From Pirellula staleyi DSM 6068 (lineage in GTDB: Bacteria > Planctomycetota > Planctomycetia > Pirellulales > Pirellulaceae): a stretch of 32,000 nt of DNA. Location of the stretch: positions 180,001-212,000 of the forward strand of contig CP001848.1 in assembly GCA_000025185.1 (NCBI GenBank), read 5' to 3'. How positions within the stretch are numbered: position 1 is the first letter of the stretch; each line of letters begins with the position of its first letter. Positions 1 to 32,000 of the stretch are shown in pieces. The notes beneath the pieces are model-generated. The model was not told the DNA's origin. It worked only from the letters and a program-made list of their open reading frames with translations, and did no database searches. The position numbers and the translations under genes are program-made.

Positions 1-1
1 C

Positions 2-313
2 CAGCGTCTGCGCGAAATTCCTGCGACGGAGCGAGTGTTTCTGTTCATCAATATTGCGGCCATCCATCAGCCGAACTGCGGCTATGTGCCGGGGGCCACG
101 GCCGATTCGCTGGCGACCCACCGGGCAGCGCTGCGCTACGTCGATCGCTCGCTCGCGCCGCTGCTGGCGACCCTGAAACGTCGCGCCCCCTTCTTTGCCA
201 TCGTCTGCAGCGATCACGGCACAGCTTATGGCGAAGATGGCTATCATGGTCATCGCCTCAATCACCCGGTGGTGGGTGAGGTCCCGTACTTCGATTTCCT
301 CTGGGAGAGTTAA
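2..313 (+). CDS. C-terminal fragment of an alkaline-phosphatase/sulfatase-superfamily hydrolase (resembles the STM4013/SEN3800-type hydrolase family); 5' end lies outside the window
   Basis: Frame is open from the window edge (QRLREIPATERVFLF...) to TAA at 311-313. The C-terminal 'IVCSDHGTAYGEDGYHGH' resembles the metal-ligand 'SDHG...GxHG' end of sulfatase/phosphodiesterase-type enzymes. It lies directly upstream of two radical SAM genes. Confidence 0.6.
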   Translation, partial: QRLREIPATERVFLFINIAAIHQPNCGYVPGATADSLATHRAALRYVDRSLAPLLATLKRRAPFFAIVCSDHGTAYGEDGYHGHRLNHPVVGEVPYFDFLWES

Positions 314-601
314 ACGCTGCTAGTACTCCGCCTATCGATCCATGTCATTTTTGAGGGTGCCACTGGCATCTTGTCAGTGCAGAAGTTGGAAGGGGATGTT
401 TTGGGCGAAAGCTGCCTCTAACACAGAGTCCATTGACACTTCTCACTGGGCAGAGCCCAGTGGCACACTCGATTGCAGTCTACTCATGTTTCCTGACATT
501 GATCGATAGACGGAGTACTGGCGCGCGACATCCGAGCGCACAGCACTCCATCAGCCGCACTTCCAAAGTGATCTCTCGTTCGAACACGTTCCGCCGAACC
601 T

Positions 602-1942
602 ATGCTCGCAACTCCACCCCACACCTTGCTCGATCAGCTGCACGGCGATCCATATGTCGGCTATGCCTATTCGTATCCGCATAAAACGGCCTATCGCGCG
701 CTCGAGCCACGCACTCTTGGCGAGGTGTGGGAGCACGAATCGCGCTCGGCCCTGTCGCTCTACATTCACATTCCGTTTTGCGAAATGCGTTGCGGTTTTT
801 GTAACCTCTTCACCTACTCGCAGCCGGCCGACGACTGGGTGGCAAACTACCTGAGCGCTCTGGGGCGTCAGATGGAAGTGGTCGCCGAGCAGATTCCAGC
901 AGCCCAGTTTGCGCAGCTGGCGCTTGGTGGCGGAACTCCCACCTTTCTGCAAACGGCGGAACTCGCCCAGTTGCTCGAGCAGCTGAAGCGAGTGCTCGAC
1001 GTTCCGCTGGGAAACCTGCCGATCTCGGTCGAAGCTTCCCCCGCCACCACCGACGACGAAAAATTCGCGCTGCTGCGGCACTATGGCGTCACGCGGCTGA
1101 GCCTCGGGATTCAGAGCTTCGATGCCGACGATCTTGGTGCCATCGGGCGTCCTCAGAAGCACGACGATGTAACCCGCGCCATCGAGCGCATCCGTCGCGC
1201 CGGTTTTCCGATCCTCAATCTCGACCTGATCTACGGCGGGGAAGCGCAAACGCGCCGAGGGTGGCTCGAGTCGCTCCGCGCAGCCGCGCAGTACGAACCC
1301 GAAGAACTCTATCTCTATCCGCTGTATGTTCGGCCACTTACCGGACTCGGATCGCGCCCCGCGAAAGCTCCCTCCGATCAGCGGCTCGAGCGCTACCGCG
1401 AAGCGCGCGACTGGCTCCTCGCGAATCAGTACGAGCAAGTTTCGATGCGGATGTTCCGCCGCATGGGCCCATGCGAACAGACGACAACCCGCTACGCTTG
1501 TCAGTCCGATGGGATGATTGGACTCGGCGTCGGAGCACGTTCCTATACACGTCAGCTGCACTACGCCTCGCGCTTTGCCGTGCGACAAAAATCGATCCTC
1601 GGCATCATTCGGAACTACATCGAGCAATCGCCCGCCGAGATGGGGACTGTCGCGCATGGCATCGAGCTCCACAACGAGGAGCAGCGCCGCCGCTACCTGC
1701 TCCTCTCGTTGCTGCAAGTCGAGGGGCTTGATGCGCGGGCTTATCAGCAGCATTTCGCCTCCGATCTCTGGAACGATTTTCCACAGCTGCGCGGGCTGGT
1801 CGATCACCACCTGGCCACCTTCGAAGGCGAGTTGCTAGCGCTCACTCCGGCAGGGCTCGAGCTTTCCGACGCGATCGGGCCGTGGCTCTACTCCAGCGAA
1901 ATCCGCGAGCGCATGGAGGGGTATGCATGGACCGATGCTTAA
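602..1942 (+). CDS. HemN/HemW-like (class C type) radical SAM protein, STM4012-like
   Basis: ATG at 602. 'YIHIPFCEMRCGFCNLF' is the CxxxCxxC radical SAM cluster motif in HemN context. 'LGGGTPT', 'RLSLGIQSF' and 'NLDLIYG' are typical HemN-family blocks. 446 aa. Confidence 0.85.
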   Translation: MLATPPHTLLDQLHGDPYVGYAYSYPHKTAYRALEPRTLGEVWEHESRSALSLYIHIPFCEMRCGFCNLFTYSQPADDWVANYLSALGRQMEVVAEQIPAAQFAQLALGGGTPTFLQTAELAQLLEQLKRVLDVPLGNLPISVEASPATTDDEKFALLRHYGVTRLSLGIQSFDADDLGAIGRPQKHDDVTRAIERIRRAGFPILNLDLIYGGEAQTRRGWLESLRAAAQYEPEELYLYPLYVRPLTGLGSRPAKAPSDQRLERYREARDWLLANQYEQVSMRMFRRMGPCEQTTTRYACQSDGMIGLGVGARSYTRQLHYASRFAVRQKSILGIIRNYIEQSPAEMGTVAHGIELHNEEQRRRYLLLSLLQVEGLDARAYQQHFASDLWNDFPQLRGLVDHHLATFEGELLALTPAGLELSDAIGPWLYSSEIRERMEGYAWTDA

Positions 1943-2790
1943 CCATCCTCTATCGCGGGCCACTGTCGAGTTGCAACTACGGCTGCGACTACTGCCCCTT
2001 TGCCAAACATCACGAAACGGCGGCTGAACTGGCGCTCGACCGGCAGCAGCTCGAGCGATTCGTCGACTGGGTAACCACGCGCACCGATCAGCGCTGCGAC
2101 ATCTTTTTTACTCCCTGGGGCGAGGCCCTTACGCGACGCTGGTATCGCGAGGCGATGGTCCGTCTGAGCTGGCAGCCGCACGTCCGGCGCGTCGCCGTGC
2201 AAACGAATCTTTCAGCCGATCTGCAGTGGCTCGAGAAGAGCGAGCGCGAGCGGATCGGGCTCTGGTGCACCTATCATCCGGGGGAAGTGACGCACGCTAA
2301 GTTCCTGGACCAGTGCGCGCAGCTGCAGCAGCTTTCCATCCGTTTTAGTGTCGGCGTGGTGGGGCTCCGCGAGCATGCCGCCGAGATCGCAGCCCTGCGC
2401 GCTGCGCTCGACCGGTCGATCTACGTTTGGATCAATGCCTACAAGCGCGAGGCAAACTACTATCGGCCCGAGGAGATCGAGCAGTTCGTGGCGATCGATC
2501 CCCTGTTTCGGATCAACAACACGCGCCACGCAAGCCTCGGGCAAAGCTGCCGCACGGGCGAAACGGTGATCGCGGTCGACGGCGCGGGGGACGTGCGCCG
2601 CTGTCACTTCGTCCCGACAATCATCGGCAATATCTACGAGCCCGATTTCGAAGCTTGTCTCCAGCCGCGCACGTGCCCCAATGCGACCTGCGGCTGTCAT
2701 ATCGGCTACGTCCATCTGCCTCATCTGGCGCTCGATGAAGTCTTCCGCGAAGGGATTCTCGAGCGGATTCCCGCTCCCCGCGAAGCCTGA
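1927..2790 (+). CDS. Small radical SAM protein with a Cys-rich SPASM/twitch-like C-terminus, STM4011-like
   Basis: ATG at 1927 overlaps the upstream stop (1940-1942) by 16 nt, consistent with translational coupling; the track's longer ORF starts at GTG 1882. 'SSCNYGCDYCPF' is CxxxCxxC. The C-terminus reads 'CRTGETVIAVDGAGDVRRCHF..IGNIY...CPNATCGCH'. Confidence 0.8.
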   Translation: MDRCLTILYRGPLSSCNYGCDYCPFAKHHETAAELALDRQQLERFVDWVTTRTDQRCDIFFTPWGEALTRRWYREAMVRLSWQPHVRRVAVQTNLSADLQWLEKSERERIGLWCTYHPGEVTHAKFLDQCAQLQQLSIRFSVGVVGLREHAAEIAALRAALDRSIYVWINAYKREANYYRPEEIEQFVAIDPLFRINNTRHASLGQSCRTGETVIAVDGAGDVRRCHFVPTIIGNIYEPDFEACLQPRTCPNATCGCHIGYVHLPHLALDEVFREGILERIPAPREA

Positions 2791-3005
2791 TCGCGCAGCC
2801 TGCATTCACAATTGTCGTTCAAAGATTGTGGAACCCTCGGCGAATACGTTGCACCCAGCGCTTCGGAAAATCGTTTTCTCGCGCTGCAGGTTCCCCGCTC
2901 GCCGACAAACCGCTAGATTCAGCGCTCACAGAATCAAGTTCAACCTCGCCGCGAAAATCTCGCTGCGGGTGCTCCCTTTACTGCGATGTTCACGAGGCAC
3001 AGCTG

Positions 3006-4106
3006 ATGGGTCCGCAACCGAGTGTCGACGAAGATTTAGCCGAGGGTCTGCGCGGAGCGAAAAAATCGCCACGCAACTTTGCGCTCATTTGCAAAGGCCC
3101 GAAGCCGGTCAAGTTGATCGTGCAGAAAAAACCGGTCCGCGCGGGGGAACTCACCAAGGCCAAAACCGAGTCGAAAGGGACCGAGGTGATCGTCGGCACT
3201 GTCGAAGGAGATGGTGCCGATCATGTTTTCTCGGTTGTGGGAGAGGTGCCGAATGTGAAAACGTCGGCGCTCAAAGAATTCATCTCCGAGCAAGCGGGGC
3301 TCACCTGCAAACCACGCTTTCAGTCGGTGAAGCAGCTGGTTTCCGTCGGCGACGACGAACCGGAAACGGGCGCATCGCAAAGCAATGAAACGAGCTCAAG
3401 CACTGCTACGACTACCAAAAATAATTCGGCGAGCGAGCAGGAAACAAACGAGTCAGAAGCCGAAGAGTCCAATGATCTCGCGGAAGCGCGGCAAAAGCTG
3501 CTCGACGCCCTGAAGGGATTGATGCCGACCCTGCAAAAAGTGATTGGCGAGCAGCCAGGCCGACGCATCGCGCTATTGACCGATGTCGATCAGATCAAAA
3601 AGCAGGTCGCCACCGATCTGGCCGCAGCCCAGCAAGCCTTCGACACGCTGGTCGCTTCGCTCGGCGAAAATAATTCGGGCAACAATGAAAGCGCCGAGGG
3701 GAGCAAGGTCTCGCTTGTGAAACTCGGAATCGCGCGGGTCGAGTGGCGCACCACGCGCGACACCGCTGGGGCCGATCTTCGCAAACTCAAAGCGGCGATT
3801 GCAGAAGAATTTGGAGACGACAGCGAGCAAGCAGGCGCGCTCACCGCCGCGATGAAAACACTCGACAACCTGACCGTCGAAGTCGAGAACAACCTGCACG
3901 AACAGCTCGATGCGATCCTTAACGCCGAGGCCCAAGCACGTGGTCCGCTCGTGAAAGCGGCCAAGGCGACGATCAGCAAACTGACGACGCTGCTCGATAA
4001 CGACGAAGTGATGGTGGAGATCGACGACAACGAGTTCCTTCCTGGCATGCTCGTCGTCGCTCCGCTGAAGAAGAAGCTGCAAGACATTTCGGCAGCGATC
4101 GGCTAG
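3006..4106 (+). CDS. Hypothetical protein: small N-terminal beta-rich region, acidic S/T/N-rich linker, helical C-terminal half
   Basis: First ATG in the ORF is at 3006 (MGPQPSVDEDL...); upstream of it the ORF reads as Arg/Cys-rich noise. Coding-like GC3 bias. I recognise no family. Confidence 0.6.
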   Translation: MGPQPSVDEDLAEGLRGAKKSPRNFALICKGPKPVKLIVQKKPVRAGELTKAKTESKGTEVIVGTVEGDGADHVFSVVGEVPNVKTSALKEFISEQAGLTCKPRFQSVKQLVSVGDDEPETGASQSNETSSSTATTTKNNSASEQETNESEAEESNDLAEARQKLLDALKGLMPTLQKVIGEQPGRRIALLTDVDQIKKQVATDLAAAQQAFDTLVASLGENNSGNNESAEGSKVSLVKLGIARVEWRTTRDTAGADLRKLKAAIAEEFGDDSEQAGALTAAMKTLDNLTVEVENNLHEQLDAILNAEAQARGPLVKAAKATISKLTTLLDNDEVMVEIDDNEFLPGMLVVAPLKKKLQDISAAIG

Positions 4107-4204
4107 CGCGAGCCACACCCGCGCGACGTTTTCATCCACCTCACTATCACGCCCACGCGAGCCCTCTGCTTCGCCGGCGCTCTTTCGCATAAAGCAAACC
4201 GATC

Positions 4205-7200
4205 ATGGACAATCCTAAGCAAAAACGTGGCCTCGCCTCCGCACTTCGCTTGCGTCGACGCGCTCGAGGAAGCAGTGCTCTGCCGCCACCTCCAGTGATC
4301 CCCCTGCCACCTGTGCCACAGCCACCCCAGCAGCCGCCGGTACAGCCAGTGGTGCAGCAGCCAGGCTGGGCCCCCGCGCAAAAAAATATCCCAGCCAATG
4401 CTAAAGATTTGGTGGGGGGCGCGCGGCAAATGGCGCTCGCCAAACAGCATTTCGAAAAGGGGCTGAAAGAGGAGATGCCGACGATCCACAAGGCTAAGCA
4501 ATTTGTGCTGACCGTCGATGCTGAACGTATTTCGCAAACCAAGATCAAAGACGATGCGCCGATCGTCGCAGAACTCACCAACCTCTCGACGCTGCTGCAG
4601 CAGCAGGCCAAGACCCTCGAAACGCACACCACCGCCGTCCGCGCCGCCGTGGCTAACAAGGACTTCATCGCCGCTGATACTGAGTTCACGGCCGCCCTCA
4701 CACTCTCCACCACCATGCTGGCGGAAGATGCCAATTTTCAGGCGATCCTGCAGCGACATGGAAAATCGCCGGTGCTCGACCTGGCCGGGGATCGCAAGAC
4801 GATTTCCTCCGCAGGCAAAGAGTTCCGCCGCCGACTCGCCCTTTCGCAAGGGGTGGTCGAAGAGTTGCTCCAAACCGAGTCCGATAACACCGCTGTGAAG
4901 AAGAATATCGCGGAGTTGCAAAAGTCGTACGACGCGATGCAGCAGGCCGATGGGGAGGAGAAGTTCGACGTCGCCGATGGTCTGCTCAACGAAGTTGTCG
5001 AGGACGCCGAGGTGGTGCGGATGCTGGTGAAAGCAGCGCAGCAGTTCGAGGAGTCGGTGGCCCAGCTCAAGCCCGAAATGACCATGGTGAAGAAGTTTCG
5101 CGTGGCCAATCCCACCGACGCTCAGATGGCTAGTCAAGCCTTGGCCATTGCCGCTCATCAGCGCGCGCTCTCGGCAGCCGATCGGGGGAACTTCGTGAAG
5201 GCGAGCGAGGAACTCGGGACCGCACGCGCGGCAGCCTTCGAGCTATTTCCCGACGGTGCCACCGAAGCCCGCGCGTTTGAGTTCGGCTGGCAACAATCGC
5301 TCCCTCGAATCGAGGAGGCGCTGCGGGTGACTAGCGATAGCCCGTATGCCCAAAAGCTGCAGCAGGGAATTCGGGATGTCAAAGCACAGATTGAGAAAGA
5401 TGCCGAGAAACTGAAGTTCGAACGCGCGAGCCTGACGATCGACGATGCCCTGCTGCTGGTGCAAGGTTTGCGCTATGCTGTCGCCGACTGGGAGGTCTAT
5501 GTCGGCTCGAAGGAGCGTGTCGAGAGCGTGATCGCAAGCGCCGACAAAGTGAGCGCTAATTCCGATGCGCAAAAAGCATTTCGCACCACCTATGTCGCAG
5601 CGATGCAGCAGGCGGAAGTGGCCATTCATGCTGGCGATTTCCCACTGTCGAAGCAAAAACTGGGAGAAGCGCAAGAGGCTGCCCTGGGACTCCTCGCCAC
5701 TGGTCCGGGGGCCGATGCCCTGCAGTACTTCACCGAGGTCGATGCCGAGCAGAGTCGCTTGAAAGCGGCCGATAAAATCGTCCCCAAGTGTGGCGTCGTC
5801 ACTGAGGCGAAAGAGGCCTACGACGAAGCGCGTGAGTTCCTCCGCGGCTCGGTCGATCGCGCAGAATTCGATAGCGCGCTGGCCGAACTCGATCTCTGCC
5901 GCACCCGCGCCTATCAGCTCGAAACCGAGCACAAAAAGTACGAAGCAATCGAGCGTCTGCAAAACAGTTATCAAAGCGTGCTCGATGCCGCAGCCACTGC
6001 CGATGTCACCTTGCCCGGTGTCGCGGCAGCCAAGAACGAGTTCGACGACAAGCTCGAGTTTGTCGCGCCGTTGCTCGATACCAATCTCGATCAAGCGCTC
6101 GTCAAACTCAAAGAAGCAGTGACTCTCGCCCACAAGGTGAATGGCCTCATCGAACAAGCAGCCAAGCAAAAGAGTCGCAAACAAGAGCTCGACCAAACGA
6201 TCGGTCTGGCAGGCAAAACGTACCTGCCACCCGGCTCTACCGACGAGCTCTCGAAGGGAACGGTCGCCGGGACCGATACGCTGTGGGATTTCTTCTTGAT
6301 TGCGTCGAGCGTAGCGGAAACGACGCGCGATGCCGCCAGCTTCACGAACCTCGAGCTGGCTGCGAAGTCCTGGCTCGCCGACTTAAAGGCCCGCGATCCC
6401 AACGACCCGCAAGATCCCCAAGTGGCCAAGCGCAAGCAGGCGTGCGAAACCGCTATCAAGCAAGCCAAGCACTTGAAACTCGCCGCCCGATTCAGCGAGC
6501 TCGGAGATCTTCCGTGGGATGCCGCCACCGAAGACAAAGCGGCCGACCTGCAGATGCAAGCGTTGTTTGAAACAGGCGACCGTCCGATGGAGCAAGCGGG
6601 CGATAGCGCGTTTGGTGCCAAGTGGATCGTGAGCCAGGACTTTGCCAATGGCGAAGGGAAACGCGAGTTCGTTTACAAAGCGGCCTTTGAAACCGATGCG
6701 TCCGAGATTCAAGGCTTCCCACGAGGGAGCGAACCGGTGCGCGAAGTGCTCGGTGACGAGCTCGCCAAACAACTCAAGGCGATGACCGGCCTGGAAATGA
6801 ACGTTCCCGAAACGCGTATCGTTTCAGTCGATAGCGAGAAACTCAATCCGGCCGATCCAGGGCGGAGTGTGATCGGCTCGGCGCAGGCAGCAGCGCCGAC
6901 CATCGGCAGCGTGGTGAAGCTGAAGGATTCGAATCCCGAGGCGATGAAAAAAGTGACTCCCAAATCGGCGCAGAAAGCCGCGCTGTTCGATGCCCTCGCG
7001 CTGAACGTCGATCGTCACGGCAACAATTTCCTCGTCACCCCTCCGGGCGAGTCGGGGGAGAGCGAACTGGTGCCGATCGACAACGGACTCGCCTTCCCAT
7101 CGCGGGAAGGGATGGAAGCGCGGCGCGGCCGCAATGCCTCGATGAGTGCCTTTTCCGATATCCGTTCGGCCTACGAACCGTTCGATCCCGAGATCCTCGC

Positions 7201-8338
7201 CGGAATCGAGATGATCGACGAAACCACGCTGATCGCCGGGATGAAAGCCCGCACCAATACGCTGCAAGCCGAGCAGCCCGCACTGAATGTGAAGACGGTC
7301 ACTCCCGACGCGCAGATGGATCTCCTGGCGCGGAACATCAAGTTCCTCAAGAAAGCGGCTCCGCGCGTTTCTCCAGCGGTGATGATGGACCTGCTGATGG
7401 AAAACGCCGTGGCGATTTTCGATTCCCCCGACGCTGATTTCGAGACTGCCATCGAAGCGGTGATCCAAAAGGGAGAAACTCGCGACAAGCACCTCGCTCC
7501 GCTGCTCGACATGACCGACGAGGAAAAACTGACGCTCTACACCGATCTGTGGAAGCTCGGATGGTGCCACGGCTACGGCAACCCACGCAAGAATCCCGGT
7601 GGCGCGGCCGCCACGCTGCTCTTCAAAGTCTGGTGCCTTCGGAACCCGCGCGAAGCGCTCACCCTCACGCGGCGCAAGAAGCCCAATCCAGCGATCCTGG
7701 CCGAAACGGCCCGCTATGTCCAAGAGATCAAAAACGTCGATCCGGCGAGCGACATCGACGCCAAACTCGCTGGCCTCTCTCCTTCCGAAGCACGCGACAA
7801 AGCCCATCTGGTCCTTCGCGGCGACATGATGAAGAAGGGGGTAAAGGAAGTGAAGCAGATCCAAAAACTCGAAGCCGACTTCCTGGTCGAATTCCCCGGC
7901 GAACCGTGGGATCCGCGCGACAGCGACGCCTATCGCCTCTATCAGAAGTACAACGCCAAAAGCTTTGCCGAGGTGAATGGCCAAAAACTCGACAACCTGC
8001 CCTTTGCTGATCGCTGGAATTTGCTCGAAGAATACCTGAAAAATCTCGAGAAAGAAGCACTCAAGGGAGAACTTGATGTCATTCGCCAATCCCCTCCGTT
8101 CCTCGAAATGAACGCCGCGTTTGGCAAGTATGGAGAGCGGGTCACTATTCCGAGCTACTACAAAACGGAAGCAGCCCTCGGCATGCTCACCGCTTGGGAA
8201 GAGCTGAAAGCGCTCGGTGGTATCACCGCCTTCATCGATTGCGGCGGCGACTGCGAAGCGATTGGTGGTGGACCGGAGTACATGCTCGCCGTCGTCCGGG
8301 GCGCTCGATCGGCCCAAGGCATCGACGTCGATGCATAA
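4205..8338 (+). CDS. Giant (1377 aa) protein: basic/Pro-rich N-terminus, about 7 degenerate ~75-80-aa helical repeats, then a PI3/PI4-kinase-family (type II PI4K-like) catalytic core and a ~400-aa unknown C-terminal region
   Basis: ATG at 4205 and a single uninterrupted ORF. Kinase-like motifs: 'EFVYKAAFE' (Lys codon 6677-6679), 'SEPVREVLGDELAKQL..EMNVPETRIV', 'LALNVDRHGNNFLV' (Asp codon 7010-7012), 'VPIDNGLAFP' (Asp codon 7079-7081). Confidence 0.85.
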   Translation: MDNPKQKRGLASALRLRRRARGSSALPPPPVIPLPPVPQPPQQPPVQPVVQQPGWAPAQKNIPANAKDLVGGARQMALAKQHFEKGLKEEMPTIHKAKQFVLTVDAERISQTKIKDDAPIVAELTNLSTLLQQQAKTLETHTTAVRAAVANKDFIAADTEFTAALTLSTTMLAEDANFQAILQRHGKSPVLDLAGDRKTISSAGKEFRRRLALSQGVVEELLQTESDNTAVKKNIAELQKSYDAMQQADGEEKFDVADGLLNEVVEDAEVVRMLVKAAQQFEESVAQLKPEMTMVKKFRVANPTDAQMASQALAIAAHQRALSAADRGNFVKASEELGTARAAAFELFPDGATEARAFEFGWQQSLPRIEEALRVTSDSPYAQKLQQGIRDVKAQIEKDAEKLKFERASLTIDDALLLVQGLRYAVADWEVYVGSKERVESVIASADKVSANSDAQKAFRTTYVAAMQQAEVAIHAGDFPLSKQKLGEAQEAALGLLATGPGADALQYFTEVDAEQSRLKAADKIVPKCGVVTEAKEAYDEAREFLRGSVDRAEFDSALAELDLCRTRAYQLETEHKKYEAIERLQNSYQSVLDAAATADVTLPGVAAAKNEFDDKLEFVAPLLDTNLDQALVKLKEAVTLAHKVNGLIEQAAKQKSRKQELDQTIGLAGKTYLPPGSTDELSKGTVAGTDTLWDFFLIASSVAETTRDAASFTNLELAAKSWLADLKARDPNDPQDPQVAKRKQACETAIKQAKHLKLAARFSELGDLPWDAATEDKAADLQMQALFETGDRPMEQAGDSAFGAKWIVSQDFANGEGKREFVYKAAFETDASEIQGFPRGSEPVREVLGDELAKQLKAMTGLEMNVPETRIVSVDSEKLNPADPGRSVIGSAQAAAPTIGSVVKLKDSNPEAMKKVTPKSAQKAALFDALALNVDRHGNNFLVTPPGESGESELVPIDNGLAFPSREGMEARRGRNASMSAFSDIRSAYEPFDPEILAGIEMIDETTLIAGMKARTNTLQAEQPALNVKTVTPDAQMDLLARNIKFLKKAAPRVSPAVMMDLLMENAVAIFDSPDADFETAIEAVIQKGETRDKHLAPLLDMTDEEKLTLYTDLWKLGWCHGYGNPRKNPGGAAATLLFKVWCLRNPREALTLTRRKKPNPAILAETARYVQEIKNVDPASDIDAKLAGLSPSEARDKAHLVLRGDMMKKGVKEVKQIQKLEADFLVEFPGEPWDPRDSDAYRLYQKYNAKSFAEVNGQKLDNLPFADRWNLLEEYLKNLEKEALKGELDVIRQSPPFLEMNAAFGKYGERVTIPSYYKTEAALGMLTAWEELKALGGITAFIDCGGDCEAIGGGPEYMLAVVRGARSAQGIDVDA

Positions 8339-8370
8339 CCCCCGTGCCCGTGACAAAAAATAACCTGCGT

Positions 8371-8392
8371 AGCAGCAGCCTGCTGCTTTTTA
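8371..8392 (+). terminator. Putative rho-independent terminator after the giant gene
   Basis: agcagca-gcc-tgctgct stem-loop (8371-8387) running into a T5 tract, 33 nt after the stop at 8338. Confidence 0.5.
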
Positions 8393-8396
8393 ACTT

Positions 8397-8426
8397 GGAG
8401 GCCGCTGCTACAACGTAGCGGCCTCC
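8397..8426 (+). terminator. Second GC-rich hairpin, possibly a tandem or bidirectional terminator element
   Basis: ggaggccgct (8397-8406) pairs with agcggcctcc (8417-8426), leaving a 10-nt loop. No U-tract follows. Confidence 0.3.
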
Positions 8427-8450
8427 ACAGCCACACTCCGCCACGCTTGT

Positions 8451-8918
8451 ATGGCCATCGCGATTGAACGACTCATCGAGCGTCCCGAGTGCCTTCCGCT
8501 CTTGGCCGACTGGCTGCTGGCCGAGTGGCCCGAGTCGGTCGGTCATGCGCGCTCCGAAGCGCTCATCAACATGGCGGGGCGCACCAACCTTCACCGCTTG
8601 CCCCTCGGGCTCGTGGCGTTCGACGATGGTTGGCCGGTCGGCATGGCGACCTTAGCCCTCGACCGAGCACCGCCGGAACTCGAGTTCAAAACGGCTTATC
8701 TCCCCTGCCTCACCACGCTGTATGTCGATCCACCGGCGCGCAGGCGCGGCATCGGCACGCTGCTGTGCGACGCCATCGCCGGCGAAGCAGCCCGACTCGG
8801 CCGGAGCGAAATTTTTCTCTACACCCTCGACGCCGCCGAGTTCTACCGCGCCCGAAACTGGCAGCAGCTGACCGATGCCACCCCCGTCTTCATGCGCCGC
8901 TCCCTTGCCACCTCGTAA
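8451..8918 (+). CDS. GNAT-family N-acetyltransferase
   Basis: ATG at 8451, 155 aa. 'LYVDPPARRRGIGTLLCDAIAGEAARLG' matches GNAT motif A (R/Q-x-x-G-x-G/A) in the acetyl-CoA binding region. Confidence 0.85.
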   Translation: MAIAIERLIERPECLPLLADWLLAEWPESVGHARSEALINMAGRTNLHRLPLGLVAFDDGWPVGMATLALDRAPPELEFKTAYLPCLTTLYVDPPARRRGIGTLLCDAIAGEAARLGRSEIFLYTLDAAEFYRARNWQQLTDATPVFMRRSLATS

Positions 8919-9146
8919 TAGACATCGATCGAGTGGAACAACTGGCATTTGCGCGCCACCAACTGCAAGCAGCTTGATCCCCCACGAAATCGGTAAAAAA
9001 GCCTTGTGTCGCGGTCGCCGCCCCCTAGAATCCAGCGATGTTGGTTCGAGCAGCGCTGGAGCGCCGAGTTGAAGCTCCAGCGAAAAAAATCGAGCGCTAT
9101 GAATCCGCGATTCGTCTTCGTGCGTCAGCGTCAGGAACATGTCTCT

Positions 9147-11768
9147 ATGTCCAACGACCTTGCAAGCAACTCCAACGCCGAAGCCGAGGCCTGGGTCAAG
9201 GAGGTGCGTCGCATCCTGAAGCGGATGGCGCTGCGGCTCGCCACGGAGGCCTCGCTCGAAGAGGCCGACCGCGCTGATGAAGCGAATCTGGCCGAAGGGA
9301 TTCGGCAATCAGAAACGCTGAAACAAGAACAAGACCAAGTTCGGTTTGCGACGAACCAAATCGCCATCCAAGAGCTGACAGCGGTCGCCAGTTTGCTCAC
9401 CCCCGTCACCCCGAAGTTTGCGCAGCTGATCGAAACCTATAGCGCCGCGAAGCTCGTGTTCGATAGCGCCGCTGCTGAAGCGGAAGCCAATGAAACCTAC
9501 GAGCCATTTTTTTCCGACCAAATCGCGTTTCAGAAAGAGGTTGAGACCCTCGTCGGACTGCAGCCCGAGCACGATCAGCTTGTTGCTGCCAAAACGGAGA
9601 TCGAGCAGTGGCAAACGACCGAGTCGTCGAAGGTCGACGATGTGGTGAAGCTGACCTCGCTTCCTTCCCTGCTGCTTGCAGCGCAAAGCAAACTCGCCAC
9701 GCTCTACGACACGCTGAAGCTCCAAATCGAGCAGAGCGAGTATCTCACCGCGAAAGGTTTGCTGGCCGATGTCGACGCGCACCTCAGCTTGTACGGCGAT
9801 GCCCAAGTAGCGCATGCGCAGGCCAAGGAATCGTGCGATACCGCCTGGTATCAAAACGTGGAGACGATACTCCAGCAAGCGCGCCAGGTGCCCACCGCAA
9901 CCGGACTCGCCACTGAATTCAGCGAACTCGAGAAAGCAGCGCAGGCCAGCTACGACGAGTACAACAAGCAGGAATATGCCGAAGCTCAAAAATTGCAGCA
10001 GGCGATCATTGATAAAGCGCAGCTCCTGATCGAGAAGAACAAACTGAAGGTCGCTTGCGATTTCGCCTGGATTCAAAACGTTCAGCCGACCTTCTCGGAA
10101 GCGCAGCAAGTTCCCAATGTCCCCGGGTTGAACAAAGAGATTGGCGAGTTCAACAGCGCGTGCACGGAGAGCAACAACAAGTATTATGCGGGCGAGTATG
10201 TCGAAGCGCAAAAATTGCATCAGACGATCGTCGATAAAGCGCAGCTCCTGATCGAGAAGAACAAGCTGAAGATCGCCTGCGATAACGCCTGGAATCAAAA
10301 TGTCCAGGCAATTTACTCGGAAGCGCAGCAAGTCCCGAACGTCTCCGGGATGCAAAAGGAGGGTGGCGAGTTTGTAAACGCATTTACCGCAAGCAACAAC
10401 AAGTATTTTGCGGGCGACTATGCCGAAGCACAAAAGCTGCAGCAGGCGATCATCGATAAAGCACAGCTCCTGATCGAGAAGAACAAGCTGAAGATCGCCT
10501 GCGATAACGCCTGGAACCAGAACGTCAGCGCTTCCTACCTGCAAGCGCGAAAAGTGGGTGTCGTCCCTGAACTGAAGACTGCGATCGAAGCCCTCGACCT
10601 CGCCATGAAAGCGAGCAACGACGAGTACAACAAGGGAGCGTATGCCGAGGCGCAAAAGTTCCACCCGGCGATCGTCGAAAAAGCCAAAGAGCTCATTCAA
10701 GCTGGCGCAACCACGATGCTTGTGGCGCGTCCCGAAATTGGCTCGACCCAAGAGTTACTGGCAACTTCGAAGCTCAACTTGATGTCGACCGACGATCAAC
10801 AACTCGTCACCGAATTGATCGACAAAGCGCCGACCGAAAAGCATAAGCAGAACCTTCGCAAAGCGGTTGCGAGCGGCCACTCGGCGAAAGAAATCTCCGA
10901 TTTCGCCGCGAAAATTCGCTTCAAAGATGAAAAGTGGATTCAGGAAAACTTGCACGTCACCGTCACCAGTTCAGGGAAAGGCATTCAGCAGCAATTCAAA
11001 ATGTCGTGCCAGGCAACCATGGTGCAGGCGGTTCGTGCGGAGCTCGATCCGATCTATGCCCTGCAGTTGCACGAAGAAAATTTCGATATCACCCAAGTGG
11101 GCAAAAGCGAGCAGACCGAGCTTGCACGTGAGCAAAAGAAGATGCTCGAAACCGACTGGGCCGAACTCAACACCACCTACGAGAGTCAAGCCAAACAGCG
11201 GATGGACAACGAAGACCCGACAACGAAACTAGCGCTCGAGCAACTTTTGGCCACCGCTACGACGAACAACGAGAAGAATCAGCTGAACTACGAAATCGGT
11301 CGCGCCGAGAAATTTTCTCCCGATGTCCTCAAGGCGTGGTTCGATAAAGATGTCAAGGGAAAGCGTTCCTCGGCGGGTGTCGCCGTGCATATAGGGAACC
11401 CAAGCCCCGAACATGGTCGCGGCCGAACAGGAGTCGATCTCCTCAACAAGAACCAAGCCAGCACCGGGCTGAAGTACGAGCAAGTCCTGGTCAATGACAG
11501 CACGCGCGAAGCAGCAGTCAACGACATCACCGCCGAGCTCATGCTCGGACGTCCGGTCCCACTCACGGTCGGTAGCTTCGAAGGACAGACGGCCCACTAT
11601 GTCCTGGCCCTCGGCATTGTGCCGGGCAATCCCAAGTCGATCATCATTCACGATCCCGGTACTGGCACCACCGTGATGCGGACCGAAGATCAGCTGAAGA
11701 ACAATCAAATGGATCTCCCCTCGACCTGGGGCCGCCTCACCGACTACGTCAAACCGACGCCGATTTAA
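9147..11768 (+). CDS. Large helical-repeat protein with four 74-aa tandem repeats and a C-terminal papain/C39-like cysteine peptidase domain
   Basis: ORF is open from GTG 9006. Candidate starts are ATG 9099 (MNPRF...) and ATG 9147 (MSNDLASN...), so the start is uncertain. C-terminal 'QQQFKMSCQATMV' (Cys codon 11007-11009), 'TAHYVLALG' (His codon 11595-11597) and 'IIIHDPGTG' (Asp codon 11652-11654) resemble the Q..C / HYV / I.DP pattern of C39-type peptidases. Confidence 0.8.
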   Translation: MSNDLASNSNAEAEAWVKEVRRILKRMALRLATEASLEEADRADEANLAEGIRQSETLKQEQDQVRFATNQIAIQELTAVASLLTPVTPKFAQLIETYSAAKLVFDSAAAEAEANETYEPFFSDQIAFQKEVETLVGLQPEHDQLVAAKTEIEQWQTTESSKVDDVVKLTSLPSLLLAAQSKLATLYDTLKLQIEQSEYLTAKGLLADVDAHLSLYGDAQVAHAQAKESCDTAWYQNVETILQQARQVPTATGLATEFSELEKAAQASYDEYNKQEYAEAQKLQQAIIDKAQLLIEKNKLKVACDFAWIQNVQPTFSEAQQVPNVPGLNKEIGEFNSACTESNNKYYAGEYVEAQKLHQTIVDKAQLLIEKNKLKIACDNAWNQNVQAIYSEAQQVPNVSGMQKEGGEFVNAFTASNNKYFAGDYAEAQKLQQAIIDKAQLLIEKNKLKIACDNAWNQNVSASYLQARKVGVVPELKTAIEALDLAMKASNDEYNKGAYAEAQKFHPAIVEKAKELIQAGATTMLVARPEIGSTQELLATSKLNLMSTDDQQLVTELIDKAPTEKHKQNLRKAVASGHSAKEISDFAAKIRFKDEKWIQENLHVTVTSSGKGIQQQFKMSCQATMVQAVRAELDPIYALQLHEENFDITQVGKSEQTELAREQKKMLETDWAELNTTYESQAKQRMDNEDPTTKLALEQLLATATTNNEKNQLNYEIGRAEKFSPDVLKAWFDKDVKGKRSSAGVAVHIGNPSPEHGRGRTGVDLLNKNQASTGLKYEQVLVNDSTREAAVNDITAELMLGRPVPLTVGSFEGQTAHYVLALGIVPGNPKSIIIHDPGTGTTVMRTEDQLKNNQMDLPSTWGRLTDYVKPTPI
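9834..10721 (+). repeat. Four in-frame tandem repeats of 222 bp (74 aa) inside the 9147-11768 CDS
   Basis: Cys codons of the 'ACD.AW.QNV' block recur at 9834, 10056, 10278 and 10500, exactly 222 bp apart. The block 'gataaagc(g/a)cagctcctgatcgagaagaacaa(a/g)ctgaag' recurs at 10011, 10233 and 10455. The two middle copies are nearly identical at DNA level. Confidence 0.9.
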
Positions 11769-11867
11769 GTACTCTCTCGGATGCACCACGCGAGTGGCAG
11801 CACCACTCCTTGGCGCGACACGACATCACCACAGCCCATCAGGGCGAAAGCATAGTTGGGTAAACGC

Positions 11868-12362
11868 ATGGCGAACGATCTCAATCCCCATCAGCTCCTC
11901 GCGCGGCGACCGACGGAGTACCTCCGAGCAGGTTTCTTTGACCCGCCAGGAAGTCTGCGCGCGAGCTTGCTCGGGATCGATGCCTTTGCTGTCGCCACGC
12001 AGCTGATGCAGGGAGCCGCCTCGCCCGACGAAGTGACGATCACCTACGAGGCACTCCGCCAGCTGGTCGAGCAGCAGCCCGCCGGCGCAACTCCCCAGCG
12101 GCTCGGCGTTGCCCTCCCCGAAGCGCTGCAGCTGGTGCGGCGCATGCTCGGGATCGAGAACAACGATACCCTCGCCGCTTGGCTTTTCGATTGCCAGCCG
12201 TTTGTGCGAACCGACGACGATCTGCGCGCCTTTTTCGACCATTTTCAGGCTGTTTTACGGCAATACACGTCGCTCCTCGGCGTCAGCACTCCCCCCGCTG
12301 CTGACGCTGCTAACCCAAGCCCCGACGCACCAAGCCCCGACGCGCCGGGCGCCGAAGGCTAA
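11868..12362 (+). CDS. Hypothetical 164-aa protein with a Pro/Ala/Ser/Asp-rich tail (PSPDAPSPDAP)
   Basis: ATG at 11868 (the track ORF starts at TTG 11856), 99 nt after the protease-domain gene on the same strand. Coding-like composition. No recognisable family. Confidence 0.55.
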   Translation: MANDLNPHQLLARRPTEYLRAGFFDPPGSLRASLLGIDAFAVATQLMQGAASPDEVTITYEALRQLVEQQPAGATPQRLGVALPEALQLVRRMLGIENNDTLAAWLFDCQPFVRTDDDLRAFFDHFQAVLRQYTSLLGVSTPPAADAANPSPDAPSPDAPGAEG

Positions 12363-12529
12363 CAACCTCCCATCGCGCGCATGCTTCCCAGCTTCTCTTT
12401 ACGAGGCTGGCCCGTTTTGCTACCAGTCGCACCGGCGAGGTCCCGCTGCGCGCAAACACCGCGCGCTGCTGTCACTCGGTGCTCTGCGCGACGAACTGAG
12501 TTCAACGCTGAACATCAGTCAAATTTCAC

Positions 12530-12551
12530 CCCAGGTTGCTTGCAACCTGGG
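12530..12551 (+). terminator. GC hairpin, a possible terminator for the upstream island
   Basis: cccaggttgc-tt-gcaacctggg is a near-perfect palindrome in the 284-bp gap before glf. No U-tract follows. Confidence 0.3.
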
Positions 12552-12646
12552 CCGCGAAGCGGCAAGAGGGACTGTAGCGACTGACCGACCACGTTGGCTC
12601 CAGCACGAACTTACCACTGCATTTAGTTTCACCCTAGAAAAACGCC

Positions 12647-13792
12647 ATGAAGCCGTCACCGAAACAGCGACCCGACTACTTAGTCGTCGGCAGCGGCTTC
12701 TTCGGAGGAGTCTTCGCGCGCGTGATGGCCGAGCATGGTTTGCGCTCACTCGTAATCGATCGCCGCCCCCACTTGGCGGGCAATTGCTACACCCAATCGC
12801 AACATGGAATCGAGGTCCATCAGTACGGGCCTCACATTTTTCATACCAGCGACGAGCGCGTGTGGAAGTTCGTCAATCGCTTCGCCAAGTTTCATCACTA
12901 CATCCATCGCGTCGTCGCCCGCTATGGCGAAACGACCTATTCATTTCCCATCAACCTGAAAACACTCGAGCAGCTGTGGGGAGTCCGCACTCCTGAGGAA
13001 GCCGCCGCGCGACTCCAAGCCGAATGCATCCCTCACGCGCAGCCTCAGAACTGCGAAGAGTGGCTGCTGGCCAACGTCGGTCGGCAAATCTACGAGACCT
13101 TTTTCGAGGGCTATACCACCAAACAGTGGAACCGCTCTCCCGCCGAACTCCCCGCGTCGATTGTCCGCCGAATTCCGATCCGTCTGGCCGACAACGATCG
13201 CTATTTTGACGACCGCTTCGAAGGGATTCCGATTGGCGGCTACACGCGGCTGTTTGAAAACCTGCTCGATCACCCGCTGATCGAAATCGAGACCGGTGTC
13301 GATTATCTGGCGAGTCGCAAGGAGCTATCGAGCATTGCCCCGAGCCTGGTTTATAGCGGCGCGATCGATGAGTTTTTTGACTATCGCTTCGGAGCCCTCG
13401 ACTATCGTTCGCTCCGTTTTGTTTCGGAAGTTATTGACGGCGACTATCAAACGACGGCGATTGTGAACTACACCAGCGCCGCTGTCCCGTTCACACGAAT
13501 CACCGAGCATAAACACTTTGCCGGAACACAGTCGAGCAAGAGCGTCATCACGCGCGAATATCCCGACGACTATGCTCCTGGTAGGACCCCCTACTATCCG
13601 GTGCGCGATCCGCAGAATGTCGCGCGCTACGAGCAATATCGTCGGCTGTCGCTGCAGCTGCCGGTGATTTTTGGGGGGCGACTCGGGAGCTATCAGTATT
13701 TCGACATGCACCAGGTGATTGCCCAGGCGCTGAGCAAAGCGGAAGCGGAACTCGCGCTGCGCGGTCAGGTGCAACAGCGACGAGCCGCCTAA
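12647..13792 (+). CDS. glf: UDP-galactopyranose mutase
   Basis: 'DYLVVGSGFFGGVFA' Rossmann FAD motif, 'HLAGNCYT', 'VHQYGPHIFHT' and 'YPV..P.N' blocks; the 381-aa length is typical of Glf. Confidence 0.9.
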   Translation: MKPSPKQRPDYLVVGSGFFGGVFARVMAEHGLRSLVIDRRPHLAGNCYTQSQHGIEVHQYGPHIFHTSDERVWKFVNRFAKFHHYIHRVVARYGETTYSFPINLKTLEQLWGVRTPEEAAARLQAECIPHAQPQNCEEWLLANVGRQIYETFFEGYTTKQWNRSPAELPASIVRRIPIRLADNDRYFDDRFEGIPIGGYTRLFENLLDHPLIEIETGVDYLASRKELSSIAPSLVYSGAIDEFFDYRFGALDYRSLRFVSEVIDGDYQTTAIVNYTSAAVPFTRITEHKHFAGTQSSKSVITREYPDDYAPGRTPYYPVRDPQNVARYEQYRRLSLQLPVIFGGRLGSYQYFDMHQVIAQALSKAEAELALRGQVQQRRAA

Positions 13793-13856
13793 CCGTGCGC
13801 GCCTTCGGGGCAATAAACCAGCACCATCACCACGACGATAGAATCTCACCGACTCC

Positions 13857-14726
13857 ATGCCTCATCACTTGACAAACTCGAGCAGCGCGAGCCCCGCATC
13901 GACCGGTCGACGCTGGCTCGTGATTTCACCGGTCGGTGACCGCTCGTGTCACTCGAGCTGGATAACCGGTCGCCCCCAGCGGCAGTTCGACTTGATGCTG
14001 ATCTACTTTGGGGATCAGCCGCACTACGATTTTGGCGGGGCCGAACATCAGCTGCGGCGCAAGGGATTTAAATACCATTTGCTCGCCAGTGTGGTGGAAG
14101 AATATCGCGAACTTCTCGCGCAGTACGACACCATCTGGCTCCCCGACGACGACATCCGCACGACCCCGCGCGAGATCCACCAGCTCTTTGAAATCTTCGA
14201 GCGGCAGCTGCTGCTGGTGGCTCAGCCGGCAATTGCGTCGGGGGTGATTTCGTACCAAAGTTTGCGGCAACAGCGGCGCACGCTGCTGCGCTACTCGCCG
14301 CTGGTCGAAGTGATGTGCCCGATTTTTGCGCGCGACTATTTTTTGCAATCGAGCGCGCTCTTTCGCGAGAATCAATCGGCGTGGGGGATCGACTGGATCT
14401 GGTCGAATCGCTGTGCGGCCTCTCAGCGCGCGGTGATCGATGCGGTCGGCGTGCACCACACCGGTGTGCTGATGCAGGGAGACCTCTATCAAAAATTGAA
14501 AGCGCGAGGGATCAATCCGACCGAAGAGTTCCACGCTCTGGTCGAGCGCCATGGTGGCATCGACTGGTCGGTCCATCGTCAGCTGATCGAAGGGACCTTA
14601 CCGATGGAGCGCATCGCAGCGGCTGGTCCGCTACTTGCGCTCTGGCAGCGTCTGACGAATCAGCGCGTGACGAATCAGCGTCTCGCGCTGCCGCGCCCGC
14701 AAGCTACATCGCAAAGCGCAGCTTAA
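13857..14726 (+). CDS. DUF707-like protein (putative glycosyltransferase-like, function unknown)
   Basis: ATG at 13857. 'YDTIWLPDDDI....EIFERQLLLVAQPA' resembles the DUF707 core (xxD[ED]D followed by 'SQPAL'). Adjacent to glf. Confidence 0.55.
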   Translation: MPHHLTNSSSASPASTGRRWLVISPVGDRSCHSSWITGRPQRQFDLMLIYFGDQPHYDFGGAEHQLRRKGFKYHLLASVVEEYRELLAQYDTIWLPDDDIRTTPREIHQLFEIFERQLLLVAQPAIASGVISYQSLRQQRRTLLRYSPLVEVMCPIFARDYFLQSSALFRENQSAWGIDWIWSNRCAASQRAVIDAVGVHHTGVLMQGDLYQKLKARGINPTEEFHALVERHGGIDWSVHRQLIEGTLPMERIAAAGPLLALWQRLTNQRVTNQRLALPRPQATSQSAA

Positions 14727-14753
14727 ACACCCGCATCTCAGCTGCGGCCTGCC

Positions 14754-16022
14754 TTACCCGTCGAGCAACCGTTCGCCACGGATCAGATCGGCCGGGGTTT
14801 GACGTTCACGCACCAGATGCGCGGTGCCATTCTTGATCAGCACTTCCGCTGCGAGCGGTTTGCTGTTGTAGTTCGACGCCATCACAAAACCGTAAGCGCC
14901 AGCTCGTTCGAGAACGAGATACTCGCCGATCCGAGCCGACGGAAGGGAACGCTTGCAAACGTAGCCCCCTTCCTCCTGCGTGAAGATGTCGCCTGATTCA
15001 CACAGCGGACCACCCACCACCACATCGCGATCGGCGCGTTCGCCTGCATCGAGAGGGACAATCGACATCGGGTGATACGAGCCGTAGAGGATCGGCCGCG
15101 CGAGGTTATTAAAGCCCGCATCGAGCAGATAGAAGGTGTTGTTGCCCATCTGCTTGATCGCACGAATCTCAGAGACGAGATAGCCACTCTCGGCTACCAA
15201 GTAACGCCCCGGCTCGATCTCGAGCGAAATCTTGTGTCCCAGGGCTGCTTCGAGACGTTTGCGCGAAGCATCCCACAGTTCAAAATACTGATCGAGGTCG
15301 ACGTAGGTCTGCTTGTCGTTGTAAGGAATCGGCAAACCACCACCGGCGCTGATCGTGGTGATGCTGCGACCCACTTCCAGCACGACGCGTTCCATCGCCG
15401 AACAAACTTGCGACAGATGTTCGAGGTCGGTGCCACTGCCGATGTGCATGTGGATGCCGCTGATCATCAGCCCATGGCGGTCGGCCTTCTGCAGGCAGTC
15501 GGTCAGCTGCTCGTGCCAAATGCCATGCTTGCTCTGCTCGCCACCGGTGTTGGTCTTTTGGCTATGCCCATGTCCAAAGCCTGGATTGATACGAAGCGTG
15601 ACATGCGCGCCGGGCTTCACTGCGCCGAGTTGGTCGAGCATGTCGGGCGAACCGCAGTTCACCGGAATATCGAGTTTCACCACCGTGGCGAGCGCGTCGC
15701 GATCGAAAATATCGGCGGTGTACACAATCTCGTGATTCTTGCTTCCCGGCTTATAGCCAGCCGCCATCGCGCGGTGAATCTCGCCGGTGCTCACCGCATC
15801 GACCACCACACCTTTTTTGCGCATCAGATCGAGGATGGCGATGTTCGAACACGCTTTTTGGGCGTAGCGAATGACGTCGAACTTGGCCAGGTCGTCGATC
15901 CGCTCTTCGATGATCGCAGCGTCGTAAACGTAGGTCGGTGTGCCATAGTCGCGCGCGATGTCGGCGACACTCACACCGGCGATTTCGTGACGGATGGTAG
16001 AAAAAGTAGGTGTGGCGGGCAT
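14754..16022 (-). CDS. lysA: Diaminopimelate decarboxylase
   Basis: 422-aa PLP-dependent group IV decarboxylase. Blocks 'IRYAQKACSN', 'GSGHMHIGSG'-type 'HMHIGSG', 'GGGLPIPY', 'GPLCESGD' and 'AGAYGFVMASNYNS..' are present. Confidence 0.9.
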   Translation of the reverse strand: MPATPTFSTIRHEIAGVSVADIARDYGTPTYVYDAAIIEERIDDLAKFDVIRYAQKACSNIAILDLMRKKGVVVDAVSTGEIHRAMAAGYKPGSKNHEIVYTADIFDRDALATVVKLDIPVNCGSPDMLDQLGAVKPGAHVTLRINPGFGHGHSQKTNTGGEQSKHGIWHEQLTDCLQKADRHGLMISGIHMHIGSGTDLEHLSQVCSAMERVVLEVGRSITTISAGGGLPIPYNDKQTYVDLDQYFELWDASRKRLEAALGHKISLEIEPGRYLVAESGYLVSEIRAIKQMGNNTFYLLDAGFNNLARPILYGSYHPMSIVPLDAGERADRDVVVGGPLCESGDIFTQEEGGYVCKRSLPSARIGEYLVLERAGAYGFVMASNYNSKPLAAEVLIKNGTAHLVRERQTPADLIRGERLLDG

Positions 16023-16133
16023 AGCGGCGGGCGACCTATGGAGAAAGTAAAGGCGTGGCGTTATGGAAAGAAAACTTGTGTGACAAATTGGATGGTGGAT
16101 CGCGCTGCGTGCGGAACAATCGAAGGCAACTTG

Positions 16134-16907
16134 CTAGAACCCGAGCGACGCGGCACGTAGCCAGCGGAGTTGTTCAAAATACTGCTGCTGCTCGCGCTCG
16201 TCGAGCGGGGACGCGTGGTCGGCCTCGGCCAGCAGCAACTGCTGCTGCGGACCGGCGTAGGCATCGGTAATCAGCCGTTGATATTTGGGGGGGACGACCC
16301 GATCCTTCTGCGACAGGACAAACACAGCCGGCACCTTGGTTCGCGCAGCTTGCGCCACGCTGTCGAGTTCGGCCGGCACGTAGCGAGCCACCCCGAGATG
16401 CGCAAGCCCCAGTGAAACGAGCCCATACTGGCCATTAATGAGTGGTCGCAGCGGCGGCGGATTTCGCAAAATACAGCCGACAATTTGCCGGTAGCGGCTG
16501 GCGACATGCAGCGCCGTGGCGGTTCCTAAACTGTTGCCGGTGACGATGATCGGCGCGCCGCGAGCCTCGTCGATCAAAGCCTCGCACACCGCGCGAATGG
16601 CAGCGGCCAGCGATACGAGCGTCGCCCGTCCGCCACTCCCACCATAGCCGGGTGGATTCACCGCCCAGGTTTCCCCGGCCAGATCGCTCCAGGCATCGAG
16701 CGGATGGGGCCCGGCCCGTTCAGCGCGGCCACCAGTTCCACCGAGCTTCAGGACGTACAGCTGCGGCGCGCGATCGGTGTGAAATCGCTCGGTAAAGACC
16801 TCGACCGTAGCCCCCTCGAACGGAACCTCGCGACGGATCTTCGCCCCAAAGTCGATTTTGTCCCGACTCGGACAAAGCACCAAACGATCAGCCAGCCACT
16901 GAGGCAA
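16134..16907 (-). CDS. Alpha/beta-fold hydrolase
   Basis: 'IIVTGNSLGTATAL' is a GxSxG nucleophile elbow. There are a late Asp and a late His ('EADHASP'). The apparent start is TTG at 16907, so the start is uncertain. Confidence 0.7.
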   Translation of the reverse strand: MPQWLADRLVLCPSRDKIDFGAKIRREVPFEGATVEVFTERFHTDRAPQLYVLKLGGTGGRAERAGPHPLDAWSDLAGETWAVNPPGYGGSGGRATLVSLAAAIRAVCEALIDEARGAPIIVTGNSLGTATALHVASRYRQIVGCILRNPPPLRPLINGQYGLVSLGLAHLGVARYVPAELDSVAQAARTKVPAVFVLSQKDRVVPPKYQRLITDAYAGPQQQLLLAEADHASPLDEREQQQYFEQLRWLRAASLGF

Positions 16908-16934
16908 ATCGAAAACTCCGAACTGATTTCATCT

Positions 16935-17066
16935 GGGTGTCTACTAGCTGGCTTGTCCAGCAGTGAACCGTGCAACGGGCCGTCGACTTGAAGGAAACGG
17001 AACGATCCTGAGTGGCAGTGTCATCGGAAGATTCTTACTGCTGGACAAGCCAGCTAGTAGACACCC
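16935..17066. repeat. Perfect 30-bp inverted repeat with a 72-nt spacer
   Basis: gggtgtctactagctggcttgtccagcagt (16935-16964) is the exact reverse complement of actgctggacaagccagctagtagacaccc (17037-17066). It lies between the metG stop (17089) and the hydrolase start (16907). Confidence 0.95.
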
Positions 17067-17088
17067 CGCAATACTCCTTGAACGCCAA

Positions 17089-19179
17089 CTAATGCACGCG
17101 CATGCCGGGGACAGCGCCGCTGTCGGCATCGAGCAGGTAGACCTCGACACCACCTGGACCGCAAGCGGTGACCATCCCTTCGCTCAGCCCGAACTTCATC
17201 TGCCGAGGCTGAAGATTGGCAACCATCACCACCAATCGGCCGACGATCTCCTCGGGCTTATACGCCGCCTTGATTCCCGCGAACACCTGCCGCTTCACAT
17301 CGCCGCCGAGGCCGAGTGTCAGCTTCAAAAGCTTCTTCGCTTCTGGAACCGATTCAGCCGACAAAACGCGCGCGACGCGGAGGTCGACCTTGGTGAAATC
17401 GTCGATCGAAATCAGCTCGGTCAGCAGCGGCTCGGCTTCGAGCGCTGCGGTCGAGTCGACCACTGGGCCTGCTGGCACATCGCCCGCTGATGTTGGGGTC
17501 GCAGCGGCGCCCTCCGCTGGTGCGGCGGCAGTCGTGATCGGATCGGGCACCTTACTCTCTTCAACCATGGCGGCAATATCCTTCGGATCAATGCGTTTCA
17601 TCATGTGACTGTACGGGCCAACCGGAGTCCCCAGCAGCGGCGTTTGCGACTGGTCCCAGCTGACGATTTTGTCATTCAGCAGCACTCCCGCTTCGGCTGC
17701 GAGTTTCGGCAGCACCGGCGCGAGATACACGGCAATTTGGCGGAACAAATTGAGCCCCACCGAGCAAATGTCTTGCAGCTGCTGGGCTGCTGCAGGATCT
17801 TTGGCGAGCTTCCACGGTGCTCGTTCTTCGATGAACGGATTTGCCCGATCGGCCAGCTCCATGATGAGGCGCATCGCCCGGGCGTAGTCGCAATGTTGAT
17901 AGGCGTCGGCGATCTCTTTTCCAGCGAGCGCCGCCCGATCAAACAGTCCGCCATCGTCGGGATACACGGCGGATAGTCCGCTCGTTTGCACGAACTTGCT
18001 AGTCCGGCTCGCGAGGTTCACCACCTTGCCCACCAGGTCGCTATTGATCTTTGCCGTGAACTCGTCGACGTTCAGATCGAGGTCGTCGAGGCGCGGTCCG
18101 AGCTTGCTGGCATAGAAGTAGCGCAGTGCTGCAGGATCGAGATGCTTGAGGAACGTTTCGGCTTTAACGAACGTCCCTTTGCTCTTGCTCATCTTCTCGC
18201 CATCGACGGTCAAAAAGCCGTGGATGTGCACCTTCGTCGGCAAATTCAGCTCGGCGCTTTTCAGCATGCCGGGCCAAAAGAGGGTATGGAAATAGGTGAT
18301 GTCTTTGCCGATGAAATGATGAATCTCGGTCTCGGGATTCTTCCACCAGGTGTCGAGCTCTTCGCCGTTGCGCTTGCACCACTCGAGCGTGCTGGCGATG
18401 TAGCCAATCGGCGCATCGAACCAGACGTACCAATAGTTCCCCGGGCTGTCGGGAATCTCGAAACCAAAGTACGGCGCAGGTCGCGAGACATCCCAGTCGC
18501 GCAGCTCTTCGCCGAGGAAGTGACCCTTCAAATAGTTGGCCACTTCGTCCTGCAGATGCTTGCCGTTTTGCGTCCACTCGTTCAAAAAGCCGTGCAACTT
18601 TTCGAGCTGCACGAACAAATGCGGCGCCGAGCGCACTTCGGGTGTAGCACCACTGAGGGTACTCTTGGGATTCACCAGTTCAGCGGGCGTATAGGTGCTG
18701 CCGCACTTGTCGCAGTTGTCGCCATACTGATCCGGAGAGCCGCATTTGGGGCAATTGCCCTTCACGAAACGATCGGCCAGGAACGTCCCGGCGACCGGAT
18801 CGAACAGCTGACTGACATCTTTCTCGACAATCAGCCCCTTCTCGCGCAAGCTCCCCCAGATCTGATGACACAGCAAGCGATTCTCTGGCGAGTTCGTGCT
18901 GCCGTAGTTGTCAAACTCGATCTGAAAGCCAGCGAAGTCGCGCTGATGGGCGGCGCTCATCTCGGCGATCAGCGCCTCTTCGGTCCGCCCTTCCGCCTTC
19001 GCGCGAATCATGATCGCGGTGCCGTGCGTATCATCCGCGCAGAGGAAGATGCAGCGCTCGCCACGCAGCTTTTGAAATCGGACCCAGATATCGGTCTGGA
19101 TGTACTCCACGAGGTGGCCGATATGGATCGGTCCGTTGGCATACGGCAGGGCCGCCGTCACCAGAATCCGTTTGGTCAT
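17089..19179 (-). CDS. metG: Methionine--tRNA ligase with a C-terminal tRNA-binding (Trbp111/EMAP-like) domain
   Basis: '[17 protein letters not shown]' (HIGH motif), 'KMSKSKG' (KMSKS motif), the zinc knuckle '[18 protein letters not shown]' and a C-terminal 'VA..L.PR.M.G..S.GM' OB-fold domain. Confidence 0.95.
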
Positions 19180-19525
19180 GGCTACTCACAAAATGGCATC
19201 CGCGCGACGAGAAGTTCATCGCGCGACAGGGTTTAGAAGTTTCGATGGGCATTGTATCGCGATGCCGCGCAGGCCGGGAGTCATCGGGCTGCCGGCAGGC
19301 GAATCGCGACAGCGTGGATGTTGCCGCTGAACGTTTTTCGCGGTTAGTATCGTGCGGTGATGGCGAGCTTGGCTCGACTGGCGCGAGGGCGTAGAATCTG
19401 GGGGAGTTAAAGAGCCCCAGTGAAACGCATCAGCGGGCGAGCTTTGACTCCCAAGCAGAGTCCTCGCTGTTGCTGCAACCTGTTTTGCTGTTTCATGTTA
19501 CACACTATTTTCCAGGCCACTAACC

Positions 19526-20323
19526 ATGCGAATCGGCGCGGTATCGTACCTCAATACGAAGCCCCTGATCGAAGGACTCGCCGAACGGCGGAGCGACATC
19601 GACCTGATCGTCGACCTCCCCAGCCGACTGGCTGATCGCTTGGCCCGCGGTGAGCTCGATGTGGCTCTGATTCCGTCGATCGAGTTTTTCCAAAACCCTA
19701 GCTACCAAATCATTTCCGACGCCTGCATCGGCTGTCGCGGGCCGGTGATGAGCGTCAAAGTCCTCTTTCGCCGCCCCCCCGCTGAGGTCAAGACACTCGC
19801 CCTCGACGAAGGCTCGCGCACGAGCGCCGCTTTGTCCCGAATCTTGCTCGCCGAGCGGTTCGACGTCCGCCCACGGCTCGAGCCCCTGCCGATTGGCAGC
19901 GGAGCCGCCGACACCAAGGCTGATGCAGTCCTGCTGATCGGCGACCGCGCCATGCACCCGGTCGGCGAGACGTTCGTGGAAGAATGGGATCTAGGCGACG
20001 TTTGGTGCCGCTGGTCGGAGCTGTCGTTCGTCTTCGCGATGTGGGTCGCCCGCCCGGGCGTCGATCTCACCGGCGTCGACACCCTGCTCAGCGAAGCCCG
20101 CGACCGGGGCGTGGCCAAGCTCGAAGAGATTGCCCACCGCGAGTACGAGCGCAAAGGAATCACCTATGAGACCTGCCTCACTTACCTAAGAGATAATTTG
20201 TACTTCTATTTAGGAAAGCGCGAGCTGGCTGGCTTGAATTTATACTACCAACATGCCGCCGCCATGGGTCTCGCCCCTCAAGGTTTAGTATTACCCCAAG
20301 AACCTTTAATCTCACGACGATAG
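19526..20323 (+). CDS. mqnA: Chorismate dehydratase MqnA (futalosine menaquinone pathway)
   Basis: 'MRIGAVSYLNTKPL..GL' N-terminus, 'ELDVALIPSIE' and 'DLG..W......PFVFA.W' blocks typical of MqnA. 265 aa. Confidence 0.85.
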   Translation: MRIGAVSYLNTKPLIEGLAERRSDIDLIVDLPSRLADRLARGELDVALIPSIEFFQNPSYQIISDACIGCRGPVMSVKVLFRRPPAEVKTLALDEGSRTSAALSRILLAERFDVRPRLEPLPIGSGAADTKADAVLLIGDRAMHPVGETFVEEWDLGDVWCRWSELSFVFAMWVARPGVDLTGVDTLLSEARDRGVAKLEEIAHREYERKGITYETCLTYLRDNLYFYLGKRELAGLNLYYQHAAAMGLAPQGLVLPQEPLISRR

Positions 20324-20338
20324 TAGATGCCGTTTTTG

Positions 20339-20600
20339 GTAGGTCAGGTACTCCGTACCTGACAACACTACAAATCAACGTTCACTGGCCCTTTTGGCAG
20401 GTCAGGCTCCCGTCTGACATAACCCGCCTAAACATTTTAATAATCATCGGCAGGCGGGAGCCTGCCCTGCGATGTGACAACCTCCAGCGCACCATTTGCA
20501 ATTCTGTCAGGTACGGAGTACCTGACCTACAACCATACGACACATGCAAAATCGGCAGGCACTTGCCTGCCCTACAAGACTACAAGACTACAAGATAAGA
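20339..20600. repeat. Cluster of REP-like GC-rich hairpins plus an 8-bp tandem repeat in the mqnA / mqn radical SAM intergenic region
   Basis: gtaggtcaggtac-tcc-gtacctgac (20339-20363) and its exact reverse complement gtcaggtac-gga-gtacctgacctac (20506-20530). Also ggcaggc-ggga-gcctgcc (20449-20466), ggcaggc-actt-gcctgcc (20554-20571), the weaker gtcag..ctgac (20401-20418), and (tacaagac)x3 at about 20573-20596. Confidence 0.8.
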
Positions 20601-20608
20601 TCGATCCC

Positions 20609-21757
20609 ATGACTTGCACGACCCAAGAGCGACGAATTCTCGACAAAGCGATTGCGGGCGAACGTCTTTCGTACGACGATGGTCTCGCGCTCATGTCGTG
20701 TCACGATCTGACAGCGCTTGGAGCTGCAGCTGATGCAGTGACTCGCCGCCTGCATCCCGAACCGATTCGCACTTATAATATCGACCGCAATATCAACTAC
20801 ACGAACATTTGCACGGCGGTGTGCGACTTCTGCGCGTTCTATCGTAAGCCCAAGTCGCCCGAAGGCTATGTGCTTGAACGTCAAGATTTGCTTAAAAAAG
20901 TCGAGGAAACGGTCGCTTTGGGTGGCGATCAGATTTTGATGCAAGGTGGTCTGCATCCCGACTATAAGCTGGAGTGGTACGAGGAATTGCTGGGGGATAT
21001 CAAGCGAGCTTTTCCGCAAGTGAATATCCACGGCTTCAGCCCACCCGAGCTCCACGCGTTTACCAAAATCAATAAGCTACCGATCAAGACCGTGCTTGAG
21101 CGCCTCAAAGCAGCTGGCCTAGGGAGCATTCCGGGTGGTGGCGCGGAGATTCTGGTCGATCGAGTGCGTAAAGAGATCACGCGCGGGAAGGTGCTGACCG
21201 ATGACTGGCTGAACGTGATGCGTGTATGGCATGAGCTGGGTGGTCGGAGTAGTGTGACGATGATGTTTGGCCATGTTGAGACACTAGCCGAGCGTGTTGA
21301 ACACCTGGAGCGTGTGCGTCAGGCACAAGATGAAACGGGTGGTTATACGGCGTTTATCTGCTGGACGTTTCAGCCTGATCATACTGATCTTAAACATATT
21401 TCCCCGGCTGGTTCGTTTGAGTATCTCAAAACCCAGGCAGTGAGTCGGCTGTATTTAGATAATATTTCCAGCATTCAAAGCAGCTGGGTAACGCAAGGTT
21501 TGAAGATTGGTCAGCTGGCGCTCCTGTTTGGCGCGAACGACATGGGAAGCTTGATGATCGAAGAGAACGTGGTGGCGGAAGCTGGCACGGTGCACTACTT
21601 AACGCTCGATCAGATGCGTGGCGCGATTAGCGAACTCGGATTTACGCCCCGTCAGCGTAACGTGCACTATCAGCTGATGGACCCGGCCGTGGAGCAGCGT
21701 GCTGTCGAGGCAAATCGTCAGCTGAAGGTTGGTCCCCTGCTGCAGTTAGCGACGTAG
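20609..21757 (+). CDS. MqnC/MqnE-family radical SAM enzyme of the futalosine pathway (cyclic dehypoxanthinyl futalosine synthase or aminofutalosine synthase; weak lean to MqnC)
   Basis: First ATG after the hairpin cluster is at 20609 (MTCTTQERRILDKA...); the track ORF from 20474 reads through the REP-like hairpins. 'NINYTNICTAVCDFCAFY' is CxxxCxxC in the CofH/MqnC/MqnE context. 'GGLHPD', 'GGGAEI' and 'FICWTFQP' blocks are present. Confidence 0.85.
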   Translation: MTCTTQERRILDKAIAGERLSYDDGLALMSCHDLTALGAAADAVTRRLHPEPIRTYNIDRNINYTNICTAVCDFCAFYRKPKSPEGYVLERQDLLKKVEETVALGGDQILMQGGLHPDYKLEWYEELLGDIKRAFPQVNIHGFSPPELHAFTKINKLPIKTVLERLKAAGLGSIPGGGAEILVDRVRKEITRGKVLTDDWLNVMRVWHELGGRSSVTMMFGHVETLAERVEHLERVRQAQDETGGYTAFICWTFQPDHTDLKHISPAGSFEYLKTQAVSRLYLDNISSIQSSWVTQGLKIGQLALLFGANDMGSLMIEENVVAEAGTVHYLTLDQMRGAISELGFTPRQRNVHYQLMDPAVEQRAVEANRQLKVGPLLQLAT

Positions 21758-21965
21758 CGGGAGGAAGGGGCCAGGGAGCAGGGGTCAGGGGTCAGCGACT
21801 TTCTACTTTCCCGCTACTCTTCTCAAGAGCCATCTCCTGTCCCCAACTCACTTTGCCATTACTGCCTCGTCCAATCTCTGGCCTCTGGTCCCTAACCTCC
21901 GGCCCCTCACTGGCATTTCTCTGCCCGGCGGGTGTAACATTTCCCACGGCAGTGCGCTGAGCCTC

Positions 21966-23438
21966 TTGCCGCGATTCGTTTCGCGCAAGCATTTTTCAGG
22001 TCAGTTCCTGCTGCCGGAGGCCACGCTCGTGCTACGTACTCTTTTCGGTGTCGTGTTTGGTATCACTGCCCTGCTCTGGGCGACCTCGAGCGCGATCGCT
22101 GCTGATCCTGCGCCGATCAGCGGATCGATCACCCTGGCGGGCAAAACGTTCCGCATGACCCACGCGCTGGCGTACCAGTGCAAAGATGGGAGCGATCGCG
22201 ACATCATTGCGATCCTCGCTACCAACTCGCCACTCGATCCCCAACTGGTGCTCGATAGCCTGAAAGAAAACGACAATCGCGATAGCGACTTGGACATTCG
22301 CGGCACCTATTTGCGGATGCATTTCGATACCAAGGGGAAGCTCCAGTCGCTGCATACAGCGACCAACAACACCACGATCTTCAATCAGGGCAAAGGCTCG
22401 ACCACGACGTTTGAGATCAAGGGAAAATCGGTGGTCGGGTCGGTCGATTTGCCCCTGACCGACGACGATACGTTTGCCCGCGCAGTGAAGGTGAGCTTCA
22501 ACCTGCCGATCATCAATCACAAGGAAGCGGGACCGATCGAGATCAAGTACGACGAGCTTCGCGACCTCGGTGTGATCGGCAAATATCACGGCCAAGGAAA
22601 GCATATTCGGACTGCGTTTGTGAGTGCCCGCGAGATCGAAGATTTTAGTGACAAGCCTGCGATTCAGATCATCATCACTGAGAAAGATCACTCGAAGGCG
22701 AAGAACCCCGCGCTGATCGGCATCTCGGATGAGTACGGCGCGTCGCTGATTATCTCCTGCTTTCTCAATGGCGATATTTTCGGCTGCGAGGTCTCGCATC
22801 CCCGGCACGAGAAGCGTCCGTTCAGTTCGGTCGGAAGCATTTCGATGACCGAGTTTCAGATTCACGGCGGTCAGGTACAAGGTCGTCTGCAAACCGATGG
22901 CGAAGTCGAAACGTTCGATCAAACGTGGGAAGTCGATCTCGTGTTCGCTGCAAAATTTGCGGGACATTCGAAGGCTCCGAAGCCCGCTGCGCAAGTGACA
23001 ACGACCAAACCCCAAGAGAGCGACGACGACAGCGACGATGCTCCTGAAAAGGAAATGAAGCCGACGATCAAGTTGCCACCGGGAGTGAAATTGCCCGGGG
23101 GGATCAAGATTCCTGGCATCGCCGAAGAAGATGAAAAACCTGCCGGGGACAAATTGGCGGCCAAGGATCTCGCGGCACCTGCCGGGGCAAAAAACTTTGA
23201 ATACAAAAAGCTCGTCGAGCACATGAGCTACACCGTGGCAGGTGATGCGAAAGTGGTGGCCGGTGAAGTTTCGAAAGCACTCGCCGCTCAAGGCTGGAAG
23301 ACCGACGGCGCTGATCTGGTGACCCCGCAAACGGCAATTCTGAATCGCAAGCGCGGCGAAGCTTCGCTCACCATCTTCGTGAAACCGGAGGGGGACGAGA
23401 GCAAAGTTCAGCTGATCACGGAAGGACTCGCCTGGTAG
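21966..23438 (+). CDS. Secreted hypothetical protein
   Basis: There is no in-frame ATG near the 5' end. Candidate starts are TTG 21966 or GTG 22029, the latter giving a signal-peptide-like 'LRTLFGVVFGITALLWATSSAIA/ADP'. An acidic/Pro-Lys linker 'ESDDDSDDAPEKEMKPTIKLPPGVKLPGGIKIPG' lies near the C-terminus. Confidence 0.65.
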   Translation: MPRFVSRKHFSGQFLLPEATLVLRTLFGVVFGITALLWATSSAIAADPAPISGSITLAGKTFRMTHALAYQCKDGSDRDIIAILATNSPLDPQLVLDSLKENDNRDSDLDIRGTYLRMHFDTKGKLQSLHTATNNTTIFNQGKGSTTTFEIKGKSVVGSVDLPLTDDDTFARAVKVSFNLPIINHKEAGPIEIKYDELRDLGVIGKYHGQGKHIRTAFVSAREIEDFSDKPAIQIIITEKDHSKAKNPALIGISDEYGASLIISCFLNGDIFGCEVSHPRHEKRPFSSVGSISMTEFQIHGGQVQGRLQTDGEVETFDQTWEVDLVFAAKFAGHSKAPKPAAQVTTTKPQESDDDSDDAPEKEMKPTIKLPPGVKLPGGIKIPGIAEEDEKPAGDKLAAKDLAAPAGAKNFEYKKLVEHMSYTVAGDAKVVAGEVSKALAAQGWKTDGADLVTPQTAILNRKRGEASLTIFVKPEGDESKVQLITEGLAW

Positions 23439-23477
23439 AGGTGAACCTCGAGCCATGGTCCCAAGAGTCTGGCGTGC

Positions 23478-23520
23478 CATGCTCCTCTCGCGATGAGCAG
23501 GAGGAGCATGCAAAGTTTTG
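23478..23520 (+). terminator. Putative terminator of the 21966-23438 gene
   Basis: catgctcctc (23478-23487) pairs with gaggagcatg (23501-23510), leaving a 13-nt loop, followed by caaagttttg. It starts 40 nt after the stop. Confidence 0.45.
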
Positions 23521-24005
23521 CGCGTGCCTGCGATTCACATGCTTGTCCTGCTGCGTGCTTGCGCACTTAGCGGGCAAGCATGGCACCCAGCACCTGACAC
23601 TCGGCGCTCGGCGATGTCGAGTTCCCGTGGGGCACCCGACCTACGGGCTCGGCGAGATTGCTGGCAGAGACCGGTGGGACCGGCCCTACGCCAAGCGGAC
23701 GAGTGAATACGATCGGAACGCGCGAAAACTTGGGGCTAGCAAAAAAGACGCTCGGCAACAACCAGAACGAATTCTAGTCATTGCCGAGCGATCGCTTGGG
23801 GGCTGCTGGAGTGTTGTGAGATGAGTTTAGGTCGCAGCTTACGCTTGGCCTCAAAAACTTTCGCTTTCGTGGCTAAGGGGTGACTGCTGGGTTCACTTCA
23901 CAAGAGATGAAACGCTGCCGACCGCTGGTTGTTTCGCAAGTTTTCGAAGTTTTTGAGGAATTTCTCAGAAACCCTAAAATGGGTGGTATTTTTCGTGCTT
24001 ACGCA

Positions 24006-24530
24006 CTATTCAGGCTTCGCTTCAGCTGGCTTTTCGGTGGCTGGTTTTCCGGGGCCTTTGCCTTCGCCACGGGGGCCACGCTTGGGCATCGAGGCACGAG
24101 CAGCGGCTCGTTCTTCTTCGCTCAGTTTGCCGTCGCCGTCTTTGTCGAACTTCTTGATGATTTCTTCCATGTTGGGCCGACCTTCGGGACGCCCACCCTC
24201 AGGACGATTGGCTCCCATTTCGGCACGCAGAGCGGCGCGTTCCTCTTCGCTCAGTTTGCCATCGCCATCCTTGTCGAACTTCTTCATCAGCTCGGCAAAA
24301 CGTTCGCCGCCGGGGCCACCTTGGCCACGCATCGATTCGCGGGCTTTGGTACGTTCTTCTTCGCTCAGTTTGCCATCTTTATCGGCATCGAATTTCTCGA
24401 GCATCTGCTTCATCATCGCTTCGCGGCTGGGACGCTCGCGCTTGGGTGCAGGTGTTTCGTCGGCACCCCACGATACGAGGGAAGTGGAAGCTACAAGTGC
24501 CATCGATGCCAAGGCTGCAAAACGCTTCAT
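24006..24530 (-). CDS. Secreted EF-hand calcium-binding repeat protein (3 EF loops)
   Basis: ATG at 24530 gives the signal peptide 'MKRFAALASMALVASTSLVSWGA'; an alternative start lies at 24551. Three 'FD(A/K)D(K/G)DGKLSEEER' EF-hand loops. Confidence 0.8.
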   Translation of the reverse strand: MKRFAALASMALVASTSLVSWGADETPAPKRERPSREAMMKQMLEKFDADKDGKLSEEERTKARESMRGQGGPGGERFAELMKKFDKDGDGKLSEEERAALRAEMGANRPEGGRPEGRPNMEEIIKKFDKDGDGKLSEEERAAARASMPKRGPRGEGKGPGKPATEKPAEAKPE

Positions 24531-24648
24531 CTCAAGACCTTTTTCCGCCAAAAGTTATAGGGATTTACGGGAAAACTGGTTCCCGCGATAGCATCGAGGC
24601 TTGGGAAGTGTCGGCCAAGTTAGCCGAGCGATTCGATGCTACATGACG

Positions 24649-24675
24649 AAAGATCAAACACGCCGCCGGGGCGTG
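24649..24675 (-). terminator. Possible terminator of the CYTH gene
   Basis: On the minus strand, cacgcc-ccggc-ggcgtg (24675 down to 24659) is followed by tttgatcttt. The stem is only 6 bp. Confidence 0.35.
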
Positions 24676-24727
24676 GGTTTCGCAGAAAGTGAGATCTTTT
24701 TTGGGGGAGCGTGGTACGCGCGGCAGC

Positions 24728-25288
24728 TTAGCTGGCTGAAGACTGATCGAGGATCAGATCGAGATAGCCGCGGCGGACGCTGTCGGTGAGCCCGAGCGTT
24801 TGGGCGAGCGAGAGGATGGTTTGACGGGCGGCTGTCAGCTGCTGCTCGTCGACGACTCGCTCGAGTTCGACGAACCCACCGAGCCCCGCCACTTCGTCGA
24901 GCGACAGCTCCACGACTTCGCCGTTCCAGATCAGTTCGCCAGGAGTCCGCACTTTGCGCACTTCGCCGACAGCGACGAAGCCCAGATGCGACAGCAGCTC
25001 GCTGAACTGCGCGATCCCAGCATCGCCTGGAAGAATCGCTAACTCGAGTTCGCGACGGGTTTTAGTATGCGAATCGAGCTTGGGACCTTTGTAGGTGATG
25101 CAGTTCTCTTCCCCCACGGCGCGGAGTCGCAGCGCTTCATCAGTAGCGCGGAAATCTCGCGACGGATGCGAAAAATACCGATCGAGCTGCCGGAGGGGCG
25201 CGTGAAAACTTGCGCCCAGCGCAACTAATTGCGCTTTTGCGCGCTCTAAGTCGCGCGCTACGAACTTCAGTTCCACTTCCAGATTCAT
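24728..25288 (-). CDS. CYTH-domain protein (class IV adenylate cyclase CyaB / triphosphatase family)
   Basis: N-terminal 'MNLEVELKF' is the ExExK signature. 'Q.DRYF', 'EALRLR', 'ITYKGPK' and 'LDEV.GLG.FVELE' blocks are present. 186 aa. Confidence 0.8.
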   Translation of the reverse strand: MNLEVELKFVARDLERAKAQLVALGASFHAPLRQLDRYFSHPSRDFRATDEALRLRAVGEENCITYKGPKLDSHTKTRRELELAILPGDAGIAQFSELLSHLGFVAVGEVRKVRTPGELIWNGEVVELSLDEVAGLGGFVELERVVDEQQLTAARQTILSLAQTLGLTDSVRRGYLDLILDQSSAS

Positions 25289-25486
25289 GTCGCGCGTCTA
25301 CTTTCCCAAAGACTTTTTCGGTGATGACCCAACGTGTCAGCGGCGGGTGCATAATCTTCGCTGGCAAGCCGCCTCGTCGGCGGTTTTCCCTTGTCGATGC
25401 GACAGGTGTGTGGGAGACTAAACCGATTAAGCCAAACCACTGGCAGCCTCCCTTTCCCGCCCGCCACTTCCGCCAGGAAACTCGCC

Positions 25487-27400
25487 ATGCGAGACCTCAA
25501 GCTTACCAACATTTGGACGCCCGTTTGGGTGCGAGTTGCCTGCGGGCTCTTCATCGTGCTCGCTGGCTCGGTGGCGACTCCTGCGCTGCGGTCGTTGTGG
25601 GGAGAGGAACCAGCTGCGGAGGCTCGCGTTTACAAAGATGGCGAGAAGTACGATCGCTACTACGCCCCGCCAGCCGCCAACGAAACGGTGATTCCGCTCG
25701 ATGCAGTCGCCGCCCGACTTCCGGTCCGCCTGCGCCGTCCGCAATCGCTGGCGGTGACGAGCGATGGTCGTACGCTGCTGGTGGCGTGCCGCGAGAGTGG
25801 CTCGATCGTGATGATCGATACTGCCACGCAGCAAGTGCTGGGGGAAGAAAAACTGGGAGAGCGGCTGATGCAGATTGTGCGACTGGCGTCGCGCGATGCG
25901 TTTGCCGTGGTCGATCACGAAGCGCATGAACTGCTGCACGTTTCGCTGCAGCGCAGCGATGATGCAGTGCCCACCATCAAAGTGGTGGAGCGCATCGCGC
26001 TACCGGCTTATCCGATTCGCGTGGCGAGCTGGCCCGATGGAAAGCAGCTTGCCGTCACCTCGCTTTGGTCGCGCAAGTTGTCGCTCGTCGATACCTCGGG
26101 GGAGTCGTGGAAAATCAGCTCGTCGCGGAAGCTCGATTTTCAGCCTCGCGAAGTGATGTACCTCGGCAATGCCGATCGCTTGATCGTTGCGGATGCGTTT
26201 GGTGGAAAGCTCGCGGTGATCGATCCTTCTGCCGAGGTCGAGACGATCACGCGTCAGTTTCCAGGTCACAACATTCGTGGTCTGGCGGTCACTCCCGACT
26301 TCAAATCGATCCTGGTTTCGCATCAGATGCTCAACGAACTCGCGCACACCATTCGCAACGATGTGCACTGGGGACTCTTGATGTCGAACGACTTGCGTTG
26401 GCTCAAAACCGATGCCGTGCTCGAAGGTGGCAAGGAACAATATTTTGGCTCGCACATGCATCCGCTCGGCGATGCCGGCGCTGGTGCTGCCGATCCCGAA
26501 GCGGTGGTTGTTTCGTCGCAAGGAACCGTGCTCGTAGCGCTCGGTGGTGTGGGACAAATCTCGATCGGCAAAGAAGATGATTTTGTCCTCGATCGGCTCA
26601 CGATTGGCCGCCGTCCGGTGGCGATCGCGCTTTCGAAGGATGAGAAGACCGCGTATGTCGCTAACCAGTTCGACGACTCGATTGCGGTGGTGAACATCGA
26701 GGAAAAGAAGCTGGTGAAAACGATCGGCGTAGGTCCCCTGCCGAACCTGACGGTGGCCGAGCGTGGCGAGATTTTGTTTCACGACGCGCGGATGTCGCAC
26801 GACAGCTGGATGAGCTGCCAAAGCTGCCACACCGATGGTCATGCCAACGGCCAATTGAACGACAATTTCAGCGACAAATCGTTTGGTGCGCCGAAGCGCG
26901 TGTTGTCGCTGCTGGGCCAGAGCGACACGGCGCCGTATGCCTGGAACGGCAAAGTGGCGGACCTGGCCACCCAAGTGGAAAACAGTGTGACGAAAACGAT
27001 GTCGCGCGAAGATCCTCCCGCGCGTGATGAGGTGGAGGCGATCGCCGCTTACATCGCCACGCTGAAAAGCCCGCAGCCACTCGCCGCCATCGACGACTCG
27101 ATCGATCGCGCGTCGATTGCTCGCGGCGAGAAGATTTTTTCATCGCGCAACTGTAACGATTGCCACGCCGCACCCACTTACACTTCGCCCGAGACCTACG
27201 ATGTGGGGCTCGTCGATGAACTGGGAGAGAAGCGTTTTAATCCACCTTCACTGCGTGGTGTGTCGCATCGCTCGCCATTACTGCACAACAAGCGTGCCCG
27301 TACGATTGAAGAAGTGTTTGAGCAGGTGAAGCATCCCAATAGCGCCGAGTATTCGGCGGATGAAGTGCGCGACCTCGCCGCTTTTCTCCGGTCGCTGTAG
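25487..27400 (+). CDS. Beta-propeller (YncE/YVTN-like) fused to a di-haem cytochrome c peroxidase/MauG-family domain, with an N-terminal membrane anchor or signal
   Basis: ATG at 25487 (MRDLKLTNIWTPVWVRVACGLFIVLAG...). Repeated 'P..(I/V)A.S.DG..L.V(A/T)' propeller blades. Two CxxCH haem motifs: CQSCH (26816-26830) and CNDCH (27152-27166). 'PSLRGV' follows the second haem site, as in the CCP family. Confidence 0.8.
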   Translation: MRDLKLTNIWTPVWVRVACGLFIVLAGSVATPALRSLWGEEPAAEARVYKDGEKYDRYYAPPAANETVIPLDAVAARLPVRLRRPQSLAVTSDGRTLLVACRESGSIVMIDTATQQVLGEEKLGERLMQIVRLASRDAFAVVDHEAHELLHVSLQRSDDAVPTIKVVERIALPAYPIRVASWPDGKQLAVTSLWSRKLSLVDTSGESWKISSSRKLDFQPREVMYLGNADRLIVADAFGGKLAVIDPSAEVETITRQFPGHNIRGLAVTPDFKSILVSHQMLNELAHTIRNDVHWGLLMSNDLRWLKTDAVLEGGKEQYFGSHMHPLGDAGAGAADPEAVVVSSQGTVLVALGGVGQISIGKEDDFVLDRLTIGRRPVAIALSKDEKTAYVANQFDDSIAVVNIEEKKLVKTIGVGPLPNLTVAERGEILFHDARMSHDSWMSCQSCHTDGHANGQLNDNFSDKSFGAPKRVLSLLGQSDTAPYAWNGKVADLATQVENSVTKTMSREDPPARDEVEAIAAYIATLKSPQPLAAIDDSIDRASIARGEKIFSSRNCNDCHAAPTYTSPETYDVGLVDELGEKRFNPPSLRGVSHRSPLLHNKRARTIEEVFEQVKHPNSAEYSADEVRDLAAFLRSL

Positions 27401-27470
27401 GACTAACTGCACCACTTTTTCAAAATCGCTCGGACACAAAAGTGATCGATATTTCAGGGAGGAAATGGGG

Positions 27471-28235
27471 ATGGGAGCTGCTGCTTCACGTAGTACGATT
27501 GTGATTCCGGCGCGACTCGCATCGACACGCTTACCACGCAAACTTTTGCTGCGCGAAACAGGCAAGACGCTGCTCGAACACACCTATCGCGCGGCTCAGC
27601 GAGCGACGCTTCCGCAAGGTGTGCTTGTGGCGGCTGATTGCGAAGAGATCGCCGACGAAGTGCGCCGCTTTGGTGGCCGCGTGCAACTGACGAGTCCGCA
27701 CTGTGCTAGTGGAAGTGATCGCGTAGCCGAAGTAGCTCTCGCGCTCGAGAACGTTGACATCCTAGTGAACGTGCAAGGCGATGAGCCGGAGATTCGTGGC
27801 GAGTCGATCGATCTGGCGGTGAAACTGCTCGACTGTCATCCCACGGCGATGATGAGCACTCTCGCCACGCCGATTCGCACGCGCGAACAGTTGCTCGATC
27901 CCTCGTGTGTGAAGGTGGTGTTTGATAGTTCGCGGCGGGCGATGTACTTCAGCCGAGCGCCAATTCCGTTTGCACGGACTTGGAACGACGATCTGCTGCA
28001 AGCCAATCCCCCCCTCTTCTATCAGCACATCGGTTTGTATGCCTATCGTCGCGAGTTTCTCCTCACGATGCCGACCCTACCCAGGTGCGCGATCGAGCAA
28101 GTCGAGAGCCTCGAGCAACTGCGCGTGCTCGACGCCGGCTATTCGATCCTGGTGGGTGTGATCGAAGAGCCAACGATCGGCATCGACACTCCCGAGGACT
28201 ACCAGAAGTTCGTCGCCCGGACGCTGGGTGATTAA
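27471..28235 (+). CDS. kdsB: 3-deoxy-manno-octulosonate cytidylyltransferase (CMP-Kdo synthetase)
   Basis: 'VIPARLASTRLPRK.L', 'DRVAE' and 'VNVQGDEP' blocks. Candidate ATGs are at 27465 and 27471, just after a GGGAGG Shine-Dalgarno-like motif (27455-27460); the spacing favours 27471. Confidence 0.9.
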   Translation: MGAAASRSTIVIPARLASTRLPRKLLLRETGKTLLEHTYRAAQRATLPQGVLVAADCEEIADEVRRFGGRVQLTSPHCASGSDRVAEVALALENVDILVNVQGDEPEIRGESIDLAVKLLDCHPTAMMSTLATPIRTREQLLDPSCVKVVFDSSRRAMYFSRAPIPFARTWNDDLLQANPPLFYQHIGLYAYRREFLLTMPTLPRCAIEQVESLEQLRVLDAGYSILVGVIEEPTIGIDTPEDYQKFVARTLGD

Positions 28236-28489
28236 GGAGCGTGACGAAGTTCGGCGAGTCCAGCGTGGCTGCGACCACTGTGCGTGACCGATCAGCCCCA
28301 TGAGCAGCGACTTGCGGCCCGCATTTCCCCACTAAATTCTGGCGGCGATTCACAACCATCAGGGAGCGTTTTTCACGAGAATTTCGAGCGGTTTTCGACT
28401 ATTCTGGAGGTTTCGAGGCTCTTCAATTCGATCTGTCTAGCCCCTAGGCGCTTGACCCCGAATCCGAGAGCATAGTGCAGGGCTTTTAG

Positions 28490-30157
<1,668 letters not shown>

Positions 30158-30220
30158 TTTTTCGCTACCCTCAGCGACTCACTTAAGTCCCGACCTCTAC
30201 TAGCCAGTAACTCTCCCGCT

Positions 30221-30508
30221 ATGTCGAGCTCACCACCGAAAATTGATCCTAAGCAAATTCCACCTGCTTCGCTGTCGTTTTTGATTTCGACCCTTGCCGC
30301 GCAGGCGATGACAGCGATGGGACAAGCGCCCGATCCTCGGACTGGCACGAAGGAAGTTCAGCCGGAACTCGCGCGGCACTTCATCGACAGCATCGCCGTG
30401 CTGCAAGAGAAGACCAAAGGAAACGCCACCACCGACGAAGCTCAGCTCATCGAAGCCGCTTTGCATCAGCTGCGAATCTTCTACGTCGAAGCGACGAAGA
30501 AGAAATAG
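30221..30508 (+). CDS. DUF1844 domain protein
   Basis: 95 aa. 'SFLISTLAAQAMTAMG...P.TG......LA...ID....L.EKTKGN....E..L....L..LR..Y' matches the DUF1844 pattern as I recall it. Confidence 0.7.
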   Translation: MSSSPPKIDPKQIPPASLSFLISTLAAQAMTAMGQAPDPRTGTKEVQPELARHFIDSIAVLQEKTKGNATTDEAQLIEAALHQLRIFYVEATKKK

Positions 30509-30550
30509 CCAGCAGATTGTGTCACCACACCAGCGAGAAATGATTGCTCG

Positions 30551-32000
30551 CTAGAGCCGCGGCGCTGCTCCTGCAGCAGGCATCGCCGGGCTGGCGCTCT
30601 CTTCGTCCTGCTGAATTTTGTAGCCCATCCGCCGGGCAGCATTCGTGGTGGCATTCGGCAGAATTATCTCGAGCCAATTGAGCAGCAGCGGCAGCACGAT
30701 CAGATTTCCGACGAGGCCGCCGATCATCGCCAGGCTCACTAGCGCTCCGAAGTAGATCGTCGGGACAAACTCGCTGAAGAGCAGCACACCAAAGCCAGCA
30801 ATCAGCGCGATCGTGCTAAAGAGCGCTGCGAGTCCCACACTCTCCTGGACTTCATCGCGGCAAGCATCGGGATGTTTTCCGCGACCACGGGCTTCGAGAT
30901 AGAGCAGCAAATAGTGAATCGAACTGTCGACCGACAGACCCATCGAGACAGCTGCGATCATAGCCGCCCCCATGTTCAATTTAAGGCCGAACCAGCCGAG
31001 CATTCCCATCAAGACAAAAATCGGGAACGCATTGGGGACGAGCGCCACGAGTGTCAAGCTGAGACTTCGCACTGTCACGAGCAGCATCACAGCAATTCCG
31101 ATACTCGCCGCGCCAAAGGTGACCCATTGATCGCGAAGCATGCTCTCGATGAGTCGCGTGAGCAGCACGTACGACCCAGCTGCAGCAGCGGCTGGATCTT
31201 CCTTGGTTTGAGGAAATGCTTCGAGCGCCAATCGCTGCACTTCGCCGATGAGCCACGCCTTGCGATTGGCTGGCTGACGTTCGAGTGATCGAAGCATGAT
31301 ACGGAGCGAACCACGTCCAATGGGCGAACCATCTTCGTCGGTATGCTGATGCCTTAGCGACTGCATGAACGACGGCATCGCTGCTGTCATCCCTTGCAAA
31401 CGCAACTCGGGATCGCGTGGCAGCGAGGCCAAATTTTGATCGGCATCGGCGGCATCGAGTGCATCCACGAGGCTGATCACCTTGGTGAGCGCCGCCGGTT
31501 CATCGGGTGTGGAATCGGGATAACGCAGCGCGCGAAGACGATCTTCGAGCGTGCGAACGCGGTCGAGGTAGTCCTTCGTCAGACGCGGCGGCGCGCCGAG
31601 TACAAGATCCCAAACACCAGCGCCGCCGAGACGTGTTTCGACAAAGGCATACCACTGCACCAGGCGACTTCCACTGCGGAAATTCCGGGTGAAATCGGTC
31701 TCCACCGACAGCCGCGAACTGCCGATCGATAAGATCACCGTCAGCACCAGCAGCACCGGTCCAAACCAGCGCGAGCGATCCACGGCCCACGTAGCACTGT
31801 CGCGCAGAAAGTTACGGACTGCGAGTTCAGAGGGACCAGGGCGATGCTCGCGCGGAACGGCTGCGAACGTAGCCATCAGCGGCGCGAGCAGGTAGACGGC
31901 AGGAATCACCAGCAGCGAACCGATCACCATCATCGTGCCGAAGTCTTGAACCGGTCCAACTTCGGCTAGCCACAGCGAACCAAAGCCCACAGCATCGGTG
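30551..32000 (-). CDS. MMPL/RND-superfamily membrane transporter, C-terminal part (5' end beyond the window)
   Basis: The frame stays open to the window edge; the track start at 31990 is an internal GTG. It shows a TM cluster, then a large soluble loop, then a six-TM-like C-terminal bundle ('AVSMGLSVDSSIHYL' is an SSD/RND-type helix). Confidence 0.8.
   Translation of the reverse strand, partial: TDAVGFGSLWLAEVGPVQDFGTMMVIGSLLVIPAVYLLAPLMATFAAVPREHRPGPSELAVRNFLRDSATWAVDRSRWFGPVLLVLTVILSIGSSRLSVETDFTRNFRSGSRLVQWYAFVETRLGGAGVWDLVLGAPPRLTKDYLDRVRTLEDRLRALRYPDSTPDEPAALTKVISLVDALDAADADQNLASLPRDPELRLQGMTAAMPSFMQSLRHQHTDEDGSPIGRGSLRIMLRSLERQPANRKAWLIGEVQRLALEAFPQTKEDPAAAAAGSYVLLTRLIESMLRDQWVTFGAASIGIAVMLLVTVRSLSLTLVALVPNAFPIFVLMGMLGWFGLKLNMGAAMIAAVSMGLSVDSSIHYLLLYLEARGRGKHPDACRDEVQESVGLAALFSTIALIAGFGVLLFSEFVPTIYFGALVSLAMIGGLVGNLIVLPLLLNWLEIILPNATTNAARRMGYKIQQDEESASPAMPAAGAAPRL

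Follow-up and report, generated by a model that had tools for sequence, protein, structure and literature searches.

Five same-strand genes of Pirellula staleyi DSM 6068 (Psta_0144 to Psta_0148, positions 3006–12362 of the window, the whole 32-kb stretch of DNA that was analysed) are annotated as 'hypothetical' apart from one GNAT gene, and they raise the question of whether they form one undescribed system or several, and what their products would do. A preliminary description had treated them as a single five-gene island. The open reading frames that it listed are all present on the plus strand: g1 (Psta_0144, 366 aa, 3006–4106), which is helper- or adaptor-like; g2 (Psta_0145, 1377 aa, 4205–8338), a large effector-like protein with a PI4K-like kinase; g3 (Psta_0146, 155 aa, 8451–8918), a GNAT acetyltransferase; g4 (Psta_0147, 873 aa, 9147–11768), a polymorphic-toxin-type effector with a papain-like Cys protease; and g5 (Psta_0148, 164 aa, 11868–12362), a small acidic protein and partner of the g4 protease. 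As described, they lie between HemN-like radical SAM genes upstream and glf downstream, and four of them have no obvious family, since Pfam and NCBIfam are blank for g1, g4 and g5 and the match to g2 is sub-threshold. A search around the region for tRNAs and flanking repeats found none, in agreement with the reported absence of mobile-element boundaries, and the 32-kb window contains no secretion-system genes, none having been recognised earlier either. We consider that the region probably consists of two adjacent, separable effector cassettes, A (g1 and g2) and B (g4 and g5).

The basic, Pro-rich N-terminus of g2 leads into a helical-repeat region (together 4205–6277), a type II PI4K-like kinase core follows at about 6602–7234, and a helical C-terminal region extends to 8335. 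The catalytic codons are K825 (6677–6679), D936 (7010–7012), N941 (7025–7027) and D959 (7079–7081). Pfam gives PI3_PI4_kinase at 22.0 bits, below the cutoff of 27.1, and homologues are few, about 6 in 5.8 billion proteins and, counted as loci across very large databases, about 10. Foldseek, given a structure model of g2 (pLDDT 74.8), ranks human PI4KII alpha and beta (PDB 4hnd, 4hne and 4wtv; E 1.8e-7, TM 0.61 on the target) first among solved structures. A profile search of the PDB with the g2 family finds type II PI4Ks and nothing else, and the DRxxxN, IDNGLAFP and LPQ..FS motifs align in register. Identity to these enzymes is 16–19%, with sequence E-values of 0.1–0.4 that are not significant alone, and g2 differs from them in having ~800 extra N-terminal and ~250 extra C-terminal residues. 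K825, D936, R937, N941 and D959 are invariant across every g2-family alignment. The fold matches and the invariant catalytic residues uphold the PI4K-like kinase head first proposed from the sequence, and the active part of g2 is probably a type II PI4-kinase-like domain in which the residues for phosphotransfer are intact.

Phosphoinositide kinases are known as bacterial effectors from Francisella OpiA, a T6SS PI3K effector (PMC7641602, PMC8208517), and Rickettsia Risk1 (PMC7298712). g2, too, is a large bacterial protein with the look of a delivered effector, and it contains a catalytic domain of the PI3/PI4-kinase fold. OpiA and Risk1 are PI3K-like, whereas g2 resembles type II PI4Ks (PI4K2A, PI4K2B) and its activity is predicted; they come from intracellular pathogens, whereas P. 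staleyi is a free-living freshwater planctomycete; and g2, unlike either, has a dedicated upstream helper. PI3K/PI4K-like domains also occur in tailed-phage proteins, including fusions to MuF head-morphogenesis proteins.

The helper, g1, consists of an N-domain (3006–3341), an acidic low-complexity linker (3342–3500) and a helical C-terminal domain (3501–4103) that ends in IDDNxF..PL..L..I; searches of Pfam, NCBIfam, PHROG and the PDB gave no match. A g1-like gene stands directly upstream of the g2 homologue in all ten loci for which upstream DNA is available (the window, L001 to L006, and L029, L030 and L031). The order in L005 is vgrG (with Phage_GPD, Phage_base_V and Gp5_trimer_C domains), a DUF6931 gene, a g1 homologue (43% identity) and a g2 homologue. 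The verrucomicrobial locus L009, from Pedosphaera, has four g1-type N-domains, one of them fused to a bona fide member of the kinase family (E 3e-85), and the gene after this fusion encodes ImpA_N/TssA. We infer that g1 is a dedicated helper whose helical C-terminal domain would, judging by gene order, bind g2, and that its N-domain would couple the pair to a secretion apparatus, because the same N-domain is found fused to the kinase in L009.

Should g2 be an effector, it could still be a protein kinase toxin like HipA or CtkA that acts against bacteria, with the GNAT as its antidote. Pfam gives a weak HipA_2 match to g2 (E 0.0029), the protein kinase CtkA of H. pylori is among the fold matches, and the MuF proteins to which PI3K/PI4K-like domains are fused are a known polymorphic-toxin carrier acting on bacteria. 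g3 itself is securely an acetyltransferase, as had been claimed (Pfam Acetyltransf_1, E 9.3e-11, 42.5 bits where the cutoff is 20.7), and it travels with g1–g2 through three contexts, lying 3' of the kinase in L004, L001 (62% identity) and L006 (41% identity) with different downstream surroundings each time. Against an antidote, L002, L003, L005, L009 and L029 to L031 lack the GNAT, and the more distant kinase loci have no other conserved downstream gene in its place. A terminator-like hairpin also separates g2 from the GNAT, and both by fold and by sequence g2 is closest to type II PI4Ks specifically, C-lobe motifs included. The protein kinase toxin is thus possible but unlikely, and the GNAT is better regarded as a lineage-specific companion of g1–g2, confined to the Pirellula-like clade.

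In the second cassette, g4 has a helical N-terminal region with four 74-aa (222-bp) repeats (9831–10718), and its C-terminal 353 aa (10707–11765) comprise a helical lid and a papain-like Cys protease with catalytic codons Q614 (10986–10988), C621 (11007–11009), H817 (11595–11597) and D836 (11652–11654). Pfam and NCBIfam give nothing, and no Pfam family, Tox-PL models included, reaches E<=1. The model of the C-terminal domain is good (pLDDT 90.5, pTM 0.87) and its top Foldseek matches are all papain-like, led by bacterial toxin domains; the list includes the toxin/immunity pair 9l5u, CdiA-CT (8ssk, 8ssm), staphopain, cathepsin L, C39-like proteins and GtgE, with modest E-values, 2e-3 at best. 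Across the family Q and C are invariant, H is nearly so and an IHDP motif is largely conserved, so the Cys-protease head that had been read from the sequence stands.

A search at E<=1e-3 returns 359 relatives of the domain, and the N-termini that carry it vary: VgrG, eCIS-core, ADP-ribosyltransferase, annexin or a signal peptide. Of the 29 long family members, six have eCIS_core, three have annexin and two ART toxin domains, there is a single VgrG fusion and a single protein with T6SS_Tse3_N, and others have Sec signal peptides. Papain-like domains are established in polymorphic toxin systems as Tox-PL1, PL2, PL3 and PLC39 (PMC3482391), and papain-like toxin/immunity pairs are exemplified by 9l5u (DUF4150-linked) and CdiA-CT/CdiI of Citrobacter rodentium. 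g4 shares with them the fold and the Gln/Cys/His(/Asp) set, the C-terminal position of its domain type on varied carriers, among them VgrG and an eCIS (PVC) metallopeptidase, and a small cognate gene directly downstream. It differs in a ~90-residue helical N-terminal extension, a ~50–75-residue insert of its own, the lack of a Tox-PL model match and fold E-values of about 2e-3. The C-terminus of g4 is, in our judgement, probably a papain-like Cys/His protease toxin domain carried behind a variable helical-repeat region. In P0119, P0137 and P0152 other toxin domains (kinase, ADP-ribosyltransferase) follow the protease domain or flank it on both sides, a placement which suggests that it serves there as a releasing peptidase, in the manner of the internal cysteine protease of MARTX-type multi-effector toxins. 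A MARTX-type structure, 6ii0, is among the weak profile matches of the protease; unlike in MARTX, the g4 protease is terminal and the only catalytic domain, and in sequence it is unrelated to the MARTX CPD.

In 20 of the 22 protease loci from a genome scan, tblastn placed a g5 homologue (25–47% identity) directly downstream of the protease gene and on the same strand, with a gap of -4 to +51 bp in most of them. These loci span at least six phyla (Proteobacteria, Verrucomicrobia, Acidobacteria, Planctomycetes, Chloroflexi and Myxococcota). g5 has no match in Pfam, NCBIfam or the PDB, and its family has no known relative. A minus-strand ORF at 11826–12242, called in a MAG, is spurious; plus-strand coding of g5 is settled by the same-strand homologues 3' of the protease gene. 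The order of g5 after g4 is a toxin–immunity pattern, and g5 is most likely an immunity protein or inhibitor that, to judge from gene order, would bind and neutralise the g4 protease in the producer. The preliminary description, which recognised no immunity gene, was probably mistaken on this point.

Do the two cassettes nevertheless belong to one system, in which, for instance, the kinase regulates the protease or the protease processes the kinase? The five genes are contiguous and on one strand, A and B are neighbours again in L009, and P0119 combines a related kinase domain with the protease domain in one protein. The two large proteins had also been said to share the same TPR-like repeat motif. 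The best BLASTP E-value between them is 0.13, an HMM built from the 74-aa repeat of g4 gives the g2 N-terminus 3.6 bits, which is inside the range of shuffles (maximum 6.0), and Pfam TPR models match neither protein. Profile–profile alignment of their N-terminal regions gives a weak in-register signal at 33% probability (score 27.3, controls 15.9–17.3 +/- 2.6 with a maximum of 24.4). The repeat likeness is therefore a resemblance rather than a demonstrated homology.

Comparative genomics shows conserved linkage within the g1–g2 and g4–g5 pairs and not across all five genes. In L001, from a related Pirellula, g1–g2–GNAT and the downstream synteny are kept while g4–g5–glf–DUF707 is missing; L002, L003, L005 and L029 to L031 have the kinase without the protease; 21 of 22 protease+g5 loci lack the kinase; and the GNAT is confined to one clade. 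Two hairpins follow g2 on the plus strand (8369–8428), much where they had been predicted, with a folding energy of -40.9 kcal/mol against -29.0 +/- 3 for shuffles (z = -3.97); the first (8369–8387) is followed by TTTTT and is terminator-like, and the second (8396–8428) has a 13-bp stem. Because of the split in L001, the kinase-free protease+g5 loci and the hairpin after g2, we do not regard the five genes as one system, and a single integrated system is improbable. The idea of swappable heads survives in a weaker form, in that g1-type helper genes stand upstream of differing large proteins and one protein elsewhere joins a related kinase to the protease domain; the common scaffold that it assumed for g2 and g4 is unproven. 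Separable as they are, the two cassettes do recur together: as neighbours in P. staleyi and L009, through the P0119 fusion, and with g1-like genes close to the protease+g5 pairs of L009, L014 and L024.

The effector or polymorphic-toxin reading offered at the outset gains from the carriers of the protease and from the kinase-module homologues that adjoin vgrG (L005) and tssA (L009). T6SS effectors are known from vgrG–adaptor–cargo(–immunity) modules, and secreted 'tether' adaptors are defined by N-terminal MIX, FIX or RIX domains. The vgrG–DUF2169–DUF4150 module is one example (10.1101/740209). Our locus resembles such modules in the small helper directly upstream of a large cargo, the vgrG–helper–cargo order of L005, the L009 helper N-domain that is found both by itself and as a fusion with an effector, and the immunity-like gene 3' of the protease. 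It differs in that g1 matches no known T6SS adaptor or marker family (MIX, FIX, PAAR, DUF4123, DUF1795 and DUF2169 were not detected in g1, g2 or g4 with Pfam/NCBIfam) and in that the window has no T6SS gene. The kinase module is linked to T6SS genes in two relatives only; the other g1–g2 pairs and most protease+g5 pairs are orphans among housekeeping genes, the kinase has no conserved immunity partner at its loci, and secretion is a prediction.

g1, g2 and g4 also lack signal peptides, housekeeping genes lie on both flanks, downstream synteny is kept between two Pirellula species and the best fold match of g2 is a eukaryotic membrane-trafficking kinase, all of which would suit endogenous planctomycete proteins, with the kinase making phosphoinositides for the cell's own endomembranes and the others as cytoplasmic partners. 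Against this, the kinase family is extremely rare and patchy (about 10 loci) and no conserved trait of planctomycetes, vgrG and tssA adjoin it in relatives, and the neighbouring cassette comes from a toxin family that is found in many phyla and has a cognate gene downstream. We find an endogenous role distinctly improbable. An anti-phage or abortive-infection system built on the kinase and protease, as had been suggested, is highly improbable: some defence systems do fuse kinases or proteases to helical repeat sensors and the tailed-phage PI3K/PI4K-like domains give some phage connection, but PADLOC models gave no hit for any of the five proteins, the neighbours are housekeeping rather than defence genes, the locus has no NTPase, nuclease or sensor domain, and fusion of the protease domain to secretion or trafficking modules and toxins is atypical of defence sensors.

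The two cassettes are, we believe, an undescribed kind of toxin/effector module and contribute new effector families, probably among those that contractile injection machinery delivers, with a T6SS as the presumptive route in P. staleyi. g2 would be the cargo protein delivered into a neighbouring cell, where the kinase would phosphorylate a putative membrane phosphoinositide substrate (less likely a protein), and the delivered protease would cleave a putative target protein.

The five plus-strand open reading frames reported in the preliminary description are present in the window, which comes from Pirellula staleyi DSM 6068: g1 (3006-4106, Psta_0144), g2 (4205-8338, Psta_0145), g3 (8451-8918, Psta_0146), g4 (9147-11768, Psta_0147) and g5 (11868-12362, Psta_0148). 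A scan of the five proteins against Pfam, NCBIfam, PADLOC and PHROGs recognised the GNAT encoded by g3, plus a sub-threshold PI3/PI4-kinase signature in g2, and a literature search found no description of these five genes. A HemN-like gene and a second radical-SAM gene lie on the 5' side of g1, and g5 is followed by glf, a DUF707-like gene and genes for ornithine decarboxylase, a hydrolase, MetRS and menaquinone (Mqn); the remaining genes of the window are housekeeping genes, with KdsB and CTP synthase among the neighbours. Both hairpins downstream of g2 are confirmed, the first with a T-run behind it, and around the region we found no mobile-element boundaries, as already described, and no tRNAs or flanking repeats. 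The AT skew of the plus strand is strongly positive (0.15-0.29) over g1, g2 and g4 (window 3001-12000) and close to zero elsewhere, and GC falls to 0.52 at 10-11 kb of the window; these features could reflect the composition of helical proteins rich in Glu, Lys, Gln and Asn, or foreign origin. The suggestion that the genes form an anti-phage system finds no support, as PADLOC matches none of the five proteins and the neighbors are housekeeping genes with no defence island.

The evidence favors two modules, g1-g2 and g4-g5, over the single five-gene island that had been proposed. Another Pirellula-like genome (L001, with a g2 of 48% identity) carries g1-g2-GNAT without g4 and g5, and directly behind them comes the ornithine decarboxylase, hydrolase, MetRS and MqnA block that the window also has. 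Because this locus also lacks glf and the DUF707-like gene, the interval from about 9000 to 14726 of the window is variable between species. An unrelated 125-aa minus-strand gene (L001 14663-15040) with no Pfam match occupies the place of glf and the DUF707-like gene (window 12647-14726). Elsewhere, protease genes paired with a g5 homologue are mostly without a nearby kinase gene, and kinase pairs mostly without a nearby protease gene. On the side of a linked set, both modules are adjacent again in a verrucomicrobial locus (L009), g1-like genes lie near protease-g5 pairs in L009, L014 and L024, and one chain (P0119) joins the protease domain to a kinase core related to g2; because both families are rare, their recurrence together is unlikely to be due to chance, which suggests that the two modules may share a delivery route or target setting. 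The GNAT (42.5 bits against Pfam Acetyltransf_1, cutoff 20.7, E 9.3e-11) is found behind the kinase gene in the window, L004, L001 and L006 only, and appears to move with g1-g2 in its clade since the downstream context differs at each of these loci.

We regard g4-g5 as a well-supported and probable pair of a papain-like protease toxin (873 aa) with its putative cognate neutralising partner (164 aa). The C-terminal domain of g4 gives a confident predicted model (pLDDT 90.5, pTM 0.87) whose leading Foldseek matches are nearly all of the papain fold: the best, 9l5u, belongs to a T6SS-type toxin/immunity pair (probability 1.00, with a modest E of 2e-3) and is followed by CdiA-CT, staphopain, cathepsin L, calpain, C39-like proteins and GtgE. 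Across the family Q614/Q615 and C621 are invariant, the Gln lying six residues before the Cys, H817 is nearly so, and D836 falls in a largely conserved IHDP; this agrees with the clan CA set of an oxyanion Gln before the nucleophilic Cys, with His and Asp/Asn further downstream. In sequence searches, g4 has nothing in Pfam at E<=1, and thus no peptidase, C39 or Tox-PL family; phmmer of g4 against the PDB has no match, and a profile of the domain yields sub-significant PDB matches only, for example a C39-like chain at E 0.013. As no Pfam peptidase or Tox-PL model matches it, we consider the protease family undescribed.

A genome scan gave 22 protease loci, and in 20 of them tblastn placed a g5 homologue just after the protease stop codon. 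The 22 loci belong to Burkholderiales, Acetobacteraceae, Rhodospirillales, Azospirillum, Verrucomicrobia, Bryobacterales, Planctomycetota, Anaerolineae and Myxococcota. The gap between the protease gene and g5 is -4 to +51 bp in most of the 20 and up to 213 bp in the rest. This gene order is the pattern of toxin-immunity genes. The g5 family has no Pfam relative, and its PDB profile search returned designed helical bundles or noise. A 138-aa minus-strand ORF that overlaps g5 (window 11826-12242; L004 12902-13318) was called as a gene in a MAG annotation. Conservation of the plus-strand product across phyla shows that it is a shadow ORF and proves g5 to be coding on the plus strand; this corrects the annotation of the related MAG, in which the g5 homologue had been missed and the spurious minus-strand ORF called instead.

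Searched exhaustively with phmmer, the C-terminal 353 residues of g4 gave 359 representative relatives of 83-3926 aa, in which the protease domain is mostly C-terminal behind unrelated N-termini. Among 29 long members analyzed with Pfam, six carry eCIS_core, one is fused to VgrG and one to PI3_PI4_kinase, and others contain T6SS_Tse3_N, an ART toxin, annexin or TPR; about 13 of the short members begin with a Sec signal peptide. One chain of 2309 aa from a JGI/ENA metagenome (P0119) combines annexin repeats, a kinase core related to g2 (E 2e-10 and 2.6e-11) and the protease domain. In two members, P0137 (3926 aa) and P0152, the domain is placed before an ADP-ribosyltransferase toxin domain. Such architectures hint that it might serve as a releasing peptidase in multi-domain toxins. 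Separately, about 21 of 145 family members (P0014, P0024, P0033, P0057 and P0086 are examples) have the motif (E/Q)(H/Q)(D/N)xW(V/I/L)xxx(L/F)G(V/I) within their first 20 residues, and the g4 N-terminus (window 9147-9250) has a look-alike, AEAEAWVKEVRRIL. This motif, which matched no named signal, may direct export or loading.

The preliminary description had also joined g2 and g4 through a shared TPR-like repeat, which is not demonstrable, neither protein having a TPR match in Pfam. The g4 repeats (window 9831-10718) are genuine tandem units of 222 bp (74 aa). A close-strain MAG protein (P0005, L004 10001-12844; 92% identity over the best local alignment) is 947 aa long and has exactly one unit more than the 873-aa protein of DSM 6068, so the repeat region is length-variable within the species. 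For the shared repeat there is a weak in-register hhalign alignment of the g2 and g4 N-terminal regions at 2-33% probability, whose score of 27.3 against a maximum of 24.4 exceeds all 82 of 82 controls. Against it, an HMM of the g4 repeat scores within the shuffle range on g2, the best BLASTP E between the two proteins is 0.13, and neither BLASTP nor all-against-all BLAST found N-terminal similarity between kinase-class and protease-class proteins. The best BLASTP segment is due to a 19-nt stretch encoding AQKLQQ(G/A), 95% identical between g2 (window 5348-5366) and a g4 repeat (window 10428-10446), which is too short for chance and shared ancestry to be separated.

The other module, g1-g2, is in our judgment an equally well-supported and probable helper-cargo pair. 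The cargo would be g2 (1377 aa), whose family is very rare: searching 5.8 billion proteins twice and scanning metagenomes once gave about ten loci. Its similarity to type II PI4-kinases emerges from several comparisons. In Pfam g2 reaches 22.0 bits against PF00454, below the cutoff of 27.1, and family members pass it: the L009 kinase with 28.6 bits and the related P0119 with 33.1 bits. PF00454 is also precomputed for P0002, P0004, P0007 and P0008. The predicted model of residues 692-1377 (pLDDT 74.8) has human PI4KII alpha or beta as all of its best six Foldseek matches in the PDB (E 1.8e-7 to 2.2e-5), and a profile of the kinase family against all PDB sequences finds type II PI4Ks only, at weak E values of 0.1-0.4, with the alignment in register over DRxxxN, IDNGLAFP and the subsequent LPQ..F motif; phmmer of g2 against the PDB gave no match. 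K825, D936, R937, N941 and D959, corresponding to the ATP-binding Lys, the DRxxxN catalytic loop and the Mg-binding Asp of IDxG (the DFG equivalent), are invariant throughout the family alignments and in register with TDRGNDN and IDNGLAFP of PI4K2B. Because these residues are invariant, the enzyme looks active. The substrate may be a lipid or a protein; Pfam also gives a weak HipA_2 match, and H. pylori CtkA is among the fold matches. Residues 841-976 (window 6725-7132) match the phage family phrog_3162, of unknown function, at E 1.9e-7, and the model also resembles proteins with PI3K/PI4K domains from uncultured tailed phages, including one fusion to a MuF head-morphogenesis domain. In L002, a convergent SMI1_KNR4 gene (4464-5228, minus strand), of a SUKH-type family associated with immunity, comes directly behind a distant g2 homologue; in this lineage alone it might be a candidate immunity gene for the kinase.

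The helper role would fall to g1 (366 aa). A g1-like gene lies directly 5' of the kinase gene wherever upstream sequence exists, that is, in the window and in nine other loci (L004, L001, L005, the frameshifted L006, L002, L003, L029, L030 and L031). The family alignment shows three conserved parts, namely an N-domain (about 110 aa), an acidic or Pro-rich linker and a helical C-terminal domain (about 140 aa) closing with IDDNxF..PL..L..I; a family profile against the PDB retrieved designed helical bundles or noise and nothing else. As is seen for secreted T6SS adaptors, the N-domain of the helper is at times fused to the cargo. In L009, a Pedosphaera MAG, four g1-type N-domains are present, two in full g1-like genes, one stand-alone and one at the N-terminus of a bona fide member of the kinase family. 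The fused N-domain scores 38 bits, where shuffles reach at most 6.2, and the protein matches the kinase HMM at E 3e-85. The genes of this locus run in the order g1-like gene, unknown 959-aa protein, stand-alone g1 N-domain, g1-like gene, protease, g5-like gene, g1N-kinase fusion, then directly an ImpA_N/TssA gene and an FGE-sulfatase-domain protein; the stretch (1-17050, JAQGPC010000112) has the appearance of an effector island beside tssA. The 959-aa protein, which has no Pfam or PDB match, may be another head. A Spartobacteria MAG (L014 3240-6218) has a g1-like gene (435 aa) followed by a Gly-rich 548-aa protein with no match in a PDB search, a candidate for another helper-cargo pair, and a protease-g5 pair adjoins them. 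Among 150 protease-family representatives we found no g1 N-domain or g5 domain fused inside the protein.

Delivery of a T6SS type is plausible for these proteins, if somewhat short of probable, and this view draws on two related loci and on the protease-family fusions. In L005 the order is vgrG, DUF6931, g1 homologue, g2 homologue, with vgrG 1.1 kb upstream; by their gene neighborhoods, L005 and L009 would tie the g1-g2 pair to type VI secretion. The L005 DUF6931 ORF (6231-6440) is truncated and covers Pfam model positions 86-145 only, and both L005 and L006 look rich in frameshifts, with the kinase gene in pieces. In a 2026 preprint, DUF6931 is named as an immunity gene, SsdA-like, with a position downstream of vgrG (10.64898/2026.06.19.733351). 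The T6SS links of the relatives are vgrG in L005 and tssA in L009, the other kinase loci being orphan pairs, and within the 32-kb window there is no vgrG, hcp, PAAR or T6SS core gene. MIX, FIX, PAAR/DUF4150, DUF4123, DUF1795 and DUF2169 are absent from g1, g2, g4 and g5 in Pfam and NCBIfam. We also considered T6SS neighbors for the alphaproteobacterial protease loci and rejected them, the upstream genes being housekeeping (PurL, MurJ, RlmJ and a histidine kinase). T6SS have been reported in some Planctomycetes (PMC5394234, PMC6461901), and P. staleyi is among the organisms of a survey that used VgrG BLAST to gather its genomes, no more than a hint (10.1101/740209).

A more far-reaching reading, which we think unlikely as a whole, makes the g1 N-domain an unrecognised loading domain of a new contractile-injection (probably T6SS) class of adaptors and effectors in Planctomycetes and Verrucomicrobia, with the PI4KII-like kinase, the papain-like protease and the unknown 548-aa and 959-aa proteins as its heads, and the kinase a genuine type II PI4-kinase used by free-living bacteria against eukaryotic grazers. 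If true, g2 would be without precedent as a type-II-like PI4K effector, and no effector of its sort would have been known before from anything but intracellular pathogens.

As a kind of system, both injected effector cassettes and polymorphic toxin-immunity pairs are well known (PMC3482391); neither Pfam nor the literature that we searched describes the four families or the helper-fusion logic. If our interpretation is correct, the locus would add four uncharacterised families with testable roles, none with a Pfam model: a helper/adaptor, an effector kinase of type II PI4K-like character, a papain-like toxin domain that occurs in six phyla or more, and its cognate partner. The g4 C-terminal domain and g5 would then form a compact putative toxin-inhibitor pair, the g1 N-domain would be a possible new secretion marker for mining genomes, and effector biology would extend to Planctomycetes and Verrucomicrobia, in which the weapons used between organisms have hardly been studied.

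Follow-up and report, generated by a model that had tools for sequence, protein, structure and literature searches.

Psta_0145, a 1377-aa protein from free-living Pirellula staleyi DSM 6068, is very probably an active, atypical kinase of the PI3/PI4-kinase superfamily, and its core shows the fold of eukaryotic type II PI4Ks (PI4KII) in minimal form. Its gene lies in the 32-kb stretch of DNA analysed here (the window), and the ORF product matches 'hypothetical protein Psta_0145 [Pirellula staleyi DSM 6068]' at 100% identity, a protein that UniRef labels 'PI3K/PI4K catalytic domain-containing protein'. We found no literature description of this kinase family, though UniRef labels the domain. What is new is that the domain is common, that its core is stripped and closer to PI4Kgamma-type kinases than to PI4K2A, and that a small upstream partner gene accompanies it across the family, with T6SS genes adjoining the pair at two related loci. 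We propose that partner and kinase form a T6SS effector module, a reading to which we assign a probability of roughly 0.45.

A minimal PI4KII-like core in a helical protein

The gene and its regions, in window coordinates, are as follows.

4205..8338, + strand: Psta_0145, 1377-aa ORF encoding a soluble, mostly helical bacterial protein
4205..4390, + strand: N-terminus, basic motif KRGLASALRLRRRARG, then a linker rich in Pro and Gln
4391..6124, + strand: long helical region, confined to the Pirellula-type subgroup (phmmer, residues 1-640)
6125..6484, + strand: helical pre-kinase extension with an LG.PPWD motif at its end, conserved family-wide (A3 consensus)
6485..7492, + strand: kinase domain, residues 761-1096, type II PI4K-like fold (AF2, Foldseek, hhalign)
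7493..8335, + strand: helical C-terminal part carrying LGW and W..K.LGG motifs (alignment, AF2)

The protein lacks both a signal peptide and transmembrane segments (19-residue hydropathy maximum, 1.17). The original prediction of a type II PI4K-like catalytic core embedded in a long, mostly helical bacterial protein is borne out by sequence profile, fold, and catalytic residues. The ORF and all five motifs that it quoted are present, in the order given, at nt 6656-7099, with the Asp codons at 7010 (D936) and 7079 (D959) where it placed them. The PI4K2A strings it quoted are likewise correct, as HMMER alignments to 4hnd/4pla/4wtv show 'iDNGLAFP' and 'RNTDRGNDNWL'. The motifs and catalytic residues are listed below.

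6599..6628, + strand: GDSAFGAKWI, residues 799-808, glycine-rich loop equivalent (hhalign to PI4K2A 'GSSGSYFV')
6656-6697, + strand: GKREFVYKAAFETD, residues 818-831
6677..6679, + strand: ATP-binding Lys K825, equivalent to PI4K2A K152 (hhalign), invariant in 49 diverse members
6725-6775, + strand: GSEPVREVLGDELAKQL, residues 841-857
6743..6745, + strand: E847, the Glu in the REV motif and counterpart of the alpha-C Glu, invariant in the family
6794-6823, + strand: EMNVPETRIV, residues 864-873
6875..6886, + strand: hinge motif GSxQ, G891-Q894, counterpart of PI4K2A 258-GSFQ-261 (hhalign), G and Q invariant
6983-7036, + strand: LFDALALNVDRHGNNFLV, residues 927-944
7010..7027, + strand: catalytic loop DRHGNN, D936-N941, equivalent to PI4K2A D308-N313, with D, R, and N invariant
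7070-7099, + strand: VPIDNGLAFP, residues 956-965
7076..7087, + strand: metal-binding IDNG, I958-G961, equivalent to PI4K2A I345-G348, with I, D, and G invariant

Across 49 diverse relatives the Lys, Glu, DRxxxN, and IDxG residues never vary, and mutation of the equivalent Lys in PI4K2A (K152A) inactivates that enzyme (PMC3974213). The IDNG residues are the same as in the PI4K2A/B PDB chains; PIDNGLAF occurs in just 5 of 153 relatives, most of which have PIDHG, and the exact IDNGLAFP string is peculiar to the Psta_0145 subgroup. Superposition of the model onto PI4K2A suggests that the DRH and IDNG residues would be juxtaposed in three dimensions.

The proposed identification through Pfam PF00454 holds for the family and falls short for the protein itself: 48 of 49 family members match (best 1.2e-17), and Psta_0145 scores 22-24 bits, below the gathering score of 27.1, with the match falling on the DRHGNN catalytic loop. 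A family profile searched against the PDB returned PI4K2B first (E 0.003), followed by PI4K2A (0.04). Judged by profile comparison, the family is nearer to plant/protist PI4Kgamma-type kinases than to human PI4K2A, with hhalign giving 99.2% (E 6.5e-20, 239 columns) for a eukaryotic UBL-PI4Kgamma-type kinase (L020) and 93% (E 2.9e-7, 244 columns) for PI4K2A. The AF2 model of the kinase domain (pLDDT 77.8, pTM 0.81) is of low confidence in its N-lobe (pLDDT 38-64 at domain residues 31-80). All of its top 7 Foldseek matches in the PDB are PI4K2A/B (E 2e-7 to 1.5e-5, TM up to 0.60), followed by a steep gap to matches with TM ~0.2-0.3. Matches to the PI3/PI4-kinase fold are thus significant in both profile and structure, as anticipated.

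Outside the kinase domain, conservation is uneven. Residues 1-640 match just 6 of 153 family proteins (phmmer), the helical region at 4391..6124 has no match in a Pfam search, and similarity to distant members starts at about residues 640-690 (BLAST, alignment). The KRGLASALRLRRRARG motif is common to P0002, P0006, and the 778-aa gene of the orthologous locus L007 ('LGLRRRRH'). The C-terminal region is kept in P0002, P0006, and P0012 and weakly in ~7 further members; its AF2 model is all-helical (pLDDT 69) and finds no counterpart among PDB folds (best E 2.8).

A large family concentrated in PVC bacteria

The original prediction held such kinases to be rare in bacteria, and here it is contradicted: the domain defines a large, uncharacterised environmental bacterial family of PI4KII-like proteins. 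Exhaustive HMMER searches gave 1539 cluster representatives at E<=1e-3, 361 at 1e-10, and 209 at 1e-30. Members are big, soluble, mostly helical proteins, chiefly from Planctomycetota and Verrucomicrobiota, with a concentration in PVC bacteria. Their distribution is patchy and extends to an Acetobacteraceae MAG; pattern matching gave at least 6 loci in 185,579 species genomes. Some phage proteins carry the same kinase fold fused to a head-morphogenesis (injected-cargo) domain.

A partner gene upstream of the kinase

The genes flanking Psta_0145 that bear on its function, with the domains of the upstream partner, are as follows.

3006..4106, + strand: partner gene, 366 aa from ATG 3006, conserved upstream companion of the kinase
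3030..3341, + strand: partner N-terminal domain, ~100 aa, 'KKSPRNFALICKG...' (phmmer)
3720..4103, + strand: partner C-terminal domain, ~125 aa, helical, W...D-x-N-(P/E)-F motif (alignments A5, A7)
8451..8918, + strand: GNAT acetyltransferase gene (Pfam Acetyltransf_1, 9e-11)

The mechanical ORF for the partner begins at TTG 2826; the start at 3006 is supported because the alignment to the gene upstream of the L007 kinase (44% identity, full length, E 2e-88) begins at ORF residue 67. Same-strand genes precede the kinase in L001, L003, L004, L005, and L008, and the partner itself is kept upstream in the window, L001, L003, L004, L005, L007, L008, and L010-L013. The last four loci belong to a distant kinase subfamily, in which the C-terminal domain stands upstream as a minimal protein of 162-170 aa. 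A small helical partner domain is thus always co-encoded with the family kinases, and in one case, P0076 (residues 316-452), it is fused to the kinase. Within it, L, D, N, and L are invariant and W and F near-invariant (A5, A7); it has no match in Pfam or the PDB. The partner protein has neither signal peptide nor transmembrane segment. Its N-terminal domain is also found by phmmer at the N-terminus of the kinases P0039 and P0074 (residues 10-108) and in P0139, and is therefore a module shuffled between partner and kinases.

It is uncertain whether the downstream GNAT gene is part of the kinase-partner module. Homologues lie 3' of the kinase gene in L008, L001, and L009, syntenic in the Pirellula lineage only, and the gene is absent after the kinase in the Verrucomicrobiota loci.

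A possible T6SS link and its alternatives

The phosphoinositide kinases OpiA (a T6SS PI3K) and LepB, LegA5, and Risk1 (T4SS) are secreted effectors (PMC7298712). In our family, the gene order at L007 is VgrG - DUF6931 - partner - kinase, and at L005, from Spartobacteria, it is partner - kinase - TssH - VgrG; NCBIfam models identify TssH at 1220 bits (cutoff 885) and TssI/VgrG at 551 and 633 bits (cutoff 186). Because some relatives adjoin T6SS genes, Psta_0145 is possibly an injected effector. The lack of signal peptides and transmembrane segments in both proteins, the patchy distribution, the secreted phosphoinositide kinases, and the phage cargo fusions point the same way. The link is seen in just 2 of ~13 loci with usable flanks; VgrG was not found in the flanks of L001, L003, L004, L006, L008, L046, or L047. 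Within the 32-kb window, Psta_0145 is surrounded by housekeeping genes, and T6SS, PAAR, and known adaptor genes are absent; MIX, FIX, RIX, and PAAR markers and PADLOC/NCBIfam models gave no match.

In the proposed mechanism, kinase and partner would be loaded together as cargo onto the T6SS. The partner would serve as an adaptor or as a co-effector, and loading would fall to the variable N-terminal modules. Once delivered, the kinase would act on a substrate of the target cell by phosphorylating it. The candidates are phosphatidylinositol or another membrane lipid, as for OpiA and LepB, and a protein, as is reported for plant PI4Kgamma kinases. We regard a lipid substrate as doubtful, a reading weakened because the PI4KII insertions that bind the membrane and supply half the PI pocket are absent.

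The kinase may instead work in the cytoplasm of its own cell as a protein kinase for signalling or regulation, with the partner as regulatory subunit or substrate and the helical regions as scaffolds; the T6SS adjacency at two loci would then be incidental, or the kinase would regulate the T6SS rather than be its cargo. At most loci, the window among them, the surrounding genes are housekeeping genes and secretion genes are absent, the nearest profile relatives are PI4Kgamma-type kinases, and the P0076 fusion fits a regulatory subunit. Arabidopsis PI4Kgamma kinases have been reported as Ser/Thr protein kinases. Planctomycetes are also rich in signalling kinases (PMC11032199). We nevertheless consider this rather unlikely: VgrG adjacency at two phylogenetically distant loci is improbable by chance (rough p ~0.003), and both the highly variable, shuffled N-terminal modules and the patchy, HGT-like distribution characterise effectors rather than core signalling proteins.

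Tight, universal linkage to a small cognate gene would also suit an antibacterial toxin kinase, delivered by T6SS or another contact-dependent route, with the upstream partner as immunity protein. A SMI1_KNR4 (SUKH-type) gene lies convergently downstream in L003 and L047, and MuF-type phage proteins carry the kinase fold, which implies bacterial targets. This arrangement is distinctly unlikely, since an immunity protein would oddly lie upstream rather than downstream, share N-terminal modules with the kinases, and be fused to one in P0076, and neither protein has a periplasmic targeting signal.

That the enzyme phosphorylates lipids of its own membranes, for example a phosphoinositide-like lipid of the PVC endomembrane system, is highly improbable. 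In its favour, lipid kinases are the closest structures solved, PVC bacteria hold most of the family, and two PI4K2A positions persist in part: of 103 members, 63 have Glu at K+5 (the counterpart of E157) and 48 have Leu after IDxG (the counterpart of L349). Against it, the bacterial domain has no membrane-binding element, as I1 and I2 are missing and no transmembrane or amphipathic insertion is present. The pocket residues R181 and L184 lack counterparts, and the family occurs patchily, not universally, in PVC genomes (at least 6 loci/185,579 species genomes). An inactive pseudokinase or scaffold keeping only the fold, as the sub-threshold PF00454 score and poorly modelled N-lobe might suggest, is barely credible, because 49 divergent members all keep K, E, D, R, N, D, and G, a signature of purifying selection on catalysis.

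Comparison with known systems

PI4K2A and PI4K2B (4HNE, 4PLA, 4WTV) are the best structural and best PDB sequence matches to the bacterial core. Both share with it the order of G-loop, FKP-Lys, Glu, GSxQ hinge, DRxxxN, and IDNGLAFP, and their C-lobe helices after the activation loop align with it, at ~16-24% identity. Insertions I1 (CCPCC plus amphipathic helix, palmitoylation), RK-rich I2, and I3 are all absent from the bacterial domain, whose spacings are shorter than those of PI4K2A: 22 versus 41 from K to E, 21 versus 47 from PxT to GSxQ, and 23 versus 38 from D to D. Unlike PI4K2A/B, the bacterial domain resides in a 1377-aa helical protein with a dedicated partner gene.

HipA toxin kinases belong distantly to the same superfamily of folds; the HipA_2 model of Pfam is a weak match at 17-20 bits (cutoff 27), and HipA structures are absent from the top 50 Foldseek matches. 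Psta_0145 differs from them in having no neighbouring HipB-like HTH antitoxin and in its very different size and architecture.

The strongest profile match is to plant/protist PI4Kgamma-type kinases, represented by the eukaryotic metagenome contig L020. These have the REV..Y.LD and PIDHG motifs in common with the bacterial family and, like it, are without I2 and I3 (PxT-to-GSxQ 21, D-to-D 18), whereas they keep an I1-length insert (K-to-E 37) and N-terminal ubiquitin-like domains, both missing from the bacterial proteins.

Francisella OpiA, Legionella LepB and LegA5, and Rickettsia Risk1, compared here by description only, carry PF00454-type catalytic and activation loops on secreted effectors. 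They come from intracellular pathogens and function as PI3Ks or an atypical PI4K, and no obligate partner gene has been described for them, whereas the Psta_0145 family is specifically type-II-like and belongs to free-living PVC and other environmental bacteria. OpiA is delivered by a T6SS (PMC7298712), and the gene neighbourhoods of the bacterial family suggest the same delivery logic.

A type II PI4-kinase-like core in Psta_0145

The kinase gene of the window, which is DNA of Pirellula staleyi DSM 6068, is 100% identical in translation to "hypothetical protein Psta_0145", which UniRef names "PI3K/PI4K catalytic domain-containing protein". The domain call was therefore already known, as were secreted bacterial PI kinases as a kind. 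We found no paper mentioning Psta_0145 in a literature search, and neither the protein nor the neighbouring partner contains a transmembrane segment or signal peptide.

4205..8338, plus strand: Psta_0145, 1377 aa, with the kinase domain at residues 761-1096

Antisense ORFs overlie the gene on the minus strand at 6824..8356, 5243..6196 and 4103..5158 (510, 317 and 351 aa). Cross-locus BLAST matches in these regions follow conservation of the sense strand, and we reject them as genes; such shadow ORFs are typical of high-GC DNA.

The original prediction, a type II PI4-kinase-like core recognized from motifs, is supported in its central claim by a family profile, Foldseek and invariant catalytic residues. 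Every motif it quoted occurs in the predicted order between nucleotides 6656 and 7099, with Asp codons at 7010 and 7079, and the human strings it quoted were right: HMMER prints "iDNGLAFP" and "RNTDRGNDNWL" from PI4K2A/PI4K2B PDB chains opposite the bacterial residues. The identity with PI4K2A over IDNGLAFP is real but was given excessive weight. PIDNGLAF occurs in only 5 of 153 relatives, most of which carry PIDHG, as in PI4Kgamma, and the match is a subgroup coincidence.

Profile searches place the domain more securely at the level of the family than of the single protein. Psta_0145 itself scores 22.0-23.9 bits against Pfam PF00454, below the gathering threshold of 27.1 bits and across the catalytic and activation loops only, whereas 48 of 49 diverse family members match (best E 1.2e-17), and its close relative P0006 reaches 29.9 bits. 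Searching PDB sequences by phmmer with the whole protein or the domain alone returned nothing relevant, the sole match being a spurious one to SPC24, so a family profile is needed. With a five-sequence profile, PI4K2B (E 0.003) and PI4K2A (E 0.04) lead the ranking among 177,635 PDB sequences.

An AF2 model of residues 761-1096 (pLDDT 77.8, pTM 0.81) predicts a bilobal kinase fold, with the C-lobe mostly above 85 and the N-lobe of lower confidence. Foldseek comparison of this model with the PDB yields seven significant matches, all to PI4K2A/B (E 2e-7 to 1.5e-5), as would be expected if the original prediction were correct. Superposition on PI4K2A reaches a TM of 0.60 over 321 columns, from which we infer that the catalytic and metal loops are juxtaposed. 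Generic protein kinases and PI3Kgamma follow at E>2e-3 and TM 0.2-0.3 (PI3Kgamma at E 7e-3, TM 0.31), and the nearest solved structures by Foldseek are PI4KII rather than PI3K/PI4KIII or protein kinases. The effector kinases LepB, OpiA, LegA5 and Risk1 are not among the top PDB matches.

Across 49 diverse relatives, the sole invariant columns are K825, E847 (in a REV motif), G862, D929, D936/R937/N941 and I958/D959/G961. These include the ATP-binding Lys (K825), the catalytic loop (D936/R937/N941) and the metal loop (I958/D959/G961) of Psta_0145, and hhalign places K825, D936 and D959 opposite K152, D308 and D346 of PI4K2A. Such invariance argues for conserved catalysis rather than a relic, and the active site of the family, of PI4KII fold, is intact and conserved.

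Family distribution and architecture

Rarity in bacteria, a further element of the original prediction, needs tempering. Exhaustive HMMER searching of 1.84 billion representatives identifies 1539 matches at E<=1e-3, 361 at E<=1e-10 and 209 at E<=1e-30, most of them covering the whole 334-position profile and 600-1650 aa long. Word-indexed homolog searches, which gave 1-5 relatives each, made the family seem far rarer than it is, and a genome scan with family alignment A2 gave only six loci, a count limited by its narrow patterns. Pattern-matched species genomes belong to Pirellula and Anatilimnocola (Planctomycetota), to Limisphaerales, Verrucomicrobiia and Spartobacteria (Verrucomicrobiota), and to one Acetobacteraceae MAG. 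The family is concentrated in free-living PVC bacteria.

The conserved module extends from about residue 640 to about residue 1130 of Psta_0145. It opens with a helical pre-kinase extension that closes on LG.PPWD, continues through the kinase and takes in the first C-terminal helices, which bear an LGW motif. The N-terminal 640 residues are subgroup-specific. The C-terminal 288 residues are modelled, with moderate confidence, as an all-helical bundle for which no PDB fold match was found. Among 49 sampled members no Pfam domain other than PF00454 is recurrent, and NCBIfam and PADLOC give no meaningful match for the kinase. We considered and rejected a HipA-like toxin-antitoxin kinase: the HipA_2 score, 17-20 bits, falls short of the cutoff of 27, and the partner has neither an HTH nor any Pfam match.

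Two loci carry interrupted kinase genes. At L007 the kinase is divided between abutting genes (7662..9998, 778 aa; 10001..11842, 613 aa), and the break falls exactly before LG.PPWD, where the kinase module begins. A frameshift or assembly artefact could account for it, as could genuine separation of the two genes; in the latter case the kinase, together with the C-terminal region, can stand alone. In the Pirellula-like locus L009, the partner-kinase region (7350..11505) is called as many small genes (171, 317, 170, 142, 68, 333 and 162 aa), which suggests a decaying pseudogene or poor assembly, and a GNAT gene still lies downstream of it.

An obligate partner gene upstream of the kinase

Wherever a locus has sequence at that position, a same-strand gene lies directly upstream of the kinase and encodes a small helical-domain protein, here called the partner.

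Window, 3006..4106 (ORF from 2826), plus strand: partner, upstream of Psta_0145
L001, 5659..6951, same strand as kinase: partner
L003, 6206..7435, same strand as kinase: partner
L004, 3567..4745, same strand as kinase: partner
L005, 3107..4141, same strand as kinase: partner
L007, 6484..7581, same strand as kinase: partner
L008, 8706..9890, same strand as kinase: partner

The C-terminal ~125 aa of the partner are alignable: an L, a D-x-N pair and another L are invariant, and a W and an F nearly so. Partners of a distant kinase subfamily (L010-L013) consist essentially of this domain alone (162-170 aa), and in the family kinase P0076 the domain is fused into the kinase polypeptide at residues 316-452, just ahead of the kinase at 501-811. 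The N-terminal ~100-aa domain of the partner likewise forms the N-terminus of family kinases P0039, P0074 and P0139, and the L005 partner (residues 9-190) matches the L003 kinase (residues 7-200). When the loci are compared with one another by BLAST, all against all, nothing is conserved beyond kinase and partner, save the GNAT gene, which follows the kinase in the Pirellula lineage alone (window, L001, L008 and L009). Taken together, these comparisons show that family kinases have an obligate partner gene. The partner domain has no match in Pfam, NCBIfam, PADLOC or the PDB; profile hits in the PDB and Pfam to Tlg1, AHSP, HrpJ and EAD1 were dismissed as noise, all at E>0.05.

By eye, an N-terminal motif approximating "MPxxL(T/S)xEQxxFLxxxLGVxxPxxY" recurs on kinases, on partners and on an unannotated gene (956 aa) ahead of the partner-kinase-TssH-VgrG block at L005; minimal partners carry it as "W(V)xRVLGV". 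It could represent an unrecognised T6SS loading or marker motif.

P0003, P0008, P0010, P0014 and P0034, N-termini: LGV motif
L005, 3107..: LGV motif on the partner
L005, 64..: LGV motif on the 956-aa gene
L011, 2765..: LGV motif
L013, 1818..: LGV motif

Downstream of the GNAT gene, the window encodes a large repeat protein.

9006..11768 (likely start near 9141), plus strand: 920-aa ORF, downstream of the GNAT gene

This ORF contains a tandem repeat at 9975..10529, in which a 222-nt (74-aa) unit occurs 2.5 times at 83% identity. It also has helical "G(D/E)YxEAQKL" motifs resembling those of the kinase N-region and partner, and its C-terminal ~330 aa include Cys/His stretches (FKMSCQ..., GQTAHYVLALG...IIIHDPG) of peptidase-like appearance by eye. 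Pfam, NCBIfam, PADLOC and the PDB yield no match to it. We considered it as a member of the kinase module on account of its similar helical GxYxEA repeats, and rejected this: the gene is missing from the syntenic locus L008 of a sister Pirellula, and we regard it as an insertion outside the module. Against L008 14645..15199, window positions 8919..14750 carry ~5.8 kb more DNA in the interval from the GNAT gene to the ornithine decarboxylase gene, containing the 920-aa repeat protein, a 168-aa ORF, a UDP-galactopyranose mutase and a DUF707-like gene. This fits a strain-specific insertion, and a fall in GC to 0.55 at 10-12 kb of the window agrees.

Association with T6SS genes

At L007, an orthologous locus, VgrG is followed in order by DUF6931, partner and kinase. 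The L007 partner shares 44% identity with that of the window, and the C-terminal half of the L007 kinase shares 40% with Psta_0145. At L005, from Spartobacteria, the order is the 956-aa gene, partner, kinase, AAA+ ATPase and VgrG. NCBIfam identifies this ATPase as TssH/ClpV (equivalog score 1220 bits against a cutoff of 885, with the ClpB model below its own cutoff) and the spikes of L007 and L005 as T6SS TssI/VgrG (551 and 633 bits against a cutoff of 186). Adjacency to vgrG thus occurs in 2 of about 13 loci, in two different phyla, which we judge to be far above the expectation for a random gene (rough p about 0.003, an estimate by reasoning rather than a computed statistic).

The T6SS-linked loci are a minority. 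The 32-kb window contains no T6SS genes (vgrG, PAAR, hcp, tss), and it shares with L001, L003, L004, L006, L008, L046 and L047 a neighbourhood of housekeeping genes only. A gene 1.2 kb downstream at L002 (Anatilimnocola) has a Pfam IcmF-related_N domain; NCBIfam does not call it TssM, and we treat it as a weak hint rather than a third link. Pfam and NCBIfam detect none of the effector markers or adaptors MIX, FIX, RIX, PAAR, DUF4123, DUF1795 and DUF2169 in kinase, partner or neighbours. Limisphaerales-type loci carry an SMI1_KNR4 (SUKH superfamily) gene convergent with the kinase gene (L003 11656..12420, minus strand; L047 4464..5228, minus strand). Members of this family commonly carry polymorphic-toxin immunity annotations, and its presence may reflect a conflict-system context or coincidence.

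A related fold occurs in tailed phages, among whose predicted structures PI3K/PI4K-like domains are found, in one case joined to a MuF-type (head-morphogenesis) domain (BFVD E 4e-6). The BFVD matches A0A6J5N2Y3, A0A6J5MJB0, A0A6J5L1V5 and L7TJZ0 belong to tailed phages of bacteria and haloarchaea, and the head-morphogenesis-annotated protein with the kinase domain is 1140 aa long. These predictions suggest that phages use the fold as injected virion cargo.

Discussion

We propose that partner and kinase together would form a T6SS cargo module, with the partner probably serving as an adaptor or co-effector and the kinase acting inside a target cell. Precedent for injected cargo comes from the phage MuF-type fusion and from bacterial PI-kinase effectors, which are delivered by T6SS (OpiA) or T4SS (LepB, LegA5, Risk1) (PMC7298712). 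The phage result makes a bacterial target possible as well.

Several alternatives merit consideration. The kinase could be an endogenous signalling enzyme with the partner as its regulatory subunit; most loci have no T6SS linkage, vgrG adjacency recurs in two phyla, and on balance we consider this unlikely. An antibacterial toxin paired with an immunity protein is improbable: the partner lies upstream, has delivery-type N-terminal modules in common with the kinases and in one case is part of a kinase polypeptide, all of which favor an adaptor or co-effector over immunity. We very much doubt that the protein is an endogenous membrane-lipid kinase; its nearest solved structures are lipid kinases, and it has no transmembrane segment. 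A pseudokinase is scarcely credible, with catalytic columns invariant in 49 diverse relatives.

To our knowledge, secreted bacterial kinases that rewrite host phosphoinositides have so far been confined to a handful of intracellular pathogens (LepB, OpiA, LegA5, Risk1). If our reading of the neighbourhood as a T6SS cargo module is correct, free-living Planctomycetota and Verrucomicrobiota would be an extensive, unexplored source of type-II-PI4K-like effectors that come with their own partner, presumably used against protist grazers or competitors. This would extend T6SS-mediated phosphorylation of lipids or proteins to a wider ecological range and offer a minimal, soluble, insertion-free PI4KII fold for structural and mechanistic work. 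In the searchable literature we found no description of an insertion-free type-II/PI4Kgamma-like kinase family with a dedicated partner and a T6SS link.

Relationship to eukaryotic type II PI4-kinases

Human PI4K2A differs from the bacterial family in the insertions that characterize PI4KII: I1 (157-190), an amphipathic helix with a CCPCC palmitoylation motif, which also contributes to the PI pocket; I2 (217-255), an RK-rich membrane-binding segment; and I3 (318-340), as defined by Zhou et al. 2014 (PMC3974213). Our PI4K2A catalytic-domain query includes segments printed from PDB chains and agrees with that study at 24 residue-number checkpoints. An 18-sequence family alignment matches it by hhalign at 93% (E 2.9e-7). 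The match spans 244 columns, beginning at the G-loop and reaching the C-lobe helices, and the gaps in the bacterial family fall exactly at I1, I2 and I3. The spacings of Psta_0145 differ correspondingly from those of PI4K2A: 22 against 41 from Lys to Glu (family median 21), 21 against 47 from PxT to GSxQ (median 26), and 23 against 38 from Asp to Asp (median 22). CCPCC is absent from Psta_0145, which by these alignments lacks all three insertions of a PI4KII sensu stricto.

The PI pocket of PI4K2A is formed by E157, Y159, R181, L184, T307, D308 and L349 (PMC3974213). D308 corresponds to D936, L349 to L962 and T307 to V935. E829 lies one position off E157, and 63 of the 103 members compared have a Glu at K+5. 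With I1 absent, R181 and L184 are left without a bacterial counterpart.

A closer comparator emerged from a metagenome scan, which also gave a group of weaker matches with DRNACN and PIDHGLTI motifs. Among them is L020, an intron-poor contig from a eukaryotic metagenome (GC 0.41, one tRNA-Cys).

L020, 1384..3609, plus strand: anoctamin/TMEM16 homolog, neighbour of the kinase
L020, 9283..10911, plus strand: PI4Kgamma-type kinase with a putative ubiquitin-like segment, the best eukaryotic comparator here

The adjoining anoctamin homolog (E 2e-52) marks the locus as eukaryotic and, with a putative N-terminal ubiquitin-like segment judged by eye, points to a eukaryotic PI4Kgamma-type kinase. Profile A4, our broader bacterial alignment, matches it by hhalign at 99.2% (E 6.5e-20, 239 columns). 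The L020 kinase likewise lacks I2 and I3 but retains an insert of I1 length (Lys-to-Glu 37). The bacterial family thus stands nearest to the plant/protist branch of type II PI4Ks, nearer than to PI4K2A. Pfam finds no ubiquitin-like or other domain in Psta_0145, and no ubiquitin-like domain in 49 relatives.

These affinities leave two substrates in play. The nearest solved structures and the OpiA/LepB precedent favor a lipid, and the PI4Kgamma affinity and absence of I1 and I2 favor a protein. Arabidopsis PI4Kgamma enzymes are reportedly protein kinases, not lipid kinases, which, with the missing I1, keeps a protein substrate fully in consideration.

The comparison also bears on the origin of eukaryotic type II PI4Ks, given the strong homology to the PI4Kgamma branch. 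The bacterial family might be their prokaryotic sister group or source, an insertion-free PVC core having entered eukaryotes and only later acquired UBL domains and the membrane insertions I1-I3; relatedly, PVC bacteria might use it in a phosphoinositide-like identity system of their own membranes. We rate such readings as quite improbable; the size and diversity of the family, its freedom from eukaryote-specific insertions and its strong homology to PI4Kgamma-type kinases fit them rather than demonstrate them.

What the first reader, a model, noticed from the sequence alone, without database searches (positions are those of the whole stretch)
10960..11768. Papain/C39-like cysteine protease signature at the C-terminus of the repeat protein
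'GIQQQFKMSCQATMVQAV' places a Gln 5-7 residues before a Cys (oxyanion Gln plus nucleophile). About 195 residues downstream lie 'GQTAHYVLALGIVPGNPKSIIIHDPGTG'. The H-Y-V-(hydrophobic) and I-x-D-P pattern is the His/Asp part of the C39-type (bacteriocin-processing-like) and related papain-fold catalytic triads. A protease head on a long helical scaffold sits next to a kinase-headed protein with a similar scaffold, which suggests paired effector activities.
Basis: partly seen in the sequence, partly recalled or inferred. Interest (0 to 1): 0.7.

Follow-up and report, generated by a model that had tools for sequence, protein, structure and literature searches.

The report
Papain-fold toxin domain with partner gene
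The C-terminal third of a hypothetical Pirellula staleyi protein is very probably a papain-type cysteine protease domain, belonging to a large uncurated family of injected bacterial toxins that nearly always sit next to a small partner gene that looks like an immunity gene.

Summary
Both motifs lie in ORF 9006..11768 (+), and the Cys, His and Asp codons are at 11007, 11595 and 11652 as stated. The window is Pirellula staleyi DSM 6068. The gene is Psta_0147 (annotated start 9147, 873 aa, 'hypothetical').

The last ~330 aa define a large family: 811 representative clusters, with no Pfam or NCBIfam model. Gln(-6), Cys and His are conserved in 116, 115 and 116 of 116 domains, and the third residue is Asp, Asn or Glu in 115.

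An AlphaFold2 model (pLDDT 92.6) puts Cys at a helix N-terminus and His and Asp on consecutive strands. Its Foldseek hits are almost all papain-fold enzymes. The best are the C39-type antibacterial toxins Cpe1 and StbD-CT, but the scores are borderline. Pfam C39 is not reached (13 vs 22 bits).

Family members are fused to PAAR, VgrG, eCIS-core, ADP-ribosyltransferase and PI-kinase modules. Two homologues lie beside T6SS genes. A ~150-aa cytoplasmic partner (here Psta_0148, 11868..12362) follows 25 of 28 protease genes.

Best reading: a cysteine-peptidase toxin head with a cognate immunity-type protein, delivered by a contractile injection system. Substrate, delivery route in P. staleyi and triad geometry are untested.

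The parts
9147..11768 (+). Gene Psta_0147 of Pirellula staleyi DSM 6068 (873 aa from the annotated ATG; the mechanical ORF starts at GTG 9006)
   Evidence: ORF list and translation. P0006 is 100% identical from M48. The exact-sequence look-up gives ADB14843.1 / WP_012909108.1.
9147..10778 (+). N-terminal helical region of ~540 aa, containing 74-aa repeats (222-nt tandem array at 9975..10529, 2.5 copies, 83% match). No recognised domain. Presumed carrier or loading part.
   Evidence: Tandem Repeats Finder. No Pfam, NCBIfam or PADLOC hits. Only weak similarity to the N-termini of the closest homologues.
10779..10949 (+). Conserved four-helix segment (residues 592-648) that precedes the catalytic core in nearly all family members
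   Evidence: Column occupancy ~1.0 and conserved K28/A29/A31/I46/W53 (model numbering) in 116 domains. Helices 4-15, 20-31, 36-46 and 51-57 at pLDDT 95-98.
10980..11045 (+). Nucleophile motif G-x-G-x-Q-Q-[WF]-x-x-S-C followed by the Cys helix. Q662 (codon 10989) is the putative oxyanion Gln; Cys668 (codon 11007) the putative nucleophile. An invariant D-P follows the helix.
   Evidence: Q71 116/116, C77 115/116, G68 115/116, D90 and P91 116/116. Cys77 is the first residue of helix 77-89. The Gln-to-Cys spacing of 6 matches Gln177/Cys183 in StbD-CT.
11160..11363 (+). Helical insertion of ~68 aa (residues 719-786) between the Cys lobe and the beta-sheet lobe, specific to the closest subfamily
   Evidence: Column occupancy is 0.03-0.08 across 116 domains. 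The insertion is absent in P0001-P0005 and present in P0007, P0009 and P0153-P0156. Its pLDDT (74-91) is lower than the rest of the model.
11469..11762 (+). Beta-sheet lobe carrying His864 (codon 11595), His882 (11649) and Asp883 (11652)
   Evidence: H273 116/116, H291 109/116, D292 104 D + 7 N + 4 E. Strands 273-281 and 287-292. This segment aligns to the catalytic His/Asp segment of StbD-CT and Cpe1 and to Pfam Peptidase_C39 positions 82-116.
11868..12362 (+). Partner gene Psta_0148 (164 aa, no signal peptide, no known domain): putative cognate immunity protein
   Evidence: Homologues at 29-47% identity lie directly downstream in L001-L005. A profile search finds it directly downstream of 25 of 28 protease genes, often with overlapping stop and start codons. 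There is no terminator-like hairpin in the 100-nt gap. No Pfam or PADLOC hit.
4205..8338 (+). Neighbouring Psta_0145 (1377 aa): helical N-terminal part plus a PI3K/PI4K-like kinase domain (DRHGNN and IDNG motifs). A co-occurring effector candidate, not part of the protease itself.
   Evidence: Pfam PI3_PI4_kinase E = 1.8e-4, below the cut-off. 26% identity over 386 aa to the kinase-like protein of the Pedosphaera T6SS island. 32% over 161 aa to the kinase segment of fusion protein P0079.

Best explanation
Psta_0147 is a modular toxin or effector. A ~540-aa helical-repeat N-terminal part carries a ~330-aa C-terminal papain-fold cysteine peptidase domain. Gln662 would form the oxyanion hole, Cys668 would be the nucleophile at a helix N-terminus, His864 the general base, and Asp883 would orient the His. 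After transfer into a target cell the domain would cleave one or a few cytoplasmic proteins. The producer would be protected by the co-transcribed cytoplasmic partner Psta_0148, which would bind and neutralise the domain. Delivery is most likely by a contractile injection system (T6SS, or eCIS in other lineages). What is shown: motif conservation, a confident papain-like model, remote similarity to C39-type toxins, the fusions and T6SS neighbourhoods of homologues, and the tight synteny of the partner gene. What is inferred: catalysis, toxicity, the immunity function, the delivery route in P. staleyi and the nature of the substrate.
For: The catalytic positions are the most conserved columns of a family with 811 representative clusters. 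The AlphaFold2 model has pLDDT 92.6 and papain topology. Foldseek PDB hits are almost exclusively papain-fold enzymes, led by Cpe1-type (9l5u) and StbD-CT (8ssm/8ssk) toxins. The profile's best PDB sequence hits are the same toxins, aligned on the catalytic His and Asp (residue identities). Weak hits to Pfam C70, C39 and C39_2 recur in 9-11 of 72 members each. The domain is C-terminal in 111 of 128 complete instances. Members are fused to eCIS_core (6 of 28 long members), VgrG modules, PAAR, VgrG3-like_C, ADP-ribosyltransferase and PI3/PI4-kinase. Homologue loci L003 and L004 adjoin tssBC, tssA and tssM. The partner gene lies directly downstream of 25 of 28 protease genes in Planctomycetota, Verrucomicrobiota, Alpha- and Betaproteobacteria. 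It has no room for a signal peptide. Characterised analogues work this way: Cpe1-Cpi1 (PMC12136450) and StbD-CT-StbI (bioRxiv 10.64898/2026.05.07.723447).
Against: No similarity to a known peptidase reaches formal significance (Foldseek E >= 1.3e-3, TM 0.43-0.45 on the small targets; PDB profile E >= 0.015; Pfam below cut-off). Triad geometry could not be measured. The window protein has no PAAR, VgrG, MIX or eCIS_core module, and the 32-kb window holds no T6SS or eCIS gene. Whether P. staleyi has such a machine was not testable here. Some family members sit in multi-domain proteins with annexin, PI-kinase and ADP-ribosyltransferase modules that look eukaryote-directed. The partner could be a chaperone rather than an immunity protein. 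Papain-fold enzymes also include deamidases, transglutaminases and acyltransferases; CtaG is among the hits.
Confidence: 0.62

Rival explanations
1. It is a eukaryote-directed effector. The protease and the neighbouring PI-kinase-like protein would be injected together into protist, algal or other eukaryotic cells to manipulate membranes and trafficking. Psta_0148 would then be a chaperone, adaptor or regulator rather than an immunity protein.
For: The protease/PI-kinase pairing recurs in a Pedosphaera T6SS island. It is fused in P0079 together with annexin repeats. Four further members carry annexin domains. ADP-ribosyltransferase and eCIS_core fusions occur. The kinase gene has no obvious immunity gene after it in L004.
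Against: A strictly conserved, translationally coupled downstream gene in 25 of 28 loci is the hallmark of toxin-immunity pairs. Known T6SS adaptors are usually encoded upstream of the effector and belong to recognisable families, whereas this partner has no Pfam hit. The closest structural analogues are antibacterial. The P0108 locus carries an ADP-ribosylglycohydrolase, a self-protection gene.
Confidence: 0.15
2. The papain fold is right but the chemistry is not peptide-bond hydrolysis. The domain would be a deamidase, transglutaminase, acyl/amide transferase or deubiquitinase-like enzyme that modifies rather than cleaves its target.
For: Foldseek hits include CtaG variants, and one member hits BtrH_N, an acyltransferase-type papain fold. 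A second near-invariant His (H882, 109/116) next to the Asp and an invariant D-P after the Cys helix are not standard C39 features. Polymorphic-toxin papain folds include glutamine deamidases (PMC3482391).
Against: The best structural and sequence matches are true peptidases: Cpe1-type, StbD-CT, staphopain, SpeB, PCAT1 C39 and GtgE. The Gln(-6)/Cys/His/Asp set and its spacing are those of papain and C39 peptidases.
Confidence: 0.12
3. The domain is mainly an auto-processing (releasing) peptidase that cuts its own polypeptide after delivery. It would free the helical N-terminal part, or neighbouring modules in multi-domain relatives, rather than being the toxic activity itself.
For: In 17 of 128 complete instances the domain is followed by more than 30 aa, and in at least 14 of those by further modules of over 100 aa. 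It is internal in 3500-3900-aa proteins and is followed by ADP-ribosyltransferase in P0108 and P0141. StbD-CT auto-processes. Zhang et al. note that some papain-like toxin domains double as releasing peptidases.
Against: In 111 of 128 instances, and in the window protein, it is the C-terminal and only recognisable catalytic domain. A dedicated neutralising partner would be unnecessary for a purely cis-acting processing domain.
Confidence: 0.07
4. It is an intracellular two-gene toxin-antitoxin or anti-phage module that is never secreted.
For: In the window and in most genomic loci the pair sits among housekeeping genes, without secretion genes nearby.
Against: No PADLOC hit. The family is fused to PAAR, VgrG and eCIS_core delivery modules. 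L003 and L004 lie beside T6SS genes. A ~540-aa N-terminal extension is atypical of toxin-antitoxin toxins.
Confidence: 0.04

Closest known systems
Cpe1-Cpi1 (E. coli T6SS/CDI papain-like cysteine protease toxin and its immunity protein; PMC12136450; apparently PDB 9l5u)
   Same: Best Foldseek hit (E = 1.3e-3, prob 1.00, 21% identity over 105 columns) and a weak profile hit on the His/Asp segment. It has a Cys/His/Asp triad, is the C-terminal toxin head of a modular effector, and has a cognate immunity gene downstream.
   Different: Cpe1tox is ~140 aa; this domain is ~330 aa, with an obligatory four-helix N-terminal segment and a helical insertion. The Cpe1 carrier is a PAAR-like DUF4150 domain, whereas here it is a helical-repeat region with no known loading module. 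Homology of the immunity families could not be compared. Cpe1 cleaves GyrB and ParE at Gly-Gly; the substrate here is unknown.
StbD-CT / StbI (Citrobacter rodentium CdiA-like C39 peptidase toxin; PDB 8ssk, 8ssm, 12aj; bioRxiv 10.64898/2026.05.07.723447)
   Same: Best sequence-profile hit in the PDB (E = 0.015). 'HYV...IHDP' aligns to 'HWVVV...IYDPW', which holds catalytic His258 and Asp275. The Gln177-Cys183 spacing of 6 is the same as Gln662-Cys668. The immunity protein is encoded downstream.
   Different: StbD-CT is delivered by CDI (type V secretion) with a YajC-dependent entry domain. It is half the size of this domain. The His-to-Asp spacing is 17 there and 19 here. Auto-processing at a Gly-Gly linker has not been examined here.
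Peptidase family C39 (Pfam PF03412; bacteriocin-processing domains of ABC transporters such as ComA, LahT, PCAT1)
   Same: The only curated peptidase family hit by the window protein itself (E ~0.07, profile positions 82-116, the His/Asp part). PCAT1 and a C39-like domain appear among the fold hits.
   Different: The score (13.4 bits) is below the gathering cut-off (22). There is no ABC-transporter fusion and no double-glycine leader context. Members hit C70 and C39_2 about equally often, so the family is a separate branch of clan CA.
Tox-PLC39 and other papain-like toxin domains of polymorphic toxin systems (Zhang et al. 2012, PMC3482391)
   Same: A papain-like C/H/D toxin head at the C-terminus of T6SS- and PVC(eCIS)-delivered proteins, associated with the PVC-metallopeptidase/DUF4157 module. 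The family here shows eCIS_core, PAAR and VgrG fusions.
   Different: Identity with Tox-PLC39 could not be tested because no sequences were at hand. The phyla listed there (Bacteroidetes, Chloroflexi, Firmicutes) differ from those found here. No immunity family was assigned to Tox-PLC39, whereas this family has a dedicated partner.

Membership tests
Papain-like fold (MEROPS clan CA / Pfam clan Peptidase_CA) | Sequence order Gln (oxyanion), Cys, His, Asp/Asn, with Gln about 6 residues before Cys | tested here: met
   Q662-x5-C668 ... H864 ... D883. Conserved 116/116, 115/116, 116/116 and 104 D + 7 N + 4 E of 116.
Papain-like fold (MEROPS clan CA / Pfam clan Peptidase_CA) | Nucleophile Cys at the N-terminus of a helix; His and Asp/Asn on adjacent strands of an antiparallel sheet in the second lobe | tested here: met
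   In the AF2 model (pLDDT 92.6), helix 77-89 starts at Cys77, strand 273-281 starts at His273 and strand 287-292 ends at Asp292.
Papain-like fold (MEROPS clan CA / Pfam clan Peptidase_CA) | Significant structural match to solved papain-fold enzymes | tested here: inconclusive
Papain-like fold (MEROPS clan CA / Pfam clan Peptidase_CA) | Cys, His and Asp side chains within hydrogen-bonding distance | not testable with these tools
   Model coordinates are not exposed. Adjacency is inferred only from topology and from the alignment to StbD-CT His258/Asp275.
Peptidase C39 (Pfam PF03412) | Score at or above the curated gathering threshold | tested here: not met
   13.3-13.4 bits against a cut-off of 22. 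The best among 72 members is E = 0.0017. C70 and C39_2 are hit about equally often.
Peptidase C39 (Pfam PF03412) | N-terminal domain of an ABC exporter that removes double-glycine leaders | tested here: not met
   The domain is C-terminal on a helical-repeat protein, and no ABC-transporter domain is present in the protein or its neighbours.
Cpe1 / StbD-CT type antibacterial cysteine-peptidase toxins | Toxin head of a modular effector carried by T6SS or CDI delivery modules | tested here: inconclusive
   Family members carry PAAR, VgrG and eCIS_core modules, and L003 and L004 adjoin T6SS genes. The window protein itself has no such module, and the window has no T6SS gene.
Cpe1 / StbD-CT type antibacterial cysteine-peptidase toxins | Cognate immunity gene immediately downstream that neutralises the toxin | tested here: inconclusive
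   A conserved partner gene lies directly downstream in 25 of 28 cases. Binding and neutralisation were not testable. Homology to Cpi1 or StbI was not tested.
Cpe1 / StbD-CT type antibacterial cysteine-peptidase toxins | Cleavage of GyrB and ParE at the HAGGK Gly-Gly motif | not testable with these tools
   This needs biochemistry or a toxin-substrate complex prediction.

The most novel reading that the evidence does not exclude
The protease and the adjacent PI3K/PI4K-like protein form a co-evolving effector pair. They are separate genes in Pirellula and Pedosphaera and fused with annexin repeats in another organism. A free-living planctomycete would inject them into eukaryotic cells (grazers or algae). 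The conserved small partner would not be a classical immunity protein but a dedicated regulator or chaperone of a new papain-fold enzyme class whose substrate is unrelated to topoisomerases.
Probability: 0.15. Interest if true: 0.7.

Novelty: new variant of a known kind. Interest (0 to 1): 0.5.

Why it matters
Papain-like cysteine-protease toxins with immunity partners were shown experimentally only in 2025-2026 (Cpe1 and StbD-CT, both of which cleave GyrB and ParE). This work points to a much larger relative: at least 811 clusters at 50% identity, across Planctomycetota, Verrucomicrobiota, Proteobacteria, Bacteroidia and Myxococcota. The family has no curated model, a domain twice as large, and its own conserved partner family. 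It gives a function to two 'hypothetical' genes of a cultivable type strain, Pirellula staleyi DSM 6068, so the prediction can be tested directly. The recurrent link to a PI-kinase-like effector, as neighbour and as fusion, hints at a reusable effector set in phyla whose contractile injection systems have hardly been studied.

Tried and rejected
- Single-sequence Pfam, NCBIfam and PDB searches of the domain gave only noise, apart from a weak C39 hit.
- The first AF2 run, with 6 sequences, was unusable for the Cys lobe (pLDDT 59.8).
- The word-index homology search with a 72-sequence alignment returned only 8 proteins because of the candidate cap.
- BFVD gave only weak papain-like hits, among them AvrRpt2-like and calpain-like proteins.
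- PADLOC gave no defence-system hit.
- The partner protein has no Pfam hit and no meaningful PDB sequence hit; the best was LpoA at E = 0.027, judged noise.
- I tried to obtain StbD/Cpe1 relatives for a profile-profile comparison using a 40-aa fragment.
- The genome-collection scan with A3 failed because no stretch was conserved enough. A1 worked.
- The NCBIfam hypA hit (E = 1.8e-4, 21 vs 88 bits) and the FAD_binding_1 and Ezh2 CXC hits fall in the helical parts and were rejected as spurious.
- UniRef's label 'PH domain-containing protein' is not supported by any Pfam hit.
- A peptidoglycan-amidase (Tae/NlpC-P60-like) reading was considered and rejected. The partner has no signal peptide, and the best fold hits are peptidases.
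- A literature search did not establish whether P. staleyi has a T6SS.
Full report
**Observation**

The stated start, 10960, is one base out of frame. The three codon coordinates are exact: Cys668 at 11007, His864 at 11595 and Asp883 at 11652, counted from the first ORF codon.

An exact-sequence look-up identifies the window as Pirellula staleyi DSM 6068. The gene is Psta_0147 (ADB14843.1; 873 aa from the ATG at 9147; 'hypothetical protein'). Its neighbours are:
- Psta_0145, a PI3K/PI4K-like protein (4205..8338);
- Psta_0146, a GNAT acetyltransferase (8451..8918);
- Psta_0148, a 164-aa hypothetical protein (11868..12362).

No paper in the library mentions Psta_0147.

**Is it more than chance?**

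A Gln-x5-Cys plus a His/Asp pattern is weak evidence on its own. Conservation makes it strong.
- A word-index search found only five relatives.
- An exhaustive profile search of 1.84 billion representatives found 811 proteins at E <= 1e-3 and 165 at E <= 1e-30.
- In 116 full-length domains, the Gln six residues before the Cys is invariant (116/116). The Cys is 115/116 and the first His 116/116. The Asp position is D104/N7/E4, and the His next to it is 109/116.
- A D-P pair just after the Cys helix is also invariant.

The family motif is G-x-G-x-Q-Q-[WF]-x-x-S-C ... D-P-x-Y-A-L ... H-[YAF]-V ... I-H-D-P-x-x-G.

It begins at about 10779 with a four-helix segment present in nearly all members. 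The window protein and its closest relatives also carry a ~68-aa helical insertion (11160..11363) between the two lobes. Only ~3% of the family has it. That insertion explains why Cys and His are 196 residues apart here but ~130 elsewhere.

**Fold**

With six sequences AlphaFold2 failed on the Cys lobe (pLDDT 59.8). With 72 sequences the model is confident (pLDDT 92.6, pTM 0.88).
- Cys77 (model numbering; residue 1 = residue 592 of the ORF) is the first residue of helix 77-89.
- His273 opens strand 273-281.
- His291-Asp292 close strand 287-292.

This is the papain arrangement.

**Sequence links**
- The window domain alone gives one weak peptidase hit: Pfam Peptidase_C39, E ~0.07, 13.4 bits against a cut-off of 22, on the His/Asp segment.
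- Across 72 members, weak hits recur to Peptidase_C70 (11 members), Peptidase_C39 (10) and Peptidase_C39_2 (9). CEP76 peptidase-like and BtrH_N, both peptidase-like or papain-type by their Pfam descriptions, are also hit.
- The family profile searched against PDB sequences finds the same toxins as the fold search: 8ssm_B (E = 0.015), 12aj_A, 8ssk_A and 9l5u_A. It also finds MARTX/RTX cysteine-protease-like chains.
- In these alignments 'taHyvlvtG...IHDPwtG' matches 'GHWVVVKG...IYDPWKG'. The preprint on that toxin (StbD-CT) names Cys183, His258 and Asp275 as the triad and Gln177 as a substrate contact. The aligned His and Asp are 17 residues apart in the chain, as His258 and Asp275 are. Gln177-Cys183 has the same spacing of 6 as Gln662-Cys668.

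I conclude that the domain is a divergent branch of clan CA, nearest to C39-type toxins. It does not meet Pfam's C39 threshold. Its context, a C-terminal domain with no ABC exporter, is not that of classical C39 peptidases.

**What kind of protein is it?**

The domain behaves like a polymorphic-toxin head.
- It is C-terminal in 111 of 128 complete instances, in proteins of 200 to 3900 aa.
- Long members carry eCIS_core/DUF4157 (6 of 28), VgrG modules (Phage_GPD, Phage_base_V, Gp5_C), a Tse3 N-terminal domain, ADP-ribosyltransferase and PI3/PI4-kinase domains.
- Shorter members carry PAAR, VgrG3-like_C and annexin domains.
- Homologue P0003 lies next to tssBC, tssA, tssM and tssL.
- Homologue P0007, from a Pedosphaera MAG, lies in an island next to tssA and tssM. 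In that island, five open reading frames, among them the PI-kinase-like protein, share an N-terminal ~115 aa but differ in their C-terminal heads.

The window itself holds no secretion-system gene. The island (about 2826..12362) is flanked by hemN-like, glf, lysA-like, metG, mqn and pyrG genes. The same is true of most of the 22 genomic loci recovered from GTDB genomes. Whether P. staleyi encodes a T6SS or eCIS could not be tested. The only hint is its inclusion in a genome set derived from VgrG BLAST hits.

**The partner gene**

A ~145-165-aa ORF directly follows the protease gene in the window and in L001-L005. The P0153 locus has a 149-aa gene in the same position. The homologues are 29-47% identical to the window copy.

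A profile of this protein finds it immediately downstream of 25 of 28 protease genes, in Planctomycetota, Verrucomicrobiota, Alpha- and Betaproteobacteria. Stop and start codons often overlap. In one locus two convergent pairs sit back to back.

The partner has no Pfam, PADLOC or convincing PDB match. The homologous region starts within 2-19 residues of the N-terminus in most copies, which leaves no room for a signal peptide. In the window there is no terminator-like hairpin in the 100-nt gap, whereas one follows the kinase gene at 8369..8386.

This is the gene organisation of toxin-immunity pairs such as Cpe1-Cpi1 and StbD-CT-StbI. Those immunity proteins bind beside the active site rather than in it. 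A cytoplasmic partner also argues for a cytoplasmic target and against a peptidoglycan-amidase role.

**The 'paired effector' idea**

This is supported in part.
- The Psta_0145 kinase-like region matches Pfam PI3_PI4_kinase below threshold (E = 1.8e-4). It carries DRHGNN and IDNG motifs.
- It is 26% identical over 386 aa to the kinase-like protein encoded two genes after the protease in the Pedosphaera island.
- In the 2309-aa metagenomic protein P0079, annexin repeats, a PI3_PI4_kinase segment (1711-1782) and the protease domain (1835-2137) lie in one chain.
- The N-terminal 'scaffolds' of Psta_0145 and Psta_0147 show no significant sequence similarity (best E = 0.053). They are alike only in being helical and A/E/K/Q-rich.

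**Mechanism proposed**

The helical N-terminal part serves as carrier or loading region (inferred). The C-terminal domain is a thiol peptidase using Gln662, Cys668, His864 and Asp883 (strongly supported by conservation and fold; not shown biochemically). It acts on cytoplasmic protein(s) of a recipient cell after contractile injection (inferred from family fusions and neighbourhoods). Psta_0148 neutralises it in the producer (inferred from synteny).

The substrate is unknown. Transferring the GyrB/ParE Gly-Gly specificity of Cpe1 and StbD-CT to this domain would be speculation, given ~20% identity and a domain twice the size.

**Rivals**
- A eukaryote-directed effector pair, with the partner acting as chaperone.
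- Non-peptidase papain-fold chemistry.
- A mainly auto-processing role, suggested by internal positions in giant proteins and by the ADP-ribosyltransferase that follows the domain in P0108 and P0141.
- A non-secreted toxin-antitoxin or defence module.

**Novelty**

The kind is known. Papain-like and C39-like toxin heads in T6SS- and PVC-delivered polymorphic toxins were catalogued in 2012 (PMC3482391). Two C39-type antibacterial toxins with immunity proteins were characterised in 2025-2026.

This family has no curated model. It has an enlarged architecture, its own conserved partner family and a different set of carriers, and it is widespread. I rate it a new variant of a known kind, of moderate interest.

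Noticed in passing
window 4205..8338 (+): Psta_0145 (1377 aa) has a PI3K/PI4K-like catalytic segment (DRHGNN ... IDNG; Pfam PF00454 E = 1.8e-4 and HipA_2 E = 0.003, both below cut-off) after a ~800-aa helical region. A related kinase-like protein sits in the Pedosphaera T6SS island L004. It is a candidate injected lipid or protein kinase.
   Followed up: partly
window 2826..4106 (+): This 426-aa ORF has no real Pfam hit. Its C-terminal ~120 aa are weakly related (E = 8e-6) to the C-terminus of a 416-aa protein of the polymorphic effector set in L004. Related ORFs lie next to protease genes in L011, L014, L017 and L019. It may be a third effector of the same island.
   Followed up: partly
L004 559..9976 and 13444..16224: In the Pedosphaera MAG, five open reading frames (1009, 416, 350 and 120 aa, plus the kinase-like protein) share an N-terminal ~115 aa (39-87% identity) but have different C-termini. 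This is a polymorphic effector array next to tssA and tssM. The shared N-terminal module is uncharacterised.
   Followed up: no
window 9975..10529 (+): A 222-nt tandem repeat (2.5 copies, 83% match) encodes 74-aa helical repeats ('YAEAQKLQQAIIDKAQLLIEKNKLKIACDNAWNQNV...') in the N-terminal part of Psta_0147. GC content falls to 0.52 in 10001..11000, against ~0.58-0.60 in the neighbouring 1-kb windows.
   Followed up: partly
window 8451..8918 (+): A GNAT acetyltransferase (Psta_0146) lies between the kinase-like and protease genes. Near-identical copies share contig lengths (9782, 33030 and 1408941 bp) with kinase-cluster members in other assemblies. Whether it relates to the kinase (self-protection?) is unknown.
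   Followed up: no
window 3001..12000: The + strand shows a strongly positive AT skew (0.15-0.29) over the three long helical-protein genes, except for one bin at 0.04 (8001..9000). Elsewhere in the window the skew mostly lies between -0.15 and +0.18. This is a compositional signature of the A-rich (K/E/Q/N) coding of this island.
   Followed up: no
P0108 locus (JGI 3300048101; no DNA held) and P0141: In some members the protease domain is followed by an ADP-ribosyltransferase. The P0108 locus then encodes 192-aa and 164-aa ORFs and an ADP-ribosylglycohydrolase, which looks like a stack of immunity genes for a two-headed toxin.
   Followed up: no
L012 835..1233 (+): A Rap1a-family T6SS immunity protein (Pfam E = 2e-19) is encoded ~4 kb upstream of the protease-partner pair in an Acetobacteraceae MAG, among purine-biosynthesis genes.
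   Followed up: no
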